In this document: one piece after another, positions 1 through 64,000 of the stretch | How the letters are laid out: each line of letters opens with the position of its first letter | Position numbering within the stretch: position 1 is the stretch's first letter | Assembly (NCBI GenBank): GCA_900547955.1 | Contig: URIR01000001.1 | Location: 6,146 to 70,145, forward strand | Direction: 5' to 3' | Origin: an uncultured Eubacteriales bacterium | GTDB taxonomy: Bacteria; Bacillota; Clostridia; Christensenellales; QALW01 | Length of the DNA stretch: 64,000 nt | The notes under the pieces: model-generated | What the model was told of the DNA's origin: nothing | Databases searched by the model: none | What the model saw: only the letters and a program-made list of their open reading frames with translations | Program-made: the position numbers and the translations under genes

Positions 1-380
1 TTAATAAGTTCCTGAGTCTCAGAATTTTCGACATACTGATATTCTAATGCCGTTTTTTTATTTAGTAGCAAATTTTTTATTCTTATTGTCATCTTATTTT
101 TTCCAGTCAAACTGATTATCTCTGCAATTGTCGGTATAAGATTGATAAAGAGTATATATAAGACAATCATGACGATAGGAAGAAAGATTTCAGTAGTGTT
201 CCTTTTTCCTTCAAAAATGTCTATTGCGCAATCAATAAAATTAGCAATTGCAATGGTTTCATAAGCGGGCATCAATGCATTCGAAATTGTATATATAATT
301 GAAAATATCGATTGCAACGGAATGCAGCACATTGGATAAATTATGAAGTCTCTATTTTTAAACTTCAGTTTCTTTTTCAC
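1..380 (-). CDS. ABC transporter (exporter) N-terminal transmembrane part; the gene runs off the window
   Basis: Absent from the ORF track because it leaves the window. My translation from GTG 380 (RBS GAAGGAG about 10 nt upstream; alternative ATG at 332) reads VKKKLKFKNRDFIIYPMCCIPLQSIFSIIYTISNALMPAYETIAIANFIDCAIDIF...LEYQYVENSETQELI. This resembles the first TM helices of a type-I ABC exporter. It overlaps the 3' end of the rSAM/SPASM gene. Confidence 0.55.
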   Translation of the reverse strand, partial: MKKKLKFKNRDFIIYPMCCIPLQSIFSIIYTISNALMPAYETIAIANFIDCAIDIFEGKRNTTEIFLPIVMIVLYILFINLIPTIAEIISLTGKNKMTIRIKNLLLNKKTALEYQYVENSETQELI

Positions 381-1410
381 CCTGATTGATCTCCTTCAGC
401 GAGAGATTATAATTTGAAAAACGAATCTTTGCAAGCTTTTTGGCAAAATGGTCACATGAATATAAATCTTTATTCTCCATGAAAACCATTCCAGGACAAC
501 GATCACATTGAGTACTGTATTTACATTTATTACAGCATTTCAAATCTGAGTTTTTGATACTTTTAATTAACTTAAGTTCTTCTGAAGAATACCAGATGTC
601 TTTTAATGAATGATGATATATATTACCTATTTTATAAAAAAATGAGTTGCATGGGTAAACATCTCCTTGACAATCAATTGCAAAGGAATAAAACAAGGCG
701 GCACAAGGTACATTATTCGCATGTAAATGATCATTTCGAGAGATAGAATCTATAATTCTCATGGCAGAACATAAGTCACAGTCCTTGATACGAAGCATCT
801 GCGGCGAACTATCCCCGTCGTTCTTTGAAAAAATCAACGGCGATACCAAGTATTCAAAGCCATTTTCTTCGCAGTACGCTTGAATTTTAACAAAATTTTC
901 TAAATTTTTTTGCATTAAAGGCGTTTTTATACGTATTGGAATACCGGCTTCTTTTATTTCTCTCAGATTGTTTAACAGAAGTAATAGAGAGCCGCTCTTT
1001 TGTGTTATAGAATCATGGATGTATGGATTCATTGAGAAAATTGTGGTTGAAAACTCTGCAATATGAAAAGTTTTAAGTCTTGCGATTCGTTCACTATTGA
1101 GCAATGTCCCGTTGCTTAATAGAAAAACACGCATATATAAGCTTCTAGCAAACTCAATTATTTCAAACAGGTCGTCACGAAGAAATATTTCGCCTCCAGT
1201 TAATGATATATTCACTACACCTAGTTCTCTTAACTCTAAAAACAAAGCTTTAATTTTTTGCAAACTTAAACCAGAATTTGTATGAGAGGGAAGGTAGCAG
1301 TGTTCACATCTTAAATTACATTTTGTCAATAATTCTATCATAACACTAACAGGTCGATTTTCAGAAAAAGCCTTATTATAAAAATAATCAAGTAATAATT
1401 TTTGCCTCAT
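358..1410 (-). CDS. Radical SAM enzyme with C-terminal SPASM-type auxiliary cluster domain (peptide maturase)
   Basis: CNLRCEHCY (CxxxCxxC) near the N-terminus. Cys-rich C-terminus: CAALFY..CQGDVYPC..CCNKCKYSTQCDRCPG..C. The ATGA start/stop overlap with the upstream PqqD-like gene indicates translational coupling. Confidence 0.9.
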   Translation of the reverse strand: MRQKLLLDYFYNKAFSENRPVSVMIELLTKCNLRCEHCYLPSHTNSGLSLQKIKALFLELRELGVVNISLTGGEIFLRDDLFEIIEFARSLYMRVFLLSNGTLLNSERIARLKTFHIAEFSTTIFSMNPYIHDSITQKSGSLLLLLNNLREIKEAGIPIRIKTPLMQKNLENFVKIQAYCEENGFEYLVSPLIFSKNDGDSSPQMLRIKDCDLCSAMRIIDSISRNDHLHANNVPCAALFYSFAIDCQGDVYPCNSFFYKIGNIYHHSLKDIWYSSEELKLIKSIKNSDLKCCNKCKYSTQCDRCPGMVFMENKDLYSCDHFAKKLAKIRFSNYNLSLKEINQGEKETEV

Positions 1411-1688
1411 AAAATCCCCTCCACAATAAGTAAGTTTTTTCTTGTCAATTCTTTTATCTTTATTATTATTTTTTCGCTTATTCTCTCTTTATTATCTTTA
1501 TATTTTGTTGATAAAAAAGTGATAATTTCATCAAAGCTTTCAGTCTTCGATAAAAGCATCCAAAAATCTTTCATTATTCCTTTTAATAAAGTTAATTCAT
1601 TTGTTGTCTCGTCAAAAATAAATATCTCATTTCCTAATAATGTCCATGAAATGTTTTTTGAATACTGAATTTTGTTTATTATTTCCAT
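1407..1688 (-). CDS. PqqD-like peptide chaperone (RiPP recognition element)
   Basis: 93 aa. The pattern WTLLGNEIFIFDETTNELTLLKGIMKDFWMLL...FDEIITFL...IIIKIKELTRKNLL is typical of PqqD/RRE proteins. RBS AGGAG lies upstream, and the gene is coupled to the rSAM/SPASM gene. Confidence 0.75.
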   Translation of the reverse strand: MEIINKIQYSKNISWTLLGNEIFIFDETTNELTLLKGIMKDFWMLLSKTESFDEIITFLSTKYKDNKERISEKIIIKIKELTRKNLLIVEGIL

Positions 1689-1778
1689 ATTTCATACTCC
1701 TAGTACAAATACTTTAATGTCCAAAAGACTTGAAGAGCCATATTGAAGCATTTCAGCAGCTGAATTTAAAATATAATT

Positions 1779-1807
1779 ATCATATATAATAATTATATTA
1801 TTTGCAA
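1779..1807 (-). promoter_or_regulatory. Candidate internal sigma-A promoter (TTGCAA, 17 nt spacer, TATGAT) downstream of the precursor terminator
   Basis: Read on the minus strand: TTGCAA ataatataattattata TATGAT. It sits between the terminator hairpin and the PqqD-like gene. Confidence 0.4.
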
Positions 1808-1810
1808 GAG

Positions 1811-1861
1811 AATAAAAAATTAGGTGAAAGCGAGGTGATTGGTTCTACCTCGCTCTCACCT
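1811..1861 (-). terminator. Rho-independent terminator directly after the precursor peptide ORF
   Basis: 15-bp stem AGGTGAGAGCGAGGT / ACCTCGCTTTCACCT with one G-U pair and a 10-nt loop, followed by AATTTTTTATT on the minus strand. Confidence 0.7.
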
Positions 1862-1867
1862 ACCAGT

Positions 1868-1960
1868 TTACTTGCCATTGCAAGTACCCTGATTGCATTC
1901 GCCCATGTAGAACGCAACCAAAGACTTTTTCTTGGCATTTTTCTTAACCAACTTTTTCAT
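1868..1960 (-). CDS. Candidate RiPP precursor peptide, 30 aa: MKKLVKKNAKKKSLVAFYMGECNQGTCNGK
   Basis: Below the ORF-track size cutoff and found by hand. Strong RBS (GGAGGAATATGGC then ATG), a Lys-rich N-terminal half, a C-terminal ECNQGTCNGK with two Cys, and a strong terminator right after the stop. It sits between the ACP-like and PqqD-like genes. Confidence 0.65.
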   Translation of the reverse strand: MKKLVKKNAKKKSLVAFYMGECNQGTCNGK

Positions 1961-2155
1961 GCCATATTCCTCCTTTCATAAGTAAATGATAAAAGCGTTT
2001 ATGCGCTTTTATATATAATATTAATATTGGATTATTGAGGGCGTAGTCATGACCACAACTAAAAGACGTGGCATGAACGATATCCATAAAAGTGCATGAT
2101 GTTAGCTGTACCTAAAAGTAACGCTGAGATGTGGGTTGTGCATAACTTTATTTCT

Positions 2156-2413
2156 CTAAATCTCGTAATGGAACTTTGTTTTCTTTCCATTTTTGCTTTT
2201 TAGAATATCGCCAACAACAAGAACTACATAATGTAAATCACAGAATGTACTCATCAGCAAATATTCATCAGGAAATTCAATGTCAAATTCAGATTCAAGG
2301 CTGATTATTGCCGAAATAAAATTGATAGAATCCATATTGTCAAAATTTCCATTTTCCAATACAATTATCCCGTTTTCCTCTATACATTTTAATACTCTTT
2401 CATTAACAGTCAT
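2156..2413 (-). CDS. Acyl/peptidyl carrier protein-like small protein
   Basis: Start reassigned to the ATG at 2413 (RBS AAAGGAGATATACAT). It contains NMDSINFISAIISLESEFDIEFPDE, a DS(L/I) phosphopantetheine-attachment-like motif in an acidic helix context. About 85 aa. Confidence 0.65.
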   Translation of the reverse strand: MTVNERVLKCIEENGIIVLENGNFDNMDSINFISAIISLESEFDIEFPDEYLLMSTFCDLHYVVLVVGDILKSKNGKKTKFHYEI

Positions 2414-2426
2414 ATGTATATCTCCT

Positions 2427-4178
2427 TTAAACGTCATTTGAGAATTCATCTATAATCAATGAACATATTTGAGATGTATCGTTATCGTTCATTGAGAATA
2501 CTGGCAAATTAAATTGTTGTTCTAGCTCGTTCTTTATTCTTGAATATTCATTATTATCAACCTGTTCAATTTTATATCCAATCCCCGAAAGTGTAGCAAT
2601 TGCTTTCATCGGGAAAACAACAATGGCTTTTACTTTACCCTCGTCAATGGAATTCAAAAAATCAATTGTCTTTTTTATGTAATCAAAGTCATCATGCGGG
2701 TTGACACACAAAATAAAAACATCTGGTAAAGTACCCAACAAAAATGAATATTGTGATATCGCAAATTCATTGATATGTGAATTGTTGTAATGAATAACAC
2801 CAGATTGACAACCAGTTATTATAATATCTTTTTGTTTGAGCTGTACCTCAAAGATCATTTCATTTAGCGTTGCAATGTATTCGGATGGACTTAGATTAAG
2901 ATTCGCATGATATCCAAAATGAAATACATAATCAGCATTAAATAAGTATCCTGAGGGTTCTGTTATGATAGAACCAACATCATACCCTAACTGTGTTAGT
3001 TGATATATAATTTTTTGTTGCATCGTAAATTTCCCCTGTTTTGAACTTGTTCCAACAACCCCAACAACAGGAATAGTGACTTTGTATAATTTTAAGTCGT
3101 TTTCAATAGGCACATTGTTTTTTTCTATGTACGGATAGTAAATCGATTCATCAGATAAAGGGAGCGGTTCAAAAGAGTAAACATTTTTTCCAAAATACTT
3201 GGATTTACTTAGTATTTCCTCAACATAATTTCGTCTGGTTAACGCTGTTAAATCGGAAACACAAGACAATATAATGGTATCAAAGTTTTCTTGCCAGTCA
3301 ATATCATCAAATGATTTCACTATTTCGCCAAATATAGATTTTCCTACTTTTCCAGACAATCTATCATCATATGCACCAACCAGTTCGAAATTCAATTTAT
3401 CTTTAAAACGCAATAATGCATGACTTTCCTTATTAATAGGAAATACTATAGCTCTGCGTATATTAAAATTAGGCTTAATAAATTTTTTGCGCTTTTTTAG
3501 TGATATTGTTTTTGAACAAATAGAATGAATCATCGGAACAACATCAGAATAATATCCAACTTTCGCCGCTAACAATCCGCTAATATGTGCACAAGCAAAG
3601 CTTGTGCCTTTGATAATTGTTTTTGTATTTAGCCATAGGGTTCGATAATATCTATCAGATACTAAAAGATTAAATTTCCCATTTTCAACATATATTATTT
3701 CATCTTTTTTAACATCATTTTTTACATCTACTCCAACAACACTATCGAGAGCTGCCGGGAAAGAAACAGCGCCATTGTTATCGAATGCAGAAACAATGAT
3801 AACACCTTTTTTTGTTAATTTCGAACAAATATCATTTATTGCAGTATAATCATATAAATAGGTAACTCCTGCACTAATATTAATTATATCTATTTCAATA
3901 TTTTTATAGATAAATTCTAGTACTTTTACAAGACCAGATTCATCTACATTTAATTCATTGTTACAGATTCTAAATATAGTTATATCTATATTTTTGTTTG
4001 TATTCCAAAGAATATATGAAACAGCTGTTCCGTGTCCTACGAAATCTTCTATTAAAGTTTTGTGGATTTCCCATCCAGACGTGCCTTGATAAAGTGCATA
4101 TGAATCAATCACACAACTGCTTACAGGAGATAACGGAGATAACCCCGTGTCTATCACAGCAACCCTGGCATTTCTCAC
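2427..4178 (-). CDS. Subtilisin-like S8 serine protease fused to a C-terminal DUF1611-like (Rossmann + P-loop-like) domain
   Basis: N-terminal catalytic triad motifs VAVIDTG, HGTAVS and GTSFACAHISG. The C-terminal ~330 aa contain VVGVVGTSSKQGKFTMQQKIIYQLTQLGYDVGSIITEPSG, which resembles the GTxxxxGK segment of DUF1611 proteins. GTG start with RBS GAGGTGAGG. Confidence 0.8.
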   Translation of the reverse strand: MRNARVAVIDTGLSPLSPVSSCVIDSYALYQGTSGWEIHKTLIEDFVGHGTAVSYILWNTNKNIDITIFRICNNELNVDESGLVKVLEFIYKNIEIDIINISAGVTYLYDYTAINDICSKLTKKGVIIVSAFDNNGAVSFPAALDSVVGVDVKNDVKKDEIIYVENGKFNLLVSDRYYRTLWLNTKTIIKGTSFACAHISGLLAAKVGYYSDVVPMIHSICSKTISLKKRKKFIKPNFNIRRAIVFPINKESHALLRFKDKLNFELVGAYDDRLSGKVGKSIFGEIVKSFDDIDWQENFDTIILSCVSDLTALTRRNYVEEILSKSKYFGKNVYSFEPLPLSDESIYYPYIEKNNVPIENDLKLYKVTIPVVGVVGTSSKQGKFTMQQKIIYQLTQLGYDVGSIITEPSGYLFNADYVFHFGYHANLNLSPSEYIATLNEMIFEVQLKQKDIIITGCQSGVIHYNNSHINEFAISQYSFLLGTLPDVFILCVNPHDDFDYIKKTIDFLNSIDEGKVKAIVVFPMKAIATLSGIGYKIEQVDNNEYSRIKNELEQQFNLPVFSMNDNDTSQICSLIIDEFSNDV

Positions 4179-4213
4179 CAGACCTCACCTCATCAAAATC
4201 TAATTTAAATGAT

Positions 4214-5827
4214 TTACCCGAAAATTGGTTTGTAATAAATAAGCTGATCAATTTTTGCCAATTCGATTAATACTCTTTGTTGTATTCCCTTTAACTTCTT
4301 TTCAAGACTACAGTAACTTTCTAAAAACTGTGCAGTTTTTATATCAACCTGAATATGTATATTACTATCATCTAAAGAATTTATAATAAACATAAATATA
4401 TTGTAAGAAAACTCGTTGACAGCATTTAGCCATTCATAATATGCTTTATCATATTTCTTTATTAACGAGTCATATCCATAATAATGATAATATCGATTTC
4501 TCAAGAATTCTGTTCCATTATCGTTTGGTATTGATATTTTTTTATACACTTTAATTACTAAGGTATATATTTTTTGAACCTCTTCATTAACAAAATTATA
4601 ATTGAATTTGTATTTTAAAGCATCACATAAAGGCAGCAAGCCAAGGTGAAAAGGGAATAAACAATCCAAATCAATTTTTGTACTTATTGAAGTTAATGAA
4701 TTGGCAGTTAATTTACTGGCAATAATATACGGATTTAAATATAACCTTAAATCTCTAAAAGTTTGTATGTTATTGCGTAGACCATCAATAGTTGAATAGG
4801 GGTTAAAATTAATAAAACCATACTCCACTTTAACAAAATAATCATTGGTTAACTCGGTAAATACTTCCAATAAATTAATACATTTGTTAATCGACTGCAG
4901 ACCAGCCCGTTTTCTATACAATCTTAAATCGGATTCGTTAAAGCTTTCAATGCCTATAAATATCTTTCCGAGTCCATAATTTTTTAGACTTATTAAACTT
5001 TGAACAACCGCTTCGTTTATTTGTTCGGCTCTAATGTTGAAAGTAAACTGAATCCAGTAGTCCTTTTTTGATAGTGCATCATATAATTTATTTAGCCTGT
5101 TAACTACATCATTTGAAGAAACGAAAGTTGGATCAGAAAAACAAATAAATTTACATTGATATTTTTCAACCAAATAATCAATTTCTTTTATAATGCTTTC
5201 AATACTTCTACATCTTACACAATTTACACCATTGTTTGAATAAAGACTATTTCTATCACAAAATGTACAATACCCCTCACAACCTCGTGAACCGTAAACA
5301 TGAAAATAATTTGATCCTTGATAATCAAAGTCCCTATTAGGAAAAGGTAATTTGTCTATATCAGCCAATGGTCTTGGCTTGTTTACAATAATCTTACCAT
5401 TTTCTTTGAATGCAATTCCTTTGCAATATTTAACTTCTTTCCCATTAAGAAATAGGTTTGATAGCTCAATGAGCGTCTCTTCATATTCGCCTAAAATTGC
5501 AACATCAATTTGCGGAATCTCATTCAAAAGTTCTTTATAATGACGGTTGACCAATGTATGACATATAACTATTTTAGCGTATTTGTTAGCGTATTTAATT
5601 TCATTACATATTTTTACCAATAAATCATAACATCCATAGGAAAGAAAAATCACAAACAATTCAATATTTTCTTTTTTTATCAACTGTAGTGTTCTATCAA
5701 GATTGCTGCTTTCTATTTTTTGCACATAAATATCATTATTGATACTTTGAAGCGCGGCTATTCCATATGCAACTTCTAAGCAATGCAATTCATTATTAGA
5801 AAAATATATTGCGCCTATGCTTTTCAC
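4214..5827 (-). CDS. B12-binding-domain radical SAM enzyme (class B rSAM)
   Basis: The N-terminal ~150 aa show a Rossmann-like cobalamin-binding-domain pattern. This is followed by GSRGCEGYCTFCD (CxxxCxxC). GTG start with RBS AAGGAG. First gene of the cassette. Confidence 0.85.
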   Translation of the reverse strand: MKSIGAIYFSNNELHCLEVAYGIAALQSINNDIYVQKIESSNLDRTLQLIKKENIELFVIFLSYGCYDLLVKICNEIKYANKYAKIVICHTLVNRHYKELLNEIPQIDVAILGEYEETLIELSNLFLNGKEVKYCKGIAFKENGKIIVNKPRPLADIDKLPFPNRDFDYQGSNYFHVYGSRGCEGYCTFCDRNSLYSNNGVNCVRCRSIESIIKEIDYLVEKYQCKFICFSDPTFVSSNDVVNRLNKLYDALSKKDYWIQFTFNIRAEQINEAVVQSLISLKNYGLGKIFIGIESFNESDLRLYRKRAGLQSINKCINLLEVFTELTNDYFVKVEYGFINFNPYSTIDGLRNNIQTFRDLRLYLNPYIIASKLTANSLTSISTKIDLDCLFPFHLGLLPLCDALKYKFNYNFVNEEVQKIYTLVIKVYKKISIPNDNGTEFLRNRYYHYYGYDSLIKKYDKAYYEWLNAVNEFSYNIFMFIINSLDDSNIHIQVDIKTAQFLESYCSLEKKLKGIQQRVLIELAKIDQLIYYKPIFG

Positions 5828-6498
5828 AAACTTACTCCTTTTAATTATTGTTTATAGCCGCATTCTACTATAGAACGAATTCTCCCAATTTCACACTCTC
5901 TACAAACCATGAATTTAAAAAGACTTTTTAGTACTCACTCGAACACAAAAAGCGAAACAAGGTACAAATAAATACTATGATTCATGTCGCTCATAAATTT
6001 TATAGAAAATGAATAGAATAAACATAAGAAACTATAACTGCTATTATATGATAAAATTTGAACATATTTTTGACGTCCCATTTGTTGTTACGTTCTTTTA
6101 TCTTTTCTATTCATCTCCCTTTGGAATATTGCGTGAAAAATATTACTCATCTCCATTAGACTATCACACATTTTTTCAAATGTCAATATTTAATTTTAAA
6201 ATTTGCGGCTATATTATATATAAATTTCATTATATCTTTTGTCTAACATGTCGCAGTTTTGCTCTATCAAAAAACTAATAATTTGCACCATATTCATAAA
6301 TTTAATCGTATAAATATATTTTGTTGAATATATTTTATTAGAAATACCGTGAAACTTCCGATATCTCGCCTGAGAATCTGCAAAAGGTAATCAATAATTT
6401 GTTATCATCTGTTTTTATCGCTACATTTTTAATTAACATTGAGAGTGTATAAGTTTCACCATCTTAAGTTGCCCCTTGCCATTCAGTAACAATTTTTT

Positions 6499-7525
6499 CT
6501 ATGTTCTTTGTTTTACTTGTACCTTATATATTAATTGCTTTTTGATCGTGCCATATAAATCATAACCTGCAAAAATAAAATTTTTATCAGGTACAGTCGA
6601 TAAAGAATTAAAGTAAACAATTATAATTTGTGGAATAGTTTCTACTACATAACAATCTTTATCTATTTTAGCTAGAATCATTTCCTGTATAAAACCAATT
6701 ATTAGCTTCCCAAGTAATGAAGAAGCGTCTCCACAAGTGGGTATTCCTGTACCATTAAGACATAAGGAAGTTTTATCGATAGAATTTGTGGTATGTATGC
6801 CAATGCGCTGAACCGCTTTTCCTTCAACTGTTTGTGTATTTGTATATGTTGTACACTCGTGTTCAATCAATAAGAAGTTATCTTTCTCACACTACTCGTT
6901 TTCCAATACCACGTTGCTTTACAATTGTGTTGTTCTTTAATAATCAATTCTTTCAGTTTAAATCCAGCATTTTGGAAAATTCCCATAACTTCAAAAGACA
7001 TCGGGATCATACAGCCTTTTTGACGGGTATCTCCCATTAAAACAGCACAAAACTTGTCTTTTTTTAATATACGGTAGCTTTCAGCAGCATTTCCTCAATA
7101 AAGTCTTTGACTTTCAGATTAGACAAATTTTCTGCGATGTCCTTGCTGTATTTGATAATATCAGCATGAGGCGGGTGGGTAAAGATAAGGTCAATACTAC
7201 CGCTCTAAATAAAATCCAAGTGCCTTGCCTTTGCGAATATAAACCTTACTGTTTGCACCCTTGTGTTCAAAATCAATTTTAATTCTGCATCTATCAAGAG
7301 CAACATCGTTCACATCAACGCTGATGATATCACTCAGTAAACTGATCAAGTACTAAATCTCCCTCTTCCGAATATCGAAGTGATATATTCTTGGAATATA
7401 GGGCGACCAATTCCCACTCCATTTTGCATCGTGAGTCGCACAGTCGCCACGATTGGGAAAAGACCAGTATGTAGTAATTTCCGGTTCTGAATCTTCTGGC
7501 TCTGATTTTGTTGTTTTCTTTGCCG
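6499..7525 (-). pseudogene. Decayed DNA methyltransferase (N6A/N4C type) downstream of the DpnII-like endonuclease
   Basis: Pieces lie in three frames: YWSFPNRGDCATHDAKWSGNWSPYIPR / LRYSEEGDLVLDQF(stop) / VDVNDVALDRC..GFYLER(stop) / GSIDLIFTHPPHADIIKYS...ATVY(stop)...KFCAVLMGDTRQKG..FKLKELIIKEQHN..NFLLIEHE. The expected GxGTT AdoMet motif after VLDxF is deleted. The listed ORF 6499..6870 begins inside the last conserved motif. Confidence 0.65.
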
Positions 7526-8404
7526 TTATTTGAAGACCTCGCTAATGATTCCATTCTCCAAATCCTTGATGTTGTAAATATGTTCCATTACGTCAAAAGT
7601 TTCTTCAAGGTTGTTTCGGGCGCTTGTCCATCCTTTACCATCCGTAAACCATACAAAAGTGAATCCATCAATAGTATCCGTTTCAAGAGCAAGAGTCTTA
7701 TAGCTGCGAGCCGTTTCGTTGAGTTTACTGCCTCCGCTTCCATAAAAGTTGGTTTCAATGCCATAAATCATGCTGGGAGTTTTTATAACGAAGTCAAACC
7801 GCTTTTCCATTTTGCCTTGATTGGATATAGCAGAGAGATCGATATCCCATTTTGCGGTGATTTGGTGTATGTACATTTCCTTGAAGTAGGTTGTGTCTTT
7901 TACAAACTTTGCTTTCTTGATAAAGCTTTCAACTAAATCTTCCATCAAATGCCCGCCACGATTTTTACGACCGTTAGAATCCAATCCTGTCTCTACACCT
8001 GTAACATAGTCAACAAGATTATTGATGATGTGATTTTCCAGTAAGTCAAATAACCCTGTATGCTCCATAAAATAAGCATAACGCTCATAATGCGCATAGC
8101 TATTCGGAGAGTATTTTCCAAAGTTAAATTTGTACAGATAACCACCGTTTTCATCTTGACAATATATTTCATTAGCTCTGACTGCCAAAAGCAGAGGAAT
8201 ACATTTCAAAGCTTCAGGATACTTCTTGATTAAAGTTTTGAAATCTTCTTTAATGCTCTTAGAGCCAATAAGAGAATTCAGGATATTCAGTTCAACCTTT
8301 ATATTATCGATATTGCGGTGAACTTTTTCAAAGTCTATGTAATAGCGGTAGTCTGCTATGCTATCACGGAAACTTGATAACCATTCGTTGAAATTTCTCA
8401 CCAT
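7526..8404 (-). CDS. DpnII/MboI-family type II restriction endonuclease (GATC-type)
   Basis: MVRNFNEWLSSFRDS...VTGVETGLDSNGRKNRGGHLMEDLVESF...GIETNFYGSGGSKLNE matches my memory of the DpnII family. Start reassigned to the ATG at 8404, one nt after the stop of the upstream gene, with GAAGGAG as RBS. Confidence 0.8.
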   Translation of the reverse strand: MVRNFNEWLSSFRDSIADYRYYIDFEKVHRNIDNIKVELNILNSLIGSKSIKEDFKTLIKKYPEALKCIPLLLAVRANEIYCQDENGGYLYKFNFGKYSPNSYAHYERYAYFMEHTGLFDLLENHIINNLVDYVTGVETGLDSNGRKNRGGHLMEDLVESFIKKAKFVKDTTYFKEMYIHQITAKWDIDLSAISNQGKMEKRFDFVIKTPSMIYGIETNFYGSGGSKLNETARSYKTLALETDTIDGFTFVWFTDGKGWTSARNNLEETFDVMEHIYNIKDLENGIISEVFK

Positions 8405-8405
8405 A

Positions 8406-8942
8406 TTATCTCCTTCTTCCCCCAAATCCTGCCGTAGATATGATTTTAAATATATCACGGTCTGCATCTAATAGCTCCTCGATAATGTTTCCAAACATAT
8501 AGGCATCGGCACGATTGGTCTTTTCCTGTACAGCCAATAATTCCATCAAAACATAAAGAAACTCAACATCATATTCACCAAAAGCATTTAAGCTGAAAAA
8601 CTGAGCAATATCAATGTCGTTTTCGCCATTTTTGATTAGTGCCTTTAGCGTTTCATAATCATTATTGGTTAGTGGAACACAAGATTTCCAGCAATTTTGA
8701 ATAGCCAGCAAATATCTCTTTGCAAGAATTTCATTCCCCTGCATTTTCATCAATACATCTACTACCCAATGAATGTGCTTAGGAGTACGGATACGTGTAC
8801 TGTCTTTTTTGTACTTGATTACAATATCAAATTGCGATAAATTCCCTTGAAAAACATAGATAATATAATCTGTAAAGATAAATTCTATAATCGCTTTTTT
8901 AGTATCGTTTTCGATAAGTTGACTTCCTTTTCTGATTTCCAT
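8406..8942 (-). CDS. Hypothetical 178-aa protein embedded in the R-M operon
   Basis: Clean ORF, tightly packed between the methylase and the endonuclease and translationally coupled to the endonuclease. I recognise no motif. Confidence 0.6.
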   Translation of the reverse strand: MEIRKGSQLIENDTKKAIIEFIFTDYIIYVFQGNLSQFDIVIKYKKDSTRIRTPKHIHWVVDVLMKMQGNEILAKRYLLAIQNCWKSCVPLTNNDYETLKALIKNGENDIDIAQFFSLNAFGEYDVEFLYVLMELLAVQEKTNRADAYMFGNIIEELLDADRDIFKIISTAGFGGRRR

Positions 8943-8953
8943 ATATAAACCCC

Positions 8954-10024
8954 TTAAAAATTAGAAATAAGCAATTCCTTGATTTTACCCCTTGCCTCGC
9001 TGTTGCAGTTAATCATACGGGTAGCTTCAACACGCTTGATTCTATGAGACGAATAAATGTTATCGAAGAAGTTATCTTCGGTGTTAGAATTCTTGGGATC
9101 GGAATTGCTAATTACGACCTTTGCACCTTTTCTGTGCATATTATCAACGAATTTTGCGAGCTCAATCTGTTTTTCATCGTTAAACAAATTTTCCGTGTAT
9201 GCAGTAAAGCTCGCAGTATCTGTTATGGGGCGATATGGAGGGTCAAAATAAACGAAAGTATTGGCATCAATGAAAGCAGCTGATTCTCTATAGTCTCCGC
9301 ACACAATGTTTACCGTTTGCAGTTTTTCTGACACCGCTCTGAGATTTTCTTCATCACAAATCGAAGGATTTTTGTAAGCTCCCATAGGTACATTAAACAA
9401 GCCTTTTTTATTGACTCGGTATAAGCCGTTAAAGCAAGTTTTATTAAGAAAAATCATCAACGCTGCCTTTTCAATATTTACAATCTCGTTTCCATTGACT
9501 TTCAAATTATTAAAACGCTCCCGCTTTGCCAAGTAATATGCTTTGCGATGCTCCGTATCCATTGGAACAAACTCACTTTGCATGATTGCAAGCGTAAAAA
9601 CAAGATCATATATGTCGTCACGAATAATGCGATAGGCATTAATTAGTTCTGCATTAATGTCGCTGATATACACTTCCTTCAAATCGTACTTGCTTAAAAT
9701 ATCAAAAAGCACGGCGCCACCGCCTACAAATGGCTCGGCATACTTAGTAATTTTTTTATGTCCAAAGGGATAGTACTTTTCAATTTCGGACAGAAGCTGT
9801 CCTTTGCCACCCGCCCATTTTAAGAACGGTTTAACTTTACCACTATCCTGTTGCAAATATCGAGTAGTCCTCGCATCGATTGGTTTTTCTGCCGTAGTAG
9901 GTATGAGCCACGTATTACCCACCATTTTGGCATTAGCTATTCTGTTCTCCGAACAAAGAATAGCAACGCGTCTTTGTGATACCCCCCATTTATCAGCAGC
10001 TTCTCTTGCGGACATGTATTCCAT
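8954..10024 (-). CDS. Dam-type (D12 class) N6-adenine DNA methyltransferase with an N-terminal HTH domain
   Basis: N-terminus MSAREAADKWGVSQRRVAILCSENRI (HTH). Then KPFLKWAGGKGQLL, EPFVGGGAV and YFDPPY, the Dam family motifs. Confidence 0.9.
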   Translation of the reverse strand: MEYMSAREAADKWGVSQRRVAILCSENRIANAKMVGNTWLIPTTAEKPIDARTTRYLQQDSGKVKPFLKWAGGKGQLLSEIEKYYPFGHKKITKYAEPFVGGGAVLFDILSKYDLKEVYISDINAELINAYRIIRDDIYDLVFTLAIMQSEFVPMDTEHRKAYYLAKRERFNNLKVNGNEIVNIEKAALMIFLNKTCFNGLYRVNKKGLFNVPMGAYKNPSICDEENLRAVSEKLQTVNIVCGDYRESAAFIDANTFVYFDPPYRPITDTASFTAYTENLFNDEKQIELAKFVDNMHRKGAKVVISNSDPKNSNTEDNFFDNIYSSHRIKRVEATRMINCNSEARGKIKELLISNF

Positions 10025-10054
10025 AACGTGCCTCCTGTTTTAACGATAATATTA

Positions 10055-10072
10055 TATTCGAAATCTCGAATA
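10055..10072. promoter_or_regulatory. Palindrome TATTCGA-aatc-TCGAATA upstream of the HTH-methylase gene; candidate operator
   Basis: Perfect 7-bp inverted repeat with a 4-nt spacer, 30-50 nt upstream of the methylase start. Confidence 0.35.
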
Positions 10073-10124
10073 ATAGCAATACTGATTTTCTAAAAGCCAC
10101 AAATAATTTTCATTTTGACTTTAA

Positions 10125-10292
10125 GCTATATGTTGCCAAGACAAGGGCATTGTACATTGTGGGGAGTGCCCGGATATTCCGTGCGAATTATTGACGCAAT
10201 ATTCCTGTGCTCCTGAGCATGGTGATACTCCTCGGAGCGCCAGAATTGAGCAGTGCAAGCGGTGGTATGCCGAGCCGAAAGGAGAAAGATAA
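10125..10292 (+). pseudogene. 5'-truncated DUF3795-like zinc-binding protein fragment
   Basis: AICCQDKGIVHCGECPDIPCELLTQYSCAPEHGDTPRSARIEQCKRWY has no start codon and a stop lies immediately upstream. It sits at the GC-content step at the right edge of the low-GC block. Confidence 0.5.
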
Positions 10293-10539
10293 AATGGATA
10301 CAAAGATAATCTCTCTCCGTATGGAGCGCTAGTGCTTCATTCATAAAGCGGATGAAGAAGAATACATAAAATTATATCGGGATACCCAGCCTGGACAAAA
10401 TGTATATTGGAATGGATTCGGACAGCCACCGACGCTTTCTTTTCGTGCTGATTTTGATGATATTGAATTTAATCGTGACCGTCAGCTAAAATGAAAACTG
10501 ATAAAAGGCAGATTTTTCGGCGGCAATTTAGGCTGGATT

Positions 10540-11289
10540 GTGCCGGAAGATATGGAGCTGTTTATCGCTCTCTATCGCAAGCCGCTTGTAAAGCCAACTG
10601 AAATACAGCTGCGGGTCTTGGAGTTTATTAAACGGGAGGGACCGCTCAACATCCAGCAAATCAAAGAAGAAACCGGATTGCTTGTGAAAGAAATCACCCC
10701 CGCTCTTCACCGTTTGCAAGAGGCTTTTTTGATATATGAAGACCAATATGACGGTGAGTGGGACAGAGGATGGTATAAATTTGTTGGAATGTTCCCGCAA
10801 GTAAATTCCGATAAGGTTTCAAGACACAAAGCGCTCAAAATCGTATTGCAAAGATTCGCGTATCGTCTTGTATGGTTTGATACGGCGATGGCTAAATCAT
10901 TCTATAAGATTCCTGAAAAAGAAATAAAACTGTCTGTTAATGAACTGGTTGCTGAAGGCAGATTGGTTTTGTCAGGCTCAGGTTATATGCTGAAGAGTGA
11001 TGCTGACCTGCTCGAAAATTACGAGCCTCAGGTTATGAACTTCGTTTATGCGATTCACCGCAACGACTTTCTTTATAAGGTTCATGAGCACGTTCTGAAG
11101 GAGATGGCTAAGGAATTGACGAAAGGTCTTGAATATGATCACGAATCTCTGCAATACCTGTTGATTGACGGAGAATTCCACGGTGCGTCAGTCGGTCACT
11201 TTCGAAACGGTCCGTATGATCTCAATGATGTTGTTTGTGATTTGCCGAAAGTCGAAAAGAAGAAATTATCGAGGCAATTCGTGCTGTAA
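10540..11289 (+). CDS. Winged-helix domain protein, possibly YcaQ/AlkZ-like (DUF1006); possibly truncated
   Basis: IQLRVLEFIKREGPLNIQQIKEETGLLVKEITPALHRLQEAFLIYE has a wHTH pattern. There is no clear start codon or RBS (GTG 10540 or ATG 10552). Confidence 0.4.
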   Translation: MPEDMELFIALYRKPLVKPTEIQLRVLEFIKREGPLNIQQIKEETGLLVKEITPALHRLQEAFLIYEDQYDGEWDRGWYKFVGMFPQVNSDKVSRHKALKIVLQRFAYRLVWFDTAMAKSFYKIPEKEIKLSVNELVAEGRLVLSGSGYMLKSDADLLENYEPQVMNFVYAIHRNDFLYKVHEHVLKEMAKELTKGLEYDHESLQYLLIDGEFHGASVGHFRNGPYDLNDVVCDLPKVEKKKLSRQFVL

Positions 11290-11335
11290 ACTATGGTAAA
11301 AGTCCCAAACGGTTTATGGAAAAGGAATTATAAGA

Positions 11336-11842
11336 ATGAGCCAAGGACTGATTACTATTGTTGGAGCAAATGGAGCCGGAAAAACCACAACATCAAAATC
11401 ATTACTGCTGATGTGTCTGCATAGTGCATATGTGGATGCAGATTGGTGTAGAGCCATCAATCCATTTCAATTTACTAAAGCGACTAAAAAAACGATAACA
11501 AACAATATTATTTGCTTAATTAGAAACTATTTATTATGCGATGATATCGAAACCGTTATCTTCCACTATGGTTTTTATGGAGAAAGAAAAGCGCTCTATG
11601 ATGAAGTGATGAATTGCTTAAGAAATGAGGGGATAATTTTCGATGAATACATTGTTGCATTAAAATGTGAGTATGACGAAAACAAAAGACGTTCTATTAA
11701 AGATAACAGAGATCCTGAACGTGTAGAGCGAGGAATGAGAAATACGTTTAATTTCTATGATGGTTTTGGTTATCCTATAATAGACACAATATTTCTTTTT
11801 TCAGATCAAGTTGCTGAAAAAATCATAGAGACGTTCTTCTAA
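11336..11842 (+). CDS. P-loop NTPase / kinase-like protein
   Basis: Walker A motif IVGANGAGKTTT at the N-terminus. 168 aa, low GC. Confidence 0.55.
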   Translation: MSQGLITIVGANGAGKTTTSKSLLLMCLHSAYVDADWCRAINPFQFTKATKKTITNNIICLIRNYLLCDDIETVIFHYGFYGERKALYDEVMNCLRNEGIIFDEYIVALKCEYDENKRRSIKDNRDPERVERGMRNTFNFYDGFGYPIIDTIFLFSDQVAEKIIETFF

Positions 11843-11944
11843 TGAATTATTCTCGCTCAAGGAAATTTAGATATCAAATCGGGCAATAGTGAAATATAAC
11901 TTCATTAGATGATATCGCACCGCTTTTGAAAAATACGCAGATAA

Positions 11945-11985
11945 GCACAAAGTCCGCAGATTCACTAATTCTGCGGACTTTGTGC
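11945..11985. terminator. 15-bp perfect hairpin (GCACAAAGTCCGCAG / CTGCGGACTTTGTGC) without a clear U-tract
   Basis: Read directly. It lies between the convergent P-loop gene and guaA. Confidence 0.4.
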
Positions 11986-12031
11986 CTCTCAATCGGTCAC
12001 CTTTGAAAGTATCCTTATGGGAACCCTGTAT

Positions 12032-12111
12032 TTATGCGGGTTTGCGGCGTTTTGACTACTATTCCCACTTTGTTATCAAAAGACTTCTCCGAACGCCGCA
12101 AACCCGCATAA
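12032..12111. repeat. 20-bp perfect inverted repeat (TTATGCGGGTTTGCGGCGTT ... AACGCCGCAAACCCGCATAA) with a 40-nt spacer
   Basis: Read directly. The spacer contains a degenerate copy of the guaA 3' terminus (ATTCCCACT). Confidence 0.6.
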
Positions 12112-12137
12112 GCACTAGGTTTTTACGGTGTTCCGTT

Positions 12138-13682
12138 TTATTCCCACTCTATTGTACCCGGCGGTTTAGAAGTAATATCATAGACGACACGGTTTACGCC
12201 GGGGACTTCGTTTATTATGCGGCTGGAAAGGGTGCGCATTAGGGGATAGGGGAGTTCGGCAAATTCTACGGTCATGGCATCCTTGCTGGTAACGGCGCGT
12301 ATGGCAATACAATAATCATATGTGCGCTCGTCGCCCATTACGCCGACTGAATTAACGCCGGTAAATACTGTAAAATACTGCCATATATCTTTATCCAGAC
12401 CCGCCTTAGCGACTTCTTCGCGCAGTATAGCGTCGCTTTCGCGCACAATACGCAGCCGGTCGGGGGTTATTTCTCCTATAATTCTTATGGCCAGGCCGGG
12501 GCCGGGGAAGGGCTGACGCCATACCAGCTCGCGTGGAATACCCATGCTTTCTCCTAATTCGCGCACTTCGTCTTTAAAGAGCAAGCGCAGAGGCTCTACT
12601 ATGCCTTTAAAGCGGACGTCCTTAGGAAGTCCTCCTACGTTATGATGGCTTTTTATTACCGCGGCTTGTCCAAAGCCGCTTTCGATAACATCGGGATATA
12701 TGGTGCCCTGGACCAGATAATCGGCGCCGATTTTATTTGATTCCTCTTCAAACACTCGGATGAATTCTTCTCCTATTATCTTGCGCTTTTTTTCCGGGTC
12801 GGTAACTCCCTCGAGCTTAGAGAGAAAGCGTTCGCGGGCGTCTACCATTATAATTTTAAGGCCCAGCTTGCCTCCAAAATAATCCATAACCTCTTGAGCT
12901 TCATTTTTGCGCAGCAGGCCGTGGTCAACAAAGATGCAGGTAAGCTTGTCGCCTACAGCCTTATGCACTAATACCGAGGCGACAGAAGAATCTACGCCGC
13001 CTGAAAGACCGCTTACTACCGTGCTGCTGCCAACCTGCTCGCGTATATTTTCTATAAGCTCGTCAGCAAGCCCCGCGGCGCTCCATGAACCCTCGCAGCC
13101 GCAGATATTATATATAAAATTACTCAACATCCTAAAGCCCTGCCGCGTATGATTGACTTCGGGATGAAACTGCATGCCGTAGAGTTTTTGCTCATCATCC
13201 GCAACGGCGGCGTTTGCGCAGTGCGGTGTAGCCGCTATGGAGACAAAACCTGTCGGCAGCTCTGAAACGTAATCGTTATGGTTCATCCATACTACTGTTT
13301 CGCGGGCTATTCCGTCAAACAGGGGATGCTCTTTAACCGACATATCAGTAAAGCCGAATTCAGGGATAGACGCAGCCTGCACCTTGCCGTCCAGCATATG
13401 AGCCATTAGCTGCATGCCGTAGCATATTCCCAGAACGGGGACGCCAAGGGAGAAAACCTCCTTTGAGCAGCGCAGCGCATCGGGCGCGTAAACGCTGTTG
13501 GGGCCGCCTGTAAGGATAATTCCCTTAAGTTCTGGGCCGACATAATCAGAAAAGGGAGTGTTGCAGGGTATTACCTCGCTGTATACACCGGCCTCTCTTA
13601 TGCGGCGGGCTATAAGCTGATTATATTGTCCGCCGAAATCTAAAACGGCTATAAATTCCTTTGCCGGCTTTCTTTCTTTCAT
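12138..13682 (-). CDS. guaA: GMP synthase (glutamine-hydrolysing)
   Basis: Full-length match to the GuaA pattern: GATase domain, [10 protein letters not shown]-loop, C-terminal ...GTIEWE. Confidence 0.97.
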
Positions 13683-15301
13683 TTAGAGGCCTCCTTTGAG
13701 TTTTTATATTCTATTGCCGCTCCAATTAAATCTCTGAATAATGGGTGCGGCCGGTTGGGCCGGGATTTAAATTCAGGATGGAACTGTACTCCTACGAACC
13801 AGGGATGGTCTTTTATTTCTACTATTTCTACTAAATTGCGTTCAGGATTGACACCTGCAGCCTGCATGCCTGCGTTTGCAAGCTGTTCTTTAAAGTTATT
13901 ATTAAATTCATAGCGGTGACGGTGCCGTTCGCTTATTTCGTCCGCCTGATACGCTTTATATGTATGGCTGTTTTTATCCACGATTTCGCAGCGGCATTGT
14001 CCCAGCCGCATAGTGCCGCCCATTTTATCCAAATTTGCCTGGTCGGGCATAAGGTCTATAACGGGGTAAGGGGTGCTGGGGTCTACTTCAGTCGTATGAG
14101 CGCCGCGCAGGTTAAGCACATTGCGCGCATATTCAATTACGGCCATCTGCATGCCCAGGCAGATGCCTAGGAAAGGCACTTTGTTTTCGCGCGCGTAGCG
14201 TACTATTTCTATTTTGCCTTCTATGCCGCGGCTGCCGAAGCCGCCGGGAATTAATATGCCGTCTACGTCGGCAAAGACCTGGTTTACATTGTCCTGATTT
14301 ATTTCATCCGTGGCCAGCCACTTTATTTTAACACGCGTACTGTGCGCTATGCCGCCGTGAGTAAGAGCCTCGGCTACGCTCAGATATGCGTCGTGCAGGC
14401 CGATGTATTTGCCTGCAAGAGCTATGCATACCTCTTGCTTTGGATATTTATGGCGGTTGACCATCTCGGTCCATTCGGTTAAATCAGGCTGGGGCAATTC
14501 CATGCTGAGCAGCTTGCATACCTGTGTGTCCAGTCCTTCTTTGTGCAGAGCCAGGGGTACTTCGTAGAGTGTTGGTACGTCCCGGTTTTCTATAATATTT
14601 TCGGGCAGCACATTGCAGAAAAGGGCTATTTTATCCTTTTGCTCTTTAGGAATGGGATTTTCAGTACGGCATACTATTATATCGGGCTGTATTCCCAGTC
14701 CCAAAAGCTCCTTGACCGAATGCTGCGTGGGCTTAGTTTTAATTTCGCCGCTGGCAGCCAGATAGGGAACAAGGGTAACGTGTATGTAAAGGGAATTGCG
14801 CACGCCTACCTCATATTTTATCTGGCGTATAGCCTCTAAAAAGGGCTGGCTTTCAATATCGCCTACGGTACCGCCTATTTCAGTTATGATTACGTCTACG
14901 CTTTTATCCTGGCTGGCTTTTAGAATGCGTCCCTTTATTTCATTGGTTATATGGGGGATAACCTGTACTGTTCCGCCCAGATATCCTCCGCTGCGTTCCC
15001 GTTCAATTACCGTTTGATAAACTCTGCCGGTAGTTACATTGCTGTTTTGGGAGAGATTTTCGTCTATAAATCTCTCGTAATGGCCTAAATCCAAATCAGT
15101 TTCGGCTCCATCGTCCGTCACAAACACCTCGCCGTGCTGATAGGGATTCATTGTGCCAGGATCCACGTTTATGTATGGATCAAATTTCTGAATTACAACC
15201 TTAAGCCCGCGGCATTTAAGCAGACGCCCGAGAGAGGCCGCCGTGATGCCCTTGCCCAGGCTGGAAACCACCCCGCCCGTTATAAATACATATTTAGCCA
15301 T
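13679..15301 (-). CDS. pyrG: CTP synthase
   Basis: [19 protein letters not shown]..., C-terminal GATase with GICLGMQ. Its stop overlaps the guaA start (ATGA). Confidence 0.97.
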
Positions 15302-15315
15302 TGTAATTTTCCCCC

Positions 15316-16743
15316 TTATACCTTTAATTCGCTTTCGCCTATCAAGCCGGTAAAATCGCTTAACGCAGGCTTAACATAGCCGGCTAAAAATTCGTCCACC
15401 TGTTCGGGCGCGCGGCCGATATAATTTTCCGCCTTCATTACGCCTTTTATATCTTCCTCGCTCATTTTAAATGCGCTGTCTTTGGCTATGCGGGAGATAA
15501 GGTCGCAGTCCCCGCCCTCCTCCTTTATACGCCGGGCCGCCTCCATTGAATGCACCCTTATGCGCTCGTGCAGCTCCTGACGGTCTCCTCCTCGGCGCAC
15601 GCCTTCCATTAAGATATTTTCAGTAGCGATAAAGGGCAAATTTTCATTAAGACGCTTTTGTATTACCTTGGGATATACAATCATTCCGCCGGCAATGTTT
15701 ATCACTATTTTTAAAACTGCGTCTGTGGCTAAAAAAGCCTCGGCTACTGCTATACGGCGGTTAGCAGAATCATCCAGGGTCCGTTCAAGCCACTGAGTGC
15801 TGGCCGTTAGAGCGGGGTTAAGCGCGTCTGTCATTACATAGCGCGCTAAAGAGCATATGCGCTCGCTGCGCATGGGATTGCGCTTATATGCCATTGCCGA
15901 CGAGCCTACCTGGCTCTTTTCAAAAGGCTCCTCAACTTCCTTGAGGTTTTGCAGCAGCCTCAGGTCGCCTGCAAAGCGGTATGCACTCTGAGCTATGCCC
16001 GAGAGCACGTTCAAAACGCGGGAATCCTCTTTGCGCGGATACGTTTGGCCGGATACCGGGAACACGCTGTCAAAGCCCATTTTATGCGCGATTTTTTCTT
16101 CCAGCAGCTTTACCTTTTGGCTGTCGTTGTCAAAAAGCTCCATAAATGAGGCCTGTGTGCCGGTGGTACCCTTATTGCCAAGCAGGCGCATACCGCTCAG
16201 AACGTAATTTAAATCATTGAGGTCGCTTAAAAAATCCTGTATCCAAAGACATGCCCTTTTGCCTACGGTTGTGGGCTGGGCGGGCTGAAAATGGGTAAAG
16301 CCCAAAGTAGGAAGAGCGCGGTGCTCTTCGGCAAATTGAGCCAGGCCGCTTATGGCTGCCTGCAGCTTATTTTTAATAAGCTCAAGTCCCTGCTTCATTA
16401 TTATTATATCGGCGTTGTCCGTTACATAGCAGGAGGTGGCTCCCAGATGAATTATGCCTTTGGCCTTGGGACATACCAGCCCGTAGGCGTAAACATGAGC
16501 CATGACGTCGTGGCGTATTTCCTTTTCCTTGCGAGCAACCGCCTCAAAATCTATATTTTCTACATTGGCTTTAAGCTCGTCTACCTGCTCCTGGGTAATA
16601 TTAAGGCCCAGCTCCATTTCGCTTTGAGCCAGAGCTACCCAGAGCCGGCGGAAAGTCTGATATCTGCTGTTATCGCTGAATAGGGAAAGCATTTCCCTTG
16701 AAGCGTAACGAGAGCTCAAAGGGGAAGAATATTTATCGTGCAT
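15316..16743 (-). CDS. purB: Adenylosuccinate lyase
   Basis: [12 protein letters not shown]..., the [10 protein letters not shown] signature and a length of 475 aa. Confidence 0.95.
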
Positions 16744-16759
16744 TGTCGTTAATCTCCTT

Positions 16760-18034
16760 TCAGTGATAGATAATTTCGTCTCGGCCCGGCCCTACAGAAA
16801 TATGAGTTATGGGGCATTCAATATATTTTTCAATATATTCTATATAATTCCGCGCTTCCTGCGGCAATTTATCATACTGCGTTACCTTGCTTATGTCGGT
16901 GTTCCAGCCGGGCATGGTTATATAGACGGGTTCGGATTTTATAAGCTGAGGGGTAACGGGGAAATCCTTAACTATATTTTCTCCTATTTTATATCCTACG
17001 CAAAGGGGAATTTCAGTCATATAGGAGAGTACGTCCAGCTTGGTAAGACAGATGCAGTCGGCCCCCTGAAGCTTTGCGCCGTAGCGCGTGGCTACTAAAT
17101 CGATGGGGCCTACCCGCCTCGGCCTGCCTGTGGCGGCGCCGTATTCGTCGCCTGCCTGGCGCAGCTTTTCAGCTTTTTCGCCGTCCCATTCGCTTACGAA
17201 GGGGCCTTCTCCTACAGCGGTTGAATAGGCCTTGGCTATGCCCATAACCTTATCTACCTTTAAAAAGGGAGCGCCCGAGCCTATAGGCGCATATGCGGCC
17301 AGAGGCGTAGAAGAGGAGGTGTAGGGGTAAATACCGTAGTCGATATCCTTAAGCGCGCCCAGCTGTGCTTCAAACAGTATATTTTTGCCTTCCTTCTGCG
17401 CCTGAGCCAGTATAAGGCCCGTATCGGCTATATACTCCCTAAAGGGATAGCCGTATTTTTTAAGCCAGTCCATAACCTCTTCCAGGGTGTATTTTCTGCT
17501 GCCGTAAACTCCAGAAAGAAATAGATTTTTATATTCTATTAAATCGGATAACCGGCTTTTGAGATATTCTTCGTCCAGTAAATCACATACCTGAAGAGCC
17601 TTTTTCATATATTTGTCGCCGTAAACGGGCGCAATTCCGCGGCGGGTCGAGCCGTATTTTTTGCCGGCCAACCGCTCTTCTTCGCAGATATCCTGCTGCT
17701 TATGCCAGGGCAGGCAGATTATGGCGCGGTCGCTTATCTTGAAATTATCAGGGGTGATACGGATGCCCCGCTCGCGCAGGCCGGCAATTTCGTTGAAGAG
17801 GTGCTCTAAATCTATTACCGTTCCGCTTCCCAGAATATTCATTACATTTTCCCGGCAGATGCCCGAAGGCAGCAAATTAAGCTTAAAGGTGCCCATTTGA
17901 TTAACTACCGTGTGGCCTGCGTTGTTGCCGCCCTGATAGCGGCATACTACCTGAAAATCCTCCGCAACAAGGTCCACCATGCGGCCCTTGCCTTCGTCCC
18001 CCCAGGTTATGCCCACTATTGCCATTGTCGCCAT
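16760..18034 (-). CDS. purA: Adenylosuccinate synthase
   Basis: GITWGDEGKGRMVD and GGNNAGHTV. Start moved to the ATG at 18034 (RBS GGGAGG 7 nt upstream). Confidence 0.95.
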   Translation of the reverse strand: MATMAIVGITWGDEGKGRMVDLVAEDFQVVCRYQGGNNAGHTVVNQMGTFKLNLLPSGICRENVMNILGSGTVIDLEHLFNEIAGLRERGIRITPDNFKISDRAIICLPWHKQQDICEEERLAGKKYGSTRRGIAPVYGDKYMKKALQVCDLLDEEYLKSRLSDLIEYKNLFLSGVYGSRKYTLEEVMDWLKKYGYPFREYIADTGLILAQAQKEGKNILFEAQLGALKDIDYGIYPYTSSSTPLAAYAPIGSGAPFLKVDKVMGIAKAYSTAVGEGPFVSEWDGEKAEKLRQAGDEYGAATGRPRRVGPIDLVATRYGAKLQGADCICLTKLDVLSYMTEIPLCVGYKIGENIVKDFPVTPQLIKSEPVYITMPGWNTDISKVTQYDKLPQEARNYIEYIEKYIECPITHISVGPGRDEIIYH

Positions 18035-18070
18035 AAAAATACCTCCCAAATTAATGCTGTAATAATCGGG

Positions 18071-19060
18071 TTAAAGCAGGGTTATTCCTTGCTTTAAGCA
18101 TTGAGCTATATGTTCCTTAGGCCAAATTGAGGCCTGGACCTCGCCTATATGATGCTTGCGGAGCATAAACATGCACAGCCGCGACTGGCCTATTCCTCCG
18201 CCTATTGTAAGAGGCAGGGCCCCTTTTAATATTTCCTGATGATAGGGCAGATTCAGTCTTTGATTCAGCCCCGAGGCTTCCAATTGCTTTTTAAGGGAAG
18301 GCGCGTCCACTCTTATTCCCATGCTGGAAAGCTCGAAGGGAATATCCAGCTCGGGGTAATATAGGATGATATCCCCGTTAAGGGACCAGTCGTCATAATC
18401 GGGCGCGCGTCCGTCATGCCGCGTTCCTGAACGAAGGAGACCGCCTATCTGCGATATAAATACCGCCCCGTATTTTTTGGCCGCCTGATATTCTCGTTGC
18501 TTGGGGCTTAGATTGGGAAAAGCGTCCTCTAATTCCTGCGAGGATATGAATTCAATTTTTTCAGGCAGTACGTTCTCTCCCAGCGATGGAAAATTGGAGA
18601 GCACATACTGCTCGGCGCTGATTAAGGTTTGGTAAATATCGCATACCGTCTGCTTTAAATATTCAAAATTGCGCTCCTGCGGAAGAATTATTTTTTCCCA
18701 GTCGTATTGGTCTACATATATAGAATGCAGGCAGTCGCAGCTTTCATCCCGCCTGATTGCGTTCATATCGGTATATAAGCCCTCTCCGGGTTCAAATTGA
18801 TACCTGGCCAGCGCGTATCTCTTCCATTTGGCTAGTGAATGCACGATTTCCGCAACGCAGCCGGTTTCCTTTATATCAAAGGATACGGGGCGCTCGCAGC
18901 CGTTTAGATTATCGTTAAGGCCTGTTTCGGGCAACAAAAAAAGAGGCGCCGAAACCCTTTGAAGCTTTAATTTGAGAGATAAAGCCCTTTCAAAGAAATC
19001 CTTAAGCGCCTTTATTGCGGTTTCGGTTTCCCGCAGATTCAGTTTTGATTGATAACTCAT
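18071..19060 (-). CDS. asnA: Aspartate--ammonia ligase (asparagine synthetase A)
   Basis: The N-terminus ...TETAIKALKDFFERALSLKLKLQRVSAPLF and class-II aaRS-like motifs are typical of AsnA. 329 aa. Confidence 0.9.
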   Translation of the reverse strand: MSYQSKLNLRETETAIKALKDFFERALSLKLKLQRVSAPLFLLPETGLNDNLNGCERPVSFDIKETGCVAEIVHSLAKWKRYALARYQFEPGEGLYTDMNAIRRDESCDCLHSIYVDQYDWEKIILPQERNFEYLKQTVCDIYQTLISAEQYVLSNFPSLGENVLPEKIEFISSQELEDAFPNLSPKQREYQAAKKYGAVFISQIGGLLRSGTRHDGRAPDYDDWSLNGDIILYYPELDIPFELSSMGIRVDAPSLKKQLEASGLNQRLNLPYHQEILKGALPLTIGGGIGQSRLCMFMLRKHHIGEVQASIWPKEHIAQCLKQGITLL

Positions 19061-19215
19061 TATATCCGCCGCCTGTTGATAAAATCATTAAAAAAGAGTG
19101 TTTTATCCATATGCGTCGCCGCACATGAAACACCCTGAGCTTTTTATAGGTTGTATTCCATATATAACGGCCGGCACTTATTCATGCTGTAATACGCCGT
19201 AAAAAACACTTTAAT

Positions 19216-19244
19216 ATAATACTCTAAAGCGCCGCCGCTGTCAA
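19216..19244 (-). promoter_or_regulatory. Candidate sigma-A promoter of asnA (TTGACA, 17 nt spacer, TATTAT)
   Basis: Read on the minus strand, about 155 nt upstream of the asnA start. Confidence 0.45.
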
Positions 19245-19654
19245 TCAAAATATAATTTTGGCGCATTTTTTGCGCGCATAATTAAGATGCTGGCCATAGA
19301 TTTAATAAACTGCATTAATTTATGCCGCTTATGCTTGGATGGAGTCGGGCGGCTCAGGGAGTGAAAAATATTTTTGCAGGATAAAGCGGAACTCCGAATA
19401 GACCGAGAGCCATGACTGAAGCTATTTCTGCAATTAATGTCATTTGGAGTATTGATTTTTTATTTTGGCCATTGTATAATACAACTTACGGGCAATTTTA
19501 TGCGGAAGGAGCGCAGGAGGAGAAAATATGCTTTACTTCTGCGTGCATTTTGGCATTCCCCTATAAAGGCCATAATTAAAATGGCTTTAACGAGGAGCGC
19601 ACTTCACAATAATTTTTGAATATTCTATTGCGTTTAAGGAGAAGCATTTAAATA

Positions 19655-22009
19655 ATGGGCGGTATTGAAAAAAATTCTCTTCCGGGCTATATAAAGCGCA
19701 TTGCTGCGGAGCAGGGAATAGACGTTGGCGGCATAATAGCCTTTGGACGGGGAGATCTTAACGCGCAGTGCGGCTTTAAGGATACGTATATTCTGGCTGA
19801 TAAGGAGGCTTTGCATATCCTTTATATGCATTGCGCGCCGTCAGTACGCGTTTTCGGCGGTTACTTTGACTCAAAGAAGAGAAGAGGCCACTTTATGCAG
19901 CAGAAAGAGGCGGAGCGCACTCTGGAAAAATATTTAAAATTTCCCTATGAAAGCGTAGAGGAACTTAAAATGGAGAACAGGCTTTCAGGCGGGGAAATTA
20001 TATTGCGTTCGGGCGGCCTGGAGAGCTTTGTCTGCGCCTTTTCGGGCGGATATATGCGGGAGAATATGCGCTTTAAGCATATTGTGGATAAGCTTATAAA
20101 AAAAGAGGAGCTGAATTCAGAAGATATTAAGGAAGCGGAAATGGAAAGACGCTGCCCTAAATGCGGCATGCTTTATCCAGAGACGGATAGGGCCGTATGT
20201 CCCCGCTGCATGGATAAAAAATCTCTGTTTCTGCGCATGCTGGGTTACTTTAAGCCGTATAAGCTGCGTATAGCTCTGTTTTTTATCTGCGTGGTGCTGG
20301 AAACGGTTATGAATCTGTTCGTGCCTCTTTTAAGCGGTACGGTGTTTTATGATATAGTGAGCCGGAACGAGGAGACGCTGTCATCCCTTGGGCTGCCTGC
20401 GGGCGCGTTTGTTTTGGCGGTGGTGATTATTTCTCTAACGATATTGCTTTCGCGCATTCTTCAGGCGGGCTTTACTATTATAAAAGGCAGGATAGTCGGG
20501 CACATAGTGCCCCTTGCGGTATATGACATAAAAACAGGGCTGTATAATTCCGTGCAGCGTCTTTCGGTCGGGTTTTTTGCCAAGAGACAGACGGGCGCCT
20601 TAATGACCAGGATAAGCGAGGACGCAAACGAGGTCATGAGCTTTTTTATAGACGGCCTGCCTTATATGTTTACAAATATGCTTTTTATAATCTCCAGCAT
20701 AGCTATAATGCTTTCAATGAGCGTGAGACTTACTTTGCTTTCGGTTATGACCTTGCCCCTGCTGTTTTTTGTAAGCTTTAAAATGCAGCCGGTATTATGG
20801 AGATATAACGGCAGACGGCATAGAAGCAGACGGGCGCTTTATTCGCTTATGAACGATAACCTTACGGGGGCCAGGGTGGTAAAAGCCTTTGGGCGGGAGC
20901 AGGCGGAAAACCAACGCTTTTACAGAGTGAGCAAAAGGGTGCGCAGGGCCGAGATGGATTTGGTAAATTACGACAACCTGTTTTATATGGTATATGCCGG
21001 AGTGGAGCAGTTCGCTATAGTTTCGGTATGGCTTTTCGGCGTGGGCATGGTGCTGGGAGACAGCCCTTTAATTGATTACGGCGTACTGGTAACGTTTATA
21101 AGCTATGTTACCTCCCTGGCCGAGCGGCTGGACTTCTTTTCATATATATTCCGCTGGTGGGCCGCGAGCATGAACAGCGCTCAGCGTATATTTGAAATAT
21201 TGGACGCTTCGCCCGAGGTGGTTCAGAGCGCCCAGCCTAAGCGTCTGCCTGAGGTTAAAGGAGAGGTAGAGCTTAAAAACGTCAGCTTCAGCTATGAGCC
21301 TAACAAGCCGGTCTTAAGCGGCGTCAGCTTTAAAGCCAGCCCGGGCCGCATGCTGGGAATTGTAGGACATTCGGGCGCCGGCAAGAGCACCATTGTTAAT
21401 CTTATTTCCCGCCTTTACGACGCGCAGGAGGGCGAGGTGCTTTTAGACGGAGTGAACGTTAAGGAGCTTTCCTTTGAACAGCTTCATAAAACCATTGCCC
21501 TAGTTTCTCAGGAGACGTATATTTTTCGCGGCACAGTAGCGGAAAACATAGCTTACGCCTGTCCCGGGGCTGCTCCGGAGCAGATAATAGAGGCGGCTGT
21601 AGCGGGCAGCGCGCACGATTTTATCATGAAGCTGCCAGACGGCTATAATACCGTTATAGGCGGAGGGGGACGCAGTCTCTCGGGCGGAGAGAGACAACGC
21701 ATTTCCATTGCGCGCGCTATTTTGGCCAACCCGAAAATTTTGATTCTGGACGAGGCTACCGCGAGTTTGGATACGCAGACCGAGCGCAGGATTCAGGCCG
21801 CTATAGACGCCTTGGTAAAGGGGCGCACTACCATAGCCATAGCGCACCGGCTTTCCACACTACGCAATGCCGACAATTTAATAGTTATAGAAAACGGGCG
21901 GGTAACCGAGCAGGGCACGCATGTGGAGCTGGCTCGCAGAAAAGGCACGTATTATAAGCTTTTGCAGCTTCAAAGCAAGGCGCTCGCATTAAGAGGGATA
22001 GGAGAATAA
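19655..22009 (+). CDS. ABC exporter half-transporter (TMD-NBD) with a ~190-aa N-terminal cytosolic extension ending in a Cys4 zinc ribbon
   Basis: CPKCGMLYPETDRAVCPRC precedes TM1. The NBD carries GHSGAGKST, LSGGERQR and ILILDEATS. Confidence 0.9.
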   Translation: MGGIEKNSLPGYIKRIAAEQGIDVGGIIAFGRGDLNAQCGFKDTYILADKEALHILYMHCAPSVRVFGGYFDSKKRRGHFMQQKEAERTLEKYLKFPYESVEELKMENRLSGGEIILRSGGLESFVCAFSGGYMRENMRFKHIVDKLIKKEELNSEDIKEAEMERRCPKCGMLYPETDRAVCPRCMDKKSLFLRMLGYFKPYKLRIALFFICVVLETVMNLFVPLLSGTVFYDIVSRNEETLSSLGLPAGAFVLAVVIISLTILLSRILQAGFTIIKGRIVGHIVPLAVYDIKTGLYNSVQRLSVGFFAKRQTGALMTRISEDANEVMSFFIDGLPYMFTNMLFIISSIAIMLSMSVRLTLLSVMTLPLLFFVSFKMQPVLWRYNGRRHRSRRALYSLMNDNLTGARVVKAFGREQAENQRFYRVSKRVRRAEMDLVNYDNLFYMVYAGVEQFAIVSVWLFGVGMVLGDSPLIDYGVLVTFISYVTSLAERLDFFSYIFRWWAASMNSAQRIFEILDASPEVVQSAQPKRLPEVKGEVELKNVSFSYEPNKPVLSGVSFKASPGRMLGIVGHSGAGKSTIVNLISRLYDAQEGEVLLDGVNVKELSFEQLHKTIALVSQETYIFRGTVAENIAYACPGAAPEQIIEAAVAGSAHDFIMKLPDGYNTVIGGGGRSLSGGERQRISIARAILANPKILILDEATASLDTQTERRIQAAIDALVKGRTTIAIAHRLSTLRNADNLIVIENGRVTEQGTHVELARRKGTYYKLLQLQSKALALRGIGE

Positions 22010-22011
22010 GC

Positions 22012-22560
22012 ATGGAAGAAAAGAATGATATAATTCAAGGCCAGCTTAAGGCTGTGGACGAAATGTTTACCATAAATTATATAACGGGCGATAACGCCGT
22101 ATTTGAACGGACATCGGGCGGGTTTTTAGCCATGCGCTTTAACGGAGAATATTATTCGCGCGTTCAGCCTTATAGGGCTTTTCCTTTTACCGACCCGGAA
22201 AAATATATTTCTATAAGGTCGGGCAACGGCAATGAGAGCAGGGAGGTAGGGATTATTAAAACGCTGGCCGAAATGCCTGAAAAATACCGCAGCCTGATAG
22301 AGGAACAACTGGAATTAAGATATTTTATGCCCGAGATAATAAGAATACATAGCATACGCGAGGAATACGGCTATTCCTATTGGGATGTTACTACCGACCG
22401 CGGCGAATGCCGCTTTACGACAAATATGAGCGCGGGCACGGCGGTATCCCTTTCGGAGATTAGGATGATTATTAAGGATGTGGACGATAATCGCTTTGAA
22501 ATAAAGGATATAGGCAAATTAAGCGCGTCCGAATTAAAAATGCTTGATATATATTTATAG
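22012..22560 (+). CDS. DUF1854-like protein located between the two ABC genes
   Basis: 182 aa, starting 2 nt after the upstream stop. The sandwiched position and the sequence (..RVQPYRAFPFTDPEKYISIR...VGIIKTL..) fit my memory of DUF1854. Confidence 0.65.
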   Translation: MEEKNDIIQGQLKAVDEMFTINYITGDNAVFERTSGGFLAMRFNGEYYSRVQPYRAFPFTDPEKYISIRSGNGNESREVGIIKTLAEMPEKYRSLIEEQLELRYFMPEIIRIHSIREEYGYSYWDVTTDRGECRFTTNMSAGTAVSLSEIRMIIKDVDDNRFEIKDIGKLSASELKMLDIYL

Positions 22561-22572
22561 GAGAGTATATTT

Positions 22573-24756
22573 ATGAATTTATGCGTGCAGCCGCCTGCGG
22601 AACAGCGCGAACTTATCAACAGGCTGCTTGAAGGAGAAAAAATATGCTATTGCGCTCCTTTTGATCTTTCGCCTAACGGTGAAATTATAAAGAATGCGTT
22701 TGTAAGCGTGAGCCGCAGCAGGCTGGCTGTGACCGGGCCGGGAATTGAAAGGGTTTATTCTTTGAAGCAGTTTGAGCGGATAGAATGCCAAATGCTGATA
22801 AATAACGCGGTGCTTGTGGGTTATATTAATGGGCAGGAAAAGCTTTTAGCACGCTTCAGAACGGTAAACGCGCTGAAATTTTCCTATATTGCGCGTGGAG
22901 CAAGCCTGTTTATTAAGGGCGACGAGCGGATTATAACCAGCAGGGAAAGAGAAAGAGTATGCCCTAAATGCGGGCGCGGTATGCACGGTGCAAATTATTG
23001 CGCTCATTGCGAGGGGCGAGGGCGAACCTTCAGGCGGGTTTTATCTATGGCTAAGCCTCACATTATGGATTTAACGCTGGTTTCCATTATAATGCTTGTG
23101 ATAACCGGTATAAATGTGGGGGCGCGCTTCGCTGAAAAGGGACTGGTAGACGAGGTTATAATGGTGAACGGCCCGCTTGCCGAGGCATATAAATATATTT
23201 TTATCATGATAATCCTAACTGCTATGGTGATAGTTTGCTACGTCCTGCGCAATTATCTCAGCGCCCGCTTGGGCACCAGCATAAGCATGGATATGCGCAG
23301 AAGGCTTTATGAAAAGATACAGGCTCTGTCCATAGGCTATATTTCGGGCGAACGGCCGGGCGCTTTAATGAACAGGATGACGCAGGATACGCAGCAGATA
23401 AGACGCTTTATGGAAAATACATTTGCTCAGATGTTTAATCAGATTTTGACAATGCTGGGCAGCATAATAGTTATGTTTATTTTGGACTGGCGGCTTTCTC
23501 TTATGATTTTGGCGCTGATGCCTGCAATAATACTTTTTACCGCTTATTTCAGGCGCATATTTAAAATATTTCATAAGCAGTGGATAGCCAGCGACGAAGT
23601 AAACAGCCAGCTTCAGGACGTGCTTTCGGGAATAAGGGTGGTTAAGGCATTTGGAACAGAGGAAAGGGAAACCTTAAAATTTGCGGCTGGAAACGCAAAG
23701 GTTGCGCATATTACTCAGCGCGCTGAGAAGCTTTGGGCGACGCTTAACCCTATTTTCGAGCTCATTTTCGGATTGTCTACCGTTCTGGTTATACTTTACG
23801 GCGGAATAAATGTGCTTAACGGCGGTTTTACAATGGGCGAAATAACCATGTTTACCTTTTACAGCGCTGCGCTTTACGGCTGCATGCGCTGGCTGGGCAA
23901 TATGCCCAGGATGGTTATAAGCACACTAATATCCATAGACCGAATCTACAGCGTGCTGGATGAGGAGGAAACTATAACCAGCCGTGAAAACGCGGTAGTC
24001 AGGCGGATTGAAGGCAGAGTAAGCATCAGGGACGTATATTTTGGATATAACGCTTATGAAAGCGTGCTGGAAGGAATAAGCCTTGAAATTAAGCCAGGAG
24101 AGATGATAGGACTTGTAGGAGCTTCGGGCACGGGTAAATCTACTCTTATAAATCTTATTATGCGTATGTACGACGTGGACGCTGGAGAAATAGATATTGA
24201 CGGAATAGATATAAGAAATTATGACAAGGAATGTTTGCATAGGCAGATAGGCGTAGTATTGCAGGAGCCGTTCCTTTTTTCGGGCAGCGTGCTGGATAAT
24301 ATAAGATATTCCAAGCCTGAGGCGGGATATGAGGAAGTAATAAGGGCGGCTAAGCTGGCTAACGCGCATGATTTTGTTATAAAATTCCCAGATGGATATG
24401 ATACTAAGGTGGGAGAAAACGGTCATAATCTTTCGGGCGGGGAAAGACAGAGAATAGCCATAGCGCGGGCTATACTCTGCGACCCCAAAATACTTATTCT
24501 GGACGAAGCGACAAGCAGCTTGGATACGGAGACCGAATATCAGATACAAGAAGCTCTTGCACGGCTTATCAAGGGGCGCACTACTATTGCGATAGCTCAT
24601 AGGCTTTCCACTTTGCGCGGCGCAGATAGAATTATGGTCATAGATAAGAAAAAACGAGCGGAGCTGGGAACGCATGACGAACTGCTCCGTCAAAAGGGGA
24701 TATATTATAATTTAGTTATGGCGCAGCTTCAGATGGGGAGGCTGGACGGCGGTTGA
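22573..24756 (+). CDS. ABC exporter half-transporter (TMD-NBD) with an N-terminal extension and zinc ribbon
   Basis: CPKCGRGMHGANYCAHC precedes TM1. The NBD carries GASGTGKST, LSGGERQR and ILILDEATS. Confidence 0.9.
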   Translation: MNLCVQPPAEQRELINRLLEGEKICYCAPFDLSPNGEIIKNAFVSVSRSRLAVTGPGIERVYSLKQFERIECQMLINNAVLVGYINGQEKLLARFRTVNALKFSYIARGASLFIKGDERIITSRERERVCPKCGRGMHGANYCAHCEGRGRTFRRVLSMAKPHIMDLTLVSIIMLVITGINVGARFAEKGLVDEVIMVNGPLAEAYKYIFIMIILTAMVIVCYVLRNYLSARLGTSISMDMRRRLYEKIQALSIGYISGERPGALMNRMTQDTQQIRRFMENTFAQMFNQILTMLGSIIVMFILDWRLSLMILALMPAIILFTAYFRRIFKIFHKQWIASDEVNSQLQDVLSGIRVVKAFGTEERETLKFAAGNAKVAHITQRAEKLWATLNPIFELIFGLSTVLVILYGGINVLNGGFTMGEITMFTFYSAALYGCMRWLGNMPRMVISTLISIDRIYSVLDEEETITSRENAVVRRIEGRVSIRDVYFGYNAYESVLEGISLEIKPGEMIGLVGASGTGKSTLINLIMRMYDVDAGEIDIDGIDIRNYDKECLHRQIGVVLQEPFLFSGSVLDNIRYSKPEAGYEEVIRAAKLANAHDFVIKFPDGYDTKVGENGHNLSGGERQRIAIARAILCDPKILILDEATSSLDTETEYQIQEALARLIKGRTTIAIAHRLSTLRGADRIMVIDKKKRAELGTHDELLRQKGIYYNLVMAQLQMGRLDGG

Positions 24757-24857
24757 ATTGTTTACATAAAGTTTATTTTTTATAAATTGACTCCAGGCGC
24801 GTAATATTATAAAATTCTCTAGTATATAATATAACAAATGCGGCGGTGTTGATATAC

Positions 24858-25550
24858 ATGAAAAAACTGGCTGTACTTTTAACTGTTGTGCTTATAGTAC
24901 CGTTTTTCTCTTCATGCGGCGAGCCGGCAGAGAAAGAAACGGCTTGGCCTTCGGTAGGGCCGGATTATTCAAACAGAGCTATTGCAAATTTTGACGGTGA
25001 ATATGAGGAGGCAAATAATATGCAGCATCCTGTGGCGTTTATCACTATGGAATCGGGCGCGGTGATAAAAGCGGAGCTTTATCTTGAAAAGGCGCCGGAA
25101 ACGGTTAATAATTTCATATATTTAGCTAATCAGAAGCAATTTTATGACGGGCTTATTTTTCATAGAGTAATAAGGGATTTTATGATACAGGGCGGATGTC
25201 CTGAAGGTACTGGCAAGGGCGGCCCTGGCTATACCATTAAGGGAGAGTTTGCGGCTAACGGCTTTACGCAGAACAATATAGCTCATGTGCCCGGCGTGCT
25301 GTCCATGGCCAGGCTGGCGTTTCCCTATGACAGCGCCGGTTCGCAGTTTTTTATATGCGTGGAAGATTGTCCGCATTTGAACGGGCAGTACGCTGCGTTT
25401 GGCATGGTGGTAGAAGGTATGGAGACAGTTTATGAAATAAGCGAGACTCCTACGGGCGTGCTGGATAAGCCACAGGAGCCGCAGGTTATAAGGAGCGTGC
25501 GCGTGGATACGCGGGGTGTGGATTATCCTATCCCGGAGGGAGCCAAATAA
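24858..25550 (+). CDS. Cyclophilin-type peptidyl-prolyl isomerase lipoprotein
   Basis: Signal peptide with lipobox FFSSC, FHRVIRDFMIQGG, and SMARLAFPYDSAGSQFFI. Confidence 0.9.
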   Translation: MKKLAVLLTVVLIVPFFSSCGEPAEKETAWPSVGPDYSNRAIANFDGEYEEANNMQHPVAFITMESGAVIKAELYLEKAPETVNNFIYLANQKQFYDGLIFHRVIRDFMIQGGCPEGTGKGGPGYTIKGEFAANGFTQNNIAHVPGVLSMARLAFPYDSAGSQFFICVEDCPHLNGQYAAFGMVVEGMETVYEISETPTGVLDKPQEPQVIRSVRVDTRGVDYPIPEGAK

Positions 25551-25557
25551 GCTTTAT

Positions 25558-25831
25558 ACCCTCAGTTTACAAAAAAAGACGGTCAGAAGGCATAAAATTT
25601 GCGTCCTGCTGCGCTGCTTTGATTCCATGTACGCCCGGTACATGTCGTTCAAGCGCCTTGCATGACGCAGATTTTATGCCTTCCGACTCTGGAGACCTCA
25701 AGGAAAAAGAATTTCTTCATTTTCAAGGCAGACGAAGAAAGCGTTACTTATGAGTACGCTGATTGAGGATAACGCAGAAAATGAAGAAATTATCCCGTTT
25801 TGAGGCGTGTAGTTCCTTGTAAACTGAGGGT
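25558..25831 (+). repeat. MITE-like repeat, copy 1 (274 bp; strand label arbitrary)
   Basis: Terminal inverted repeats ACCCTCAGTTTACAA... / ...TTGTAAACTGAGGGT. Near-identical to 33030..33300 and 51303..51579 in inverse orientation. Confidence 0.8.
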
Positions 25832-26295
25832 GGGCTGAGATTAAATAATTATGTTTCGGAGGGAAGCGCGGCTTGGTTTGCGCTTCTCTTTTCTATTATC
25901 TGCGCTTTTTAATAAGGGATTCCGCTATTTTGATGCTGGGATAGAGACTTAAACCTCTCCTCTTCCGCTCCAAAAACGTCGCTTTTACCGGCTTTTTATT
26001 GCTGCAGCCTCTTTTGCTATTAACGTAAATTGATGCGATGCTTAAGCTTGTAAACTGCGTTATTGCGAAATTTGTTATTCTGATATTTTCATGAACGAAT
26101 ATGTTTTTGAATAATTAGTCGTTAAGTTTCATTCTAAGCTTGTCAATTTCACAATTTTTAAGTATAATTATTTTCCTTTTGATACTGCCTGCTTTGATTT
26201 TTGGCGATAGGAATAATGCTGACGGCAGGCGAGCAAATATATTCGGAGTATGGATTTAGCGTTAAAGAAATTATATAAATTATAGAGGGATGGAT

Positions 26296-27576
26296 ATGAA
26301 AATTTTAGGTATAGATATTGGGACTACTAGTATATCATTTGCGGTTTTTGAGGATAGGGAATGTCTGGCGAGTTATACTTTAAAAAATAATTCGGCATTG
26401 CCTGGAAGCGATAATATAAGACAGGACGCCGATAAAATTTTGGATATAATAGAAACTCAGCTTTGCGGCATAAGCCGCGAACATCCCAATATAGAGCGGC
26501 TGGGCCTGACGGGGCAGATGCATGGCATATTATACCTGGATAAGGCTGGGCGCGCTGTCAGCCCGCTGTATACATGGCAGGATAACAGCGCGTGCGAGCC
26601 GTATAAAGACACTACATACACGGGTTTTATTGAGCGGACTGTGGGTAGAAGCATTTATGGAGGCTATGGGCTGGCGACGCATTTTTATCATAAGCTTAAC
26701 GGGATGGTACCTGCAAACGCTTCCTGCCTATGTACCATATCGGATTATGCGGCTATGAAATTAGCGGGGATAAGCCGTCCGTATATGCATATTTCCAATG
26801 CGGCTTCATTAGGTTTGTATAATTTAAAAAGCAACAGCTATGATTTTGAGGCTATTTCAAGGCTGGAACTAAACGAGGCTTTGCTGCCTGACATTATAAA
26901 CCAAGCGAAAATATTGGGAGAAAACAACGGTAGGGGCGTATGCGTTGGCCTGGGGGACAATCAGGCCAGTTTTATTGGATGCGTTCGGGACGGGCAGAAG
27001 GAAATACTTTTGAATGTGGGGACAGGCTCGCAGATATCATGTATGAGCGGCAGCATATATCAGGACAGCGAAATTGAAACCAGGCCGCTGGACGGAAATC
27101 AATATCTGCTTGTCGCTTCAGCGCTTTGCGGTGGGCGAGCTTATGCAATGCTTGAAAGATTTTTTGAAGAGGTTCTGGCTATGGGCGGAGTTAAGCCCCG
27201 GACGCTTTATATGGAGATGGAGAGGGCGGCTAGAAATAGTCGGACCGCAGGCTTAAAGACAGATACGTGTTTTTGTGGAAAACGAGGCGAAAAACAGGCT
27301 TTAGGCAGCATAAAAAATATAAGTGAGGGAAATTTTACTCCCGGAGCGCTTGTTGAAAGCTTTTTAAGGGGTATGGCGGAAGAATTGCTGCCTGCTTATA
27401 CAAAATATTGCGCTTTGGGCGACTATAAATTGCTGCGTGCGTCGGGTAACGCCGTGCGCAATAATGGTTATTTCAGAGAACTAATAGAGGAAATTTATCA
27501 GATGCCTCTGGAATTGGCTTCGGCAAGGGAGGAAGCGGCTTTCGGCGCGGCGCTTTTTGCTGCCGGGGCTGAATAA
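26296..27576 (+). CDS. FGGY-family carbohydrate kinase
   Basis: MKILGIDIGTTSISFAVF N-terminus, GQMHG and GLGDNQASFIG motifs. Confidence 0.8.
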   Translation: MKILGIDIGTTSISFAVFEDRECLASYTLKNNSALPGSDNIRQDADKILDIIETQLCGISREHPNIERLGLTGQMHGILYLDKAGRAVSPLYTWQDNSACEPYKDTTYTGFIERTVGRSIYGGYGLATHFYHKLNGMVPANASCLCTISDYAAMKLAGISRPYMHISNAASLGLYNLKSNSYDFEAISRLELNEALLPDIINQAKILGENNGRGVCVGLGDNQASFIGCVRDGQKEILLNVGTGSQISCMSGSIYQDSEIETRPLDGNQYLLVASALCGGRAYAMLERFFEEVLAMGGVKPRTLYMEMERAARNSRTAGLKTDTCFCGKRGEKQALGSIKNISEGNFTPGALVESFLRGMAEELLPAYTKYCALGDYKLLRASGNAVRNNGYFRELIEEIYQMPLELASAREEAAFGAALFAAGAE

Positions 27577-27583
27577 TGGTTAA

Positions 27584-27718
27584 ATAAAAGCAGGCCGTTT
27601 TAAATAAATCCGGCGCCGTTTGGCAGGCTGAAAGCCTGCCGTGCCGGGCTGCAAGCCCGGCGCGCGGCCCTGCGGGCCGCAAACGGCGCCAGATTTATTT
27701 AAAACGGCCTGCTTTTAT
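27584..27718. other. Nested palindrome: 38-bp closing stem around three GC-rich hairpins
   Basis: Arms 27584..27621 and 27681..27718 are complementary with one mismatch. Inner hairpins are GGCAGGCT-GAAA-AGCCTGCC, GCCGGGC-TGCAA-GCCCGGC and GCGGCCC-TGC-GGGCCGC. It lies between convergent genes. Confidence 0.7.
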
Positions 27719-27786
27719 GCTTTAGGCGCGTCAAACAGGCCGTTTTGTATCCAAATTGTATTTCTTAGCTGATATATTTGAAATTT

Positions 27787-28716
27787 TTATATTTTATTAT
27801 TGCAGCCAAGAACATTAATAATCTTATGCTTAACCACTTCTGTAACGGCGTCTCTTGCAGGCTTGAGATACTGGCGCGGGTCAAAGTGCGTGGGGTTTTC
27901 GGCCAGGTGCTTACGGATAGCGGCTGTAACAGCGAGGCGCAGGTCTGAATCAATGTTTATCTTGCAGACGGCCATGGAAGCGGCTTTGCGCAGCAAATCT
28001 TCGGGCACGCCCTGAGCTCCTGGCATCTCTCCGCCGTACTGCTCGATTATTTTTACATATTCGGGCATAACGCTGGAAGCGCCGTGAAGTACGATGGGGA
28101 AGCCGGGCAGGCGGCGGCTTACTTCCTCAAGAATGTCAAAGCGGAGCTTGGGCTCGCCTTTAAATTTATATGCTCCATGGCTGGTGCCTATGGCGATGGC
28201 TAAGGAATCCACGCCCGTTCTGGAAACAAATTCTTCCACTTCTTCAGGGCGCGTATAGCTGGAATCGGCGTCTGAAACTTTTACGTCGTCTTCCACGCCG
28301 GCAAGGCGTCCCAGCTCGGCTTCAACGCTTACTCCGTGGTCGTGAGCATATTCTACAACCTGCTTTGTAAGAGCTATATTGTCTTCAAAGCTATGATGAG
28401 ACGCGTCAATCATAACCGAGGTAAAGCCTCCGTCTATGCAGCTTTTGCAAAGCTCGAAGCTGTCGCCGTGGTCAAGATGAAGCGCGATGGGCAGACCTGA
28501 ATCCTCAATGGCGGCCTGCACAAGATGCACAAGATATGTATGCTTTGCATATTTGCGCGCGCCAGAGCTAACCTGCAAAATAAGGGGAGCGCTGGTCTCT
28601 TTTGCGGCTTCGACTATTCCCTGTACGGTTTCCATGTTGTTTACGTTGAAGGCGCCTATGGCGTATCCTCCCTCGTAAGCCTTTTTGAACATTTCCTTTG
28701 TGGTAACTAAGGGCAT
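27787..28716 (-). CDS. fba: Class II fructose-1,6-bisphosphate aldolase
   Basis: MPLVTTKEMFKKAYEGGYAIGAFNVNN..., LHLDHG. Start at the ATG at 28716 with an AAGGAG RBS. Confidence 0.95.
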   Translation of the reverse strand: MPLVTTKEMFKKAYEGGYAIGAFNVNNMETVQGIVEAAKETSAPLILQVSSGARKYAKHTYLVHLVQAAIEDSGLPIALHLDHGDSFELCKSCIDGGFTSVMIDASHHSFEDNIALTKQVVEYAHDHGVSVEAELGRLAGVEDDVKVSDADSSYTRPEEVEEFVSRTGVDSLAIAIGTSHGAYKFKGEPKLRFDILEEVSRRLPGFPIVLHGASSVMPEYVKIIEQYGGEMPGAQGVPEDLLRKAASMAVCKINIDSDLRLAVTAAIRKHLAENPTHFDPRQYLKPARDAVTEVVKHKIINVLGCNNKI

Positions 28717-28898
28717 GAGAGTCAACTCCTTATATTATATTTTTTTAATATTATAGTAGCTTTTTGCGGTTTTGGCCAGCACATTTTGCTTGCCCCCTTG
28801 CAGATGTGAAAATAATTTGCCTTTACTTGGGTAAATTTATGTTGAAAATGCCCGTATATGTAGTATAATATGATTAGATATCCTTTAAGGAGATTTAT

Positions 28899-29849
28899 AT
28901 GAACGGTATAAAATATTCGGTAATTATCCCAATGTATAACGAGCAAGAGGTTATTTTGGAATCTTACAGGCGCTTGGACAGCGTTATGCGCGCTTTGGAC
29001 GGCGAGTACGAGCTTATATTTGTAAACGACGGCAGCAGGGATAAAACCATGGAACTGATGCTGGATGCGGCGAAAAAGGATTCTCATGTTAAAATAGTTG
29101 ATTTTGCGCGGAATTTCGGTCATCAGACTGCGGTAACGGCCGGTATGAAATATTCTTCGGGAGACGCCGTTGTAATAATAGATGCAGATTTACAGGATCC
29201 GCCCGAGCTTATACCCGGCATGATAGAAAAATGGAAAGAGGGCTATGAGGTAGTTTACGGCAAGCGCCTTAAGAGGGAAGGGGAAACTAAATTCAAGCTT
29301 GCGACTGCCAAAGCCTTTTATAAATTGATTAATTCTCTTTCGGGCAATATGATACCTATGGATACGGGAGACTTCAGGCTGATAGACAGAGTCGTGGTGG
29401 AGGCAATGAATTCTATGCCCGAGCATAACCGCTTTCTGCGCGGCATGGGCTCGTGGGTTGGCTTCAGGCAGTATGCGTATGAATATAAGCGGGATGAGCG
29501 TTGGGCGGGAACAACTAAATATCCCCTTAAAAAAATGATAAAGCTGGCCAAAGACGGTATAATTTCTTTCAGCTCAAAACCTCTTGAAATGCTGAGCGCT
29601 TTGGGCTGCGCCAGCATAGGCATATGCGTTCTATGGCTAATGGTACTCATAATTCTAGCTATATGCGGCGTATTTTTCAGGCAGTGGCAGCTTGTCGTAT
29701 CATTTATGGGTATATTTGCTGGGATACTGCTTATAGGAATGGGTATTTTGGGGGAATATATCGGCAGGATATATGACGAAGCCAAAGGCCGTCCGTTATA
29801 TACGGTTCTGCGCACTATTAATTTTGACAATAATAAGCAAGGAGAGTAA
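28899..29849 (+). CDS. Family 2 glycosyltransferase (polyprenol-phosphate sugar transferase-like) with C-terminal TM helices
   Basis: YSVIIPMYNE, FVNDGSRDKT and DADLQDPPE motifs. Confidence 0.85.
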   Translation: MNGIKYSVIIPMYNEQEVILESYRRLDSVMRALDGEYELIFVNDGSRDKTMELMLDAAKKDSHVKIVDFARNFGHQTAVTAGMKYSSGDAVVIIDADLQDPPELIPGMIEKWKEGYEVVYGKRLKREGETKFKLATAKAFYKLINSLSGNMIPMDTGDFRLIDRVVVEAMNSMPEHNRFLRGMGSWVGFRQYAYEYKRDERWAGTTKYPLKKMIKLAKDGIISFSSKPLEMLSALGCASIGICVLWLMVLIILAICGVFFRQWQLVVSFMGIFAGILLIGMGILGEYIGRIYDEAKGRPLYTVLRTINFDNNKQGE

Positions 29850-29855
29850 TATTAT

Positions 29856-30974
29856 ATGTTTGATGCAAGATTGGAAAAGCTGGCGCATAATTTAGTGAAT
29901 TATTCCTGCCGTGTGCAGCCAGGCGAAAAATGCCTTATTGAATGCGTAGGAGATAGAGATGAAGCTCTTGTAGCTCTGCTTATCAGAGAAGTATACGCTG
30001 CGGGCGGCATACCCTTTGTATGGTCTCAGAATGTAAAGGTGAAGCGCGCGCTGCTTATGCAGGCGAATAAAGAGCAGCTTGAAATAATGGCGGCATATGA
30101 CGGCGGACTTATGGAGCAGATGCAGGCCTTTATCGGCATACGCGCTTCAGAAAACAGCTTTGAATTAAGCGATGTGCCAAACGAATGCATGGAGCTTTAT
30201 AATAAGTATTACAATGAGCATGTGCACAGCAGGATACGCGTGCCCAAAACTAAATGGGTAGTATTGCGCTATCCGAACGATTCCATGAGCCAGCTTGCCA
30301 ATATGAGCACCGAGCGCTTTGAGGATTTTTATTTTAATGTCTGCAATTTAGACTATCAGAAGATGGATAGGGCGATGCAGCCGTTAAAGGAACTCATGGA
30401 AAAGACAGATAAGGTGCATATAACAGGCCAGGGAACTGATTTGACCTTTTCCATAAAGGGAATGAACGCCATCAAATGCTCCGGGCACTGCAATATACCC
30501 GACGGAGAAATTTATACCGCCCCTGTTAAGGACAGCGTGGAGGGCGTAATAACCTATAATACCCGTTCTCTGCACGACGGCTTTACCTTTGAAAATATCT
30601 GCCTGAAGTTTGAAAAGGGCAGGATAGTTTCCGCTGCGGCTAACGATACCGAGCGTATCAATAAAGTTTTTGATATAGACGAGGGCGCGCGCTATATTGG
30701 AGAATTTTCCTTTGGTCTCAATCCGTATATAAACGACGCTATATTGGATACGCTGTTTGATGAGAAGATAGCGGGCAGCATACATTTTACTCCGGGCATG
30801 GCTTATGACGATGCTTTTAACGGAAATAAGAGCGCGCTGCACTGGGATCTTGTATATGTGCAGACTCCTGCTTTCGGCGGCGGCGATATTTATTTTGACG
30901 GCGTGCTTATTCGCAGGGACGGGCGTTTTGTGCTTCCTGAGCTTGAGGGCCTGAATCCGGAAAATCTCAAATAA
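29856..30974 (+). CDS. M29-family aminopeptidase (AmpS/PepS-like)
   Basis: The LAHNLVNYSCRVQPGEKCLIE N-terminus and a length of 372 aa are typical of the family. Confidence 0.8.
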   Translation: MFDARLEKLAHNLVNYSCRVQPGEKCLIECVGDRDEALVALLIREVYAAGGIPFVWSQNVKVKRALLMQANKEQLEIMAAYDGGLMEQMQAFIGIRASENSFELSDVPNECMELYNKYYNEHVHSRIRVPKTKWVVLRYPNDSMSQLANMSTERFEDFYFNVCNLDYQKMDRAMQPLKELMEKTDKVHITGQGTDLTFSIKGMNAIKCSGHCNIPDGEIYTAPVKDSVEGVITYNTRSLHDGFTFENICLKFEKGRIVSAAANDTERINKVFDIDEGARYIGEFSFGLNPYINDAILDTLFDEKIAGSIHFTPGMAYDDAFNGNKSALHWDLVYVQTPAFGGGDIYFDGVLIRRDGRFVLPELEGLNPENLK

Positions 30975-30985
30975 GGAGAAAAGAA

Positions 30986-31696
30986 ATGAAGAAAATTCTG
31001 ACGGCTGCGCTTGTGCTGTGCTGCGCGGCCTCATTTGCGGGCTGCGCTTCGGTATCGGCTAAAGAGGCCGCCGACGCCTTTAATGGTTTTGTATTCGATT
31101 ATAATGCCGAGCGGCTATATATTGCCGGCTCGGCTCAGCTGGCCTTTGGTGAGGGTCAGAACCGTACTGTTATGACTGATAATATGAGTGTAAAATTAAA
31201 ATGGGATGGCTCCATTCGGGTAGGAGAGCTTAAGAGCGGCGTTGATATGGGCGGGCAGGAAATTATGAATTATACGCTGTATGCGCGCGACGGCGTCGTT
31301 TATCAGGATGGAGAGGATATAGGGCAGAGCCTGGATGAACTCTTAAATAACGCGTTTAATATGCAGACAGGCGATGACATGCTTTCAGAACAGAATATAA
31401 AGAGCTGCAGTAAGGAAAGCAAGGATGGCTTGGAGACCTATACCATAACCATTAATAAGGACAGCGTGCCTGAAGAACTTAAAAACATGCTGATAACCTC
31501 GGGCGGCGGAGTGCTGACCGATTCTGTTTTCAGCAATGATTTGCAGGCCGAGGTTGTTTATAAGAACCAAAGCCCTCTGGAATTTACCATAACTGCCGAT
31601 ATGACGGCCACCATGATGGGAACGCCCAATACTGTGCTTCAAGCCGTAATACATACCGAGATTAGGGAGTTTGAGGACTTTTCAATAGCCGAATAG
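30986..31696 (+). CDS. Lipoprotein of unknown function
   Basis: Signal peptide plus lipobox SFAGC. No recognised domain. Confidence 0.6.
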   Translation: MKKILTAALVLCCAASFAGCASVSAKEAADAFNGFVFDYNAERLYIAGSAQLAFGEGQNRTVMTDNMSVKLKWDGSIRVGELKSGVDMGGQEIMNYTLYARDGVVYQDGEDIGQSLDELLNNAFNMQTGDDMLSEQNIKSCSKESKDGLETYTITINKDSVPEELKNMLITSGGGVLTDSVFSNDLQAEVVYKNQSPLEFTITADMTATMMGTPNTVLQAVIHTEIREFEDFSIAE

Positions 31697-32072
31697 CTTT
31701 TATTTGGATAATGCTTTCAAGGAACAACGCGCTGAAGGCGGATTATTGCTTTTGCTTCAGGTGTGCGCCGCAAGTAAAATGCGCTTGGAATTTTAACGCG
31801 CTCTTTTTGGACTGACGGAAAAATCTGCCTTGCGAAGTTTTTATTCAGAGCGTCCGCCGATGCCTGCGGCGCGCGCTAAAGCGCGCCAGGGGCGCGGTTA
31901 AGGTAAGCGCTGAGGATGCTCTTTGCAAAATGTACTGAGCCTCGCTTATATTGTTTATCAAATTCAAAAAAAGTTTACATAATTATGCCGTAATAGGTCA
32001 GTTTTATATGGTCATAATCGCGTTATTGTGATATAATCCCTTTTATATTAAATTGAGGAGCAAAGATGGCTT

Positions 32073-32936
32073 ATGAATACGCATAAAGTGAAAATTATAG
32101 CGGACAGCACCTGTGATTTATCTCCTGAACTAATTAAAAAATATGATGTGGAAATAGTGCCGCTTTATGTAACCCTGGGCGACGAAAGCTTAAGGGACGG
32201 TGTGGATATTACTCCGGACGAGCTGTATCGCTGGGCGGATAAAAATAAAACTACTCCTAAAACCGCGGCTATAACTCAAGCGGACGCCTATAAGGTAATG
32301 AAAAAATACGTCGAACAGGGCTGCGAAATTGTATATACGGGAATATCCTCTGAAATGTCAGTTGCGCACGGAAACGCGCAGCTTGCGGCTGAAGAATTTC
32401 CTGACGCCAGGATTGCCGTGGTGGATTCAAAAAATCTTTCTACGGGGGTAGGCCATACGGTTATTAAAGCGGCCGAATTGGCGCAGGAGGGCTTAGGGGC
32501 CTTTGAGATAAAGGAGAAATTGGATAAATTTACTCCGCTTGTCCGAGCCAGCTTTGTGGTGGATACTATTACATATCTTTACCGTGGAGGCCGGTGTTCG
32601 GCCATAGCGGCTTTCGGTGCTACGGCCCTGAATTTAAAGCCCTCCATAGTGGTGGAGGACGGCCGGATGCGCCCTGACGCCAAATATCACGGCAAAATAG
32701 ACAGAGCGCTGAAAAAATATGTGCAGGGTATGATTCCTGAGCTTATAAAAGCCAGGCCTGACCGCGTTTTTATAACCCATTCGGGCAGCAGCGAGGATAC
32801 CATTAATATGGTTAAGGGCTATATAGACGAATTAAAGTATTTTAAGGAAGTGCTTATAACACGGGCCGGCTGCGTTATTTCCAGCCATTGCGGGCCGGGT
32901 ACGCTGGGCGTGCTTTATGTAGAACAGGATAAGTAG
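32073..32936 (+). CDS. DegV-family fatty-acid-binding protein
   Basis: KIIADSTCDLSPELIKKYDVEIVPLYV and the overall DegV pattern. Confidence 0.9.
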   Translation: MNTHKVKIIADSTCDLSPELIKKYDVEIVPLYVTLGDESLRDGVDITPDELYRWADKNKTTPKTAAITQADAYKVMKKYVEQGCEIVYTGISSEMSVAHGNAQLAAEEFPDARIAVVDSKNLSTGVGHTVIKAAELAQEGLGAFEIKEKLDKFTPLVRASFVVDTITYLYRGGRCSAIAAFGATALNLKPSIVVEDGRMRPDAKYHGKIDRALKKYVQGMIPELIKARPDRVFITHSGSSEDTINMVKGYIDELKYFKEVLITRAGCVISSHCGPGTLGVLYVEQDK

Positions 32937-33029
32937 CCCGGCAGAAAGACTTATTGAATACTGTCAGAAAGCATCTGAACCGGCGTTTATACCCATCGGT
33001 TTGATACCATTATTTTCTGTAAGCTGATT

Positions 33030-33300
33030 ACCCTCAGTTTATAAGGAACTATACGCCTCAAAACGGGATAATTTCTTCATTTTCTGCGTTATCCTCAATC
33101 AGCGTACTCCCAGTACGCTTTCTTCGTCTGCCTTGAAAATGAAGAAATACTCTCCGTTTGAGGTCTCCAGAGTCAGAAAGCATAAAATCTGCGTCATGCA
33201 AGGCGCTTAAACGACATGTACCGGGCGTACATGGAATCAAAGCAACGCAGCAGGACGCAGATTTTATGCCTTCTGACCGTCTTCCTTATAAACTGAGGGT
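33030..33300 (-). repeat. MITE-like repeat, copy 2 (271 bp)
   Basis: Same element as 25558..25831 in inverse orientation, flanked by TA on both sides. Confidence 0.8.
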
Positions 33301-33406
33301 AAATAAGCTTTAAAGACCTGCGGCAGGCCTGCCGCGGGTCTTTCATTTAATTATCATAGTATATTTAAAGGAAATAATTTCCCCTTTGGATAAGTATTTT
33401 TTATTT

Positions 33407-34108
33407 TTATCTTATTCCGCCGCAGTCGCAGTCGCATCCGCATCCGCCGCCTGCATTGTCAAGCTCGGGCGGGAATATCGGAAGATTGAAGAATTCGTCG
33501 CATACCTCCGAAGCGAATTCCTCGCACGGGGGGATACGGCAGAAGCCGTAGGCGGGGACAACAAGCTCCACGTCGGCTACTATCTTAAGTATAACGGTTA
33601 CGCAGCTGGTAAGGCGGAAGGTGTTGTCGGCCAGATAGCAGCCCTGGACGCAGATTGCGCTGACAATAGTGTCCACCATAAAAGGAATTATTGATTCGTC
33701 AGGAACAAAAAGCACAACGTCCTTGCAGACGGTAATTATGCCGTTGCCGCGTCCTTCCTGGCAGTTTGCGTCCTCAAAGAGTATTTCAACGGGGATATCC
33801 ACCTTACAGCGGACGCGCGCGAAATTGGGACGGTCGCAGAGACGGTCTATGCAAAGGTCGCGCACGCAGCCCTTGGTATTTGTGCTGCGGCAGCTTATAA
33901 AGGTTATAGGCGCTGTAAACTGCGCGCCTGCCGGGCATATATCCACCAGCTTGACGTTAACGTTATCCAATTGCTCCTGCTGCATGCAGGAATCATATAC
34001 TTTCTTTACTTGTATGCAGACTCTTTCAGTAAGGCCTCTGGTGCAGTCTCCGGTAATTCTGCCGGGGCATATATCATTATCGCTGCTGCGATATGAATAA
34101 AAAGACAT
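33407..34108 (-). CDS. Cysteine-rich protein of unknown function (possible spore-coat/exosporium-type protein)
   Basis: 233 aa with about 28 Cys, a C-terminus of AGGGCGCDCDCGG and a strong RBS AAGGAGG. A CATAGGATA motif (34170..34178) upstream resembles a sigma-K -10 element. Confidence 0.6.
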   Translation of the reverse strand: MSFYSYRSSDNDICPGRITGDCTRGLTERVCIQVKKVYDSCMQQEQLDNVNVKLVDICPAGAQFTAPITFISCRSTNTKGCVRDLCIDRLCDRPNFARVRCKVDIPVEILFEDANCQEGRGNGIITVCKDVVLFVPDESIIPFMVDTIVSAICVQGCYLADNTFRLTSCVTVILKIVADVELVVPAYGFCRIPPCEEFASEVCDEFFNLPIFPPELDNAGGGCGCDCDCGGIR

Positions 34109-34317
34109 ATAAGTTCCTCCTTATTTATATTTGAAATGAATATAGAGCATAAGTTCTGTATTTCAATAATATCCTATGCGTCTGACGGCCTTGTTGTGAA
34201 GGTTTAAGGTTTATTTTGGTTGCGAAAAAAGGCCGGACATGGTATAGTTATCAATGCTGGCTTTATAGTGGTTTGGATGTGTCCTTTAATATAATTTTAT
34301 GCCGGCGGGGAGTTTAT

Positions 34318-35586
34318 ATGAACAATAATTGGGAGAACATTGGGATAGCGCCTGCGGATATACTGGTGCCTCGTCCCGAATACCGTGAAAATTTCTGCGT
34401 CGTCGCCTGCGACCAGTTTACGTCTGATCCGGACTATTGGGAGAAAACTGCGCTTTTAGCGGGAAATAGCTGCTCTGCACTTCACCTTATATATCCGGAA
34501 ATTTATCTTAACAACCAGCCGGAGGAGCGCATAGGCCGGATAAATCGGAATATGCAGGAATATTTGGACAGAGATGTTTTTGAGGAATATCCTAATTCTA
34601 TTATATATGTTGAACGCACCCTTTCGGACGGAAGAGTGCGCAAGGGGCTTGTGCTGGCGGCCGACCTTGAAAAATATGATTATTCGCCTAAATCTGATTC
34701 TCTGATACGGGCTACCGAGGGCACTATAGAAAGCCGTCTGCCTGCCAGGATAAGAATACGACAAAACGCTCCTCTTGAACTGCCGCATATCATGCTTTTG
34801 ATAGACGACAGGAAGAAAACCGTTATAGAGCCTTTGGCGGAGGCGCGTTTAACTCCTGTTTACGATATACCCCTTATGCAGGGAGGTGGACGGGTAAAAG
34901 GCTTTTTATTAGACGGAGATATGCAGGAAAAGCTGTTTAAGGCCGTTTCAGCGCTTGCAGATATGACGGAATATCAGGCTAAGTATTCGCTTAACAGCCC
35001 GGCTGCGCTGCTTTTATATGCGGTAGGGGACGGCAATCATTCCCTAGCGTCCGCTAAAGCATATTATGAAGGCTTAAAAAAGAAGCTTTCACCGCAGGAG
35101 GCCTTAGGACATCCTGCGCGTTATGCGCTTGTGGAACTGGTCAATCTGCATGATTCATCTCTGGTATTTGAGCCTATACACAGAGTGCTTTTTAATGTAA
35201 AGCCGGATGAAATTTTAAACAAGCTAGAACAATTCTGCGGCTTTGGGGAAACAGGTCAGTATGTGGAGGCGGTTTTTAACGGGCAGTCCCGAAAGCTGCA
35301 TTTTGCCCGGCCCGTGCATCAGCTTGCCGTGGGTACGCTTCAAAAATTCCTGGATGAGATAATCAAGGACTGCGCTGGAGCTGAATTGGATTATATTCAT
35401 GAGGAGGAAACCGTGCGCTCCCTGGCTGCCAAGGAAGGAAATATAGGCTTCATTCTGTCGCCTATGGACAAAAGTGAGCTGTTTAAATCTGTTATATTGG
35501 ACGGCCCTCTGCCCAGAAAGACTTTTTCCATGGGAAGCGGAAGGGATAAGAGATATTATCTTGAGGCGAGGCGCATAAAGCCTTAA
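34318..35586 (+). CDS. DUF1015-family protein
   Basis: Start moved to the ATG at 34318 (MNNNWENIGIAPADILVP...). Contains YAVGDGNHSLASAK, which is family-typical. Confidence 0.75.
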   Translation: MNNNWENIGIAPADILVPRPEYRENFCVVACDQFTSDPDYWEKTALLAGNSCSALHLIYPEIYLNNQPEERIGRINRNMQEYLDRDVFEEYPNSIIYVERTLSDGRVRKGLVLAADLEKYDYSPKSDSLIRATEGTIESRLPARIRIRQNAPLELPHIMLLIDDRKKTVIEPLAEARLTPVYDIPLMQGGGRVKGFLLDGDMQEKLFKAVSALADMTEYQAKYSLNSPAALLLYAVGDGNHSLASAKAYYEGLKKKLSPQEALGHPARYALVELVNLHDSSLVFEPIHRVLFNVKPDEILNKLEQFCGFGETGQYVEAVFNGQSRKLHFARPVHQLAVGTLQKFLDEIIKDCAGAELDYIHEEETVRSLAAKEGNIGFILSPMDKSELFKSVILDGPLPRKTFSMGSGRDKRYYLEARRIKP

Positions 35587-35659
35587 ATCTGCCTTTAAGG
35601 GCGGCTGGGCATATAATAGTTAATGATATTATAAATTCAAGCAAAGGGAGTAAATAGGA

Positions 35660-36976
35660 ATGGGAATCAAGGTAACGAAATTCGGAGGCAGCTCGCTTGC
35701 CAATGCGGAGCAGTTTAAGAAGGTTATTGAAATTTTAAAGGCGGATTCGCAGCGGAGATATGCGATACCTTCGGCTCCGGGCAAGCGTTTCAGCGGGGAT
35801 GATAAAATTACCGACCTTTTATATAAATGCCACGACATTGCTACAACAGGAAAGAGCATAGATCAGGTGTTTGATATAATATGCTCCAGATATATTCATA
35901 TAGCGTCGGATTTAGGCTTGGATTATAGTCCTGAGGCGGAGCTGGAGCAGATTCGCAGAAATATTCAAAAAGGAGAAAGGCGCGATTACGTGGCCTCCCG
36001 CGGGGAATATCTTAATGGTATTATCCTGGCTAAGGCGCTGGACTGGGATTTCATTGACGCCGCTGATGTGATTTTCTTTGATGAAAACGGTATCTTTGAC
36101 GCTGAAAGGACGCATAAAGCCATGGCTGAATGTTTAAACGAGCATCCTTATGCGGTTGTACCCGGCTTTTACGGGCGGCGTGCTGACGGCAGCGTTAAGA
36201 CCTTTTCGCGCGGAGGCTCTGATATAACGGGTTCTATTGTAGCGCGCGCGGTAAACGCCGAATTATATGAGAACTGGACGGATGTTTCGGGCTTTATGGT
36301 AGCCGACCCTAGGATTGTGGAAAATCCGGCTGTGATAAGGACGGTTTCATACCGCGAGCTGCGCGAGCTTTCGTATATGGGGGCTACGGTTCTGCACGAG
36401 GACGCTATTTTTCCGGTCAGCCATTGCGGCATTCCGATAAATATAAAGAATACCAATCATCCGGAGGACGCCGGAACCATGATAGTTTCGGATAAATGCG
36501 GCGATGAAAGGGATGGCCTGGTAACCGGCATAGCGGGCCGAAAGGATTTTACAGTTATAACGCTGGAGAAGGATATGATGAACACCGAAAGGGGTTTTGG
36601 ACGGAAGGTACTGACGGTGTTTGAAAATTACGGTGTTTCCTTTGAGCATATGCCTACCGGTATAGATACCATGAGCGTTGTTGCGGCGGATAAGGAATTG
36701 TACGGTAAAAAGGATAATATTATTGAGTCGCTGAAATCTGAGGTTCATCCTGACAGCATAGTGGCTGAAAACAATTTAGCTATTATTGCGGTAGTGGGAA
36801 AGGGCATGGTGCGGGCAGTAGGCACGGCCGGCCGTGTATTTGCCGCGCTGAGCCGTGAAAATATTAATGTGCGCATGATAGACCAGGGGTCCAGCGAATT
36901 GAATATAATTGTGGGTGTGGACAACAGCCGTTTTGAGGCGGCTATAAGCGCTATTTATCATGAGTTTTTTAATTAA
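35660..36976 (+). CDS. Aspartate kinase
   Basis: MGIKVTKFGGSSLANAEQF, and C-terminal ACT domains (IIAVVGKGM). Confidence 0.9.
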   Translation: MGIKVTKFGGSSLANAEQFKKVIEILKADSQRRYAIPSAPGKRFSGDDKITDLLYKCHDIATTGKSIDQVFDIICSRYIHIASDLGLDYSPEAELEQIRRNIQKGERRDYVASRGEYLNGIILAKALDWDFIDAADVIFFDENGIFDAERTHKAMAECLNEHPYAVVPGFYGRRADGSVKTFSRGGSDITGSIVARAVNAELYENWTDVSGFMVADPRIVENPAVIRTVSYRELRELSYMGATVLHEDAIFPVSHCGIPINIKNTNHPEDAGTMIVSDKCGDERDGLVTGIAGRKDFTVITLEKDMMNTERGFGRKVLTVFENYGVSFEHMPTGIDTMSVVAADKELYGKKDNIIESLKSEVHPDSIVAENNLAIIAVVGKGMVRAVGTAGRVFAALSRENINVRMIDQGSSELNIIVGVDNSRFEAAISAIYHEFFN

Positions 36977-37235
36977 GGCGTATATTGTTATTATGTGTCT
37001 GGCGGGACTTATACTAATGGTCTTTGATAAGAGGCAGGCCATATTGGGAGGACGCCGGGTGCGCGAGCGGACGCTGCTTTTGATTGCGGCCATGGGGGGT
37101 GCCGCCGGCAGCCTGGTGGGTATGCTGCTGGCCTGGCATAAGGTGAGAAAAGCTAAATTTGCAGTATTAGTGCCGCTGTTTTTTGTTTTGCAAGCAGCTT
37201 TGATTTATATATTGGAGCAATATTTATTGCGTTGA
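36960..37235 (+). CDS. DUF1294-family small membrane protein
   Basis: DKRQAILGGRRVRERTLLLIAAMGGAAGSLVGMLLAWHKVRK. Confidence 0.7.
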   Translation: MSFLIKAYIVIMCLAGLILMVFDKRQAILGGRRVRERTLLLIAAMGGAAGSLVGMLLAWHKVRKAKFAVLVPLFFVLQAALIYILEQYLLR

Positions 37236-37242
37236 AGATGAA

Positions 37243-37286
37243 GCCGCGGATGGAAATATTTATTTCCATCCGCGGCATTCATTTTT
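37243..37286 (+). terminator. Rho-independent terminator
   Basis: 16-bp stem GCCGCGGATGGAAATA / TATTTCCATCCGCGGC followed by ATTCATTTTT. Confidence 0.75.
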
Positions 37287-37480
37287 AGGGCCGTCTGTTT
37301 TTTGCTAAAAGCCGGGAAAAGGCTCTTTATTTGGACAAGCATTTGAAATTAAAAACAAATTTTTTGTAAAAATTATTTACGGGGCAGAAAATTTGATGTA
37401 TAATATTATTAAGTTAAGCAGGGATTCCTTGTAAATTTTTTAAGGGATTGTTCTGCAAAAAAATTGGGGAGGAATTAATC

Positions 37481-37984
37481 ATGCCATTTTGTGAAAAATG
37501 CGGCGCTAAAATGGAGGAGGACGCAAGATTCTGTCCGTCCTGCGGAGCGGGCGTAAACGGCCAGCAGTCTCAGTATTCTCAGCAGAATACTCAGTCGGGT
37601 AATTTTCAGGAAACCATTAATAAATACATGCAGACTGAGGACAATACCTCTGAATTTGACCAGGAGGACATCAATCAAAACAAGGTGATGGCAGTTCTGG
37701 CTTATATTGGAATTTTGGTTTTGGTGCCTCTTCTGGCTGCGCCCAATTCTAAATACGCCCGCTATCATTCCAATCAGGGTTTGATGCTTTTTATAGCTGA
37801 AATTTGCCTGGGAGTGGTTATAGGTATTTTTTCATGGATACCTGTTTTGAATATTATTATAGGAATTTTAGGCGGACTTGTTTCTCTGCTGCTTTTTGTT
37901 TTTGCTGTTATCGGCATAGTGAACGCCTGCCAGGGTAAAGCTAAGGGCCTGCCTATATTCGGCAAGTTTAAGATACTTCACTAA
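37481..37984 (+). CDS. Zinc-ribbon plus DUF4870-like membrane protein
   Basis: MPFCEKCGAKMEEDARFCPSCGA, then TM segments with the YHSNQGLMLF motif. RBS GGGGAGG. Confidence 0.7.
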   Translation: MPFCEKCGAKMEEDARFCPSCGAGVNGQQSQYSQQNTQSGNFQETINKYMQTEDNTSEFDQEDINQNKVMAVLAYIGILVLVPLLAAPNSKYARYHSNQGLMLFIAEICLGVVIGIFSWIPVLNIIIGILGGLVSLLLFVFAVIGIVNACQGKAKGLPIFGKFKILH

Positions 37985-38011
37985 TCATATATAGCTTAAA
38001 AATATATTGTT

Positions 38012-38045
38012 AAAAGCGCCGCGGAGTATATGCCGCGGCGCTTTT
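38012..38045. terminator. Bidirectional terminator hairpin between convergent genes
   Basis: AAAAGCGCCGCGG-agtatatg-CCGCGGCGCTTTT. Confidence 0.7.
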
Positions 38046-38056
38046 ATAATAAGCCT

Positions 38057-40594
38057 TCAGCCGTTTTCAAGAAAATCTTTAAGATAGCGTCCGGTTAAGC
38101 TGTCGGAGCATTTGATAATTTGCTCAGGCACGCCGGCCGCGACTATCCTGCCGCCTGATTGCCCGCCGCCCGGTCCCATGTCCACTATATAATCTGCATT
38201 GGCAATCATATCCAGGTCGTGCTCAATAACGATAACTGTTGCGCCTTTTTCAATCAGCCTTTGAAAAACATCGGTTAAAACGCGTATATCCAGAGGATGC
38301 AGGCCTATGGTTGGTTCGTCAAAAACAAATACTGCGTCCGTCTGAGATTTACCCATTTCATACGCTATTTTCAGCCTCTGGGCTTCGCCGCCTGATAAAG
38401 CGGGCGTAGCTTCGCCCAGCGTAAGATAGCCCAGACCCAGGCTGCAAAGGGTTTCAAGGCGCTCGCGTATTTTTTTGACGTCAGGCATCAGCTCCAGCGT
38501 CTGGGCTATGGTATAATTCATTAGCTCGGGTAAGGAAACGCCTGATTGTTCCTGGCCGGGCTTTTTAGGCAGCCAGCGAATTTTTTCGCATTCTTTGGAA
38601 TAGCGCGAGCCGCCGCATTCAGGACAGGTGATTTCCACGTCGGGGAGAAATTGAATATCCATGGTGATTTGCCCTGTTCCGTCGCAGGCCGGACAGCGCA
38701 GAGCTCCGGTATTATATGAAAAATCTCCCGCCTTCTTCTTCATCGCCTTGGCTGCGGGCAGACCTGCATATATTCGGCGCAGCTCGTCCAGGATTCCGCT
38801 GTATGTCGCAACAGTAGAGCGTATGTTGGCGCCTATAGGGGCTGCGTCAATGATGTTTACCCGTTCTATGCCCTCTGCTTCCAGGGCTTTTACATGACCT
38901 GGCAGAGGCCGGCGGCTGATTTTTGCCTGAAGCGCAGGGACAAGGCTTTCCAAAAGCAAAGTGGTTTTTCCTGAGCCGGATACTCCCGTTACGGCGGTTA
39001 AGCGTCCCTTAGGGAGCTTTAATTCAAGAGCGTGAACGGTATGCAGCGGCTTTGTTGAAATGGATATTGTTCCATTTTCAAACAGCTCTTCAGCAGGAAT
39101 TTTAGGACGAAGGCGGGGCAGTTCTTTTCCAGCTAAATATTTTCCAATTAGCGAAAGCGGATTTGCAATTATTTCCTTAACAGTTCCGGCGGCTATTACG
39201 CTGCCGCCGTCAGTTCCGGCGCCGGTCCCCATTTCTATCAGCCAATCGGCCGCTTTAAGCACGCGCGTGTCATGGTCGACGAGCACGACGGAATTGCCGC
39301 GGGAAATCAGGTCGCGTATCATGCCGAGAAGCCCGTCTACGTTAGATGGATGCAGTCCTATAGAAGGCTCGTCCAGCACATAAAGCACCCCTGTGGTCTG
39401 GTTTCTGACGGCTCTGGCAAGCTGGACTCGCTGACGTTCGCCCGTAGAAAGAGTATTGCCCGCGCGGTCTAGGGTCAGATAGTTAAGTCCGAGCTCAGCC
39501 AGCCGCTTGGCGGTATTTATAAATTGGTTTGCTATGCTTTGAGCCATTTCTCGCATTGCTTGGGGCATGGTTCGGGGAACGCGCTTTACCCATTCGGTTA
39601 ATTCCTCAAGAGTCATAGCTGAAGCGGCGGGTAGGTTTATACCGCATAGAAGTGTGGAACGGGCTCTTTGATTTAAGCGTGAGCCGCCGCAGTCGGGGCA
39701 TACGTCCTGTTTCAAAAATTTTTCCACGCGCTTCATTCCGCTGTCGTCTTTTACTTTAGCCAGCGCGTTTTCTACGGTATAAACCGCATTATAGTATGTA
39801 AAATCCAGTTCTCCGGCCTGATTGCTGTTTTTAGCCTTATACAAAATGTGCTTTTTTACCGCAGGGCCGTGAAAAACAATTTCCCGCTCTTGGTCAGTCA
39901 GTTCGGAAAAGGGGACATCGGTCCGAACGCCCATTGCCCTGCATACGTCGGTCATTAAAGACCACATGAGAGAATTCCACGGAGCGACCGCGCCTTGGTC
40001 TATAGTTAGCGAAGCGTCGGGTACCAGCGTAGATTCGTCTACCGTTCTTATCAGGCCTGTGCCGCCGCAGGTTGGGCAGGCTCCGCTGCTGTTGAAGGAA
40101 AAATCCTCTGCGCTCGGCGCTTCAAATACAGCGCCGCAGACAGGGCAGGAGAGGGGCTTATCTATTGCGGCGTTAACGGTTGGCTCAATGTAATGTCCAT
40201 TCGGACAGAGATGGCTGCCCAAACGCGAATACATAAGCCGCAGGCTGTTGGTTAGTTCGGTAGAGGTGCCAAATGTGCTTCGGACGCCAGGTATGGCGGG
40301 CCTTTGGTGCAGCGCGAGGGCCGCAGGTATATTTTCTATGCCGTCTATCTTAGCCTCAGCCGCCTGAGTCATGCGCCGCCGCGTGTAGGCGGATAGCGCT
40401 TCAAGATAACGGCGCGAACCTTCGGCGTATAAAACGCCCAGGGCCAGAGAGGATTTTCCCGAGCCGGAAACTCCTGCAATAGCTGTCAGCCGTCCGAGCG
40501 GAATATCGACGTCTATATTTTTGAGGTTGTGTACGCGCGCGCCTCTTATTAAGATATTATCAGGCTGCGTTTTTTCAGTTTCTGTTACATTCAT
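38057..40594 (-). CDS. UvrA-family ABC ATPase paralog (845 aa, shorter than canonical UvrA)
   Basis: [36 protein letters not shown], zinc-finger CxxC pairs and two ABC modules. Confidence 0.85.
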
Positions 40595-40670
40595 TTTTTA
40601 CAGCTCCGCAAATATTTTATAAAAGCTTTAATGCGGATTTATGCGGCTGTTTGTATGAGCCTTAATAAGC

Positions 40671-40803
40671 AAATGGGGGCGGCGCGGAGCGGCCGAGGGC
40701 CGCCCGCCGTAAAAAGGGCATAGGGATAAGTACTCTTAGTCCCTATGCCCTTTTTACGGCAGATTTTGGCGCATAAGCGCCAAAATTCCGCGCCGCCCCC
40801 GTT
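40671..40803. other. Second nested palindrome: 18-bp closing stem around three hairpins
   Basis: Arms AAATGGGGGCGGCGCGGA / TCCGCGCCGCCCCCGTTT with one mismatch. Inner hairpins are GCGGCC-gag-GGCCGC, a 20-bp CCGTAAAAAGGGCATAGGGA stem, and ATTTTGGCGC-ataa-GCGCCAAAAT. Confidence 0.7.
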
Positions 40804-40833
40804 TATGGCGCAATTATTTTCCGCGCTCAAATT

Positions 40834-40951
40834 ACCCTCAGTTTACAAGGAACTACACGCCTCAAAACGGGATAATTTCTTCCTTTTCTGCGTTATCCTC
40901 AATCAGCGTACTTCTAGTACGCCTTCTTCGTCTTCCTTGTAAACTGAGGGT
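40834..40951 (-). repeat. MITE-like repeat, copy 3 (118-bp internal-deletion derivative)
   Basis: It keeps both terminal inverted repeats and the first ~95 nt, and is flanked by TA. Confidence 0.75.
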
Positions 40952-40981
40952 ATGATTCGCAAAAATAACATACGGATTAAC

Positions 40982-42328
<1,347 letters not shown>

Positions 42329-42941
42329 TTATAAAAATAATCCTGAATGTTTCTGCATCCAAAATAATTATATAAAAACATGAAAAAATCTGCAACAATT
42401 TTTTGCATCATGAGCCGGATTTTAATGAAAAAAATAGCAATTAGCTTGTTTTTATGTGTGTTTTGAAAGCTGCATGCATGAAAAGCCGAATGAAATTTCA
42501 TTTTTTATGCCGCTGACTGGCGATGCGTTTTATTGCGCAATGCTTGAATTGCCTGAGTACTGCTAATAATTATTAACGCGTGCGTATGGGAAAAAAAGAG
42601 ACCCATATCGATTTCAGAGGATTTTCAACTTAGTTTGACTTAATGATATATTTAATGTAAAATAAATTATACAATACAAGCAAATTATATTGCCTTTTTG
42701 TATAAATGCCAGTCGGGAACGCTTTCATGCGCGGTTACTTGCGTTTCTGACAACCGTCGGAATGTATAGTCTGCAAAAAAATCCGACAGTATAAGCGGAC
42801 GAGCTTTTGATTAAAAGGGCAGGGCAAAGAAATATTAGAGCGTTTTTTGGATGCCAACGCAGAAAAACGTAACAATGCGTTTTCTATTAAAAAGTATTGT
42901 ATTGTTTGAGCGTTTAATTTTAGGAGGGGGATATAGAATTA

Positions 42942-44114
42942 ATGCTTACGGCTAAGGGTATGAACAGCAGCGATTTAAGGCAAAAAAACAGAGGGCTTGT
43001 TTTAAAACTGGCGGCTACTCAGGATGAGGCGTCCCGCATCTCCATTACACGGGAGACTGGACTGTCCAAAATGACTGTTACGAATATAGTTTCAGAATTA
43101 ATTAACCAAGGCTATTTAATTCAAGCCAGCTGCCAAAAGAACGGCGGGGCAGGGCGAAATCCTGTTTTGCTGGATATTGCTCCGCAGGCTCCCGTCGTTT
43201 TGGGCTTTTATATATCCCGTCTGTACGTGGAGGCCGCGCTTTCTAATCTAAAAGGCCGTTTGTTTTGGCGTAGGAGGGTGTCTCTGGAAAATGAAAGCGC
43301 GAAAAGCCTTGAGGATAAAATAATCGGGCTGGCCAGAATGGCTATGCAGTATTCTAAGAGCAGACTCCTGGGCATAGGGGTTTCAGCTATAGGACCGCTG
43401 GAGCAGAACGAGGGCGTTATTCTTAATCCAACCCATTTTTACGGAATAGAGGATTTTCCGGTCAGGGCCTTGCTGGAAAGAGAGTGCGGCATAAGGACGT
43501 ATGTAAGCAATGATACAAACGCCGCGGCCTTGGCCGAGCTGCTGCTTGGAGCCGGCAAGGAGCTGGAGAATTTTATTTATATAGGAATTTCAAGCGGTAT
43601 AGGCGCTGGCATAGTTTCGCAGGGGGAGCTATATCAGAACGGCAGCGGTTATGCCGGAGAGCTGGGTCATACCACGATAAAATATGACGGAGAGCAATGC
43701 GCCTGCGGAAACAGAGGCTGTTTGGAATTATATGCGAATATACATACTCTGATAAAAAGCCTTGCGCATGCCGGCGCTTTGGAGGCTGAGGATATTTCCC
43801 CGTCGCGGTTTGAAGAGCTTTCATTGATGGATAAATGCGATAAGGTTTTCAGCGATACGGCGTTAAAGCTTTCTTATGCGCTTATAAATGCGGTCAACCT
43901 TTTTAATCCTCAGAAAATATTTTTGGGACATGAAGGATGCAGGCTTCCGGAAAAGTATATTGCTGAGATGGAGGAATATGTAAACAGACACATATTTGCA
44001 GCTAAAGTCAACAAAATAAAAATAGAACGGTCTTATTTTGGAGAGGATTCGCCTTTATACGGCGGAATATGCTGCGTTTTGGATAAATTATTTGATGGAG
44101 ATATCTTTTTATGA
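42942..44114 (+). CDS. ROK-family transcriptional regulator
   Basis: N-terminal wHTH plus the ROK sugar-kinase fold with CACGNRGCLE. Confidence 0.85.
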   Translation: MLTAKGMNSSDLRQKNRGLVLKLAATQDEASRISITRETGLSKMTVTNIVSELINQGYLIQASCQKNGGAGRNPVLLDIAPQAPVVLGFYISRLYVEAALSNLKGRLFWRRRVSLENESAKSLEDKIIGLARMAMQYSKSRLLGIGVSAIGPLEQNEGVILNPTHFYGIEDFPVRALLERECGIRTYVSNDTNAAALAELLLGAGKELENFIYIGISSGIGAGIVSQGELYQNGSGYAGELGHTTIKYDGEQCACGNRGCLELYANIHTLIKSLAHAGALEAEDISPSRFEELSLMDKCDKVFSDTALKLSYALINAVNLFNPQKIFLGHEGCRLPEKYIAEMEEYVNRHIFAAKVNKIKIERSYFGEDSPLYGGICCVLDKLFDGDIFL

Positions 44115-45109
44115 AAATTAAATCTGCGCTTTTACTGCTTATAGCCGCCGTTTTAATAATGGGAGGGTGCGCGGTAACGTCGGCGCCGGGAAATTCTGGT
44201 TTGCAGACGCTAAATACCCATCCTCCCGTCGCTACGCCCGCGCCTGCGCCCGAAGGAGTTATGGCTGACGCTGTTTCAGGCCGTTTTGCGCTGTATAACG
44301 GGAATTTATATTATGCCTCGTCAGACAGTATATGCGTTTTGGAGAATAATGCGCAGAGCACTCGCGTGCTTGCTCTGGCCGATACTCCGAGCAGGCTGAC
44401 AGTTATAGACGGGGTGCTGTATTATCTGGCCGTTGCTCAGCGGGACGATAATTTTTCTCCCAGCTCCTATACGGTAAATTCGATTAATTTGGAGACGGGA
44501 GAGTTGTTGGGGCTGGCGTACTGCGAACAGAACTGGTACTATATTTATAACGGCAGCGTGTATACTCTGGGAGAGGAGGGCATATATGCTCAGGAGATTG
44601 GCCAGGAGGAGCAGAGCCTGGTTATGGACGGTTTTATTACTTCCCCCTCCGGATTGGAAAATAATGTTTTTATGAGCTTAGGCGAGGATTTGGCTGTTTA
44701 TAATATCTCAAGCGGTCAATATGAAATACTGCTTGAGGGAGCGGCTCCTATGAATATAACTCCGCTTGAGGACGGTCTGCTTTATAGTGACGAAGTAAGC
44801 GAATATATGTATTTTTATGATTATGAAAGCGGCAGGTCGGAGCTTTTAAACGGCGCGCCCAATTATGGAGTTACAATATACGAGGGTAAATATTATTATG
44901 TCAGCAATGACGGTACGGCGGCGCTCTATATGCTTTCGGACGGTTCAAGCGAGGAAAAGGTGCTGGAACTAGGAGAGCTTTTGGCTTGCTCGGCGCCGTG
45001 CTTTATGGGAGAATACACATATTTCGTCATTCATGCGGACGATTATATAGGCCTGGTTAGGTATGACCAATCGGGCGTACAGACGCGGCTTTCGGCGGCG
45101 GGCGGCTGA
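44111..45109 (+). CDS. Lipoprotein with repeated ...LYY / YY beta-propeller-like motifs (DUF5050-like)
   Basis: Lipobox IMGGC. Recurring GNLYY, GVLYY and GKYYY segments. Its start overlaps the ROK gene stop. Confidence 0.55.
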   Translation: MKIKSALLLLIAAVLIMGGCAVTSAPGNSGLQTLNTHPPVATPAPAPEGVMADAVSGRFALYNGNLYYASSDSICVLENNAQSTRVLALADTPSRLTVIDGVLYYLAVAQRDDNFSPSSYTVNSINLETGELLGLAYCEQNWYYIYNGSVYTLGEEGIYAQEIGQEEQSLVMDGFITSPSGLENNVFMSLGEDLAVYNISSGQYEILLEGAAPMNITPLEDGLLYSDEVSEYMYFYDYESGRSELLNGAPNYGVTIYEGKYYYVSNDGTAALYMLSDGSSEEKVLELGELLACSAPCFMGEYTYFVIHADDYIGLVRYDQSGVQTRLSAAGG

Positions 45110-45407
45110 ATGGTCCGGCTCTGATGCAATATGATTTACATAGAGCATACGACGGATAATTGTTGAGAGCATGCCCTGCTTTTATGCCGGAATGCGTAAT
45201 GCCAAAATTACGCATTCCGGCTTTTTGCTGCGCGTTTAGGTCGATTTTGGTGTTTGTTAAGCAAAAAATACTGAAGAAAATGCAATTAAAGGAATGATTG
45301 GAATTAGTTCGACGGGCTAAATAAGGACTTCGTTCGGAGCCCGCCGTGAAATTGCTGCCCGGCTCTTGCCGGCGCTTTTTATGCGCAGCTGCCTGCGAAA
45401 AAATGGG

Positions 45408-46349
45408 CTAGGCGGTTTTTATTGTTACTATGAAGCCGTCTATATTATTTCCTGAAACTGTAAAGGGCATATCCTCGGGGACGGGCAGTCCTTTTGAGCA
45501 GTTCTCAGCTGAAACGTAGTATATTTCATATTTGCTGCCGCTGTAGGTTTTAACAAAAAGATGTTCCTGTTCAAATGCGTGCTCCCTGAGCATCGCTATG
45601 TATTCCTCCAGACATAAATTCTGTTCAAACATATATTGGGCGTGAGCCTGTCCTACATATCTTAAATGCCATGGCTCGCCGTGTACTCCCGTAATATCCG
45701 ATTTTGCCTGGTCATAGCGCACTATAAGCCCGTATCGGTATGCGTTGCTTATTATATAGGAATATTGGTCCTTTCCGTCGAAGGGGAAGCTGGCGCCCTC
45801 CCGGTATATGCCCAAATCCACGGCAAGTCCGCTGTGGTGCTCGCTGGCGCCTGGCGCGGCGGTCCAATAGGGAGAACCCTGCGTTTTGTCTGAATTATCA
45901 TATAATTCCTGCTGTTTTTCCAGACTGCGGTATCCGCTTAATGCTATAACGTCTTTTAGCTGCGTGGTATTGTAAAAATCCTCCATAAGCTGATTCAAGG
46001 CGCTGACTAACTGGGGAGCGGCCAGGACGTTCTTATCCTTTGCCATATAGTATTTATTTTTGTTTTCATATATACTCAGCATATTTATGTCGTTATCTTC
46101 AAAATTATAGAGGTTGTCCGCGTTTATAAGTATAAGATTTCCTGAATGTATTTCGGAGGGGGAACAGCTCATATATAAATAGCCGTCCGGAAGAGCCTGA
46201 GAGCAGGAATTGGAGGCGGAAAGAAAGGTATTTGAATCCGTGCTTACCATAAGTACGAGCTGTACGGCAAATACAATAAGGAGCAGAAGAGATGCAATAA
46301 TAATACCGTCTGTTTTTTTCTGTTTCTTTAACCTTTGCAGGAGAGCCAA
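45408..46349 (-). CDS. VanY/M15-family D-alanyl-D-alanine carboxypeptidase, membrane-anchored
   Basis: SGYRSLEKQQELY, SEHHSGLAVD and EPWHLRYVG motifs. Confidence 0.8.
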   Translation of the reverse strand: MALLQRLKKQKKTDGIIIASLLLLIVFAVQLVLMVSTDSNTFLSASNSCSQALPDGYLYMSCSPSEIHSGNLILINADNLYNFEDNDINMLSIYENKNKYYMAKDKNVLAAPQLVSALNQLMEDFYNTTQLKDVIALSGYRSLEKQQELYDNSDKTQGSPYWTAAPGASEHHSGLAVDLGIYREGASFPFDGKDQYSYIISNAYRYGLIVRYDQAKSDITGVHGEPWHLRYVGQAHAQYMFEQNLCLEEYIAMLREHAFEQEHLFVKTYSGSKYEIYYVSAENCSKGLPVPEDMPFTVSGNNIDGFIVTIKTA

Positions 46350-46514
46350 ATAAACACCCTCTTTCTATTTTCTAGTATAAAATAATTTGAATTACTAATC
46401 AATCTCTAATATTGAAAAATATACGCAGTAAATGTAAATAAATGGATTAAAAATAACTGATTTATTAATAATTTAGCTCTTGACATACCGGTATGACTGT
46501 ATTATAATTGCTTT

Positions 46515-48302
46515 ATGATGTTTAAGAAATATTTATGTAACATTTATGTAACAATCAGAGGCTTCTTTCGCAGGCTGAATCCAAATTTGCTTAAGGGGAC
46601 TGGAGTTTTATTTCTTGCCGGAATAATAGTATGCGTATGTATGCTGCCTGTTCCGCAGAAAGCCGCTTCTTCCTCAAATTATCTGGACGAGGAGAGTATG
46701 GACAGCAGGGACGCCGGCGCTATGGTCGTTATGGAATTAGGCGCAAATGGCTCGGAGGTGGTAAAGCTTCAAAGGCGTCTTAACCAGCTTGGCTATTATA
46801 CCGACCATGCTACCGGTGTATACGACGGCAAAACTGCAAGTGCGGTAGGCGAATTTCAGCGGCAGAATGAATTGAATGAGACGGGCAAGGCGGATTATAC
46901 TACGCTGGATATGATTTACAACCAGGAGAATACTGCTAAGGTTCCTGGGACGGACAAATCCTATCAATATGGAGATAGCGGCGAAGAGGTCGCCCTTATT
47001 CAAAAGGGATTGGCGGTCGCTGGATATTTTAAATTAGACTGCGACGGCATGTATGGTCTTGCCACACGCAGCGCGGTTATGAATTTTCAAGCAGATAACG
47101 GCCTGCTCGCAAACGGAAAGGCTTCAGGCGAAACTTTTGAATTGCTCAGCGAGATTGCACAGCCGGCTGGAACGAGCGAATATGCCGCGGTAAACGAGCA
47201 GTCCTCTGAAGAAGAGATTACGGCTGTTCAGCAGGCTTTAGCCGATCTGGGCTATATGTCCGCCGATAATTTGACAGGCTATTTTGGCAGTATAACTCAA
47301 AGCGCTCTGGAGCGCTTTCAGGAGCAGTTTGGAATTTCGGCGACAGGTGAAGCGGACGCGCAGACTGTGCAGCTGCTTAATTACATAGTAGATTACAGAG
47401 GCATAGGGGGCAGCGCTCAGCCTAAATATGCTACGTTGAATCCGGGGGACAGCGGCCAGGCGGTAAACGGCCTGCAGGAAGCGCTGAAAAAATTGGGCTA
47501 TTTCAGCGGCAGTACTACAGAATTTTTCGGGGATAAAACAGAGGAGGCCCTCAGAAGCTTTCAGGATTATGTAGGGCTTGCGGATACCGGCATAGCCAAT
47601 TCGCGCACGCAGGATAAGCTTTATACGCTTGCGTCTAAAATGCCCTCCACGCTTAAGAACTATAAGCTGCTTGAGCAGGAGGATGAATCGGTGGCGGTAC
47701 GCCGTCTTCAGACGGGCTTAAAGGAGCTGGGATATTTTAGTGGTAATGTAACTTCGTATTTCGGCAGCAAAACGTATGATTCAGTACGCAAATTCCAGCG
47801 CGCAAAGGGCTTGACGGTAACCGGTAAGGCGGATATTGCCACCCAGCGTCTGCTTTTCTCCCTTGCGCCGGATGCTGAGGATATAGAGGTTATAGAAAAA
47901 ATAAATTGGTTTAACGAGGCAAAGAATCTTTTTAAGATAGGTACGACCGCTAAAATTATAGACGTTACAACAGGCCGCAGTTTTACCGTAAAGCGCACGG
48001 GCGGATACAATCATGCGGACGTAGAGCCTATAAGCGCGTCGGATACTGCTACAATGAAAAAAATGCTGGGAAGCTGGTCCTGGAACAGGCGGCCTATAAT
48101 AGTTGTGTATAACGGACGCTATTTAGCTGCGTCTATGAACGGAATGCCTCATTCCTTTGACAAGGTTTCAGGCAATAATTTTTCGGGCCATTTCTGCATA
48201 CATTTTGCAGGCAGCAGGACGCATGGTACAAACAGAGTGGACGAAGCGCATCAGGCGGCTGTTGCAAAGGCGTATGCCAACGGATATAAAGTGCTTGAGT
48301 AG
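46515..48302 (+). CDS. Protein with about 6 peptidoglycan-binding (PG_binding_1-like) repeats and an unknown C-terminal domain
   Basis: Repeated G..V..LQ..L..LGY...G.FG..T..A...FQ modules and an N-terminal TM anchor. Confidence 0.7.
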   Translation: MMFKKYLCNIYVTIRGFFRRLNPNLLKGTGVLFLAGIIVCVCMLPVPQKAASSSNYLDEESMDSRDAGAMVVMELGANGSEVVKLQRRLNQLGYYTDHATGVYDGKTASAVGEFQRQNELNETGKADYTTLDMIYNQENTAKVPGTDKSYQYGDSGEEVALIQKGLAVAGYFKLDCDGMYGLATRSAVMNFQADNGLLANGKASGETFELLSEIAQPAGTSEYAAVNEQSSEEEITAVQQALADLGYMSADNLTGYFGSITQSALERFQEQFGISATGEADAQTVQLLNYIVDYRGIGGSAQPKYATLNPGDSGQAVNGLQEALKKLGYFSGSTTEFFGDKTEEALRSFQDYVGLADTGIANSRTQDKLYTLASKMPSTLKNYKLLEQEDESVAVRRLQTGLKELGYFSGNVTSYFGSKTYDSVRKFQRAKGLTVTGKADIATQRLLFSLAPDAEDIEVIEKINWFNEAKNLFKIGTTAKIIDVTTGRSFTVKRTGGYNHADVEPISASDTATMKKMLGSWSWNRRPIIVVYNGRYLAASMNGMPHSFDKVSGNNFSGHFCIHFAGSRTHGTNRVDEAHQAAVAKAYANGYKVLE

Positions 48303-48580
48303 TTTTTGTATCAGCGTTTGAGGCTATAATGCTTGCTGAAGAAGAATACGGAGATTTTTGCTTGAATTGAATATTAATTAAAAGGACCGCCTTTCAGGCA
48401 CAATCCATAAGGAAGTTATATAGAAAATACATGGATAAGCAGAAGTCCGCACCCTGAAAAAGGTGCGGACTTCTGCTTTGGATTGCGGCTTCACAATCCG
48501 ATACTTGCTAAACCTGTATGTAGACACAGTCGTTTAGAAAGTGCTCTCATACGCCAACCGCTAAGCCAAATATTTCATTA

Positions 48581-49030
48581 TTATATTGTTGATTTAACAA
48601 ATAGCTGATCAATTGAACCAAATATTGTTTTATAATTACCCAATTTTTCAAACCCATATTTCTCGTATAGTCCGATTTCTCCACTCATGATATATACTTT
48701 TTCATATCCTATCTCACGAGCATATAAAATTGCGCTCTGAATCATAAACTCTGATAATCTATTACCACGGTATGGTTCATCAACAAAAACAAATCCTATA
48801 AATGGTGTAAACTGATATTCTTTGGGTAGCTCATCCTTTTCAGTCAATGTGCAGAAGCCTACCACTTTTCCATTTACACAGGCAATAAATACTCTTTCCC
48901 ATGTATTGAAGTCATTATTTTTCATCTTTTGAGCCAAATAAGGACCTGCTTTCCATGAGCATTTTTCAGCCAAACAAATAGTTTCATTCCAATATTTATG
49001 TATTTGGGTCATGCAATAAATTTCAGTCAC
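48581..49030 (-). CDS. GNAT-family N-acetyltransferase
   Basis: VFVDEPYRGNRLSEFMIQSAILYAREIGYEKVYI is a GNAT motif A. The patch is locally low in GC. Confidence 0.75.
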   Translation of the reverse strand: MTEIYCMTQIHKYWNETICLAEKCSWKAGPYLAQKMKNNDFNTWERVFIACVNGKVVGFCTLTEKDELPKEYQFTPFIGFVFVDEPYRGNRLSEFMIQSAILYAREIGYEKVYIMSGEIGLYEKYGFEKLGNYKTIFGSIDQLFVKSTI

Positions 49031-49215
49031 GTATTATCCTCCTAATAAAAATCCCCATTTATCGTATTGTAAGTATAGCGCATAATCATAAATGAAAATC
49101 AACACTACTCTTGGCATGCTGCCATATATTCTGCCTCGTTAAATAAATTTAAGGGGGACTCTTCCTTACGGAGAGTCCCCCTTTCTCTCATAAATGAGAA
49201 GAGCGGCCCTTTTTA

Positions 49216-50958
49216 TCAGCTTGTCTTTTCGTCCTGTAGTGCATCGTAGCCGCGTTCACCTGTTCGGATTTTTATAGCGTCTTCCACGTCATATATAAAT
49301 ATCTTTCCGTCCCCGATATTGCCGGTGTACAGGGTTTCCTGCACGGCTTTTACAAGCGTTTCTACGGGTATTTTGCATATAACTATATCTATTTTAACTT
49401 TGGGCAGCAGCCTGGAGGAAACAGGCGCGCCCCGGAAATAGATAGCATGGCCTTTCTGCAGACCGTAGCCAAAGACGTTTGTAACAGTTATACCTGTAAC
49501 GCCCAGTTTATCGAGAGCTTCCTGTAGCTGAGCGAATTTGCTTTGATTGGTTAGTATGGTTACTTTAGTAAGCTTAGCGCCTTTTGTTTCATAATGCTTG
49601 ACAGGAACGGCGACGTCCTGTTCAATAGAGAGCGCTTCAGGGGAAACAGGCTCGGTGGTTTGCACGCATGCCGGAATATTTTCAATGGCTTCGGCGTTGA
49701 CTGCAAAATCTGGATATGCGATATTTCCATGTTCGCCTATGTCTAATCCCTGCAGTTCTTCTGCTTTGGAAACCCGTATGCCGATAGTTTTTTTAAGAGC
49801 CAGCCAAACCAAACCAGAAGCAATAAAGACAAAAGCGCCTATAGCTATAGTGCCCAATAATTGTATTCCCAGCAGCCCGAACCCTCCGCCGTATAAAAGA
49901 CCATTATCTGCCGAAAGGCTGGTTACGCCTTCTTTAGCGAAAATACCGACGCACAGCGTTCCTAGTATTCCGCAGCCAAGATGAACCGAAGTGGCGCCGA
50001 CGGGGTCGTCGATTTTTCTTTTATCAAAAAATCTTACTGCAAATACAACCAGGATTCCGGCAATAGCTCCAATAAGTAGTGACGCTTCAATGGACACATA
50101 TGCGCAGCCTCCGGTAATGGCGACCAGCCCTGCCAGGCATCCGTTTATAGTCATGCCCAAGTCAGGCTTTTTCATAATAAGCCAGGAGGCGGCTGTAGAG
50201 GTTAATACTGCGGCTATGGCGGAGCTGTTTGTAGTCATTAATATGTGGAATATATCCGAAGGGTTCTGAAAGCTCATGGTCGAGCCGGGATTAAAGCCGA
50301 ACCAGCCCAGCCAAAGCACAAACAGTCCTATAACGGCTAAAGACATGCTGTGACCTGGAATTGCACGAGGCTTTCCGTCCTTAGAATATTTTCCAATACG
50401 TGGTCCCAGCAACATGGCTCCGGAGAGCGCTGCCCAACCGCCGAGAGAATGCACTACCGCGTCTCCTGCAAAGTCCTTAAAGCCCAAGCTGGCAAGCCAT
50501 CCGCCTCCCCATACCCAATGGCCTACGATGGGATAAATGATAAGGGTGAGTACAAATGAAAATATAATGAAGGACACATATTTTACGCGCTCGGCAACTG
50601 CGCCGGAAACTATAGTGGCCGCTGTTCCGCAGAATACGAGCTGGAAGAAAAATTTCCCCCAAAATGGGACTGAGGAGGTTAAGGTGTCCTCATATGCGGA
50701 TAAATTCTGGCCGCCTAAAATAAATAAATTCTCTGTTCCCATAAAAGGATTGTTTCCGCCGAACATTATTCCCCAGCCAAGGAGCAGAAAGCCCAGGGAG
50801 GATACGGCAAATACTATAAAGTTTTTAGATAATATATTTACTGTGTTTTTTGCTCTGGCAAAGCCCGCTTCAACGCTTGCAAAGCCTAAATTCATAAAGA
50901 AAACAAGAATTGCTGCGAGAAATACCCATAGCGTATCTATTAAAGAATATTCCGTCAT
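49216..50958 (-). CDS. Ammonium transporter (Amt) fused to a C-terminal P-II (GlnB/GlnK-like) domain
   Basis: Amt TM core (AGDAVVHSLGGWAAL, FGFNPGS). The C-terminal ~115 aa read KLTKVTILTNQSKFAQLQEALDKLGVTGITVTNVFGYGLQKGH...GDGKIFIYDVEDAIKIRTGERG. Start at the ATG at 50958. Confidence 0.9.
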   Translation of the reverse strand: MTEYSLIDTLWVFLAAILVFFMNLGFASVEAGFARAKNTVNILSKNFIVFAVSSLGFLLLGWGIMFGGNNPFMGTENLFILGGQNLSAYEDTLTSSVPFWGKFFFQLVFCGTAATIVSGAVAERVKYVSFIIFSFVLTLIIYPIVGHWVWGGGWLASLGFKDFAGDAVVHSLGGWAALSGAMLLGPRIGKYSKDGKPRAIPGHSMSLAVIGLFVLWLGWFGFNPGSTMSFQNPSDIFHILMTTNSSAIAAVLTSTAASWLIMKKPDLGMTINGCLAGLVAITGGCAYVSIEASLLIGAIAGILVVFAVRFFDKRKIDDPVGATSVHLGCGILGTLCVGIFAKEGVTSLSADNGLLYGGGFGLLGIQLLGTIAIGAFVFIASGLVWLALKKTIGIRVSKAEELQGLDIGEHGNIAYPDFAVNAEAIENIPACVQTTEPVSPEALSIEQDVAVPVKHYETKGAKLTKVTILTNQSKFAQLQEALDKLGVTGITVTNVFGYGLQKGHAIYFRGAPVSSRLLPKVKIDIVICKIPVETLVKAVQETLYTGNIGDGKIFIYDVEDAIKIRTGERGYDALQDEKTS

Positions 50959-50971
50959 ACATACACCGCCC

Positions 50972-51024
50972 TTAAATAAAATAAAACAGGACAAAGGCGC
51001 TACCCGGGAACGCCTTTGTCCTGT
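50972..51024 (-). terminator. Leader hairpin plus U-tract at the 5' end of the amt transcript (attenuator or 5' stabiliser)
   Basis: 14-bp stem ACAGGACAAAGGCG / CGCCTTTGTCCTGT followed by TTTTATTTTATTT on the minus strand, about 15 nt before the RBS. Confidence 0.5.
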
Positions 51025-51031
51025 TGAGGAT

Positions 51032-51060
51032 ATTATATTGCCGTTTTATATTACTGTCAA
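51032..51060 (-). promoter_or_regulatory. Consensus sigma-A promoter (TTGACA, 17 nt spacer, TATAAT) for the amt-PII gene
   Basis: Read directly on the minus strand. Confidence 0.6.
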
Positions 51061-51302
51061 CACTTTTTTAAATTATTTGCTTTTGAAATAATAATAAAAA
51101 ATATATTATAGAGGATTAATTTTAAAAACGTTGACTCTTTGCATGTTGTTGGTTCGACAAATATATTTGATATTATTATTATTTTCTCCAGTTTGCATTT
51201 AGGTATTAAGTATCCAGAATTGTATTTGTGTTTTTTTACATATAATTGCTTTAAAAGCCGGATGTAATTTACTTTTTTAAATAAGCGTTTTAGTTTGCAG
51301 AT

Positions 51303-51579
51303 ACCCCCAGTTTACAAGGAACTACACGCCTCAAAACCGAGATAATTTCTTCATTTTCTGCGTTATCCTCAATTATCGTACTCATAAGTAACGCTTTCTT
51401 GGTCCGCCTTGAAAATGAAGAAATTTTCTCTCTTTGAGGCCGCAGAGTCAGCAGGCATAAAATTTGCGTCAGGTAAAGCGCGCTTGAAGGAGGAATGCAC
51501 CGGGCGCACATGAAATTAAAGCAGCGCGGCAGGACGCAGATTTTATGCATTCTGAACGTCTTCCTTGTAAGCTGAGGGT
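51303..51579 (-). repeat. MITE-like repeat, copy 4 (277 bp)
   Basis: Same element and same orientation as copies 2 and 3, flanked by TA. Confidence 0.8.
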
Positions 51580-51827
51580 ACAACAAGGTTTATAATCAGA
51601 GAGACTAAAGAGTATCAAATGCGTATACTGTCTGATTTAAGCGTGATATGCGTTATTATTCAGGTTATATTTGAAATTTTCATAAATGCGGCATAATCAG
51701 CTAAAAGTCAAAACAAAGGAAGAGTAAGTCAAATTAGTAAATTGAATTTGGGTGTTACTGACATTATAATTTTAATATACTGCTGACCTTATTATAAATT
51801 ACGGTCGGCACATAAGGAGGATTCAGT

Positions 51828-53801
51828 ATGAGAAAATGGTTATGCGCGGCAATAAGTGCGCTGCTTATTGTCTTGGTAATGCCTTTTTCCGCTTTTGCGG
51901 AGGAAACTGTGCTTGATGCTGTTTGGGATTATTCGATAATATATAATAGGCCCAATCCCGGAGAAACCAATCAGGCGTCAAGCCTGTTCTGTATGAACCA
52001 GGTCAATAATGCAAATGACACTTACAAGCTAGGACAGCTTGTATCAAAATATGATCCGCAAACTAAAATGATTACGCTTACCAATAAGCATGCGAAGAAA
52101 TATAATCAGGTATACGATAAAATATTATCCAATAATAATCCGAATGGTTTCGGATATTTTATAAGAAATAATCATCAGGGACGCAATTATATTGCGATTG
52201 ACGCAGTAAATAACAGCGGCGTTAAGGTGGGAGTGGGGCTTACCCTGCAGGCTAAAGCGGGGGATTCGTATGTAAGATATTTTGAGCCTGATTCAAATTA
52301 TTATCTTATGGATGAAAACCAAAATATTGTTAAGGCGGATACTGACGCTTGGACGGCCGGCCTGGGCAGCGGAACAACCGATTATTACTGCTTGCTGCCT
52401 GCGGGCTTTAAGGGAACGATATATGTTGATATGGCCGGGTTCAGAAATTTAGGCGGATATACATTTGACCAGATTGAAGCGGTAGCCTTTGAAATACGCA
52501 GCGCGGCCTCTGCTGCGGCTGCAAGTGAACAGAACCCGCAGAATCTGGAAATCCAGCTCGGAAATTTCCGTCTGACTCAGAATATGCCCAAGGCGCTTAC
52601 CAGAATAGAGGTTTCCAGACTTCCCGACAAGCTTATTTGTGTTAAGGATGAAAATTTGTCCTTAGACGGAGGAGAGCTTACCTTGGTTTATGGCGGCGGC
52701 TATTATGATAGCGTTGTTATTCCAATGAATGATCCGTCGGTAACCGTTTCCATTCCGGAAGGAGAAGCCTTTGGAATCAGGAACATAGAGCTGGGGATAG
52801 CCGGGCAGCACATTAAAACTTCTATAGAAATTAATGTGCTGCCCGCAGCCCTTAAAGGCATATCAGTAAAAACGCCGCCGCGTACTCAATATGCGGTAAA
52901 TGATTGCTTAAATGCCGAGGGCGGCGTGTTGACGCTGCTTTTTGACGGCAATCAAAAAGCGGAGATACCTATGGAAACCGCCGGAGTGGAGATTATATGC
53001 GATACGTCTTTAATGGGCAAAAAGAAGGCCAAGGTGCTTTACGGCGGCTTTGAAGCTGAATTCATGATTGAAGTTTTGGATATATTGGTATTGAAAAGCT
53101 TTAATGAAATGGAAGACGTACAATTTACACAGCCTGCCGGCGATGATTATACATTTGCAAAGGGTACTTTGAAAAATGGCCGGCTTAGTTTGGAAAACAT
53201 ACCTAACGAGGATAAGGATACTTACTTTATTTGGTCGTTTAAATCTTCTATTATGGGCCAAAGATTTGCTGCCGGGCATGAGGGCTATGATTATGTTTGC
53301 TTTGATGTGGAAAATAATACGGGAGAGGATGTTGCCTTTACCAGTCTATTATGCCGTACAGGCAGCGTTTCCATGGTATCGGATAACGGTTATCTTTTAG
53401 CCGAGCGCAACAGCAATCCTGTTCCCGGCGACCATATGATAAGCGCTATCTTCCCCTGGAGTCATGCTAACAACCGTTACGTTATTGTGCCGGCCGGGTT
53501 CTCAGGAATCATCATGATGAGCCTTAAGGACTTTGAGATAAAGCAGGGCCCGTATAACGGCGGAACCGAAATGACGCTGGACGAAGTAACCTATTTGGAC
53601 ATTCAGTTCCGTTACGGGGGGGATAAAATAATAGACGGCAATATAACCGTAGGGGATATATTCCTTTGTAAGGATGGATTTATTAAAGCGCAGGAGACGG
53701 GAGACGATTCTTTTCCTGCCGCTGCGCTGGGATTGGTTGTGCTGCCTCCTCTGACCGTACTTCTTTATTGCATGATTTTCAAAAAACGTCAGTATAGGTA
53801 A
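51828..53801 (+). CDS. Secreted surface protein with a C-terminal TM anchor; function unknown
   Basis: Signal peptide (..PFSAFAEE) and a C-terminal hydrophobic helix followed by KKRQYR. Confidence 0.6.
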   Translation: MRKWLCAAISALLIVLVMPFSAFAEETVLDAVWDYSIIYNRPNPGETNQASSLFCMNQVNNANDTYKLGQLVSKYDPQTKMITLTNKHAKKYNQVYDKILSNNNPNGFGYFIRNNHQGRNYIAIDAVNNSGVKVGVGLTLQAKAGDSYVRYFEPDSNYYLMDENQNIVKADTDAWTAGLGSGTTDYYCLLPAGFKGTIYVDMAGFRNLGGYTFDQIEAVAFEIRSAASAAAASEQNPQNLEIQLGNFRLTQNMPKALTRIEVSRLPDKLICVKDENLSLDGGELTLVYGGGYYDSVVIPMNDPSVTVSIPEGEAFGIRNIELGIAGQHIKTSIEINVLPAALKGISVKTPPRTQYAVNDCLNAEGGVLTLLFDGNQKAEIPMETAGVEIICDTSLMGKKKAKVLYGGFEAEFMIEVLDILVLKSFNEMEDVQFTQPAGDDYTFAKGTLKNGRLSLENIPNEDKDTYFIWSFKSSIMGQRFAAGHEGYDYVCFDVENNTGEDVAFTSLLCRTGSVSMVSDNGYLLAERNSNPVPGDHMISAIFPWSHANNRYVIVPAGFSGIIMMSLKDFEIKQGPYNGGTEMTLDEVTYLDIQFRYGGDKIIDGNITVGDIFLCKDGFIKAQETGDDSFPAAALGLVVLPPLTVLLYCMIFKKRQYR

Positions 53802-53902
53802 TATTCTCGATTACTGCCTTAGGTCAATAATTGCAGTTATGGCGGCTTATATAAAATAAATATGGTTTAAATATAAAAAATAATTAAAATTGAGGGATAA
53901 AA

Positions 53903-55021
53903 ATGAAAATTAGAAGAGTTTGTATAGCTATAATAGCTTTGATAGTGTGCGGCTGCGGATGTTCCGCTCAGCAGACCGGGACGTCTGCTTCCGCTTCTGC
54001 GACGGCTCAGACTGATTTCGCTGCGGAAGCAACCAAGTCTCCCAACGCTTCTTTTCCGCAAGGCACGCCGTCGGGAACTGCCGCTGGTTGGCCAACCGGC
54101 GGCCGGACGAACGGCCAGTCTACGGCTTCTGCTACGTCCGAACCTGTCCAGTCTCAGTCTGCCCCGCCTGTGCAGGATGCGTTTAACCCGATTGCACGTT
54201 TTATTATAACTACTGATATTCATTATCCTGTTAAACTGGAAAAGCTAATGACTCAGGCATATGCCTATGCCGAAAAGCAGACATATAAGAATTTGGACGC
54301 GCTGCTTATAGCGGGCGACATTAATCAGGATACGGATGAGCAGGGGATACAGTCGTATAAACAGGTCATATCTAATAAAGTGAAAGAGGGCACTCAAATA
54401 ATAACCTGCATGGGCAATCATGAGTTTATGGAGGATACGGAAAACTGGGAGACAGTAGGAATCAAATATTATACTCAAGAAAAATCTGTACAAATGTATA
54501 AAGAGATGACTGGCGAGGAACCCAACGTGCATAAAGTAATCAACGGCATCCATATAATCGCCTGGTCGCCCACTATTTCTTCTTCTAATGTTATTTCATA
54601 TGCCGATAACATATCATGGCTGAAAGAACAGCTTGAAATTGCGGCTGCAGATTCAAAGACCAATCCTATTTTGGTTATGCAGCATTATCCTGTGCGCAAT
54701 ACCTCTTACATTACTGGAAGCACGGCAATGACCAATATAAGTCTGAATGAGGCGGATAAGCTTTTTAAGCAATATCCGCAGATAATAAATTTGACGGGGC
54801 ATAGTCATAATCCCCTGGCATTTACTACAGCCATAGTGCAGACAGATTACACATCTATAAATTGCGGAGTAGGGTATGGTTACGGAGCGGCTATAGATTT
54901 TATGGGTTCAATGCTTAATACTGAAGGCGCTCAGCAAATGCTTATTGCAGAGATAGACGCGTCAGGAGAAACCAGGCTGATTGTATGGGATAACCAATCA
55001 AATACAGCGTTCTATGATTAG
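53903..55021 (+). CDS. Calcineurin-like metallophosphoesterase lipoprotein
   Basis: Lipobox VCGCGC, then GDINQD, GNHEF and GHSHNP motifs. Confidence 0.75.
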   Translation: MKIRRVCIAIIALIVCGCGCSAQQTGTSASASATAQTDFAAEATKSPNASFPQGTPSGTAAGWPTGGRTNGQSTASATSEPVQSQSAPPVQDAFNPIARFIITTDIHYPVKLEKLMTQAYAYAEKQTYKNLDALLIAGDINQDTDEQGIQSYKQVISNKVKEGTQIITCMGNHEFMEDTENWETVGIKYYTQEKSVQMYKEMTGEEPNVHKVINGIHIIAWSPTISSSNVISYADNISWLKEQLEIAAADSKTNPILVMQHYPVRNTSYITGSTAMTNISLNEADKLFKQYPQIINLTGHSHNPLAFTTAIVQTDYTSINCGVGYGYGAAIDFMGSMLNTEGAQQMLIAEIDASGETRLIVWDNQSNTAFYD

Positions 55022-55198
55022 CCCTGGACTATCATCCACCGCCCTGACCGTACCTCTTGTGTTCGGCTCGATGGGGTGGGGATCGGCACCCATCTGCAAG
55101 AGCATAATCCTTGTGCCGGGCGGGTAGTTGTCCTTCATACGCTGTGCAAAGCGCCTTTCTGCTTCCAATCTGTTCATGTTGTATTCTCCCTTCGTCAT
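54998..55198 (-). pseudogene. DUF4314-like gene with a truncated or replaced C-terminus
   Basis: MKDNYPPGTRIMLLQMGADPHPIEPNTRGTVRAVDDS matches the DUF4314 pattern. The tail LIIERCI reads into the neighbouring gene's 3' end. Confidence 0.5.
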
Positions 55199-56049
55199 AG
55201 CTGCATAGTTCCGAAATGCGGGCTTTCAGACATTCTCTGTCGGAAATCTGTTTCGTTTTCCATAAAATAATCATCGCCGCTGTGCCAGAAAGACACATAA
55301 ATATCTCCGTCATCGGTCTTGATTTCACGCTGTTCCAGACCTTCTCCAAAGCCGTCCGCCGCCTGACCGATCAGTTCGCCGATCCATTCCTGTTCTTCTG
55401 CCGATGAAAAGGCTTCCCGAAGACCGGTGCGGATCACGCCGTACAGCTCGTCGCCGACTTCCTGTACATCCCAAACAGCGGAGACAAGTTTAGATTTTGC
55501 GGATTCGCTGCCGTCAAAATAGTCCGCCATATTATGAAGGTCGCGCTCCTGTTCGCGCTTTACAAGTTCACGGATTGCATCCTCATGGGCAACGCCGTAA
55601 CCGTTGCCGGCCTCGTACCAATCCCCATATTCTTCATCGGTCATGTGGATTTGGAGAGGGCAGTAATAATTAACGGTAACGCTGATAAGCTCCTCCGTCA
55701 TGGCTTTGATATCTTCCATCACTGCCTGCGGAGAGAAATACTGACCGTGGATGATATGCTGTTCCAGTTCTTCCAAAATTTCCGGTCTGGCGTTTTCTAC
55801 CATGTGGGCGCACAGGTTGGCGTCTTCCAATGAATGAGATGGTTTAAACAGCACTGCCAAGCTGCTGCCGATATCCGAATCGGCAAAGAGCTTTACCTGA
55901 ATGCCGCTGTCCTCATCGTCGTTAATGGGAATGTCCCGTAGTCGGCTGCGGATACCGATCTGCGACAGATCATACAGCAGGGAGAAGGGGTTAGAGGGAA
56001 GGTTCAGCACGGCTGTTTGATCTCCGTTTTGAATCAGTGCGTTAATCAT
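55195..56049 (-). CDS. Hypothetical acidic protein (mobile-element associated)
   Basis: Clean 284-aa ORF that overlaps its neighbours by a few nt. No motif recognised. Confidence 0.5.
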   Translation of the reverse strand: MINALIQNGDQTAVLNLPSNPFSLLYDLSQIGIRSRLRDIPINDDEDSGIQVKLFADSDIGSSLAVLFKPSHSLEDANLCAHMVENARPEILEELEQHIIHGQYFSPQAVMEDIKAMTEELISVTVNYYCPLQIHMTDEEYGDWYEAGNGYGVAHEDAIRELVKREQERDLHNMADYFDGSESAKSKLVSAVWDVQEVGDELYGVIRTGLREAFSSAEEQEWIGELIGQAADGFGEGLEQREIKTDDGDIYVSFWHSGDDYFMENETDFRQRMSESPHFGTMQL

Positions 56050-56734
56050 ATCGTACCTCCGTATTATTTAAGATTGCAGTGCCATAGCGGGCGATGGTTA
56101 CCGCCTGCACGATCAGACGGAAGGCATTGTCGGAGATAATACCGCTGTCTGCCAGTTCACACAGCGATATTTGCTTCTCACCGGTCTGCAGCTCTTTTAC
56201 CGCTTTCCACAGGGCGTAGCAGTCTGTCGGTACATCTCCGAGACGAACGCTTTTGAAATCGATCCTGCCGTTTGGGGAGAACAGGTGCTTTGTTTTTCTC
56301 CACAGTATATGGTCGGCAGTCAGCAGATACAAAACAGCAAGAACCTTTTTGCAGGGCTTTCGCAGAGATGATCGCTCGGCTTCAAAAATCTGCTTATGCC
56401 TGTTGTTTTGGAAAATCATTTCTGCATCATCCTTTCGGTGGTATATTTGTGACAGGCGTTTTTGAAATGCTGTATTTTGGGCATCTCTGAAAACAGCTTT
56501 TACTGCATCGCCGGCAGAAGCAGCGCCGCAGGCAAGCCGGATATCCAGCACCGGACAGACCTGGACAGTGCATCCGTCTTTTTTCCTGTAGTAGAGACAG
56601 AATTTGCAATCGCAGTCTTTCCCGGTGTATTTGTATAGGCTGCAGTTTCTGCCTCCGCCACGCTGTATGCCGCCGGGAGGACGTTTCATCATCGCCTCCA
56701 CACTGTTGAGGGACGGGGTATTGGTAAAATACAT
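56042..56734 (-). CDS. Hypothetical Cys-containing protein (mobile-element associated)
   Basis: Start at the ATG at 56734 (RBS AAGGAG). Contains the CDCKFCLYYRKKDGCTVQVC cluster. Confidence 0.5.
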   Translation of the reverse strand: MYFTNTPSLNSVEAMMKRPPGGIQRGGGRNCSLYKYTGKDCDCKFCLYYRKKDGCTVQVCPVLDIRLACGAASAGDAVKAVFRDAQNTAFQKRLSQIYHRKDDAEMIFQNNRHKQIFEAERSSLRKPCKKVLAVLYLLTADHILWRKTKHLFSPNGRIDFKSVRLGDVPTDCYALWKAVKELQTGEKQISLCELADSGIISDNAFRLIVQAVTIARYGTAILNNTEVRYD

Positions 56735-57002
56735 TTTGATCGCTCCTTTGAAATAAAAAAAGCCCGAAGTCTTTTGCAAAACTTCGGGCAGTGAAAACGC
56801 AGAAACAGCAGACAAGTTTTTAATGACTTGTCTGCCGTTTGAAGCAGTTATTCTGTTGTACGGGAGTTCAAATCTATCCGCAAAGCAAAAACAGCCGTTT
56901 TATATCTACGAATATGCGCCTTGAAATCCCGGTGTTTGGGCAGCAAAAAACCCCGATTTTATCGGGGTTTATGCGGAACATATCTTTTTTATGTTCCTGT
57001 TA

Positions 57003-57303
57003 TGGTGCGAGTGGAGGGACTTGAACCCTCACGCTGTCTCCAACCCGGGATTTTCGTACTGCTCTATGTTGCCATAGCCGCTTATTTTTAAACGTTGCAG
57101 TCTGGACTATACCTTCGCCCTGCCTGAAGCTTAGGCTGGGGGCGCGCGCCGTCTAGTCTCTACACGTTCCCTTGTTTAAGGGCTTCGCTCGGTATTGTCC
57201 AAAAAATGGAGTTCCACCGAATTTGACGCGATTCACGCCGGGGATTTCGCCCCGGGTGCTCAAATTTTAAGTCCCGTGCGTCTGCCGGTTCCGCCACACT
57301 CGC
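57003..57303 (-). tRNA. tRNA-Leu(UAA) interrupted by a group I intron (exons 57269..57303 and 57003..57054, CCA encoded)
   Basis: The spliced sequence GCGAGTG TG GCGGAACCGGCAGACGC A CGGGA CTTAAAA TCCCG GGTTGGAGACAGCGT GAGGGTTCAAGTCCCTC CACTCGC ACCA folds as a class II tRNA with anticodon UAA. Confidence 0.85.
57055..57268 (-). ncRNA. Group I intron (IC3-like, 214 nt) between U34 and A35 of tRNA-Leu
   Basis: The 5' splice-site U can form a U-G pair in a P1 helix (GGGACUU / GAGCACCC), and the intron ends in G. Core strings GTCAAATTCGGTGGAAC, GTGTAGAGACTAGACGGCG, CCTAAGC and GGTATAGTCC match my memory of the Azoarcus/Anabaena tRNA introns. Confidence 0.8.
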
Positions 57304-57536
57304 ATATCAACGCCTATTTATAATATCACGCTTCGGAATTTTGAGCAAGCGATTTTTTAAGCGTCTTGATTTTTGCATAAACGCGTTTTCATGCGCCGAT
57401 AGGCGTGCGGACAAATACGCGGGGATGTAAAGTTAATTTTTTTGATTTTGGTCTAACCTCCTCGACAATTTATCCGTTTTTAAGGGGAGTTAAATAGGTA
57501 TGCAAAAGGAAAAATGCGTGATTTCGCTTTTTTTGG

Positions 57537-57565
57537 TTGACAGGAGGGCGTTTGTATGGTAAAGT
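57537..57565 (+). promoter_or_regulatory. Candidate promoter of the rpmG-secE-nusG cluster (TTGACA, 17 nt spacer, TAAAGT)
   Basis: Read directly, about 60 nt upstream of rpmG. Confidence 0.4.
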
Positions 57566-57626
57566 TATTAAGCATTTGAGAAAATGCTTTTATTTTGTGT
57601 GCTTAAAAGTCGGAGGTGTTAGAAGA

Positions 57627-57788
57627 ATGGCTGCCGGACAGAGGAACAACGTAACTCTTGCGTGCGTTGACTGCAAGAATAGAAACTACATTACCAGTAA
57701 AAACAAGAAAAACGATCCTGACCGTCTTGAGATTAAGAAATATTGTCCCGTTTGCAAAAGCCATACCGCTCATAAGGAGACTAAATAA
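57627..57788 (+). CDS. rpmG: 50S ribosomal protein L33
   Basis: [53 protein letters not shown]. Start moved to the internal ATG. Confidence 0.95.
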
Positions 57789-57827
57789 GCGGTAGGACCT
57801 TATTATTTGAGGATGTGAAAAAGAAAA

Positions 57828-58088
57828 ATGGCAGACAAGATTGAAAAGGAAGCCAAGCAGAAGCCCGTTAAGGCAAATAAAGAAAAAAAGAAGCGTTCCA
57901 ACCCAATTAAGGATATGGTGCATGAACTTAAAAAGGTTACATGGCCGTCCCGCCAGGAGCTTAAGAATTATTCAATAGGCGTATTTATATTCGTTATAAT
58001 AATGGCGGTTATAACGGGTATTATGGATTTTGGCGTCAACGAGCTTTTGTCGCTGCTTACTGACGATTTTGCGGCGCTGTTTCAATAA
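57828..58088 (+). CDS. secE: Preprotein translocase subunit SecE
   Basis: KDMVHELKKVTWPSRQEL followed by a single TM helix. Conserved position. Confidence 0.9.
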   Translation: MADKIEKEAKQKPVKANKEKKKRSNPIKDMVHELKKVTWPSRQELKNYSIGVFIFVIIMAVITGIMDFGVNELLSLLTDDFAALFQ

Positions 58089-58102
58089 AAGGGAGCTTCC
58101 TA

Positions 58103-58636
58103 ATGAGCGAAGGAACGGTAAACGAACCCAAATGGTATGTAATTCATACCTATTCGGGCTATGAAAATAAAGTCATGACCAGCCTGCAGAACATGGTGGA
58201 AAACATGCAGCTTCAGGATTATATAGTGGATGTTAAAATTCCGGTGGAAGAGGTCATGGAAATAAAGAATGACAGGAAGAAGCTTGTGGAACGCAAGCTT
58301 TATCCCGGCTATGTCATGATTAAAATGATTATGAATCAGCATACCTGGTATGCCGTCAGAAATACTCGCGGCGTAACGGGCTTTGTAGGGCCGGGTTCCA
58401 AGCAGCCCATTCCTTTGAGCGACGAGGAAGTGCGCAGGATGGGCGTTGAAAATGTGTCCATTAAGCTGGATATCAATAAAGGGGATTATGTCCGCATTGT
58501 GTCCGGCCCGCTGGACGGCTTTCCCGGAGTGGTGGAAGAAATTGACCCGGCTAAGCAGAAGCTTAAGGTTATTGTTTCCATGTTCGGCCGGGATACGCCT
58601 GTAGAAGTGGATTTTGTGCAGGTTCAGGTATTGTAG
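58103..58636 (+). CDS. nusG: Transcription termination/antitermination factor NusG
   Basis: KWYVIHTYSGYENKV and a KOW motif (GDYVRIVSGPLDGFPGVVEEI). Confidence 0.95.
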   Translation: MSEGTVNEPKWYVIHTYSGYENKVMTSLQNMVENMQLQDYIVDVKIPVEEVMEIKNDRKKLVERKLYPGYVMIKMIMNQHTWYAVRNTRGVTGFVGPGSKQPIPLSDEEVRRMGVENVSIKLDINKGDYVRIVSGPLDGFPGVVEEIDPAKQKLKVIVSMFGRDTPVEVDFVQVQVL

Positions 58637-58735
58637 GCTGCAAGCGCGGCCTGTGATATATATGCGTCATTATGGCGCGGTGGGAGGACTTTTGTTCGCT
58701 ATCACCACATTATATAACGAGGAGGTGTTTTAATT

Positions 58736-59161
58736 ATGGCTAAGAAGATAACAGGTATGGTTAAGCTGCAGATTGCAGCCGGTAAGGCTACTCCGGCGCC
58801 TCCTGTCGGTTCGGTGCTCGGCCCTCATGGTATAAACATCATGGGCTTCTGCAAGGAATTTAATGAGCGTACCGCTAAACAGGCTGGTATGATTATTCCT
58901 GTAGTTATCACCATTTATCAGGATCGTTCCTTTTCCTTTATTACCAAAACTCCGCCTGCTGCCGTGCTGATTAAAAAGGCATGCGGGATTGAGAGCGGTT
59001 CGGGAGCGCCTAATAAGACTAAGGTTGCCAAGATAACCAAGGCGCAGCTTAAGGAGATTGCCGAGCTGAAAATGCCCGACCTTAACGCTGTGGATTTGGA
59101 CGGCGCTATGAGCATGGTAGCTGGAACTGCCCGCAGCATGGGCGTTACAGTTGAGGACTAG
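58736..59161 (+). CDS. rplK: 50S ribosomal protein L11
   Basis: [25 protein letters not shown]. Confidence 0.97.
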
Positions 59162-59218
59162 CTTTAATTAAGTGGGAGGGGCAATAAAATTTGCACCGTT
59201 ACAACCACGAGGAGGAAA

Positions 59219-59911
59219 ATGATGAAACACGGAAAAAAATATTTGGAAAGCCTTAAATTAGTGGACGCTCAAAAGCTCTATGATACGGAGGAGGCCATAG
59301 AACTGGTGCTTCAGACTGCTAAGGCCAAATTTGATGAGACCGTTGAGCTTTCCATTAAGCTGGGCGTTGACCCCCGCCATGCGGATCAGCAGGTTCGCGG
59401 CGTAGTAGTGCTGCCTAACGGCACGGGCAAAAAGGTGCGTATTCTGGCTATAGCTAAGGGCGAACGCGCGGCTGAGGCTGAAGCGGCGGGCGCTGATTAT
59501 GTAGGCGCTGAGGAAATGGTAGCCAAGATTCAGAATGAAAACTGGTTTGATTACGACGTAATCGTTACCACTCCTGATATGATGGGCCTTGTAGGCCGTT
59601 TGGGTAAGGTGCTGGGACCTAAGGGTTTAATGCCTAACCCCAAGAGCGGTACTGTTGCTGCGGATCTTTCCCGCGCTATTAATGAAATTAAAGCAGGTAA
59701 GGTTGAATACCGCGTAGATAAAACCGCTATAGTGCATGTGCCTATCGGCAAGGCCAGCTTTGGCAAGGATAAGCTTGTAGAGAACCTGAATGTGCTGATG
59801 GAAGCTATTATTAAAGCTAAGCCGTCTGTTTCCAAGGGAACTTATCTTAAGAGCGTGGCTCTTTCCACTACTATGGGTCCTGGAATCCGACTTAATGCGG
59901 CTAAATTTTAA
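59219..59911 (+). CDS. rplA: 50S ribosomal protein L1
   Basis: Full-length L1 pattern ([24 protein letters not shown]). Confidence 0.97.
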
Positions 59912-59976
59912 GCTTGGGGGAATATAGGCAGTTTTGTATACTGCTTACCGCCCTGTAAAATATTACGTTTTTATTG

Positions 59977-60008
59977 ACGGCTCGGTTTTATCCGAGTCGT
60001 TTTTTTAT
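59977..60008 (+). terminator. Rho-independent terminator after rplA
   Basis: ACGGCTCGG-ttttat-CCGAGTCGT followed by TTTTTTTATT. Confidence 0.75.
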
Positions 60009-60310
60009 TGTTTAGCATTATTGAGCAGGATGTGATGCGGTTTTAGAAAAGTGCATTTGTTTTTTTGATGTGCTGCTTTTGCCTGGAAGTCAATATTTTA
60101 AGGCTGTAGACGCATTATTAGTTATACATTCTCGCTTTTTGTTTTAATGCAGGCTGCCGTTAAAAACCTCTATGAGATTTTTGACGATGTTTACCGTATA
60201 TTTAAGAGTTAATTTGCATTTTATACCTGAATTGTATTGTTCCATTATATATTGTTAATAATATATTTCATAATTGCGCCTACCCCAAAAAATCCTACGG
60301 GAGTGTAAGT

Positions 60311-63300
60311 ATGGAATATATTTTGTTGACAGTTTTAATGCTAGCGATAATTTGGATAATTGTATATGAGGCTAAAAAGAAGCGTACATACGCTTCTTTA
60401 AAGGCAGGCGGTCCGTTGAAGGCGATAGAATCGCCTGATTTAAGCGTCGCCGGGATTAAAAAGGTTAAAAAAGCGCTGCCTAATCCAGCCTTAATGCAGA
60501 CCGCTTTGGAAGAGGCCGTCGCCAGACTGGAGAGCTTGGCGCCCGGAGAATTTGAATTAGGGCTGAAATGGCTTGCGGACAATAAAAACCGTCTTTTCAG
60601 CGAGGCGGAGCAAGTATGCGCTCAACAAGCCAATCTTTCTATGAAGCTTCCTGTAAATAAACGAGGTAATCTTAGGGTATACGAGGCGGCTGGTTATTTT
60701 ATAATTAAAAACGGCGGCAACTTCAGTCAGGAAGATTTAATCGCATATATTAAGCAGTTGAATTCATGCGAAGAGATGCAGCTTGAGGAGGGGTTTTTAC
60801 TGCCGTTTTGCCTTAAGCTATGTATTTTGGAGTATATTACGCAGGCGGCTTTAAATATGCTGGAGTCTGCCGGAAATTATGAGCGGCTGGAGCGTCTGGC
60901 AAAGGAAAAGCGCAGCGACGCTCTCTTGCGCGAGCTTAATCAGGACAGCACAGGGGAGAGCTTTTATAATCTTATGCTTATTCTCTCCCGGCAGGAACAG
61001 GATAGCGAGCTTGAAGTGCTGTGCGGGCGCGCCCTAAGCCGGCGCGGATTGGATAGGGAATCCCTGCTGGAGGAAACGCGTTTGGCTCATTCCAGGCTTT
61101 CGGCGGCTGTAGCCGCCTCGGTTAAGCGGCTTATAACTATAGGAGATATAGAGAGCGAAACGGTAGTGGAGGAAACGTTCGGCGCTGAGCGTATGCTGCT
61201 TGAGGAGAAGTCGGGAACATACGCGAGCTCTAACAAAGCTACCCGAAGCGCATGCCGCGTAGCTTTAGCGCGCATGAGCAGACGGTACGGCGCTGACGAA
61301 ATGGAAATTCTTCGTACAGCCTATCGGCTGTCTGAAGAGGATAATCCCTATGGAGGAATATGCGCTTATCTTATAGGGGGCGAAAGGCAAAAGCTTATAG
61401 ACCGGCTTTTTGAGGAAGGCAAGATAAAAAGCCGTAAAACCTATCTTTCCAAAAAAAGCATGGGGATATATTATTTCTGCGCTTTGGGGCTTATAACGTT
61501 TTTAATGCTGACGCCTTTGGTTATATATGCTGCTGGCGCGGCGGATTCCCTTAAATGGCTTTATGGGCTGATAACCGCTGTTGTGGGCCTTGCGCCTGCG
61601 TATATTATGACGGAAATACTGCTTAACAGCATGATAAATATATTTGTTAAGCCTGTGGTAGTGCCCGGCCTAAAGGAGGAGCTGTGCGATTCGGCCCAGT
61701 ATCGCACAGCCGTGGTTATTCCTGCGCTTTTAAGCAGTCAAAAGCGCGCGGGCGAAGTGTGCGCGCTGCTTGAAAGGCATTATCTCTCCAATAGATGCGA
61801 AAACGCCGTTTATGTGCTTTTGGGCGACTATAAGGACGGAGATAACCCTCTGGAGGAGCAGGACGCAGGAATTTATGCCGAGGCGTCACGTCGAATAGAG
61901 GCGCTTAATAAAAAATATCCGCATGCGCAGTTTATATATTTGCACCGTGAACGCAAATATGTCGATAGGGATAAGAAATATATGGGTTATGAGCGAAAAA
62001 GGGGCGCGCTCATGCAGCTTATAAAAGTATGCTCTGACGGGGAAAATAATGATTTTATGGGCGACGCAGGCCCGTTGGCCGGAGTAAAATATATTCTGAC
62101 TGTAGACGCGGATACGCGATTGGCGCCGGGCGCGGTGCTGAGCTTGATTTCGCGCGCTGCCCATCCGCTGAACAGGCCGGTATACAGCAAGGAAAAAAAG
62201 AGAATAATTCAAGGCTATGGCATTATACAGCCCGCTATGGGCACGACCATATCCTCGCTTAAAACATATTTTGCGCGTTTTTTCTCTCCTAAGGGGGGAT
62301 TGGACGCTTATTCGGGGCTGGTCAGCGACGTATATCAGGATATATTTAATTGCGCCAGCTTTGGCGGCAAGGGGATTATAGACGTTGGCGCGTTCCAGGA
62401 AGCCATAGGAGAGAGGATTCCTGAAAACACCGTGCTTAGTCATGATTTGCTTGAAGGCTCCTTTCTTCGCTGCGCTACGGCGGGAGACGTAAAATTTTTC
62501 GATAGCTTTCCAGGCGAACCTTTGGCATATTATAAGCGGGCGCATCGCTGGACCCGCGGGGATTGGCAGCTTGCGCGCTGGGTGTTTAAAAACGAGCTTT
62601 CTCCCTTAGCCAGGTTTAAAATATTTGCCAATATGTTTAGAACGCTGTTTCCGGGCTCGGTTTTGATGCTTCTTCTGCTGTCGGTATCAATTCTGCCTGG
62701 AAATATGCTGGTATATTTTGCTTTTGCATTGCAGGCGGTATTTTATCCGCTTGGGCTGGAGGTGTTTTCTAAGGCGGTAGGAGTATATAGGGCTATCAAG
62801 CGCAAATATACCCTGCGGGACGCGCTGCCCGATATATGGGCTGTCATAGTAAGGCTGGCTCTCAGCTTTATATTTCTGCCTTATGAAGCGTATGTATATG
62901 CGGACGCTAAGCTGCGCGCGCTGTACCGTATGCTTATAAGCAGGAAGAGGCTGCTTGAATGGGTGACGGCGGCGGACAGCGAAAAGGGGCGGGCTACGGG
63001 CAACGCTTATGCGGCGGTTATGTGGCCGTGCGCTGTTTTTGGAGCGGTATATTTTCTTGTGGCCGCCGCTTTTGGAAGATATCTGCTCCTGCCGCTGATT
63101 CTTGGTTTGGCCTGGGCCTTTGCTCCTTATATAGCTTACAGGCTGTCCTTCAGCGCGGAATTAAAGACGGACAGGCTGCTGCCTGAACAGCTCTATGCGC
63201 TGCGCATGCTGGCCGCCCGTACCTTTAGATATTTTTATGAGGGTATGAATAAGGATACGCATTATCTGCCTCCGGATAATTTCCAGCAGCGGCCCTTTAT

Positions 63301-64000
63301 CGGCTTTGCTGACAGAACCAGCGCTACAAATATAGGATTCGGAGCGCTTGCCCCGCTTTGCGCGGCGTATATGCGTCTTATGTCCCCTTCGGCGGCTTTA
63401 AAGCTGCTGGATAATACTCTTTTGACAATTGAGAGTTTGGAAAAATGGAATGGGAATTTATATAATTGGTATAAAATATCTGATTTAAGCCCTATGGAGC
63501 CTAAATATATTTCCAGCGTGGACAGCGGCAATTTTCTTTGCTGTCTTTTGGCCTGCCGTGGTATGCTCTCGGGGTTATTCAGGCATTCTGTTATGGACGG
63601 GCGCCTGAAGGAGGGCCTGCGTACTCTTTTAATGAGCATAGTGGATGAAAAGCGTATGGATAAGGAGCTGTATGAGCAAATAAGGCAGTATGACGGCGCG
63701 CTGGCGGCCGCTCAGAATATTTCCGCTTTGTGCGCCGTGCTCGGCCAAATAATAGGGGATAACAGCCTGGATTCGGTTAAAGGGATAAAGTTTGTCCGGG
63801 AGATGTATGCGGGCTTTAAGGAAAGCTATATGAATTTGGGCATAGAAGGGGCGTGCAGCGCCAGTCTGTATGAAATAAGCATTAATCCTGACGGTTATTT
63901 TGAAGACAGCGAGTTAAAAAGCGGCGCTTTAAACTATATAGCCTCGTTAAATACCGCCGCTTCGCAGCTTCAGAGCAGAATTGACCGTCTGCTGGAGAAC
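60311..64000 (+). CDS. Cyclic beta-1,2-glucan synthase-like multidomain glycosyltransferase (5' part, 1230 codons open to the window end)
   Basis: Absent from the ORF track because no stop is reached. My translation starts MEYILLTVLMLAIIW... and contains LTVDADTRLAPG, SHDLLEGSFLRCA and YYKRAHRWTRGDWQL plus several TM segments. These are hallmarks of NdvB/Cgs-type enzymes. Confidence 0.75.
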   Translation, partial: MEYILLTVLMLAIIWIIVYEAKKKRTYASLKAGGPLKAIESPDLSVAGIKKVKKALPNPALMQTALEEAVARLESLAPGEFELGLKWLADNKNRLFSEAEQVCAQQANLSMKLPVNKRGNLRVYEAAGYFIIKNGGNFSQEDLIAYIKQLNSCEEMQLEEGFLLPFCLKLCILEYITQAALNMLESAGNYERLERLAKEKRSDALLRELNQDSTGESFYNLMLILSRQEQDSELEVLCGRALSRRGLDRESLLEETRLAHSRLSAAVAASVKRLITIGDIESETVVEETFGAERMLLEEKSGTYASSNKATRSACRVALARMSRRYGADEMEILRTAYRLSEEDNPYGGICAYLIGGERQKLIDRLFEEGKIKSRKTYLSKKSMGIYYFCALGLITFLMLTPLVIYAAGAADSLKWLYGLITAVVGLAPAYIMTEILLNSMINIFVKPVVVPGLKEELCDSAQYRTAVVIPALLSSQKRAGEVCALLERHYLSNRCENAVYVLLGDYKDGDNPLEEQDAGIYAEASRRIEALNKKYPHAQFIYLHRERKYVDRDKKYMGYERKRGALMQLIKVCSDGENNDFMGDAGPLAGVKYILTVDADTRLAPGAVLSLISRAAHPLNRPVYSKEKKRIIQGYGIIQPAMGTTISSLKTYFARFFSPKGGLDAYSGLVSDVYQDIFNCASFGGKGIIDVGAFQEAIGERIPENTVLSHDLLEGSFLRCATAGDVKFFDSFPGEPLAYYKRAHRWTRGDWQLARWVFKNELSPLARFKIFANMFRTLFPGSVLMLLLLSVSILPGNMLVYFAFALQAVFYPLGLEVFSKAVGVYRAIKRKYTLRDALPDIWAVIVRLALSFIFLPYEAYVYADAKLRALYRMLISRKRLLEWVTAADSEKGRATGNAYAAVMWPCAVFGAVYFLVAAAFGRYLLLPLILGLAWAFAPYIAYRLSFSAELKTDRLLPEQLYALRMLAARTFRYFYEGMNKDTHYLPPDNFQQRPFIGFADRTSATNIGFGALAPLCAAYMRLMSPSAALKLLDNTLLTIESLEKWNGNLYNWYKISDLSPMEPKYISSVDSGNFLCCLLACRGMLSGLFRHSVMDGRLKEGLRTLLMSIVDEKRMDKELYEQIRQYDGALAAAQNISALCAVLGQIIGDNSLDSVKGIKFVREMYAGFKESYMNLGIEGACSASLYEISINPDGYFEDSELKSGALNYIASLNTAASQLQSRIDRLLEN

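What the first reader, a model, noticed from the sequence alone, without database searches (positions are those of the whole stretch)
1779..1960. Unannotated 30-aa precursor candidate MKKLVKKNAKKKSLVAFYMGECNQGTCNGK with its own terminator and a downstream re-start promoter
**Seen in the sequence:**
- An ORF below the track cutoff has a near-ideal RBS (GGAGGAA).
- Its N-terminal half is very Lys-rich (8 K in the first 12 residues) and its tail is ECNQGTCNGK, with two Cys each followed by Asn.
- The stop is followed 6 nt later by a 15-bp GC-rich hairpin plus a T-run.
- A TTGCAA-17-TATGAT promoter-like element then precedes the PqqD-like and rSAM genes.

**Inference:**
- This is the classic arrangement for over-producing a precursor relative to its maturases.
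- The core would be very short (about 9-10 residues), so at most two crosslinks could form. The recurring C-N dipeptide may mark the acceptor or donor positions.
Basis: seen in the sequence. Interest (0 to 1): 0.7.

Follow-up and report, generated by a model that had tools for sequence, protein, structure and literature searches.

The report
Conserved precursor peptide for radical-SAM maturases

Summary
The ORF at 1960..1868 (-) is real. It has an AGGAGG ribosome-binding site 8 nt upstream. A 15-bp hairpin plus T-run follows 6 nt after the stop (dG -34.8, z -8.2).

**Evidence that it is a precursor**
- The same small ORF lies between the carrier-protein gene and the PqqD-like gene in every homologous cluster examined.
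- It is under strong purifying selection (pN/pS 0.06-0.18).
- All 21 distinct loci measured have a ribosome-binding site, and 17 of them have a stable hairpin after the stop, with compensatory changes.

**Anatomy**
- The peptide reads as a hybrid. Its leader (MKKLVKK...[LF]Y-x-x-E) resembles CLI_3235-type precursors and tracks the protease/DUF1611 fusion and carrier protein.
- Its core (C-x-x-G-x-C-x-G) resembles streptococcal KIS/SSH peptides and tracks the PqqD + radical SAM/SPASM pair.
- No component reaches a curated family cut-off.

**Claims that fail**
- The Asn after each Cys is not conserved, so the C-N idea fails.
- The TTGCAA-17-TATGAT promoter is not above chance and is not conserved.
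- The hairpin's T-run is often missing, so it more likely attenuates or stabilises than fully terminates.

The chemistry is inferred, not shown. Thioether cross-links from the two Cys are most likely, with a possible carrier-protein-dependent step. I rate this a new variant of a known kind, of moderate interest.

The parts
1868..1960 (-). Precursor peptide gene, 30 aa: MKKLVKKNAKKKSLVAFYMGECNQGTCNGK. The leader runs to about residue 18-21 and ends in the motif F-Y-x-x-E. The core holds C22 and C27 in the pattern C-x-x-G-x-C-x-G.
   Evidence: ORF. Orthologues at the same position. pN/pS 0.06-0.18. Weak hits to TIGR04065 (residues 1-27) and to the KIS RaS-RiPP peptide model (residues 21-30).
1969..1974 (-). 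Shine-Dalgarno sequence AGGAGG, 8 nt upstream of the ATG.
   Evidence: Sequence. A GGAGG/GGAG/GGTGG box at the same distance in all 21 distinct orthologous loci.
1811..1861 (-). Stem-loop with 15-bp arms (1861..1847 and 1836..1822) followed by the T-run 1821..1811. It is terminator-like in this window and is probably an attenuator or transcript-stabilising 3' end.
   Evidence: dG -34.8, z -8.2; 13 pairs, 6 with compensatory changes, none broken; hairpin z < -2 in 17 of 21 loci, T-rich tail in 5 of 21.
1779..1807 (-). Promoter-like TTGCAA-17-TATGAT. It is doubtful and may be a chance match in AT-rich DNA.
   Evidence: 9/12 matches; 52 sites found against 43 +/- 6.9 expected. The -10 is TATGAG in L001 and no such element is seen in other relatives.
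1407..1688 (-). PqqD-like protein of 93 aa, the presumed leader-binding chaperone (RRE). Its stop overlaps the radical SAM start by 4 nt.
   Evidence: Pfam PqqD E 0.0029. NCBIfam WgkC-type PqqD chaperone E 0.0012. Equivalent genes in L098 and L099 carry PF05402 on record.
358..1410 (-). Radical SAM/SPASM peptide maturase of 350 aa, with CX3CX2C at C31/C35/C38 and the SPASM cysteines, and no fused leader-binding domain.
   Evidence: Pfam Radical_SAM 1.3e-19 and SPASM 1.9e-11. Invariant Cys columns. Closest solved structure is SkfB, 6efn, E 1.3e-15. No NCBIfam model approaches its cut-off.
1..380 (-). 5' part of the first of two ABC exporter genes. It runs off the left edge of the window.
   Evidence: Translation. 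The full genes (595 and 584 aa, ABC_tran/ABC_membrane, no C39 peptidase domain) are seen in the identical locus L088.
2156..2413 (-). Acyl-carrier-like protein of 85 aa, with its own AGGAG box and the D-S-I phosphopantetheine-site motif.
   Evidence: Weak generic ACP hits, none to TIGR04069. The Ser of [DEN]-S-x is invariant in about 50 related loci. Phosphopantetheinyl transferase genes lie in related clusters L001 and L095.
2427..4178 (-). Fusion protein of 583 aa. The N-terminal part is a pro-less subtilisin (S8) with D10/H49/S193. The C-terminal part is a DUF1611 / TIGR04066-like P-loop domain with a DgcN-like fold.
   Evidence: Pfam and NCBIfam: QhpE-like 87 bits, TIGR04066 65-67 bits against a cut-off of 200. 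Invariant D10, H49, S193 and G376-T377...Q381-G382-K383. AF2 model pLDDT 92. Foldseek matches subtilisins, 2obn, 2g0t and 7xrj DgcN.
4214..5827 (-). B12-binding radical SAM enzyme of 537 aa, a likely C-methyltransferase. It is present only in part of the family.
   Evidence: Radical_SAM, weak B12-binding, and best NCBIfam hit MCR glutamine C-methyltransferase at 77.6 bits against a cut-off of 360. Presence or absence across loci.

Best explanation
**What it is**

The 30-codon gene encodes the precursor of a ribosomally made, enzyme-modified peptide. The biosynthetic cluster on the minus strand reads B12 radical SAM, S8 protease/DUF1611 fusion, carrier protein, PRECURSOR, PqqD-like chaperone, radical SAM/SPASM, then two ABC exporters.

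**What is shown**
- The gene is translated and conserved.
- Its position in the cluster is fixed.
- The peptide has a bipartite design.
- The Lys-rich leader, ending in [LF]-Y-x-x-E, co-occurs with the protease/DUF1611 fusion and the carrier protein.
- The core, C-x(2-5)-C-x-G, co-occurs with the PqqD + radical SAM/SPASM pair, even in clusters that lack the protease module.

**What is inferred, step by step**
1. The PqqD-like protein binds the leader and presents the core to the radical SAM/SPASM enzyme.
2. That enzyme uses its auxiliary Fe-S clusters to join the sulfur of C22 and/or C27 to a carbon of a nearby residue. This gives one or two small thioether rings (probability about 0.5).
3. 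Where present, the B12 radical SAM adds a C-methyl group.
4. The cytoplasmic, pro-less S8 domain removes the leader at or near F-Y-x-x-E.
5. The fused DgcN-like domain, working with the phosphopantetheinylated carrier protein, performs a further step. This may be N-acylation of the newly exposed amine, or ATP-dependent activation. This is the least certain step.
6. The ABC pair exports a product of about 9-12 residues.

**Regulation**

The conserved stem-loop after the stop codon ends or stabilises most transcripts there. The precursor message would then exceed the maturase message, with read-through supplying the downstream genes.

**Function**

Whether the product is an antimicrobial or a signal is unknown.
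For: **ORF, ribosome-binding site and hairpin**
- Present as described.

**Conservation of the small ORF**
- It is found in clusters whose radical SAM is 45-86% identical, always between the carrier-protein and PqqD genes.
- pN/pS is 0.06-0.18, while synonymous sites are near saturation.
- An exhaustive phmmer search with the peptide returns only same-family peptides.

**Modularity**
- The core motif appears next to radical SAM relatives (39-46% identity) that lack the protease and carrier genes, in L003, L004, L005, L098 and L099.
- The leader motif [LF]Y-x-x-E appears with distant protease/DUF1611 fusions that are paired with other radical SAM types and longer Cys-rich cores.
- The window peptide's leader half hits TIGR04065 and its core hits the KIS peptide model. 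The protease-less relatives hit the KIS and SSH models.

**Enzyme features**
- The SPASM cysteines are invariant.
- The closest solved enzyme is the thioether-forming SkfB. Thioether maturases AlbA, SkfB and StsB and PapB are among the NCBIfam hits.
- The S8 catalytic triad and the P-loop are invariant.
- The C-terminal half has the DUF1611/DgcN fold.
- The carrier-protein Ser is invariant, and phosphopantetheinyl transferase genes occur in related clusters.

**Hairpin**
- Conserved, with compensatory changes.
Against: - No chemistry has been observed for this peptide or for any close relative.
- Every family assignment of the enzymes is below its curated cut-off, so reaction types are analogies.
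- The PqqD assignment rests on weak scores (18 bits) plus gene context.
- The leader cleavage site is not defined. In the 'YCENTGTC' subfamily the first Cys lies before the conserved Glu, which complicates a single boundary.
- The window's own cluster shows no phosphopantetheinyl transferase within 10 kb downstream.
- No gene for loading the carrier protein is evident.
- The T-run after the hairpin is missing in most relatives, so termination is not established.
Confidence: 0.85

Rival explanations
1. It is simply a member of the already defined CLI_3235 / CcpM bacteriocin system (TIGR04065 precursor with the TIGR04066, TIGR04068 and TIGR04069 partners). An example is SacP23 of Paenibacillus polymyxa.
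For: - The best NCBIfam hit of the peptide is TIGR04065 (E 0.0014).
- The SacP23 precursor begins MRKLVKR...IEAF, like this leader.
- The parts list is the same: S8 protease, TIGR04066-like protein, ACP-related protein, radical SAM and ABC transporter.
Against: - All four models fail their cut-offs. The peptide scores 18.7 against 26 bits. The TIGR04066-like region scores 65-67 against 200.
- TIGR04068 is not among the 25 listed hits for the radical SAM, although that model does score a distant relative's enzyme.
- TIGR04069 is not hit even at E 10.
- The core has two Cys rather than a Cys-rich tract.
- The radical SAM is of a different type: 350 aa, with a separate PqqD protein.
Confidence: 0.1
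2. The small ORF is a cis-regulatory leader peptide (attenuation) or a chance ORF. On this reading the hairpin is just the terminator of the upstream operon, and the real substrate is encoded elsewhere.
For: - A short ORF followed by a terminator ahead of biosynthetic genes resembles classical attenuators.
- The window is cut at its left edge, so further genes are not visible.
Against: - The amino-acid sequence is conserved while synonymous sites are saturated.
- The leader is homologous to known precursor leaders.
- In relatives L003, L005, L098 and L099 the homologous peptide gene lies downstream of the radical SAM, so it cannot act as a 5' leader.
- Some loci carry two or three tandem copies.
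- The identical cluster on longer contigs shows no other candidate precursor.
Confidence: 0.03
3. It is an agr-type autoinducing-peptide precursor (AgrD-like), cyclised through a Cys thiolactone. It would be a pheromone gene rather than a radical SAM substrate.
For: - Related clusters sit beside AgrB, a histidine kinase and a LytTR regulator.
- The peptide is short and contains Cys.
Against: - Those loci have their own 49-51 aa AgrD-like ORF next to AgrB.
- The window cluster has no AgrB in the 10 kb upstream of the radical SAM gene.
- The peptide ends 3 residues after the second Cys and lacks the C-terminal tail of AgrD (the AgrD feature is stated from general knowledge).
- The core motif follows the radical SAM/PqqD pair.
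- The mature product could still be a signal, which this evidence does not address.
Confidence: 0.02

Closest known systems
CLI_3235 / CcpM 'Cys-rich peptide' maturation system (NCBIfam TIGR04065, TIGR04066, TIGR04068, TIGR04069), for example SacP23 of Paenibacillus polymyxa (PMC10731318) and the Roseburia intestinalis cluster (PMC4573289)
   Same: - Lys/Arg-rich leader starting M[KR]KLVK.
- Same accessory set: subtilisin-like protease, TIGR04066/DUF1611-like protein, ACP-related protein and ABC exporter.
- A radical SAM/SPASM maturase is present.
- The chemistry is still unknown for this system as well.
   Different: - All components score below the family cut-offs.
- The protease and the DUF1611-like protein are fused into one polypeptide.
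- The radical SAM is a short 350-aa enzyme with a separate PqqD protein rather than CcpM.
- The core has only two Cys in about 9 residues, not a Cys-rich tract.
- Part of the family has an extra B12 radical SAM.
Streptococcal KIS and SSH RaS-RiPP subfamilies (NCBIfam NF050044 and NF050043; both listed as 'function not characterized' in PMC13361665)
   Same: - The core segment ECNQGTCNGK aligns to the KIS peptide model.
- Protease-less relatives of this system hit the KIS model (13-20 bits) and the SSH model (28.6 bits).
- The architecture is a precursor plus a discrete PqqD-like chaperone plus a radical SAM/SPASM. WgkB and WgkC are among the better NCBIfam hits.
   Different: - Scores are far below the cut-offs (70 and 45 bits).
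- The leader is different.
- There is no Rgg/SHP regulator. Some relatives have agr-like regulators instead.
- The protease/DUF1611 and carrier-protein module is additional.
NxxcB / NxxC beta-thioether RaS-RiPP (Caruso et al. 2019, as summarised in PMC9389541)
   Same: - A short motif with an amide residue three positions before a Cys. Here it is Q-G-T-C, and N-G-S-C or N-S-A-C in orthologues.
- NxxcB tolerates Gln at the acceptor position.
- A small thioether ring of this kind is a plausible product.
   Different: - No detected sequence relationship beyond the shared superfamily.
- The -3 position is Thr or His in some orthologues.
- No chemistry has been tested.
QhpC/QhpD/QhpE maturation of quinohemoprotein amine dehydrogenase
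   Same: - The S8 domain's best NCBIfam hit is the leader-removing, pro-less subtilisin QhpE (87 bits).
- From general knowledge, the QhpD radical SAM/SPASM makes Cys-to-Asp/Glu thioethers, and a Glu is conserved beside the first Cys here.
   Different: - The QhpE hit is below its cut-off (165 bits).
- The substrate here is a free, exported peptide rather than an enzyme subunit.
- There are no dehydrogenase genes.
SkfA/SkfB (sporulation killing factor)
   Same: - SkfB is the closest solved structure by sequence (6efn, E 1.3e-15, residues 17-299).
- SkfB forms a Cys-to-Met alpha-thioether in a short peptide (PMC9389541 reference list).
   Different: - The similarity is low.
- SkfB has its own N-terminal domain and a different auxiliary-cluster arrangement.
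- The cluster composition is different.

Membership tests
Radical SAM-dependent RiPP precursor (general kind) | A short ORF encoded beside a radical SAM/SPASM enzyme and a leader-binding (PqqD/RRE) protein, and conserved with them. | tested here: met
   The ORF is at the same position in all related clusters. The core motif follows the radical SAM/PqqD pair even when the other genes are absent.
Radical SAM-dependent RiPP precursor (general kind) | The ORF is protein-coding and under purifying selection, with a leader/core bipartite pattern. | tested here: met
   pN/pS is 0.06-0.18. The leader and core motifs are conserved separately.
Radical SAM-dependent RiPP precursor (general kind) | The peptide is post-translationally modified by the enzyme. 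| not testable with these tools
   This needs co-expression and mass spectrometry or NMR.
CLI_3235 family bacteriocin precursor (TIGR04065) | HMM score at or above the curated cut-off of 26 bits. | tested here: not met
   18.7 bits, E 0.0014, residues 1-27. Orthologues score 14-15 bits.
CLI_3235 / CcpM system | Partner radical SAM is CcpM (TIGR04068). | tested here: not met
   TIGR04068 is absent from the 25 listed hits of the window radical SAM, all of which are far below their cut-offs. The model is in the library and scores 113 bits on a distant locus enzyme.
CLI_3235 / CcpM system | Partner TIGR04066 protein and TIGR04069 ACP-related protein. | tested here: not met
   TIGR04066 scores 64.6-66.8 bits against a cut-off of 200. 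TIGR04069 is not hit at E up to 10, and only generic ACP models match weakly. These are homologous in kind but not members.
KIS family RaS-RiPP peptide (NF050044) | HMM score at or above 70 bits. | tested here: not met
   17.2 bits, over residues 21-30 only.
Sactipeptide / ranthipeptide | A Cys sulfur-to-carbon thioether installed by a radical SAM/SPASM enzyme. | not testable with these tools
   Only indirect support is available. The SPASM Cys are invariant, SkfB is the closest solved enzyme, and the two Cys are the most conserved core residues.
Intrinsic (Rho-independent) terminator | A stable GC-rich stem-loop immediately followed by a U-run. | tested here: inconclusive
   Met in the window. 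The stem is conserved in 17 of 21 loci, but a T-rich tail occurs in only 5 of 21. Function needs 3'-end mapping.
Sigma-70 type promoter (the 'restart' element 1807..1779) | -35 and -10 hexamers at 16-18 nt spacing, better than background and conserved. | tested here: inconclusive
   The match is 9/12. Such sites number 52 against 43 +/- 6.9 in shuffles. The final T of the -10 is lost in L001, and there is no counterpart in other relatives.
AgrD-type autoinducing peptide precursor | Encoded next to AgrB. | tested here: not met
   No AgrB is called in the 10 kb upstream of the radical SAM gene in the identical locus L088. Relatives have separate 49-51 aa ORFs beside AgrB. The peptide also ends 3 residues after C27; that AgrD carries a C-terminal tail is general knowledge and was not tested here.

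The most novel reading that the evidence does not exclude
The peptide belongs to a RiPP class whose maturation needs carrier-protein chemistry. After the radical SAM cross-links the two-Cys core, the protease half of the fusion protein would expose a new N-terminus. The fused DgcN-like DUF1611 half would then transfer a group from the phosphopantetheinylated carrier protein onto it, or tether and activate the peptide on the carrier. The product would be an acylated, thioether-bridged mini-peptide of about 10 residues, made by gut Clostridia and often placed under agr-type quorum sensing. This would assign a first function to the TIGR04066/TIGR04069 pair, which is uncharacterised in the papers found here.
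Probability: 0.2. Interest if true: 0.75.

Novelty: new variant of a known kind. Interest (0 to 1): 0.5.

Why it matters
- It identifies the substrate gene of a widespread but uncharacterised radical SAM peptide pathway. At least 120 clusters at 90% identity were listed for each of the radical SAM and the fusion protein. Hosts include human-gut Clostridia, rumen and fermenter bacteria and Paenibacillus.
- With the true precursor and its conserved positions in hand, the pathway becomes directly testable by co-expression.
- The modular pattern predicts which protein reads which part of the peptide. The leader goes with the protease/DUF1611 fusion and carrier protein, and the core goes with the PqqD and radical SAM pair.
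- It also offers a route to the function of the DUF1611-like and ACP-related proteins of the CLI_3235-type systems. No role is established for them in the papers found here.

Tried and rejected
- **Genome scan:** It returned mostly unrelated SPASM enzymes, and only L003-L005 were useful.
- **Word-indexed search:** The search for homologous proteins refuses a 30-aa query.
- **Exhaustive search:** the exhaustive search with the single peptide found only 3 representatives. The family was instead recovered by fetching loci through the fusion protein and scanning them with a peptide HMM.
- **Literature:** searches for the peptide strings found nothing. Searches for DUF1611 or DgcN found nothing relevant. 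Searches for TIGR04069 or 'acyl carrier-related protein' returned only the two CLI_3235 papers already found.
- **B12 radical SAM target:** I tried to link presence of the B12 radical SAM to a core residue. Gln at -3 of the second Cys goes with it inside the close clade. However, Gln-containing cores occur without it in L003, L004 and L098, and the association follows one clade. I reject it as evidence.
- **Upstream 123-aa ORF (6499..6870):** it has no Pfam hit and no counterpart in related loci, so it is not part of the system.
- **Promoter for the precursor:** I looked in the 195-nt spacer upstream. Only a conserved AACGCTTTTAT(C/T)AT block was seen, and no scan hit.
- **C-N dipeptide idea:** rejected from orthologue sequences.
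Full report
**1. The observation**

On the minus strand, 1960..1868 encodes MKKLVKKNAKKKSLVAFYMGECNQGTCNGK.
- AGGAGG lies at 1974..1969, 8 nt before the ATG.
- Six nucleotides after the TAA stop, a 15-bp stem (arms 1861..1847 and 1836..1822, one G-U pair, 10-nt loop) is followed by AATTTTTTATT (1821..1811).
- The fold has dG -34.8 kcal/mol and z -8.2, and none of 200 dinucleotide shuffles folds as well.
- TTGCAA-17-TATGAT is at 1807..1779 with 9/12 matches. Sites of that quality are no more frequent here than in shuffled sequence (52 against 43 +/- 6.9).
- Two small corrections apply. There are 7 Lys, not 8, in the first 12 residues. The exact peptide is already a called but unnamed gene in public collections.

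**2. Surroundings**

The ORF sits inside a minus-strand cluster. In order, the genes are:
- a B12-binding radical SAM (5827..4214);
- a 583-aa fusion of a subtilisin-like S8 protease with a DUF1611 / TIGR04066-like domain (4178..2427);
- an 85-aa acyl-carrier-like protein (2413..2156);
- the peptide;
- a 93-aa PqqD-like protein (1688..1407), overlapping the next gene by 4 nt;
- a 350-aa radical SAM/SPASM enzyme (1410..358);
- two ABC exporters, the first of which runs off the left edge.

The cluster has 30.4% G+C against 46.3% for the rest of the window and adjoins a DpnII-type restriction-modification system. It therefore looks like an acquired island. The rest of the window is chromosomal (guaA, pyrG, purB, purA). 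The host is an unnamed Clostridia lineage, since the best named PurA relative is a 'Clostridiales bacterium' at 70% identity.

**3. Is the ORF a gene?**

I fetched clusters through graded radical SAM homologues and through the fusion protein. Every cluster whose fusion protein is at least 44% identical, and whose contig reaches far enough, has the same gene order. Each has a 29-32-codon ORF between the carrier-protein and PqqD genes. Examples:
- ...SLIAFYMGECKQGTCNGQ
- ...TLVTFYMGECNQGTCNGR
- ...ALVTFYMGECSQGTCSGK
- ...TLVAFYMGECKNGSCQGR
- ...NLITFYMGECKNSACNGR
- ...TLVSFYYCENTGTCSGM
- ...QLVSFYAKCENTNNCNGK

Across five alignable orthologues, synonymous differences are near saturation (pS 0.44-1.1). 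Non-synonymous differences stay at 0.04-0.17, giving a ratio of 0.06-0.18. The coding stretch is also more conserved than 90 nt of either flank. The ORF is therefore translated and under selection as a protein.

An exhaustive phmmer search of 1.84 billion representatives with the peptide finds only three same-family peptides. No curated model covers it. The best hits are TIGR04065 at 18.7 bits (cut-off 26, residues 1-27) and the KIS RaS-RiPP peptide model at 17.2 bits (cut-off 70, residues 21-30).

**4. Two modules in one peptide**

The leader tracks the protease/DUF1611 fusion and carrier protein.
- Distant versions of the fusion (32-39% identity) are paired with other radical SAM types. One example is a 441-aa enzyme with TIGR04463/Clo7bot/CcpM-like similarity.
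- Their neighbouring small ORFs keep the leader (MKKL.KK ... [VL]-x-[LF]-Y-x-x-E) but carry longer, Cys-rich cores.
- Examples are MKKLLKKKTTVKIKVSLYMGEGGGNQCCSGYQCCKP and MKKLVKKVDKEKKLVAFYANESCNTVGYCQTNSGNCVSGCS.

The core tracks the PqqD + radical SAM pair.
- Radical SAM relatives of the window enzyme (39-46% identity) have a PqqD gene but no protease/DUF1611 or carrier gene within 8 kb.
- They still have peptides with the same core and a different leader: MKKYVKPVIIEKKAVASRGCKQGTCNGQ...MESRVCNQGACNGK...EPMCKQGACNG......VVCKKAACSGSSSH......NRGCAPCRGK.
- These peptides hit the streptococcal KIS and SSH RaS-RiPP peptide models weakly.

So the core C-x(2-5)-C-x-G follows the PqqD + radical SAM pair. 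The leader motif follows the protease/DUF1611 + carrier-protein pair. The window peptide combines both.

**5.

- The precursor reading is right, and the core is indeed short.
- The C-N dipeptide is not conserved. N23 is K or S, and N28 is S or Q, in orthologues.
- The positions that hold are the two Cys, Gly25 in most sequences, Gly29 in most, and a Glu next to the first Cys in the protease-associated forms (before it in GEC, after it in YCE).

**6. The hairpin and the promoter**

- All 21 distinct loci have a Shine-Dalgarno box.
- Seventeen of the 21 have a stable hairpin right after the stop (z < -2), often with unrelated sequence.
- Among the four alignable loci, 6 of 13 pairs show compensatory changes and none is broken.
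- A T-rich tail follows the hairpin in only 5 of 21 loci. The structure is conserved, but full termination is not implied. Attenuation or 3'-end stabilisation with read-through fits better.
- From general knowledge, such hairpins after the structural gene are common in lantibiotic and bacteriocin operons.
- The restart promoter is unsupported. It is a chance-level match, and its -10 loses the final T in the nearest relative (TATGAG in L001).
- Many relatives leave only 70-100 nt before the PqqD gene.

**7. The enzymes**

*Radical SAM/SPASM*
- It has CX3CX2C and invariant SPASM cysteines.
- Its closest solved relative is the thioether-forming SkfB (E 1.3e-15).
- AlbA, SkfB and StsB and PapB appear among weak NCBIfam hits, all far below cut-off.

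*Fusion protein*
- It models with high confidence (pLDDT 92, pTM 0.90).
- Residues 1-230 match subtilisins, including lanthipeptide leader proteases.
- The rest matches the DUF1611 structures 2obn and 2g0t and the N-acetyltransferase DgcN, 7xrj.
- The protease starts directly at the catalytic Asp (D10) with no pre-pro region, so it should act in the cytoplasm. Its best family hit is the leader-removing QhpE (87 bits, below cut-off).
- D10, H49, S193 and the P-loop G-T-x4-G-K are invariant.

*Carrier-like protein*
- It keeps the Ser of [DEN]-S-x in about 50 loci.
- Phosphopantetheinyl transferase genes occur in related clusters.
- A working carrier protein is therefore likely. What it carries is unknown, and no loading enzyme is evident.

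**8. Most likely mechanism**

All steps below are inferred.
1. The PqqD-like protein binds the leader.
2. The radical SAM/SPASM links C22 and/or C27 to a nearby carbon, giving small thioether rings.
3. The B12 enzyme methylates where it is present.
4. The S8 domain removes the leader near F-Y-x-x-E.
5. The DgcN-like domain and the carrier protein perform an acyl-transfer or activation step.
6. The ABC pair exports the product.

On the acceptor residue, a Q/N-x-x-C arrangement recalls NxxC, whose enzyme tolerates Gln. However, the -3 position is Thr or His in some orthologues.

Several relatives lie beside agr-type quorum-sensing genes. The product's role as antibiotic or signal is open.

**9. 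Comparison and novelty**

- The nearest described system is the computationally defined CLI_3235/CcpM system. Its only experimental example in the searched library is SacP23, whose structure is unsolved.
- The nearest cores are the uncharacterised streptococcal KIS and SSH subfamilies.
- Every membership test by curated cut-off fails. I therefore file this as a new variant of a known kind, namely a radical SAM-modified peptide precursor.
- It is a solid, useful call rather than a surprising one.
- The unexplained part is the conserved protease/DgcN-like fusion with a dedicated carrier protein.

Noticed in passing
window 1-5830 versus 12001-64000: The peptide cluster has 30.4% G+C against 46.3% for the chromosomal remainder. 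The adjoining 5831-12000 region has 36.5%. This looks like a horizontally acquired island. In relatives L001 and L002 the same cluster sits among conjugation genes (T4SS-DNA_transf, TraG).
   Followed up: partly
window 7526-10024 (-): A DpnII-type restriction enzyme (313 aa), a 178-aa ORF and a Dam-like D12 methyltransferase (356 aa) lie directly upstream of the cluster. The Pfam assignments come from the identical locus L088.
   Followed up: no
L001, L002, L083, L085, L095 (flanks of the cluster): agr-like quorum-sensing genes (AgrB, a 49-51 aa AgrD-like ORF, an HATPase_c_5 kinase and a LytTR regulator) flank the orthologous clusters, but no such genes are called in the ~5.6 kb upstream of the window's cluster. 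L001 and L095 also carry a phosphopantetheinyl transferase, and L001 a second 85-aa ORF of unknown type.
   Followed up: partly
L086 and L087, about 6113-7476: An IS3-family transposase insertion has removed the upstream half of the cluster and the first codons of the precursor. The remaining ORF reads ...PVKKALLAFYMGECKNGSCQGR. This is a decaying copy.
   Followed up: partly
L003 8996-9257; L169 1682-2053; L154 3458-3733: Some related loci carry two or three tandem precursor genes with slightly different cores.
   Followed up: no
window 1975-2155 (-), especially 2012..1989: The 195-nt spacer before the precursor contains an AT-rich hairpin, ATAAAAGCGCATAAACGCTTTTAT. It also has a block, AACGCTTTTAT(C/T)AT, that is conserved in window, L001 and L085. 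This may be the precursor's own -10 region or a regulator site.
   Followed up: partly
window 2413-2449 (-): The carrier-protein gene has alternative called starts giving 85, 93 and 97 aa. The 85-aa form has a proper AGGAG box and is the most frequently called. The longer forms overlap the end of the fusion gene.
   Followed up: yes
window 19655-24756 (+): Two large ABC transporters (784 and 727 aa) each have an N-terminal extension of about 190 aa ahead of the membrane domain, and a 182-aa ORF lies between them. They are unrelated in position to the peptide cluster and their substrate is unknown.
   Followed up: no
window 46515-48302 (+): A 595-aa protein has five PG_binding_1 repeats (E 7e-82), a PG_binding_2 domain and a weak sub-threshold POTRA match. 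It is probably a cell-wall-associated protein.
   Followed up: no

What the first reader, a model, noticed from the sequence alone, without database searches (positions are those of the whole stretch)
25558..25831. Family of ~275-bp MITE-like repeats: four copies within 26 kb, with terminal inverted repeats, TA flanks and dense internal hairpins
**Seen in the sequence:**
- Copies lie at 25558..25831, 33030..33300 (inverted), 51303..51579 (inverted), plus a 118-bp derivative at 40834..40951.
- All copies are intergenic.
- The ends are ACCCTCAGTTTA(C/T)AAGGAA and its reverse complement.
- Seven of the eight ends are immediately preceded or followed by TA.
- Internally there are long complementary arms, for example GAAGGCATAAAATTTGCGTC / GACGCAGATTTTATGCCTTC and AATTTCTTCATTTTC / GAAAATGAAGAAATT.
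- There is no transposase.

**Established knowledge:** TIRs plus a TA duplication are typical of non-autonomous elements mobilised by IS630/Tc1-mariner-type transposases.

**Inference:**
- This is an active or recently active MITE family.
- Because the elements sit just downstream of genes, they may also act as terminators or yield structured RNAs.
Basis: partly seen in the sequence, partly recalled or inferred. Interest (0 to 1): 0.6.

Follow-up and report, generated by a model that had tools for sequence, protein, structure and literature searches.

The report
Miniature repeats using serine-recombinase ends
The four ~275-bp repeats are real, mobile, gene-less elements, but their ends and preferred insertion sites match those of a gut mobile element that carries only a large serine recombinase, so they were probably not moved by the IS630-type transposase that "inverted repeats plus TA" usually implies.

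Summary
The window has three full copies (273-279 bp) and one 120-bp internal-deletion copy, all intergenic and all bounded by TA-CCCTCAGTTTAYAAGGAA and its complement.

The family is dispersed:
- at least 30 copies lie in a 'Candidatus Neochristensenella gallicola' MAG;
- 86 distinct sites were counted in all sequence fetched, most of them in metagenome contigs.

Insertions are polymorphic between strains. A clean empty site holds a single TA.

No transposase was found. The 21-nt core of the ends (CAGTTTACAAGGAACTACACG) also ends a mobilizable element (IME) that encodes a large serine recombinase (LSR) and no DDE transposase.
- The IME occurs in gut Clostridia and on Campylobacter pTet plasmids.
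- Its core lies 4 nt from a 2-nt flanking repeat, as in the repeat family.
- Its insertion sites carry the same distal motif, TTT 11-13 bp from the flanking dinucleotide.

Best reading (about 0.65): a MITE-like, non-autonomous element recombined in trans by a multi-targeting LSR, with TA as the crossover dinucleotide rather than a transposase duplication.

"IS630/Tc1-mariner" is not. No matching LSR was found in a repeat-bearing genome, and nothing was tested biochemically.

The internal hairpins are real, but covariation does not support a selected RNA structure.

The parts
25557..25832 (+). Copy 1, full length (276 bp with flanking TA...TG). It lies between a peptidyl-prolyl isomerase gene (24846-25550) and an FGGY kinase gene (26290-27576).
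   Evidence: The site is empty in strain contigs L004 and L007 and filled in L001-L003 and L008-L010.
25557..25576 (+). Left end of copy 1: TA, a 4-nt spacer CCCT, then the core CAGTTTAC. This copy has the shortened, A-rich variant of the left arm.
25581..25688 (+). Left internal hairpin arm of copy 1: GTCAGAAGGCATAAAATTTGCGTC...GACGCAGATTTTATGCCTTCCGAC, enclosing CATGTAC-GCCCG-GTACATG.
   Evidence: Fold. BLAST self-match on the opposite strand. No covariation support.
25689..25805 (+). Right internal hairpin arm of copy 1: AATTTCTTCATTTTC...GAAAATGAAGAAATT around GCGT..ACGC.
   Evidence: The loops vary between copies while the stems mostly do not.
25806..25832 (+). Right end of copy 1: a 25-bp half-site (CGTGTAGTTCCTTGTAAACTG + AGGG) plus the flanking dinucleotide, TG here and TA in other strains. 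The core is 21/21 identical to End A of the LSR IME.
33029..33301 (-). Copy 2, full length (273 bp). It lies between convergent genes, DegV (32073-32936, +) and a 233-aa ORF (33407-34108, -).
   Evidence: It is present in all strain contigs that reach the site.
40833..40952 (-). Copy 4, a 120-bp internal-deletion derivative that keeps both ends and part of the right arm. It lies between a UvrA-like gene (38057-40594, -) and a glutamate dehydrogenase gene (40982-42313, -).
   Evidence: The same deletion class occurs at an unrelated site in L102.
51302..51580 (-). Copy 3, full length (279 bp). It lies between divergent genes, ammonium transporter/P-II (49216-50994, -) and a 657-aa ORF (51828-53801, +).
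   Evidence: Many metagenome contigs break at this copy.

Best explanation
The repeats are a MITE-like family of non-autonomous mobile elements. Their two ends are attachment-site arms for a large serine recombinase (LSR), not transposase-binding inverted repeats.

**Proposed mechanism**
- Each end is a flanking dinucleotide (TA), a 4-nt spacer (CCCT) and a 21-nt core (CAGTTTACAAGGAACTACACG). That makes a 25-bp half-site.
- When the ends are joined in an excised circle, they form a ~52-bp palindrome around TA. This would act as an attP-like site.
- An LSR supplied in trans pairs that site with loose attB-like targets of the form TTT-N10-TA-N10-AAA. The likely source is a mobilizable IME of the clade of WP_007215987.1, or a relative.
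- The LSR cuts both partners at the central TA and exchanges strands, leaving the element flanked by TA on both sides.
- The apparent 'TA duplication' is therefore the crossover dinucleotide.
- Because TA is palindromic, either orientation is possible.

**Shown here**
- The family is dispersed and polymorphic, and leaves a single TA at an empty site.
- Its ends are homologous to both IME termini, with identical spacing.
- MITE sites and IME sites share the same distal target motif.
- The IME carries an LSR and no DDE transposase, and it inserted precisely into pTet.

**Inferred**
- An LSR actually recombines the MITE.
- A circular intermediate exists.
- The way copy number rises.
- Any effect on neighbouring genes.
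For: 1. **Shared core.** A 23/23-nt match of the MITE's extended end was found in plasmid records (E = 8e-3). It falls exactly at the termini of larger units in C. jejuni pGMI16-002, Subdoligranulum variabile and an Oscillospiraceae plasmid. Both termini of each unit carry the core in inverted orientation.
2. **End-specific similarity beyond the core.**
   - The MITE right end (..ACACGC..AAACGGG) resembles End A.
   - The left end of the CTACACGGTCAGAAGG subfamily resembles End B (..ACACGG..TCTGACGGGAGG).
   - In both the MITE and the IME a hairpin starts right after the core.
3. **An LSR is the only recombinase annotated in the IME.**
   - The C. jejuni unit is 7.95 kb. Its one annotated recombinase has Resolvase, Recombinase and Zn_ribbon_recom domains.
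   - 167 pTet-type plasmids carry the uninterrupted site.
   - The junctions show a precise insertion with a TAA overlap.
   - With a 2-nt AA crossover, both ends have a 4-nt spacer before the core (AGTA, AGGT). This is the same geometry as TA-CCCT-core in the MITE, giving 10 bp between inverted cores in either joint.
4. **End B travels with the LSR.** It sits about 53 nt after the LSR stop at the 14 junctions that carry a full LSR gene. In L162 it lies after the 3' remnant of that gene. One identical LSR protein lies next to at least 6 different downstream genes, so it is multi-targeting.
5. **Same target motif.**
   - MITE sites (n = 70 non-redundant): T at -13/-12/-11 = 0.87/0.79/0.64, mirrored by A at +11/+12/+13 = 0.63/0.69/0.80. 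A at -8 = 0.53. Background is about 0.30.
   - IME junctions (n = 18): T at -13/-12/-11 = 0.83/0.89/0.89 and A at -8 = 0.67.
6. **Fit to published LSR biology.**
   - An LSR contacts the entire 25 bp of an attP half-site around a central dinucleotide (PMC3783163).
   - Multi-targeting LSRs exist, one with a TT core and T- and A-enriched flanks (PMC10083194).
7. **LSR-less derivatives exist.** The units in L162 (1.58 kb, keeping only the 3' remnant of the LSR gene) and L163 (2.19 kb, no LSR gene annotated) still carry both ends.
8. **No sign of a DDE partner**.
Against: - No LSR of this clade was found in any MITE-bearing contig; the best tblastn hit is at most 28% identical.
- The MITE differs from the IME in central dinucleotide (TA against AA) and spacer (CCCT against AGTA/AGGT). 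MITE targets lack the IME's A at -3 and G at -2. The enzyme may therefore be a relative, or the link may be only ancestral.
- Dozens of dispersed copies per genome are unusual for LSR elements. Canonical LSRs do not recombine attL x attR without a directionality factor, so how the elements re-excise and amplify is unexplained.
- The main subfamily, which includes all four window copies, has a shortened left arm lacking half-site positions 19-25.
- The similarity covers only about 25-40 nt per end, and the first database hit was of modest significance on its own.
- TIRs plus a flanking TA are equally what an IS630-type element would leave.
Confidence: 0.65

Rival explanations
1. This is a classical MITE mobilised by an IS630/Tc1-mariner-type DDE transposase. 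The transposase binds the ~20-bp inverted repeats, cuts the element out and pastes it into TA, and gap repair duplicates the TA.
For: - The ends are inverted repeats with TA on both sides, and an empty site holds one TA.
- ISY100, an IS630 member, inserts almost only at TA, duplicates it, and needs only about 24-30 bp of each end (PMC2170065).
- Multicopy dispersal is typical of transposase-driven MITEs.
- End B of the IME begins TA-CAGT within its spacer and core, which resembles Tc1-type ends (my own recollection, not tested).
Against: - No full-length insertion sequence with these ends was found in about 1.4 Mb around copies.
- No Y[ST]PxLNPxE-type signature occurs in six-frame translation. 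This is a crude test, and insertion sequences are often missing from MAG and metagenome contigs.
- The ends match no annotated IS630 element in the plasmid or phage collections.
- The only relatives of the ends belong to an element with an LSR and no DDE transposase, which inserted precisely into pTet.
- A strong symmetric motif 11-13 bp from the TA, shared with that element, would be a coincidence under this model.
Confidence: 0.17
2. The MITE is an old, now immobile relic. It descends from an LSR element, or from a common ancestor of both, but no enzyme moves it today. Differences between strains come from deletion, gene conversion and recombination.
For: - Copies are old. Median pairwise identity is 88%, and window copies are 86-92% identical to copy 1.
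- All window copies have a shortened left arm.
- No partner enzyme was found in the hosts.
- The empty allele at the copy-1 site is off by 1 nt and sits in a diverged flank.
Against: - A clean presence/absence case has 98%-identical flanks and an exact single TA, and a second case is consistent with it.
- There are 86 distinct sites with a sharp target motif.
- The same 120-bp deletion class is found at two unrelated sites.
Confidence: 0.12
3. The repeat is primarily a functional structured RNA or regulatory palindrome, such as a terminator, mRNA stabiliser or sRNA gene, whose spread is secondary to that role.
For: - The fold is very stable (z = -11.7 and -10.9 on the two strands).
- 82 of 86 sites are intergenic.
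- In tandem gene contexts the element is co-oriented with the genes 27:11 (crude gene calls).
- Variation concentrates in hairpin loops.
Against: - Rfam gives nothing at gathering thresholds, and only weak hits to eukaryotic snoRNA and microRNA families at E <= 1.
- The RNAalifold covariation term is about 0.
- On 69 copies, the covariation score and the number of pairs with double changes do not exceed shuffles: 84/500 and 411/500 shuffles do as well.
- No terminator-like or promoter-like site lies inside copy 1.
- Copies occur in all gene contexts and in both orientations.
Confidence: 0.04

Closest known systems
Bacterial MITEs of the IS630 type (for example Correia elements of Neisseria and RUP of Streptococcus pneumoniae; named from my own knowledge, reviewed in PMC2229807)
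   Same: - Short (100-300 bp), gene-less and multicopy.
- Mostly intergenic, with terminal inverted repeats and TA on both sides.
- Strongly self-complementary.
- Internal-deletion derivatives occur.
   Different: - No cognate DDE transposase element was found.
- The ends are homologous to the termini of an LSR-encoding IME.
- The target is an extended symmetric motif (TTT-N10-TA-N10-AAA) rather than TA alone.
Multi-targeting large serine recombinase elements: the Tn4451/Tn4453 (TnpX) and Tn5397 (TndX) type, MOBV1 IMEs, and the multi-targeting LSR clade of Durrant et al. 2022 (PMC10083194; PMC12084326; PMC12271512)
   Same: - Pseudo-palindromic ends about 25 bp per arm around a 2-nt crossover that appears on both sides after insertion.
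- Many different target sites, with T-rich 5' and A-rich 3' flanks.
- The autonomous relative found here is a MobV + LSR IME carrying aadE and other cargo.
   Different: - Those elements encode their own recombinase, are kilobases long and are present in one or a few copies.
- This one is 120-280 bp, has no genes and occurs in dozens of copies per genome.
- Its centre is TA (palindromic) rather than AA/TT. GA is the figure I recall for Tn4451.
CIMEs: cis-mobilizable elements, which are decayed ICE/IME remnants that keep att sites but lack recombination genes (described in PMC12084326)
   Same: Non-autonomous, bounded by recombination sites of a site-specific recombinase element, and dependent on an enzyme supplied by another element.
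   Different: - CIMEs sit at the parent element's own attachment site, usually as a single copy or in tandem with it. They move by accretion with the helper.
- This family is dispersed over many unrelated sites, like a transposon.
Integron gene cassettes (from my own knowledge)
   Same: Small units that carry an imperfect-palindrome recombination site and are moved as circles by a site-specific recombinase encoded elsewhere.
   Different: - Cassettes use a tyrosine recombinase and single-stranded attC folding.
- They insert at one attI site and usually carry a gene.

Membership tests
IS630/Tc1-mariner-derived MITE | Short non-coding element with terminal inverted repeats | tested here: met
   The 20-nt ends are present at all 8 ends in the window and in about 110 paired elements elsewhere.
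IS630/Tc1-mariner-derived MITE | Insertion at TA with TA on both sides and a single TA at the empty site | tested here: met
   - L121 (filled) against L043 and L055 (empty) is clean.
- L115/L153 against L070 is consistent.
- The copy-1 site is off by 1 nt in a diverged flank.
- This feature is equally predicted by a 2-nt serine-recombinase crossover.
IS630/Tc1-mariner-derived MITE | A full-length insertion sequence with matching inverted repeats that encodes a DDE (DD34-35E) transposase | tested here: not met
   - No pair of ends encloses a transposase.
- No catalytic-signature match was found in 1.4 Mb.
- Sampling is limited to contigs around MITE copies, so absence from the whole genome is not shown.
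IS630/Tc1-mariner-derived MITE | Ends similar to those of a described IS630-family member | tested here: not met
   No similar DNA was found in the plasmid and phage collections other than the LSR IME termini. ISfinder itself could not be queried.
Large-serine-recombinase element (non-autonomous derivative) | Ends form a pseudo-palindromic site of about 25 bp per arm around a central dinucleotide | tested here: met
   TA + CCCT + the 21-nt core gives a 25-bp arm. This is complete at the right end of all copies and at both ends in about 35% of copies. The 25-bp figure comes from PMC3783163.
Large-serine-recombinase element (non-autonomous derivative) | Ends homologous to the att arms of an element that encodes the recombinase | tested here: met
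   - The core is 20-21/21 identical to both termini of the LSR IME, with the same 4-nt spacer.
- Pfam confirms the IME protein is an LSR.
Large-serine-recombinase element (non-autonomous derivative) | Same target (attB-like) preference as the autonomous element | tested here: met
   TTT at -13 to -11 and A at -8 occur in both sets. The proximal A at -3 and G at -2 of IME sites are not shared.
Large-serine-recombinase element (non-autonomous derivative) | A cognate LSR is present in, or visits, the host, and it catalyses excision and integration of the element | not testable with these tools
   - No close LSR was found in MITE-bearing loci.
- The LSR cluster (over 90% identity) spans Lachnospiraceae, Anaerovoracaceae, Oscillospiraceae and Campylobacter plasmids.
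- Catalysis needs an experiment.
Large-serine-recombinase element (non-autonomous derivative) | A circular excised form with the joint ...CTGAGGG-TA-CCCTCAG... | tested here: inconclusive
   The joint sequence occurs twice in the loci (L131, L068), but as head-to-tail tandem dimers or at a contig end. Raw reads were not available.
Curated structured RNA family (Rfam 15) | Match to a covariance model, or compensatory base changes that support the fold | tested here: not met
   There are no gathering-level matches and only weak hits to eukaryotic snoRNA and microRNA families at E <= 1. Covariation does not exceed the controls.
CIME (cis-mobilizable remnant of an ICE or IME) | Located at the helper element's own attachment site, bounded by its att sites, and lacking recombination genes | tested here: not met
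   It is bounded by att-like arms and has no genes. However, it is dispersed over 86 distinct sites rather than sitting at one attachment site.

The most novel reading that the evidence does not exclude
This would be a class of bacterial MITE-like repeats amplified and dispersed by a multi-targeting large serine recombinase acting in trans on 25-bp att arms. The 'TA target duplication' would be the crossover dinucleotide. If so, 'TIR + TA' repeats cannot be assigned to IS630/Tc1-mariner by default, and nature has already produced a minimal (~52-bp joint) substrate plus about 70 mapped natural target sites for such an integrase.
Probability: 0.6. Interest if true: 0.75.

Novelty: new variant of a known kind. 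Interest (0 to 1): 0.6.

Why it matters
- **Annotation.** Short repeats with inverted ends and TA flanks are routinely filed as IS630/Tc1-mariner MITEs. Here the same anatomy most likely comes from a serine recombinase. The rule of thumb can therefore mislead, and some 'orphan' MITEs may have partners of another enzyme class.
- **Mechanism.** The family gives a natural data set for a multi-targeting LSR clade that is very abundant in gut metagenomes; one 90%-identity cluster has 21,769 members. It offers a minimal element-side site, about 70 chromosomal targets and a simple motif (TTT-N10-NN-N10-AAA). Such enzymes are of interest as genome-integration tools (PMC10083194).
- **Ecology.** The autonomous relative is a mobilizable element that carries aminoglycoside-resistance genes. 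It has moved between gut Clostridia and Campylobacter pTet plasmids, so the miniature copies may record past visits of such elements.
- **Limit.** All of this rests on sequence inference, and the recombination itself is untested.

Tried and rejected
- **Rfam.** The whole window at gathering thresholds gave 0 hits. The repeat at E <= 1 gave only weak hits to eukaryotic snoRNA and microRNA families.
- **Coding potential.** A frame stays open for about 81 aa in most copies. Simulated neutral drift gives the same (79 aa), indels are not multiples of three, and there is no 3-base periodicity. Rejected.
- **Covariation in the hairpins.** None beyond the controls.
- **Parent insertion sequence.**
  - No pair of ends at insertion-sequence spacing was found in the window, the MAG or 117 metagenome loci.
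  - L116 (2259 bp) is a transporter gene between two remnants.
  - L097 (676 bp) is a MITE interrupted by a GC-rich palindrome plus an ant(6)-like gene fragment.
  - L029 (343 bp) contains an N-gap.
  - Solo ends are truncations or chance matches.
- **IS630 signature regex.** It found nothing in six-frame translations.
- **Whole repeat against plasmids and phages.** No match.
- **Viral contigs.** Two chance 18-19-nt matches only.
- **Serine-recombinase island in strains L037 and L039.** It lies near a MITE copy but sits 193 bp away at a tRNA gene, and its recombinases are about 23% identical to the IME LSR. Unrelated.
- **MITE upstream of the UvrA-like gene.** A copy lies there in both this genome and the Neochristensenella MAG, but in opposite orientations, so the insertions look independent.
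- **Target as a hairpin.** Left and right flanks are not complementary beyond what base composition gives.
- **Organism name.** Exact-protein cluster look-ups gave no names. The window's own genome did not appear in the genome scan; it may be masked or absent.
- **Literature.** No paper was found on MITEs in Christensenella-like bacteria, on the end sequence, or on MITEs tied to serine recombinases.
Full report
**1. The observation**

The window holds three full copies of a ~275-bp repeat: 25557-25832 (+), 33029-33301 (-) and 51302-51580 (-). A 120-bp derivative lies at 40833-40952 (-).
- The 20-nt end TACCCTCAGTTTACAAGGAA occurs eight times with at most 3 mismatches; none is expected by chance.
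- An internal 34-mer occurs four times; none is expected.
- The short copy keeps both ends. Its deletion lies between two CAAGGnAGACG direct repeats.
- All four copies lie between long ORFs.
- Copy 1 folds into a terminal stem plus two long hairpin arms, at -120.8 kcal/mol against -67.5 +/- 4.6 for shuffles. The other strand folds almost as well.
- If the element is read as CCCTCAG...CTGAGGG, TA flanks seven of eight ends. The eighth reads TA in other strains.

**2. Where else it occurs**

The window is 100% identical over 22 kb to a human-gut metagenome scaffold, and about 99% identical to many others. The organism is an unnamed gut member of the Clostridia.

An exact-match scan of 185,579 species genomes with the end sequence hit one bacterial species, apart from a single chance match. 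That species is the chicken-gut MAG 'Candidatus Neochristensenella gallicola', with 23 loci and at least 30 copies at 70-93% identity. Its UvrA-like protein is 67% identical to the window's. The window's own genome was not hit; it may be masked or absent.

Over all sequence fetched I found:
- about 110 elements with both ends, of which 92 are distinct sequences;
- mostly 258-282 bp, with deletion classes of 120, 159-170 and 196-198 bp;
- 86 distinct insertion sites, 82 of them intergenic.

Median pairwise identity among full copies is 88%.

**3. Evidence of mobility**

Copy 1 is absent from two strain contigs that are otherwise about 99.7% identical (L004, L007). That empty allele is one base off a clean TA site, and it sits in a locally diverged flank.

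A cleaner case has 98%-identical flanks:
- L121 reads ...GTCAT-TA-[CCCTCAG...CTGAGGG]-TA-AAGGG;
- L043 and L055 read ...GTCCT-TA-AAGGG.

A third pair (L115/L153 against L070) agrees. The family has therefore moved, and TA lies on both sides of the insert with one TA at the empty site.

**4. What it is not**

- *Not a known RNA family.* Rfam has no match at gathering thresholds, and only weak hits to eukaryotic snoRNA and microRNA families at E <= 1.
- *No evidence for a selected structure.* On 21 and on 69 copies the hairpins are about 90% paired, but only because the sequence is conserved. The covariation term is about 0. Neither the covariation score nor the number of pairs with double changes exceeds shuffles.
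- *Not coding.* An 81-aa open frame persists in most copies, but that is the neutral expectation, and there is no codon periodicity.
- *No internal signals seen.* No promoter-like or terminator-like site lies inside copy 1.
- *One weak, unexplained trend.* In tandem gene contexts the element is co-oriented with the genes 27:11. The gene calls behind this are crude.

**5. No transposase partner**

No pair of ends at insertion-sequence spacing encloses a transposase. Solo ends are truncations or chance matches. A regex for the conserved IS630/Tc1 catalytic motif found nothing in 1.4 Mb of six-frame translation. The whole element has no relative in the plasmid or phage collections.

**6. An unexpected target motif**

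I aligned 70 non-redundant sites on the TA. The flanks show a strong, symmetric preference one helical turn away:
- T at -13/-12/-11 = 0.87/0.79/0.64;
- A at +11/+12/+13 = 0.63/0.69/0.80;
- weaker mirrored positions at 8-10 and 15-16;
- background of about 0.30.

The two flanks are not complementary beyond what base composition gives, so the target is a sequence motif and not a hairpin. In short, the target is TTT-N10-TA-N10-AAA.

**7. The lead that changed the reading**

A 36-nt query made from the longer form of the end found a 23/23 match in Campylobacter jejuni pTet-type plasmids. Near-matches appeared in Subdoligranulum variabile and in an Oscillospiraceae plasmid.

In each record the match is one terminus of a larger unit. 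The other terminus carries the same core in inverted orientation.
- End A is YTAGG-TCAGTTTACAAGGAACTACACGCAGACCGTGAAACGGG.
- End B is AA-AGTA-CAGTTTACAAGGGACTACACGGGGTAACGGTCTGACGGGAGG.
- Beyond the shared core, the MITE right end resembles End A, and the left end of one MITE subfamily resembles End B.
- In both the MITE and the larger units a hairpin begins right after the core.

The C. jejuni unit is 7.95 kb. It carries a MobV relaxase, RepA, aadE and other cargo, and one annotated recombinase with Resolvase, Recombinase and Zn_ribbon_recom domains. That protein is a large serine recombinase. No DDE transposase is annotated inside the unit.

167 Campylobacter plasmids carry the uninterrupted site. 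Aligning pTet of strain 81-176 with the two junctions shows a precise insertion with a TAA overlap. If the crossover is the 2-nt AA, both ends have a 4-nt spacer before the core (AGTA, AGGT). The MITE has the same geometry, TA-CCCT-core. In either joint the inverted cores are 10 bp apart, and each arm is 4 + 21 = 25 bp. Structural work on a Listeria phage integrase found that an LSR contacts the entire 25 bp of an attP half-site around a central dinucleotide (PMC3783163).

**8. The recombinase and its targets**

The LSR family is very abundant in gut metagenomes. One 90%-identity cluster has 21,769 members. Named members come from Fusicatenibacter, Coprococcus, Anaerovoracaceae, Faecalibacterium and Oscillospiraceae.

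End B lies about 53 nt after the LSR stop wherever a full-length LSR at least 76% identical was examined. It is missing next to a 69%-identical homologue. One identical LSR protein sits next to at least six different downstream genes, so it is multi-targeting.

Across 18 distinct IME junction flanks:
- T at -13/-12/-11 = 0.83/0.89/0.89;
- A at -8 = 0.67.

These are the same positions as in the MITE sites. IME sites also prefer A at -3 and G at -2, which MITE sites do not.

Durrant et al. describe a multi-targeting LSR with a TT core and T- and A-enriched flanks (PMC10083194). MobV IMEs with serine recombinases, including aadE carriers, are known in Faecalibacterium and Clostridioides difficile (PMC12084326, PMC12271512).

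Units with both ends but no functional LSR gene also exist: 1.58 kb in L162 and 2.19 kb in L163.

**9. Interpretation**

Three independent features tie the MITE to this LSR element family and not to a DDE transposon:
- the 21-nt core at both ends;
- its spacing from the flanking dinucleotide;
- the distal target motif.

The most economical mechanism is this. An LSR supplied in trans recombines the joined MITE ends, a ~52-bp palindrome around TA, with loose attB-like sites that share a TA centre. The TA on both sides is then the crossover dinucleotide.

From established work on phiC31 and Bxb1 (my own knowledge), LSRs tolerate changed central dinucleotides provided both partners match, and a palindromic centre removes orientation control. 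That fits insertion in both orientations.

I put this reading at about 0.65. Its weaknesses are:
- no LSR of the clade was seen in a MITE-bearing contig;
- the centre and spacer differ from the IME's;
- the proximal target preference is not shared;
- all window copies have a shortened left arm;
- high copy number and re-excision are not explained by canonical LSR directionality.

An IS630-type transposase remains possible (about 0.17). So does an inactive relic (about 0.12).

**10. Other observations**

- Same-site copies differ by 8-9% between strains whose flanks are 99-100% identical, and copies look like mosaics of alternative modules. This may be gene conversion among copies, or metagenome assemblers threading the wrong repeat variant. 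I could not tell which.
- Two head-to-tail dimers share one TA.
- Contigs often break at copies.

**11. Verdict**

Assigning it to IS630/Tc1-mariner is not supported. The best-supported reading is a miniature element that uses large-serine-recombinase attachment arms. That is a new variant of known kinds (MITEs, multi-targeting LSR elements, CIMEs), and it needs a direct recombination test.

Noticed in passing
window 27602-27733: A ~132-bp insertion relative to strain contig L005, flanked by the direct repeat CAGGCCGTTTT. A long outer stem encloses three GC-rich hairpins. This looks like a different small palindromic element, between the FGGY kinase and aldolase genes. A similar GC-rich palindrome interrupts a MITE in L097 (about 9600-9730).
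   Followed up: partly
window 1-12000: A low-GC block (30-39% against about 45-50% elsewhere). By my reading of the translations it holds radical-SAM-like and subtilase-like ORFs and a DpnII-type restriction-modification pair, so it is probably a foreign island. No transposase was seen.
   Followed up: no
NZ_CP028186.1 (C. jejuni pGMI16-002) 60711-66602 plus 1-2062; loci L164, L165: A 7.95-kb IME of gut-Clostridia type (LSR + MobV) carrying aadE and a GNAT acetyltransferase. It is inserted precisely into a hypothetical gene of the pTet backbone, and 167 Campylobacter plasmids have the empty site. This is a cross-phylum transfer of a resistance element.
   Followed up: partly
L162 2569-3001; L166 1867-2535; L178 about 2763-2800: The LSR IME is repeatedly found inserted in, or next to, the 5' region of an IS200-like (Y1) transposase gene (...GGTATTTGCAATTCCAT). 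This may be a preferred target.
   Followed up: no
window 55032-56992, against L035 13205-15594 and L037/L039: A strain-variable segment. The window has three small minus-strand genes, one of them DUF4314. Other strains instead have an AraC-family gene plus a further MITE copy. Some add an island with three serine recombinases at a tRNA gene 193 bp beyond that MITE.
   Followed up: partly
L005 7385 onward: Downstream of MITE copy 2 this contig continues into unrelated genes. This is either a rearrangement at the repeat or an assembly chimera.
   Followed up: no
L015 6156-6345 and window 40833-40952: A MITE copy lies just upstream of the orthologous UvrA-like gene in both the window's organism and the Neochristensenella MAG, but in opposite orientations. 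This suggests independent hits on a favoured site.
   Followed up: partly
L131 about 9023-9590; L068 13537 (contig end): Head-to-tail tandem MITE dimers that share a single TA. Their junction equals the predicted circle joint.
   Followed up: partly
window 21818-21894 and 24571-24647: A 77-nt direct repeat at 73% identity. It lies inside two paralogous ABC-transporter genes, so it is coding similarity and not a mobile repeat.
   Followed up: no

What the first reader, a model, noticed from the sequence alone, without database searches (positions are those of the whole stretch)
57003..57303. tRNA-Leu(UAA) gene split by a 214-nt group I intron at the canonical U34/A35 position, in a Firmicutes-like genome
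**Seen in the sequence:**
- A 7-bp acceptor stem (GCGAGTG / CACTCGC plus ACCA), a D-arm, a T-arm (GAGGG TTCAAGT CCCTC) and a long variable arm are all present.
- The anticodon loop CTT|AAAA is interrupted by 214 nt.
- The intron's 5' side can pair with the exon (GGGACUU with GAGCACCC), placing a U-G pair at the splice site.
- The intron ends in G.
- The interior carries GTCAAATTCGGTGGAAC, GTGTAGAGACTAGACGGCG, CCTAAGC and AAGGTATAGTCC. From memory these are near-identical to core segments (P3/P4, P6-P7/J8-7) of the Azoarcus tRNA-Ile and cyanobacterial tRNA-Leu IC3 introns.

**Established knowledge:**
- This insertion site is the hallmark of the ancient cyanobacterial/plastid tRNA-Leu intron.
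- Related tRNA introns are known from a few proteobacteria.

**Inference:**
- An instance in a Clostridia-type chromosome is, to my knowledge, unusual.
- It bears on how these introns spread.
- If this is the only tRNA-Leu(UAA) gene, UUA/UUG decoding would depend on self-splicing.
Basis: partly seen in the sequence, partly recalled or inferred. Interest (0 to 1): 0.75.

Follow-up and report, generated by a model that had tools for sequence, protein, structure and literature searches.

The report
Self-splicing intron inside a leucine tRNA
A leucine tRNA gene in an uncultured Clostridia bacterium is interrupted by a small, well-preserved group I (self-splicing RNA) intron; this is a known kind of element found in many bacterial phyla, here in a host group where it had not been catalogued.

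Summary
On the minus strand, 57303..57003 encodes an 87-nt tRNA-Leu(UAA). A 214-nt intron (57268..57055) interrupts it between U34 and A35.

- **Detection:** ARAGORN finds the gene only with intron detection on. Rfam's group I model scores 49.6 bits against a gathering score of 50 (E = 1.4e-11), so default annotation misses it.
- **Fold:** All helices P1–P10 can be drawn, with U·G at the 5' splice site and a terminal G.
- **Covariation:** 89 homologous tRNA-Leu introns, and a closer set of 22, show strong compensatory change.
- **Selection:** Syntenic sister lineages have identical exons (0 of 87 differences). Their introns carry 29–38 substitutions that mostly preserve pairing. This is a working gene, not a pseudogene.
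- **Spread:** The family is widespread. It also occurs in tRNA arrays on viral contigs.
- **Literature:** A 2026 survey lists 333 intron-bearing tRNAs in 18 phyla, with tRNA-Leu 34/35 as a common site. It lists no tRNA-Leu case in Bacillota or Clostridia.

Verdict: a new member of a known kind, of modest interest. Self-splicing itself was not tested.

The parts
57320..57348 (-). Putative promoter of the tRNA gene: TTGCTC (57348..57343), a 17-nt spacer, and an extended -10 element TGaTATTAT (57328..57320). It lies about 17 nt upstream of the mature 5' end.
   Evidence: Read directly from the sequence. The consensus scan did not flag it, because the -35 hexamer matches only 3 of 6. Inference only.
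57269..57303 (-). 5' exon of tRNA-Leu(UAA): acceptor 5' strand, D arm, anticodon-stem 5' strand, then C32 U33 U34.
   Evidence: ARAGORN with intron detection, and the spliced fold. It is 100% identical in the syntenic sister lineages.
57055..57268 (-). Group I intron, 214 nt, with no ORF of homing-endonuclease size.
   Evidence: Rfam RF00028 at 49.6 bits, E = 1.4e-11. ARAGORN intron call. Helices verified. Covariation. ORF list.
57259..57271 (-). P1: exon CUU (57271..57269) pairs with the internal guide GAG (57261..57259). The U.G wobble sits at the 5' splice site.
   Evidence: U.G and C-G are invariant in 89 of 89 homologues, and U-A/U-G in 89 of 89.
57262..57264 (-). Guide-sequence UUU that can pair with the first AAA of the 3' exon (57054..57052). 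This is P10, which aligns the exons for ligation.
   Evidence: 74.5% paired in the broad set; 89% in the close set. The columns do not covary, so conservation is the only support.
57238..57255 (-). P2 hairpin: CCGGGG/CCCCGG with loop CGAAAU.
   Evidence: All 6 pairs show changes on both sides.
57222..57230 (-). P3 5' strand CGCGUC (57230..57225) followed by J3/4 AAA (57224..57222).
   Evidence: P3 is 99.6% paired, and 4 of its 6 pairs have compensatory changes.
57162..57220 (-). P4-P5-P6 domain: P4 57220..57215 / 57194..57189; P5 57210..57198; P6 and P6a 57188..57162.
   Evidence: P4 and P6 are 100% paired, and P6a 91.5-96% with compensatory changes.
57145..57160 (-). P7 5' strand G-(bulged A)-GACUA (57160..57154), J7/3 GAC, and P3 3' strand GGCGCG (57150..57145). 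Together these form the P3/P7 pseudoknot and the predicted guanosine-binding helix.
   Evidence: P7 is 100% paired in 89 sequences, with one A-U to U-A swap (70 versus 19).
57116..57144 (-). P8 (CGCCC/GGGCG) with a distal hairpin P8a (GCCU/AGGC). This arm is remodelled in this genus.
   Evidence: Outer P8 is 85-90% paired. P8a is only 45-53% paired, so it is genus-specific. The canonical CCUAAG...UAUGG motif seen in 17 of 22 relatives is absent here.
57104..57115 (-). J8/7 (AAGGUA) and P7 3' strand UAGUC-C.
   Evidence: These are invariant core columns in alignment A1.
57055..57101 (-). 3' domain: P9.0 (57101..57097 / 57062..57058), P9 (57094..57079), P9a capped by a GCAA tetraloop (57077..57064), and the terminal G (omega G) at 57055.
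   Evidence: Fold. In the close alignment P9 is 92.7% paired, P9a 100% and P9.0 91.8%.
57003..57054 (-). 3' exon: A35 A36 A37 A38, anticodon-stem 3' strand, long variable arm, T arm, acceptor 3' strand, A73 and CCA.
   Evidence: The tRNA stems covary across the sub-lineage: acceptor 95.5%, anticodon stem 100%, variable arm 97.5%, T stem 100%.
56943..56997 (-). Two hairpins just after the tRNA. The second (CCCCGAU/AUCGGGG) is followed by UUUUUU, a likely intrinsic terminator.
   Evidence: RNA fold -26.8 kcal/mol, z = -6.3. Weak Rfam matches to terminator parts of other families fall here. The simple terminator scan did not flag it.

Best explanation
This is a functional, chromosomally fixed tRNA-Leu(UAA) gene interrupted between U34 and A35 by a small, ORF-less group I intron. 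The intron belongs to the compact tRNA-intron (IC3-type) family.

The gene appears to be transcribed from its own promoter as a precursor of about 300 nt. The intron folds into the P3-P9 core. Its guide sequence UUUGAG pairs with the 5' exon end (CUU/GAG, U.G at the splice site) and with the start of the 3' exon (AAA/UUU).

An exogenous guanosine bound in P7 would attack the 5' splice site. The terminal G at 57055 would then occupy the same site, and the freed 5' exon would attack the 3' splice site. That joins the exons and restores the anticodon loop CUUAAAA. RNase P and the usual end processing would yield the mature tRNA that reads UUA (and UUG).

Shown here: the gene structure, the fold, its evolutionary maintenance, homology with an intron that splices in vitro, and vertical inheritance at this locus. 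Inferred: the catalytic steps, the promoter and terminator, and that this is the only tRNA-Leu(UAA) gene.
For: - **tRNA call and spliced cloverleaf:**
- **Group I covariance model:** 49.6 bits, E = 1.4e-11, full-length match.
- **Helices:** all of P1-P10 form with standard pairs, including the P3/P7 pseudoknot and the bulged A in P7.
- **Broad covariation, 89 tRNA-Leu(UAA) introns:** 79.7% of cells paired versus 34-48% for slid controls. 699 compensatory cells versus 255 +/- 14 in shuffles (0 of 500). P3, P4, P6 and P7 are 99.6-100% paired.
- **Close covariation, 22 sequences:** 94.6% paired versus 37-43% slid, and P5, P9, P9a and P9.0 are then also supported.
- **Homology:** collinear with the Nostoc PCC 7120 tRNA-Leu intron used as the in vitro splicing control in PMC13011429 (133 identical of 201 aligned columns), and with introns that paper classes as IC3.
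- **Fixation:** all 10 strain-level loci carrying the identical NusG have the split gene, and none is intron-less.
- **Selection:** syntenic sister lineages (NusG 98-99% identical) have 0 of 87 exon differences but 29 of 213 and 38 of 206 intron substitutions (p = 4.5e-5 and 6e-7). Of the substitutions in paired columns, 10 of 11 and 18 of 21 keep the pair.
- **Need for the tRNA:** UUA codons are used, including 2 in rplA.
Against: - No splicing experiment or transcript evidence is available.
- The Rfam score is 0.4 bits below the curated gathering score.
- The P8 arm lacks the canonical CCUAAG...UAUGG tetraloop receptor present in 17 of 22 close relatives, and L2 is a hexaloop (CGAAAU) rather than a GAAA tetraloop. 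One stabilising tertiary contact may therefore be altered.
- The number of tRNA-Leu(UAA) genes in the genome is unknown.
- The promoter and terminator were not flagged by the consensus scan.
Confidence: 0.88

Rival explanations
1. The intron splices, but not autonomously or not constitutively. Having lost the canonical L2-P8 tetraloop/receptor contact, it may need a protein chaperone, high Mg2+ or particular conditions. Splicing would then limit or regulate the supply of tRNA-Leu(UAA).
For: P8 is remodelled in the window's genus. The UAUGG strand of the 11-nt receptor is missing, P8a pairs in only 45-53% of cells across relatives, and L2 is CGAAAU or AGAAAU rather than GAAA. PMC13011429 speculates that tRNA introns may serve regulatory roles.
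Against: The catalytic core and all other helices are intact and under selection. No riboswitch or aptamer lies next to the gene, since Rfam finds nothing else nearby. Small IC3 introns such as the Nostoc one splice in vitro without protein (PMC13011429).
Confidence: 0.08
2. The locus is a decaying pseudogene. The ribozyme is inactive, and an intron-less tRNA-Leu(UAA) elsewhere does the decoding.
For: Only 64 kb of the genome is visible, so a second copy cannot be excluded. The Rfam score is just under threshold.
Against: Exons are 100% conserved while the intron diverges, with compensatory changes. The gene is present in 10 of 10 strains and in all syntenic sister lineages. All 66 family-invariant columns of alignment A1 are retained. 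[quoted passage not shown]
Confidence: 0.03
3. The intron is a recently acquired mobile element, by homing or phage transfer, rather than a resident of this lineage.
For: After the Eubacteriales MAG, the next nearest relative is a tRNA-Leu(UAA) intron in a 22-tRNA array on a 166-kb viral contig. The family has a patchy distribution across phyla.
Against: There is no homing endonuclease ORF. The intron sits at the same syntenic locus in lineages whose introns differ by 14-18%, so it predates their split. The viral copy is only about 77% identical.
Confidence: 0.02

Closest known systems
Nostoc/Anabaena sp. [quoted passage not shown]
   Same: It has the same host gene and the same insertion site (U34/A35). 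It has the same order of helices and shares the core blocks TCAAA.TC.G.G, CAAT.C.GAGC.AAGCC, AGAGACT.GACGG and AGTCC. It has U.G at the 5' splice site, a terminal G, and no ORF. Identity is 133 of 201 aligned columns. The reference sequence came from the PMC13011429 supplement, where it was spliced in vitro.
   Different: The Nostoc intron is 249 nt, with a long P6 extension, against 214 nt here. The Nostoc core reads GCAGAGACTCGACGG...AGAGAGTCCAAT, whereas the window reads GTAGAGACTAGACGG...GGTATAGTCCAGAC. The window is closer (77-80%) to non-cyanobacterial copies, so it is not simply a member of the cyanobacterial clade.
IC3 tRNA-Leu(TAA) 34/35 introns catalogued in Acidobacteriota, Pseudomonadota and other phyla (Table S5 of PMC13011429)
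   Same: These share the sequence family. All conserved blocks match, including AGTCCAGAC, CAAAC and the GNRA-capped P9 hairpin. Sizes are similar (211-259 nt), and the paper classes them IC3. Identity to GCF_000022565.1 is 69%. My genome scan returned 120 such loci at its cap.
   Different: The host phylum differs. The table has no Leu(TAA) entry for Bacillota, Bacillota_A or Bacillota_B. The window's genus has a remodelled P8 without the CCUAAG...UAUGG receptor, and a GCAA rather than a GAAA loop on P9a.
Azoarcus sp. BH72 tRNA-Ile(CAU) intron (the structural model for IC3 ribozymes)
   Same: From my own knowledge, not tested here: it is a compact intron of about 200 nt in a tRNA anticodon loop, with core strings GUCAAAUUCGG and GUGUAGAGACUAGACGG, and GAAA tetraloop contacts L2-P8 and L9-P5.
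   Different: It sits in a different tRNA and at a different site. I could not retrieve its sequence with the tools (one search found nothing), so no measured comparison is given.
Split tRNA-Leu(UAA) in an uncultured Eubacteriales MAG (CAKUFK010000006.1, locus L183) and in related metagenome contigs
   Same: These are the nearest relatives: 214-nt intron, 80% intron identity, and the same motif GTGAATCGCGTCAAATTCGGTG.
   Different: The exons differ (acceptor GCCGCTG rather than GCGAGTG). The locus is not syntenic with the window. It retains the canonical P8 receptor.

Membership tests
Group I intron (Rfam RF00028) | Covariance-model score at or above the curated gathering score | tested here: inconclusive
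   49.6 bits against a gathering score of 50, E = 1.4e-11, full-length model match 1-253. It was therefore not listed at the gathering threshold. The threshold is a curation cut-off, not a structural criterion.
Group I intron | P1 formed by the 5' exon end and an internal guide sequence, with U.G at the 5' splice site | tested here: met
   CUU/GAG with U35.G43. U.G is present in 89 of 89 and 22 of 22 homologues.
Group I intron | Conserved core P3-P4-P6 and P7-P3-P8 with the P3/P7 pseudoknot, maintained by covariation | tested here: met
   All helices form. P3 is 99.6% paired, P4 100%, P6 100% and P7 100%. There are 699 compensatory cells against 255 in shuffles.
Group I intron | Terminal guanosine (omega G), and P10 pairing with the 3' exon | tested here: met
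   The intron ends in G at 57055. That column is invariant in alignment A1. UUU/AAA P10 is 74.5-89% paired but does not covary.
Group I intron | Guanosine-dependent self-splicing | not testable with these tools
   This needs an in vitro transcript plus GTP and Mg2+, or junction-spanning RNA reads.
IC3-type bacterial tRNA introns | Located in the anticodon loop of a tRNA, compact (about 180-260 nt), no homing endonuclease gene | tested here: met
   Position 34/35 and 214 nt. The largest ORF overlapping it is 56 aa.
IC3-type bacterial tRNA introns | Sequence homology with introns already classified as IC3 | tested here: met
   69% identity and all core blocks shared with Acidobacteriota Leu(TAA) introns labelled IC3 in PMC13011429 Table S5. 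No formal subgroup classifier was run.
IC3-type bacterial tRNA introns | Typical, not defining: a GAAA tetraloop in L2 docking into an 11-nt receptor (CCUAAG...UAUGG) in P8 | tested here: not met
   The receptor is present in 17 of 22 close relatives but absent in the 5 sequences of the window's genus. L2 is CGAAAU. P8a is 45-53% paired.
Cyanobacterial/plastid tRNA-Leu(UAA) intron lineage | Same insertion site in the same tRNA | tested here: met
   U34/A35 of tRNA-Leu(UAA). The Nostoc reference is 34/35.
Cyanobacterial/plastid tRNA-Leu(UAA) intron lineage | Nearest relatives are cyanobacterial or plastid introns | tested here: inconclusive
   Only one cyanobacterial sequence was available. It is more distant (66%) than Clostridia, viral, Gammaproteobacteria and Alphaproteobacteria copies (77-80%). 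A proper phylogeny with many cyanobacterial introns was not possible.
Functional class II tRNA-Leu | Cloverleaf with a long variable arm, A73, and exon stems maintained by selection | tested here: met
   ARAGORN fold. The stems covary at 95-100% paired. Exons have 0 of 87 differences against 29-38 intron substitutions in sister lineages.

The most novel reading that the evidence does not exclude
Phage tRNA arrays may carry endonuclease-less tRNA-Leu(UAA) introns between distant bacterial phyla. After the Eubacteriales MAG, the Clostridial intron lineage's closest relative is an intron-bearing tRNA-Leu(UAA) inside a 22-tRNA array on a 166-kb viral contig. Many other viral contigs carry intron-split tRNAs of several identities. 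If so, the textbook 'ancient cyanobacterial' trnL intron would be one branch of a horizontally circulating family, and phage tRNA genes would be a previously overlooked reservoir of group I introns.
Probability: 0.2. Interest if true: 0.55.

Novelty: new member of a known kind. Interest (0 to 1): 0.3.

Why it matters
**Annotation.** Default tRNA and Rfam annotation both miss this gene. Genomes and MAGs of this lineage will appear to lack tRNA-Leu(UAA). That distorts completeness estimates and codon-capacity inferences.

**Biology.** The find extends the host range of the tRNA-Leu(UAA) 34/35 intron family to Clostridia, a group absent for this tRNA from the largest published survey. The intron is stably inherited there and under selection for its fold.

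**Translation.** If it is the only tRNA-Leu(UAA) gene, translation of UUA codons, including those in ribosomal protein genes, depends on RNA self-splicing.

**Origins.** The broad, patchy distribution and the copies in viral tRNA arrays bear on the old debate over whether the trnL intron is ancient and vertical or horizontally spread. This single locus does not settle that debate.

Tried and rejected
- **Default detectors.** Default ARAGORN and Rfam at gathering threshold found nothing. That reflects tool settings, not absence.
- **Consensus scan.** The promoter/terminator scan found nothing. The sequence and an RNA fold still indicate an extended -10 element and a terminator hairpin.
- **Island repeat.** I looked for a direct repeat of the tRNA 3' end in the window as an island boundary. 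There was none.
- **Syntenic intron-less allele.** I looked upstream of rpmG-secE-nusG in relatives with 81-67% NusG identity. None has a tRNA-Leu there, so no comparison was possible.
- **L183 synteny.** L183 is not syntenic with the window.
- **Azoarcus ribozyme.** A full-text search for its sequence found nothing, so that comparison stays a recollection.
- **Isolated phage genomes.** They give only partial core matches of 24% coverage or less. The one hit covering the 5' exon (Synechococcus phage ACG-2014e) is an intron-less tRNA-Leu(UAA), so the match is exon similarity only.
- **Stop-codon-recoding preprint.** Its 'group I intron' mentions do not concern tRNA genes.
- **Fusobacterium genome paper.** Its mentions concern IStrons, not tRNA introns.
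- **Own covariance model.** I did not build one, because a model of about 230 positions would exceed the calibration limit. MAFFT alignments plus explicit pair counting were used instead.
- **Low pairing of P9, P9a and P8a in the broad alignment.** For P9 and P9a this proved to be a register problem, resolved in the closer alignment. P8a stays poorly paired there (52.6%) and is specific to the window's genus.

Full report
**1. What is in the sequence**

The feature lies on the minus strand.

| Part | Window coordinates | Length |
|---|---|---|
| 5' exon | 57303..57269 | 35 nt |
| Intron | 57268..57055 | 214 nt |
| 3' exon (A73 and CCA encoded) | 57054..57003 | 52 nt |

The default tRNA search reports no tRNA anywhere in the 64-kb window. 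Rfam at gathering thresholds reports no RNA family. With intron detection on, ARAGORN returns tRNA-Leu(taa) c[57003,57303] with a 214-nt intron.

The exons joined in silico fold as an 87-nt class II tRNA-Leu(UAA) with a long variable arm. A permissive Rfam search gives a full-length match to the group I intron model RF00028. The score is 49.6 bits, 0.4 below the gathering score of 50, with E = 1.4e-11. That gap explains the silence of the default scan.

**2. The fold**

Every helix of a group I ribozyme can be drawn with standard pairs.

- P1: exon CUU with guide GAG, with U.G at the splice site.
- P10: guide UUU with the first AAA of the 3' exon.
- P2, P3, P4, P5, P6 and P6a.
- P7 with a bulged A, pseudoknotted with P3.
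- P8 and P8a.
- P9.0, P9, and a GCAA-capped P9a.
- A terminal G at 57055.

Relatives do not support it. No ORF of homing-endonuclease size overlaps the intron.

Upstream, the sequence shows TTGCTC, a 17-nt spacer, and TGaTATTAT. Downstream lie two hairpins, the second followed by U6 (-26.8 kcal/mol, z = -6.3). The simple consensus scan flagged neither, so these signals are inference.

**3. Relatives and covariation**

About 30 of those 120 loci hold tRNA-Leu(taa) genes with introns of 196-263 nt at the same position. Others hold split tRNA-Tyr, Arg(tct), Lys, Ser, Pro, Thr, Met and Ala.

The single genome-collection scan used a pattern anchored on the tRNA-Leu 3' exon. The record titles are mostly Alphaproteobacteria, Acidobacteriota and Gammaproteobacteria. 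There are also Bacteroidota, a Caldilineaceae MAG, a Chloroherpetonaceae MAG, two Bacilli MAGs and one Eubacteriales MAG. ARAGORN confirms 70 of them as split tRNA-Leu(taa).

| Alignment | Cells paired | Slid controls | Compensatory cells | Shuffled |
|---|---|---|---|---|
| A1, 89 distinct introns | 79.7% | 34-48% | 699 | 255 +/- 14 (0 of 500 reach it) |
| A2, 22 closer sequences | 94.6% | 37-43% | 201 | 59 +/- 7 (0 of 500 reach it) |

In A1, P3, P4, P6 and P7 are 99.6-100% paired, and the splice-site U.G is invariant. The peripheral arms looked poor there.

A2 was gathered with the motif GTGAATCGCGTCAAATTCGGTG from the viral and metagenome collections. On A2, P5 is 97.7% paired, P9 92.7%, P9a 100% and P9.0 91.8%. 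The tRNA stems covary too: acceptor 95.5%, anticodon stem 100%, T stem 100%. P8a remains at 52.6%.

**4. Is it a live gene?**

The identical NusG occurs in 406 blocks of the contig collection. All 10 loci fetched carry the split gene: 6 identical over 301 nt and 4 with a one-base longer intron. None is intron-less.

Metagenome contigs whose pre-tRNA is 87-90% identical are syntenic with the window. They carry rpmG-secE-nusG-rplK-rplA next to the tRNA, with NusG 98-99% and L1 94% identical.

| Sister lineage | Exon differences | Intron substitutions | Fisher p | Paired-column substitutions that keep the pair |
|---|---|---|---|---|
| L265 / L287 | 0 of 87 | 29 of 213 | 4.5e-5 | 10 of 11 |
| L261 | 0 of 87 | 38 of 206 | 6e-7 | 18 of 21 |

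In most of these cases the partner base changed as well. This is the signature of selection on both the tRNA and the ribozyme fold, and of vertical inheritance at this locus.

UUA codons, which only a UAA-anticodon tRNA reads well, are used: 2 in rplA, and 215 of about 13,300 codons in long open stretches. Whether a second tRNA-Leu(UAA) gene exists elsewhere in the genome could not be determined.

**5. Host**

The window's NusG has no named relative above 67% identity. The named ones are Clostridia bacterium, Christensenellales, Gehongia tenuis and Caldicoprobacterales. The nearest intron relative comes from a MAG labelled uncultured Eubacteriales.

The host is therefore an uncultured Clostridia lineage. 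Relatives with 81-67% NusG identity have no tRNA-Leu upstream of rpmG, so the gene's position is specific to this genus.

**6. Comparison with what is known**

PMC13011429 (mSystems 2026) surveyed 4,934 complete genomes.

- It found 333 tRNAs with group I introns in 18 phyla.
- It names 34/35 in tRNA-Leu as a common site.
- It classes 81% of the introns as IC.
- It finds few homing endonuclease genes.

Its Table S5 lists Acidobacteriota Leu(TAA) 34/35 introns labelled IC3, which are plainly the same family as the window's. In the Bacillota block it lists only Arg(TCT) x4 (Bacillota), Asn(GTT) x1 (Bacillota_A) and Ile2(CAT) x1 (Bacillota_B). There is no Leu(TAA) entry. An earlier paper notes split tRNA-Leu-TAA genes in Beggiatoa and Thiomargarita (PMC4853749).

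| Compared with the window intron | Identity over aligned columns |
|---|---|
| Nostoc PCC 7120 tRNA-Leu intron (in vitro control; sequence) | 66%, collinear |
| Acidobacteriota IC3 intron | 69% |
| L025 (viral), L121 (Alphaproteobacteria), L141 (Gammaproteobacteria) | 77-79% |
| L183 (Eubacteriales MAG) | 80% |

In a distance tree the window pairs with L183. Next out is L025, a 166-kb viral contig, and then a group of Gammaproteobacteria MAGs. The tree was not bootstrapped and rests on 207 columns, so this order is indicative only.

**7. How this copy differs**

In 17 of 22 close relatives, P8 carries CCUAAG...UAUGG. From established knowledge, this is the 11-nt receptor for a GAAA tetraloop, which in Azoarcus-type introns receives L2. 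The five sequences of the window's genus lack the UAUGG strand. They have a longer outer P8 with a variable distal hairpin, and an L2 hexaloop CGAAAU or AGAAAU. This may weaken one tertiary contact. Its effect on splicing is unknown, and it motivates the second-ranked explanation.

**8. Verdict**

The element is a new member of a known and widespread kind. Its modest novelty lies in three things:

- the host group (Clostridia);
- the clean evidence for vertical inheritance under selection;
- the link to intron-bearing tRNA arrays on viral contigs.

Self-splicing itself remains untested.

Noticed in passing
window 51800-57000; loci L241-L250 (positions about 1-8900): The DNA beyond the tRNA's 3' end differs between strains that share identical nusG and tRNA. 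Some carry type I restriction-modification cassettes (HsdR/HsdM/HsdS). Others carry DUF4314/DUF3846/LPD28/SpaA-type mobile-element genes or an AraC regulator. The window has three small unannotated ORFs (55032-56815, no Pfam hits). The 3' side of this tRNA looks like an integration hot spot, yet no repeat of the tRNA 3' end was found in the window.
   Followed up: partly
window 1-10000: A low-GC block (about 30% against 45-50% elsewhere). It encodes two radical SAM proteins (one with a SPASM domain), a subtilase fused to a DUF1611 P-loop domain (a RiPP-like set), and a DpnII endonuclease with a D12 N6-adenine methyltransferase (7526-10024). It is probably a horizontally acquired island.
   Followed up: partly
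L025:1845-2120, L255:4317-4608, L288 (same gene order as L025); other viral loci in L001-L120: Intron-split tRNA-Leu(UAA) genes sit inside multi-tRNA arrays on large viral or viral-like contigs. L025 has 22 other tRNAs in 11.7 kb, with the split gene directly before tRNA-Leu(caa) and tRNA-Leu(tag). Viral contigs also hold split tRNA-Tyr, Arg(tct), Lys, Ser, Pro, Thr, Met and Ala. The 2014 review PMC3984707 stated that all phage introns seen to that date were in protein-coding genes. Isolated phage genomes in the 'phages' collection showed no full-length relative of the window's intron.
   Followed up: partly
L025, L279, L019, L035, L047, L075, L086 (alignments): Several of the viral-contig tRNAs with anticodon UAA and this intron lack the long variable arm expected of tRNA-Leu. 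ARAGORN names them by anticodon alone, so their amino-acid identity is uncertain.
   Followed up: no
window 59911-64000 (about 60311 onward); L241:12209-20401 compared with L251-L254: In this species rplA is followed by a 2730-aa gene with Glycoamylase and GH94 domains, not by rplJ-rplL. All four more distant relatives examined have rplJ-rplL there. The ribosomal-protein cluster has been broken at this point.
   Followed up: no
window 57003-57303: Default ARAGORN and Rfam gathering thresholds both miss the gene. Standard annotation of this lineage will therefore report tRNA-Leu(UAA) as absent. PMC13011429 raises the same issue for tRNA-based genome completeness estimates.
   Followed up: yes
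L131, L130, L211 (genome loci): A few family members have much longer introns (377-417 nt by ARAGORN). They may carry insertions or ORFs and were excluded from the alignments.
   Followed up: no
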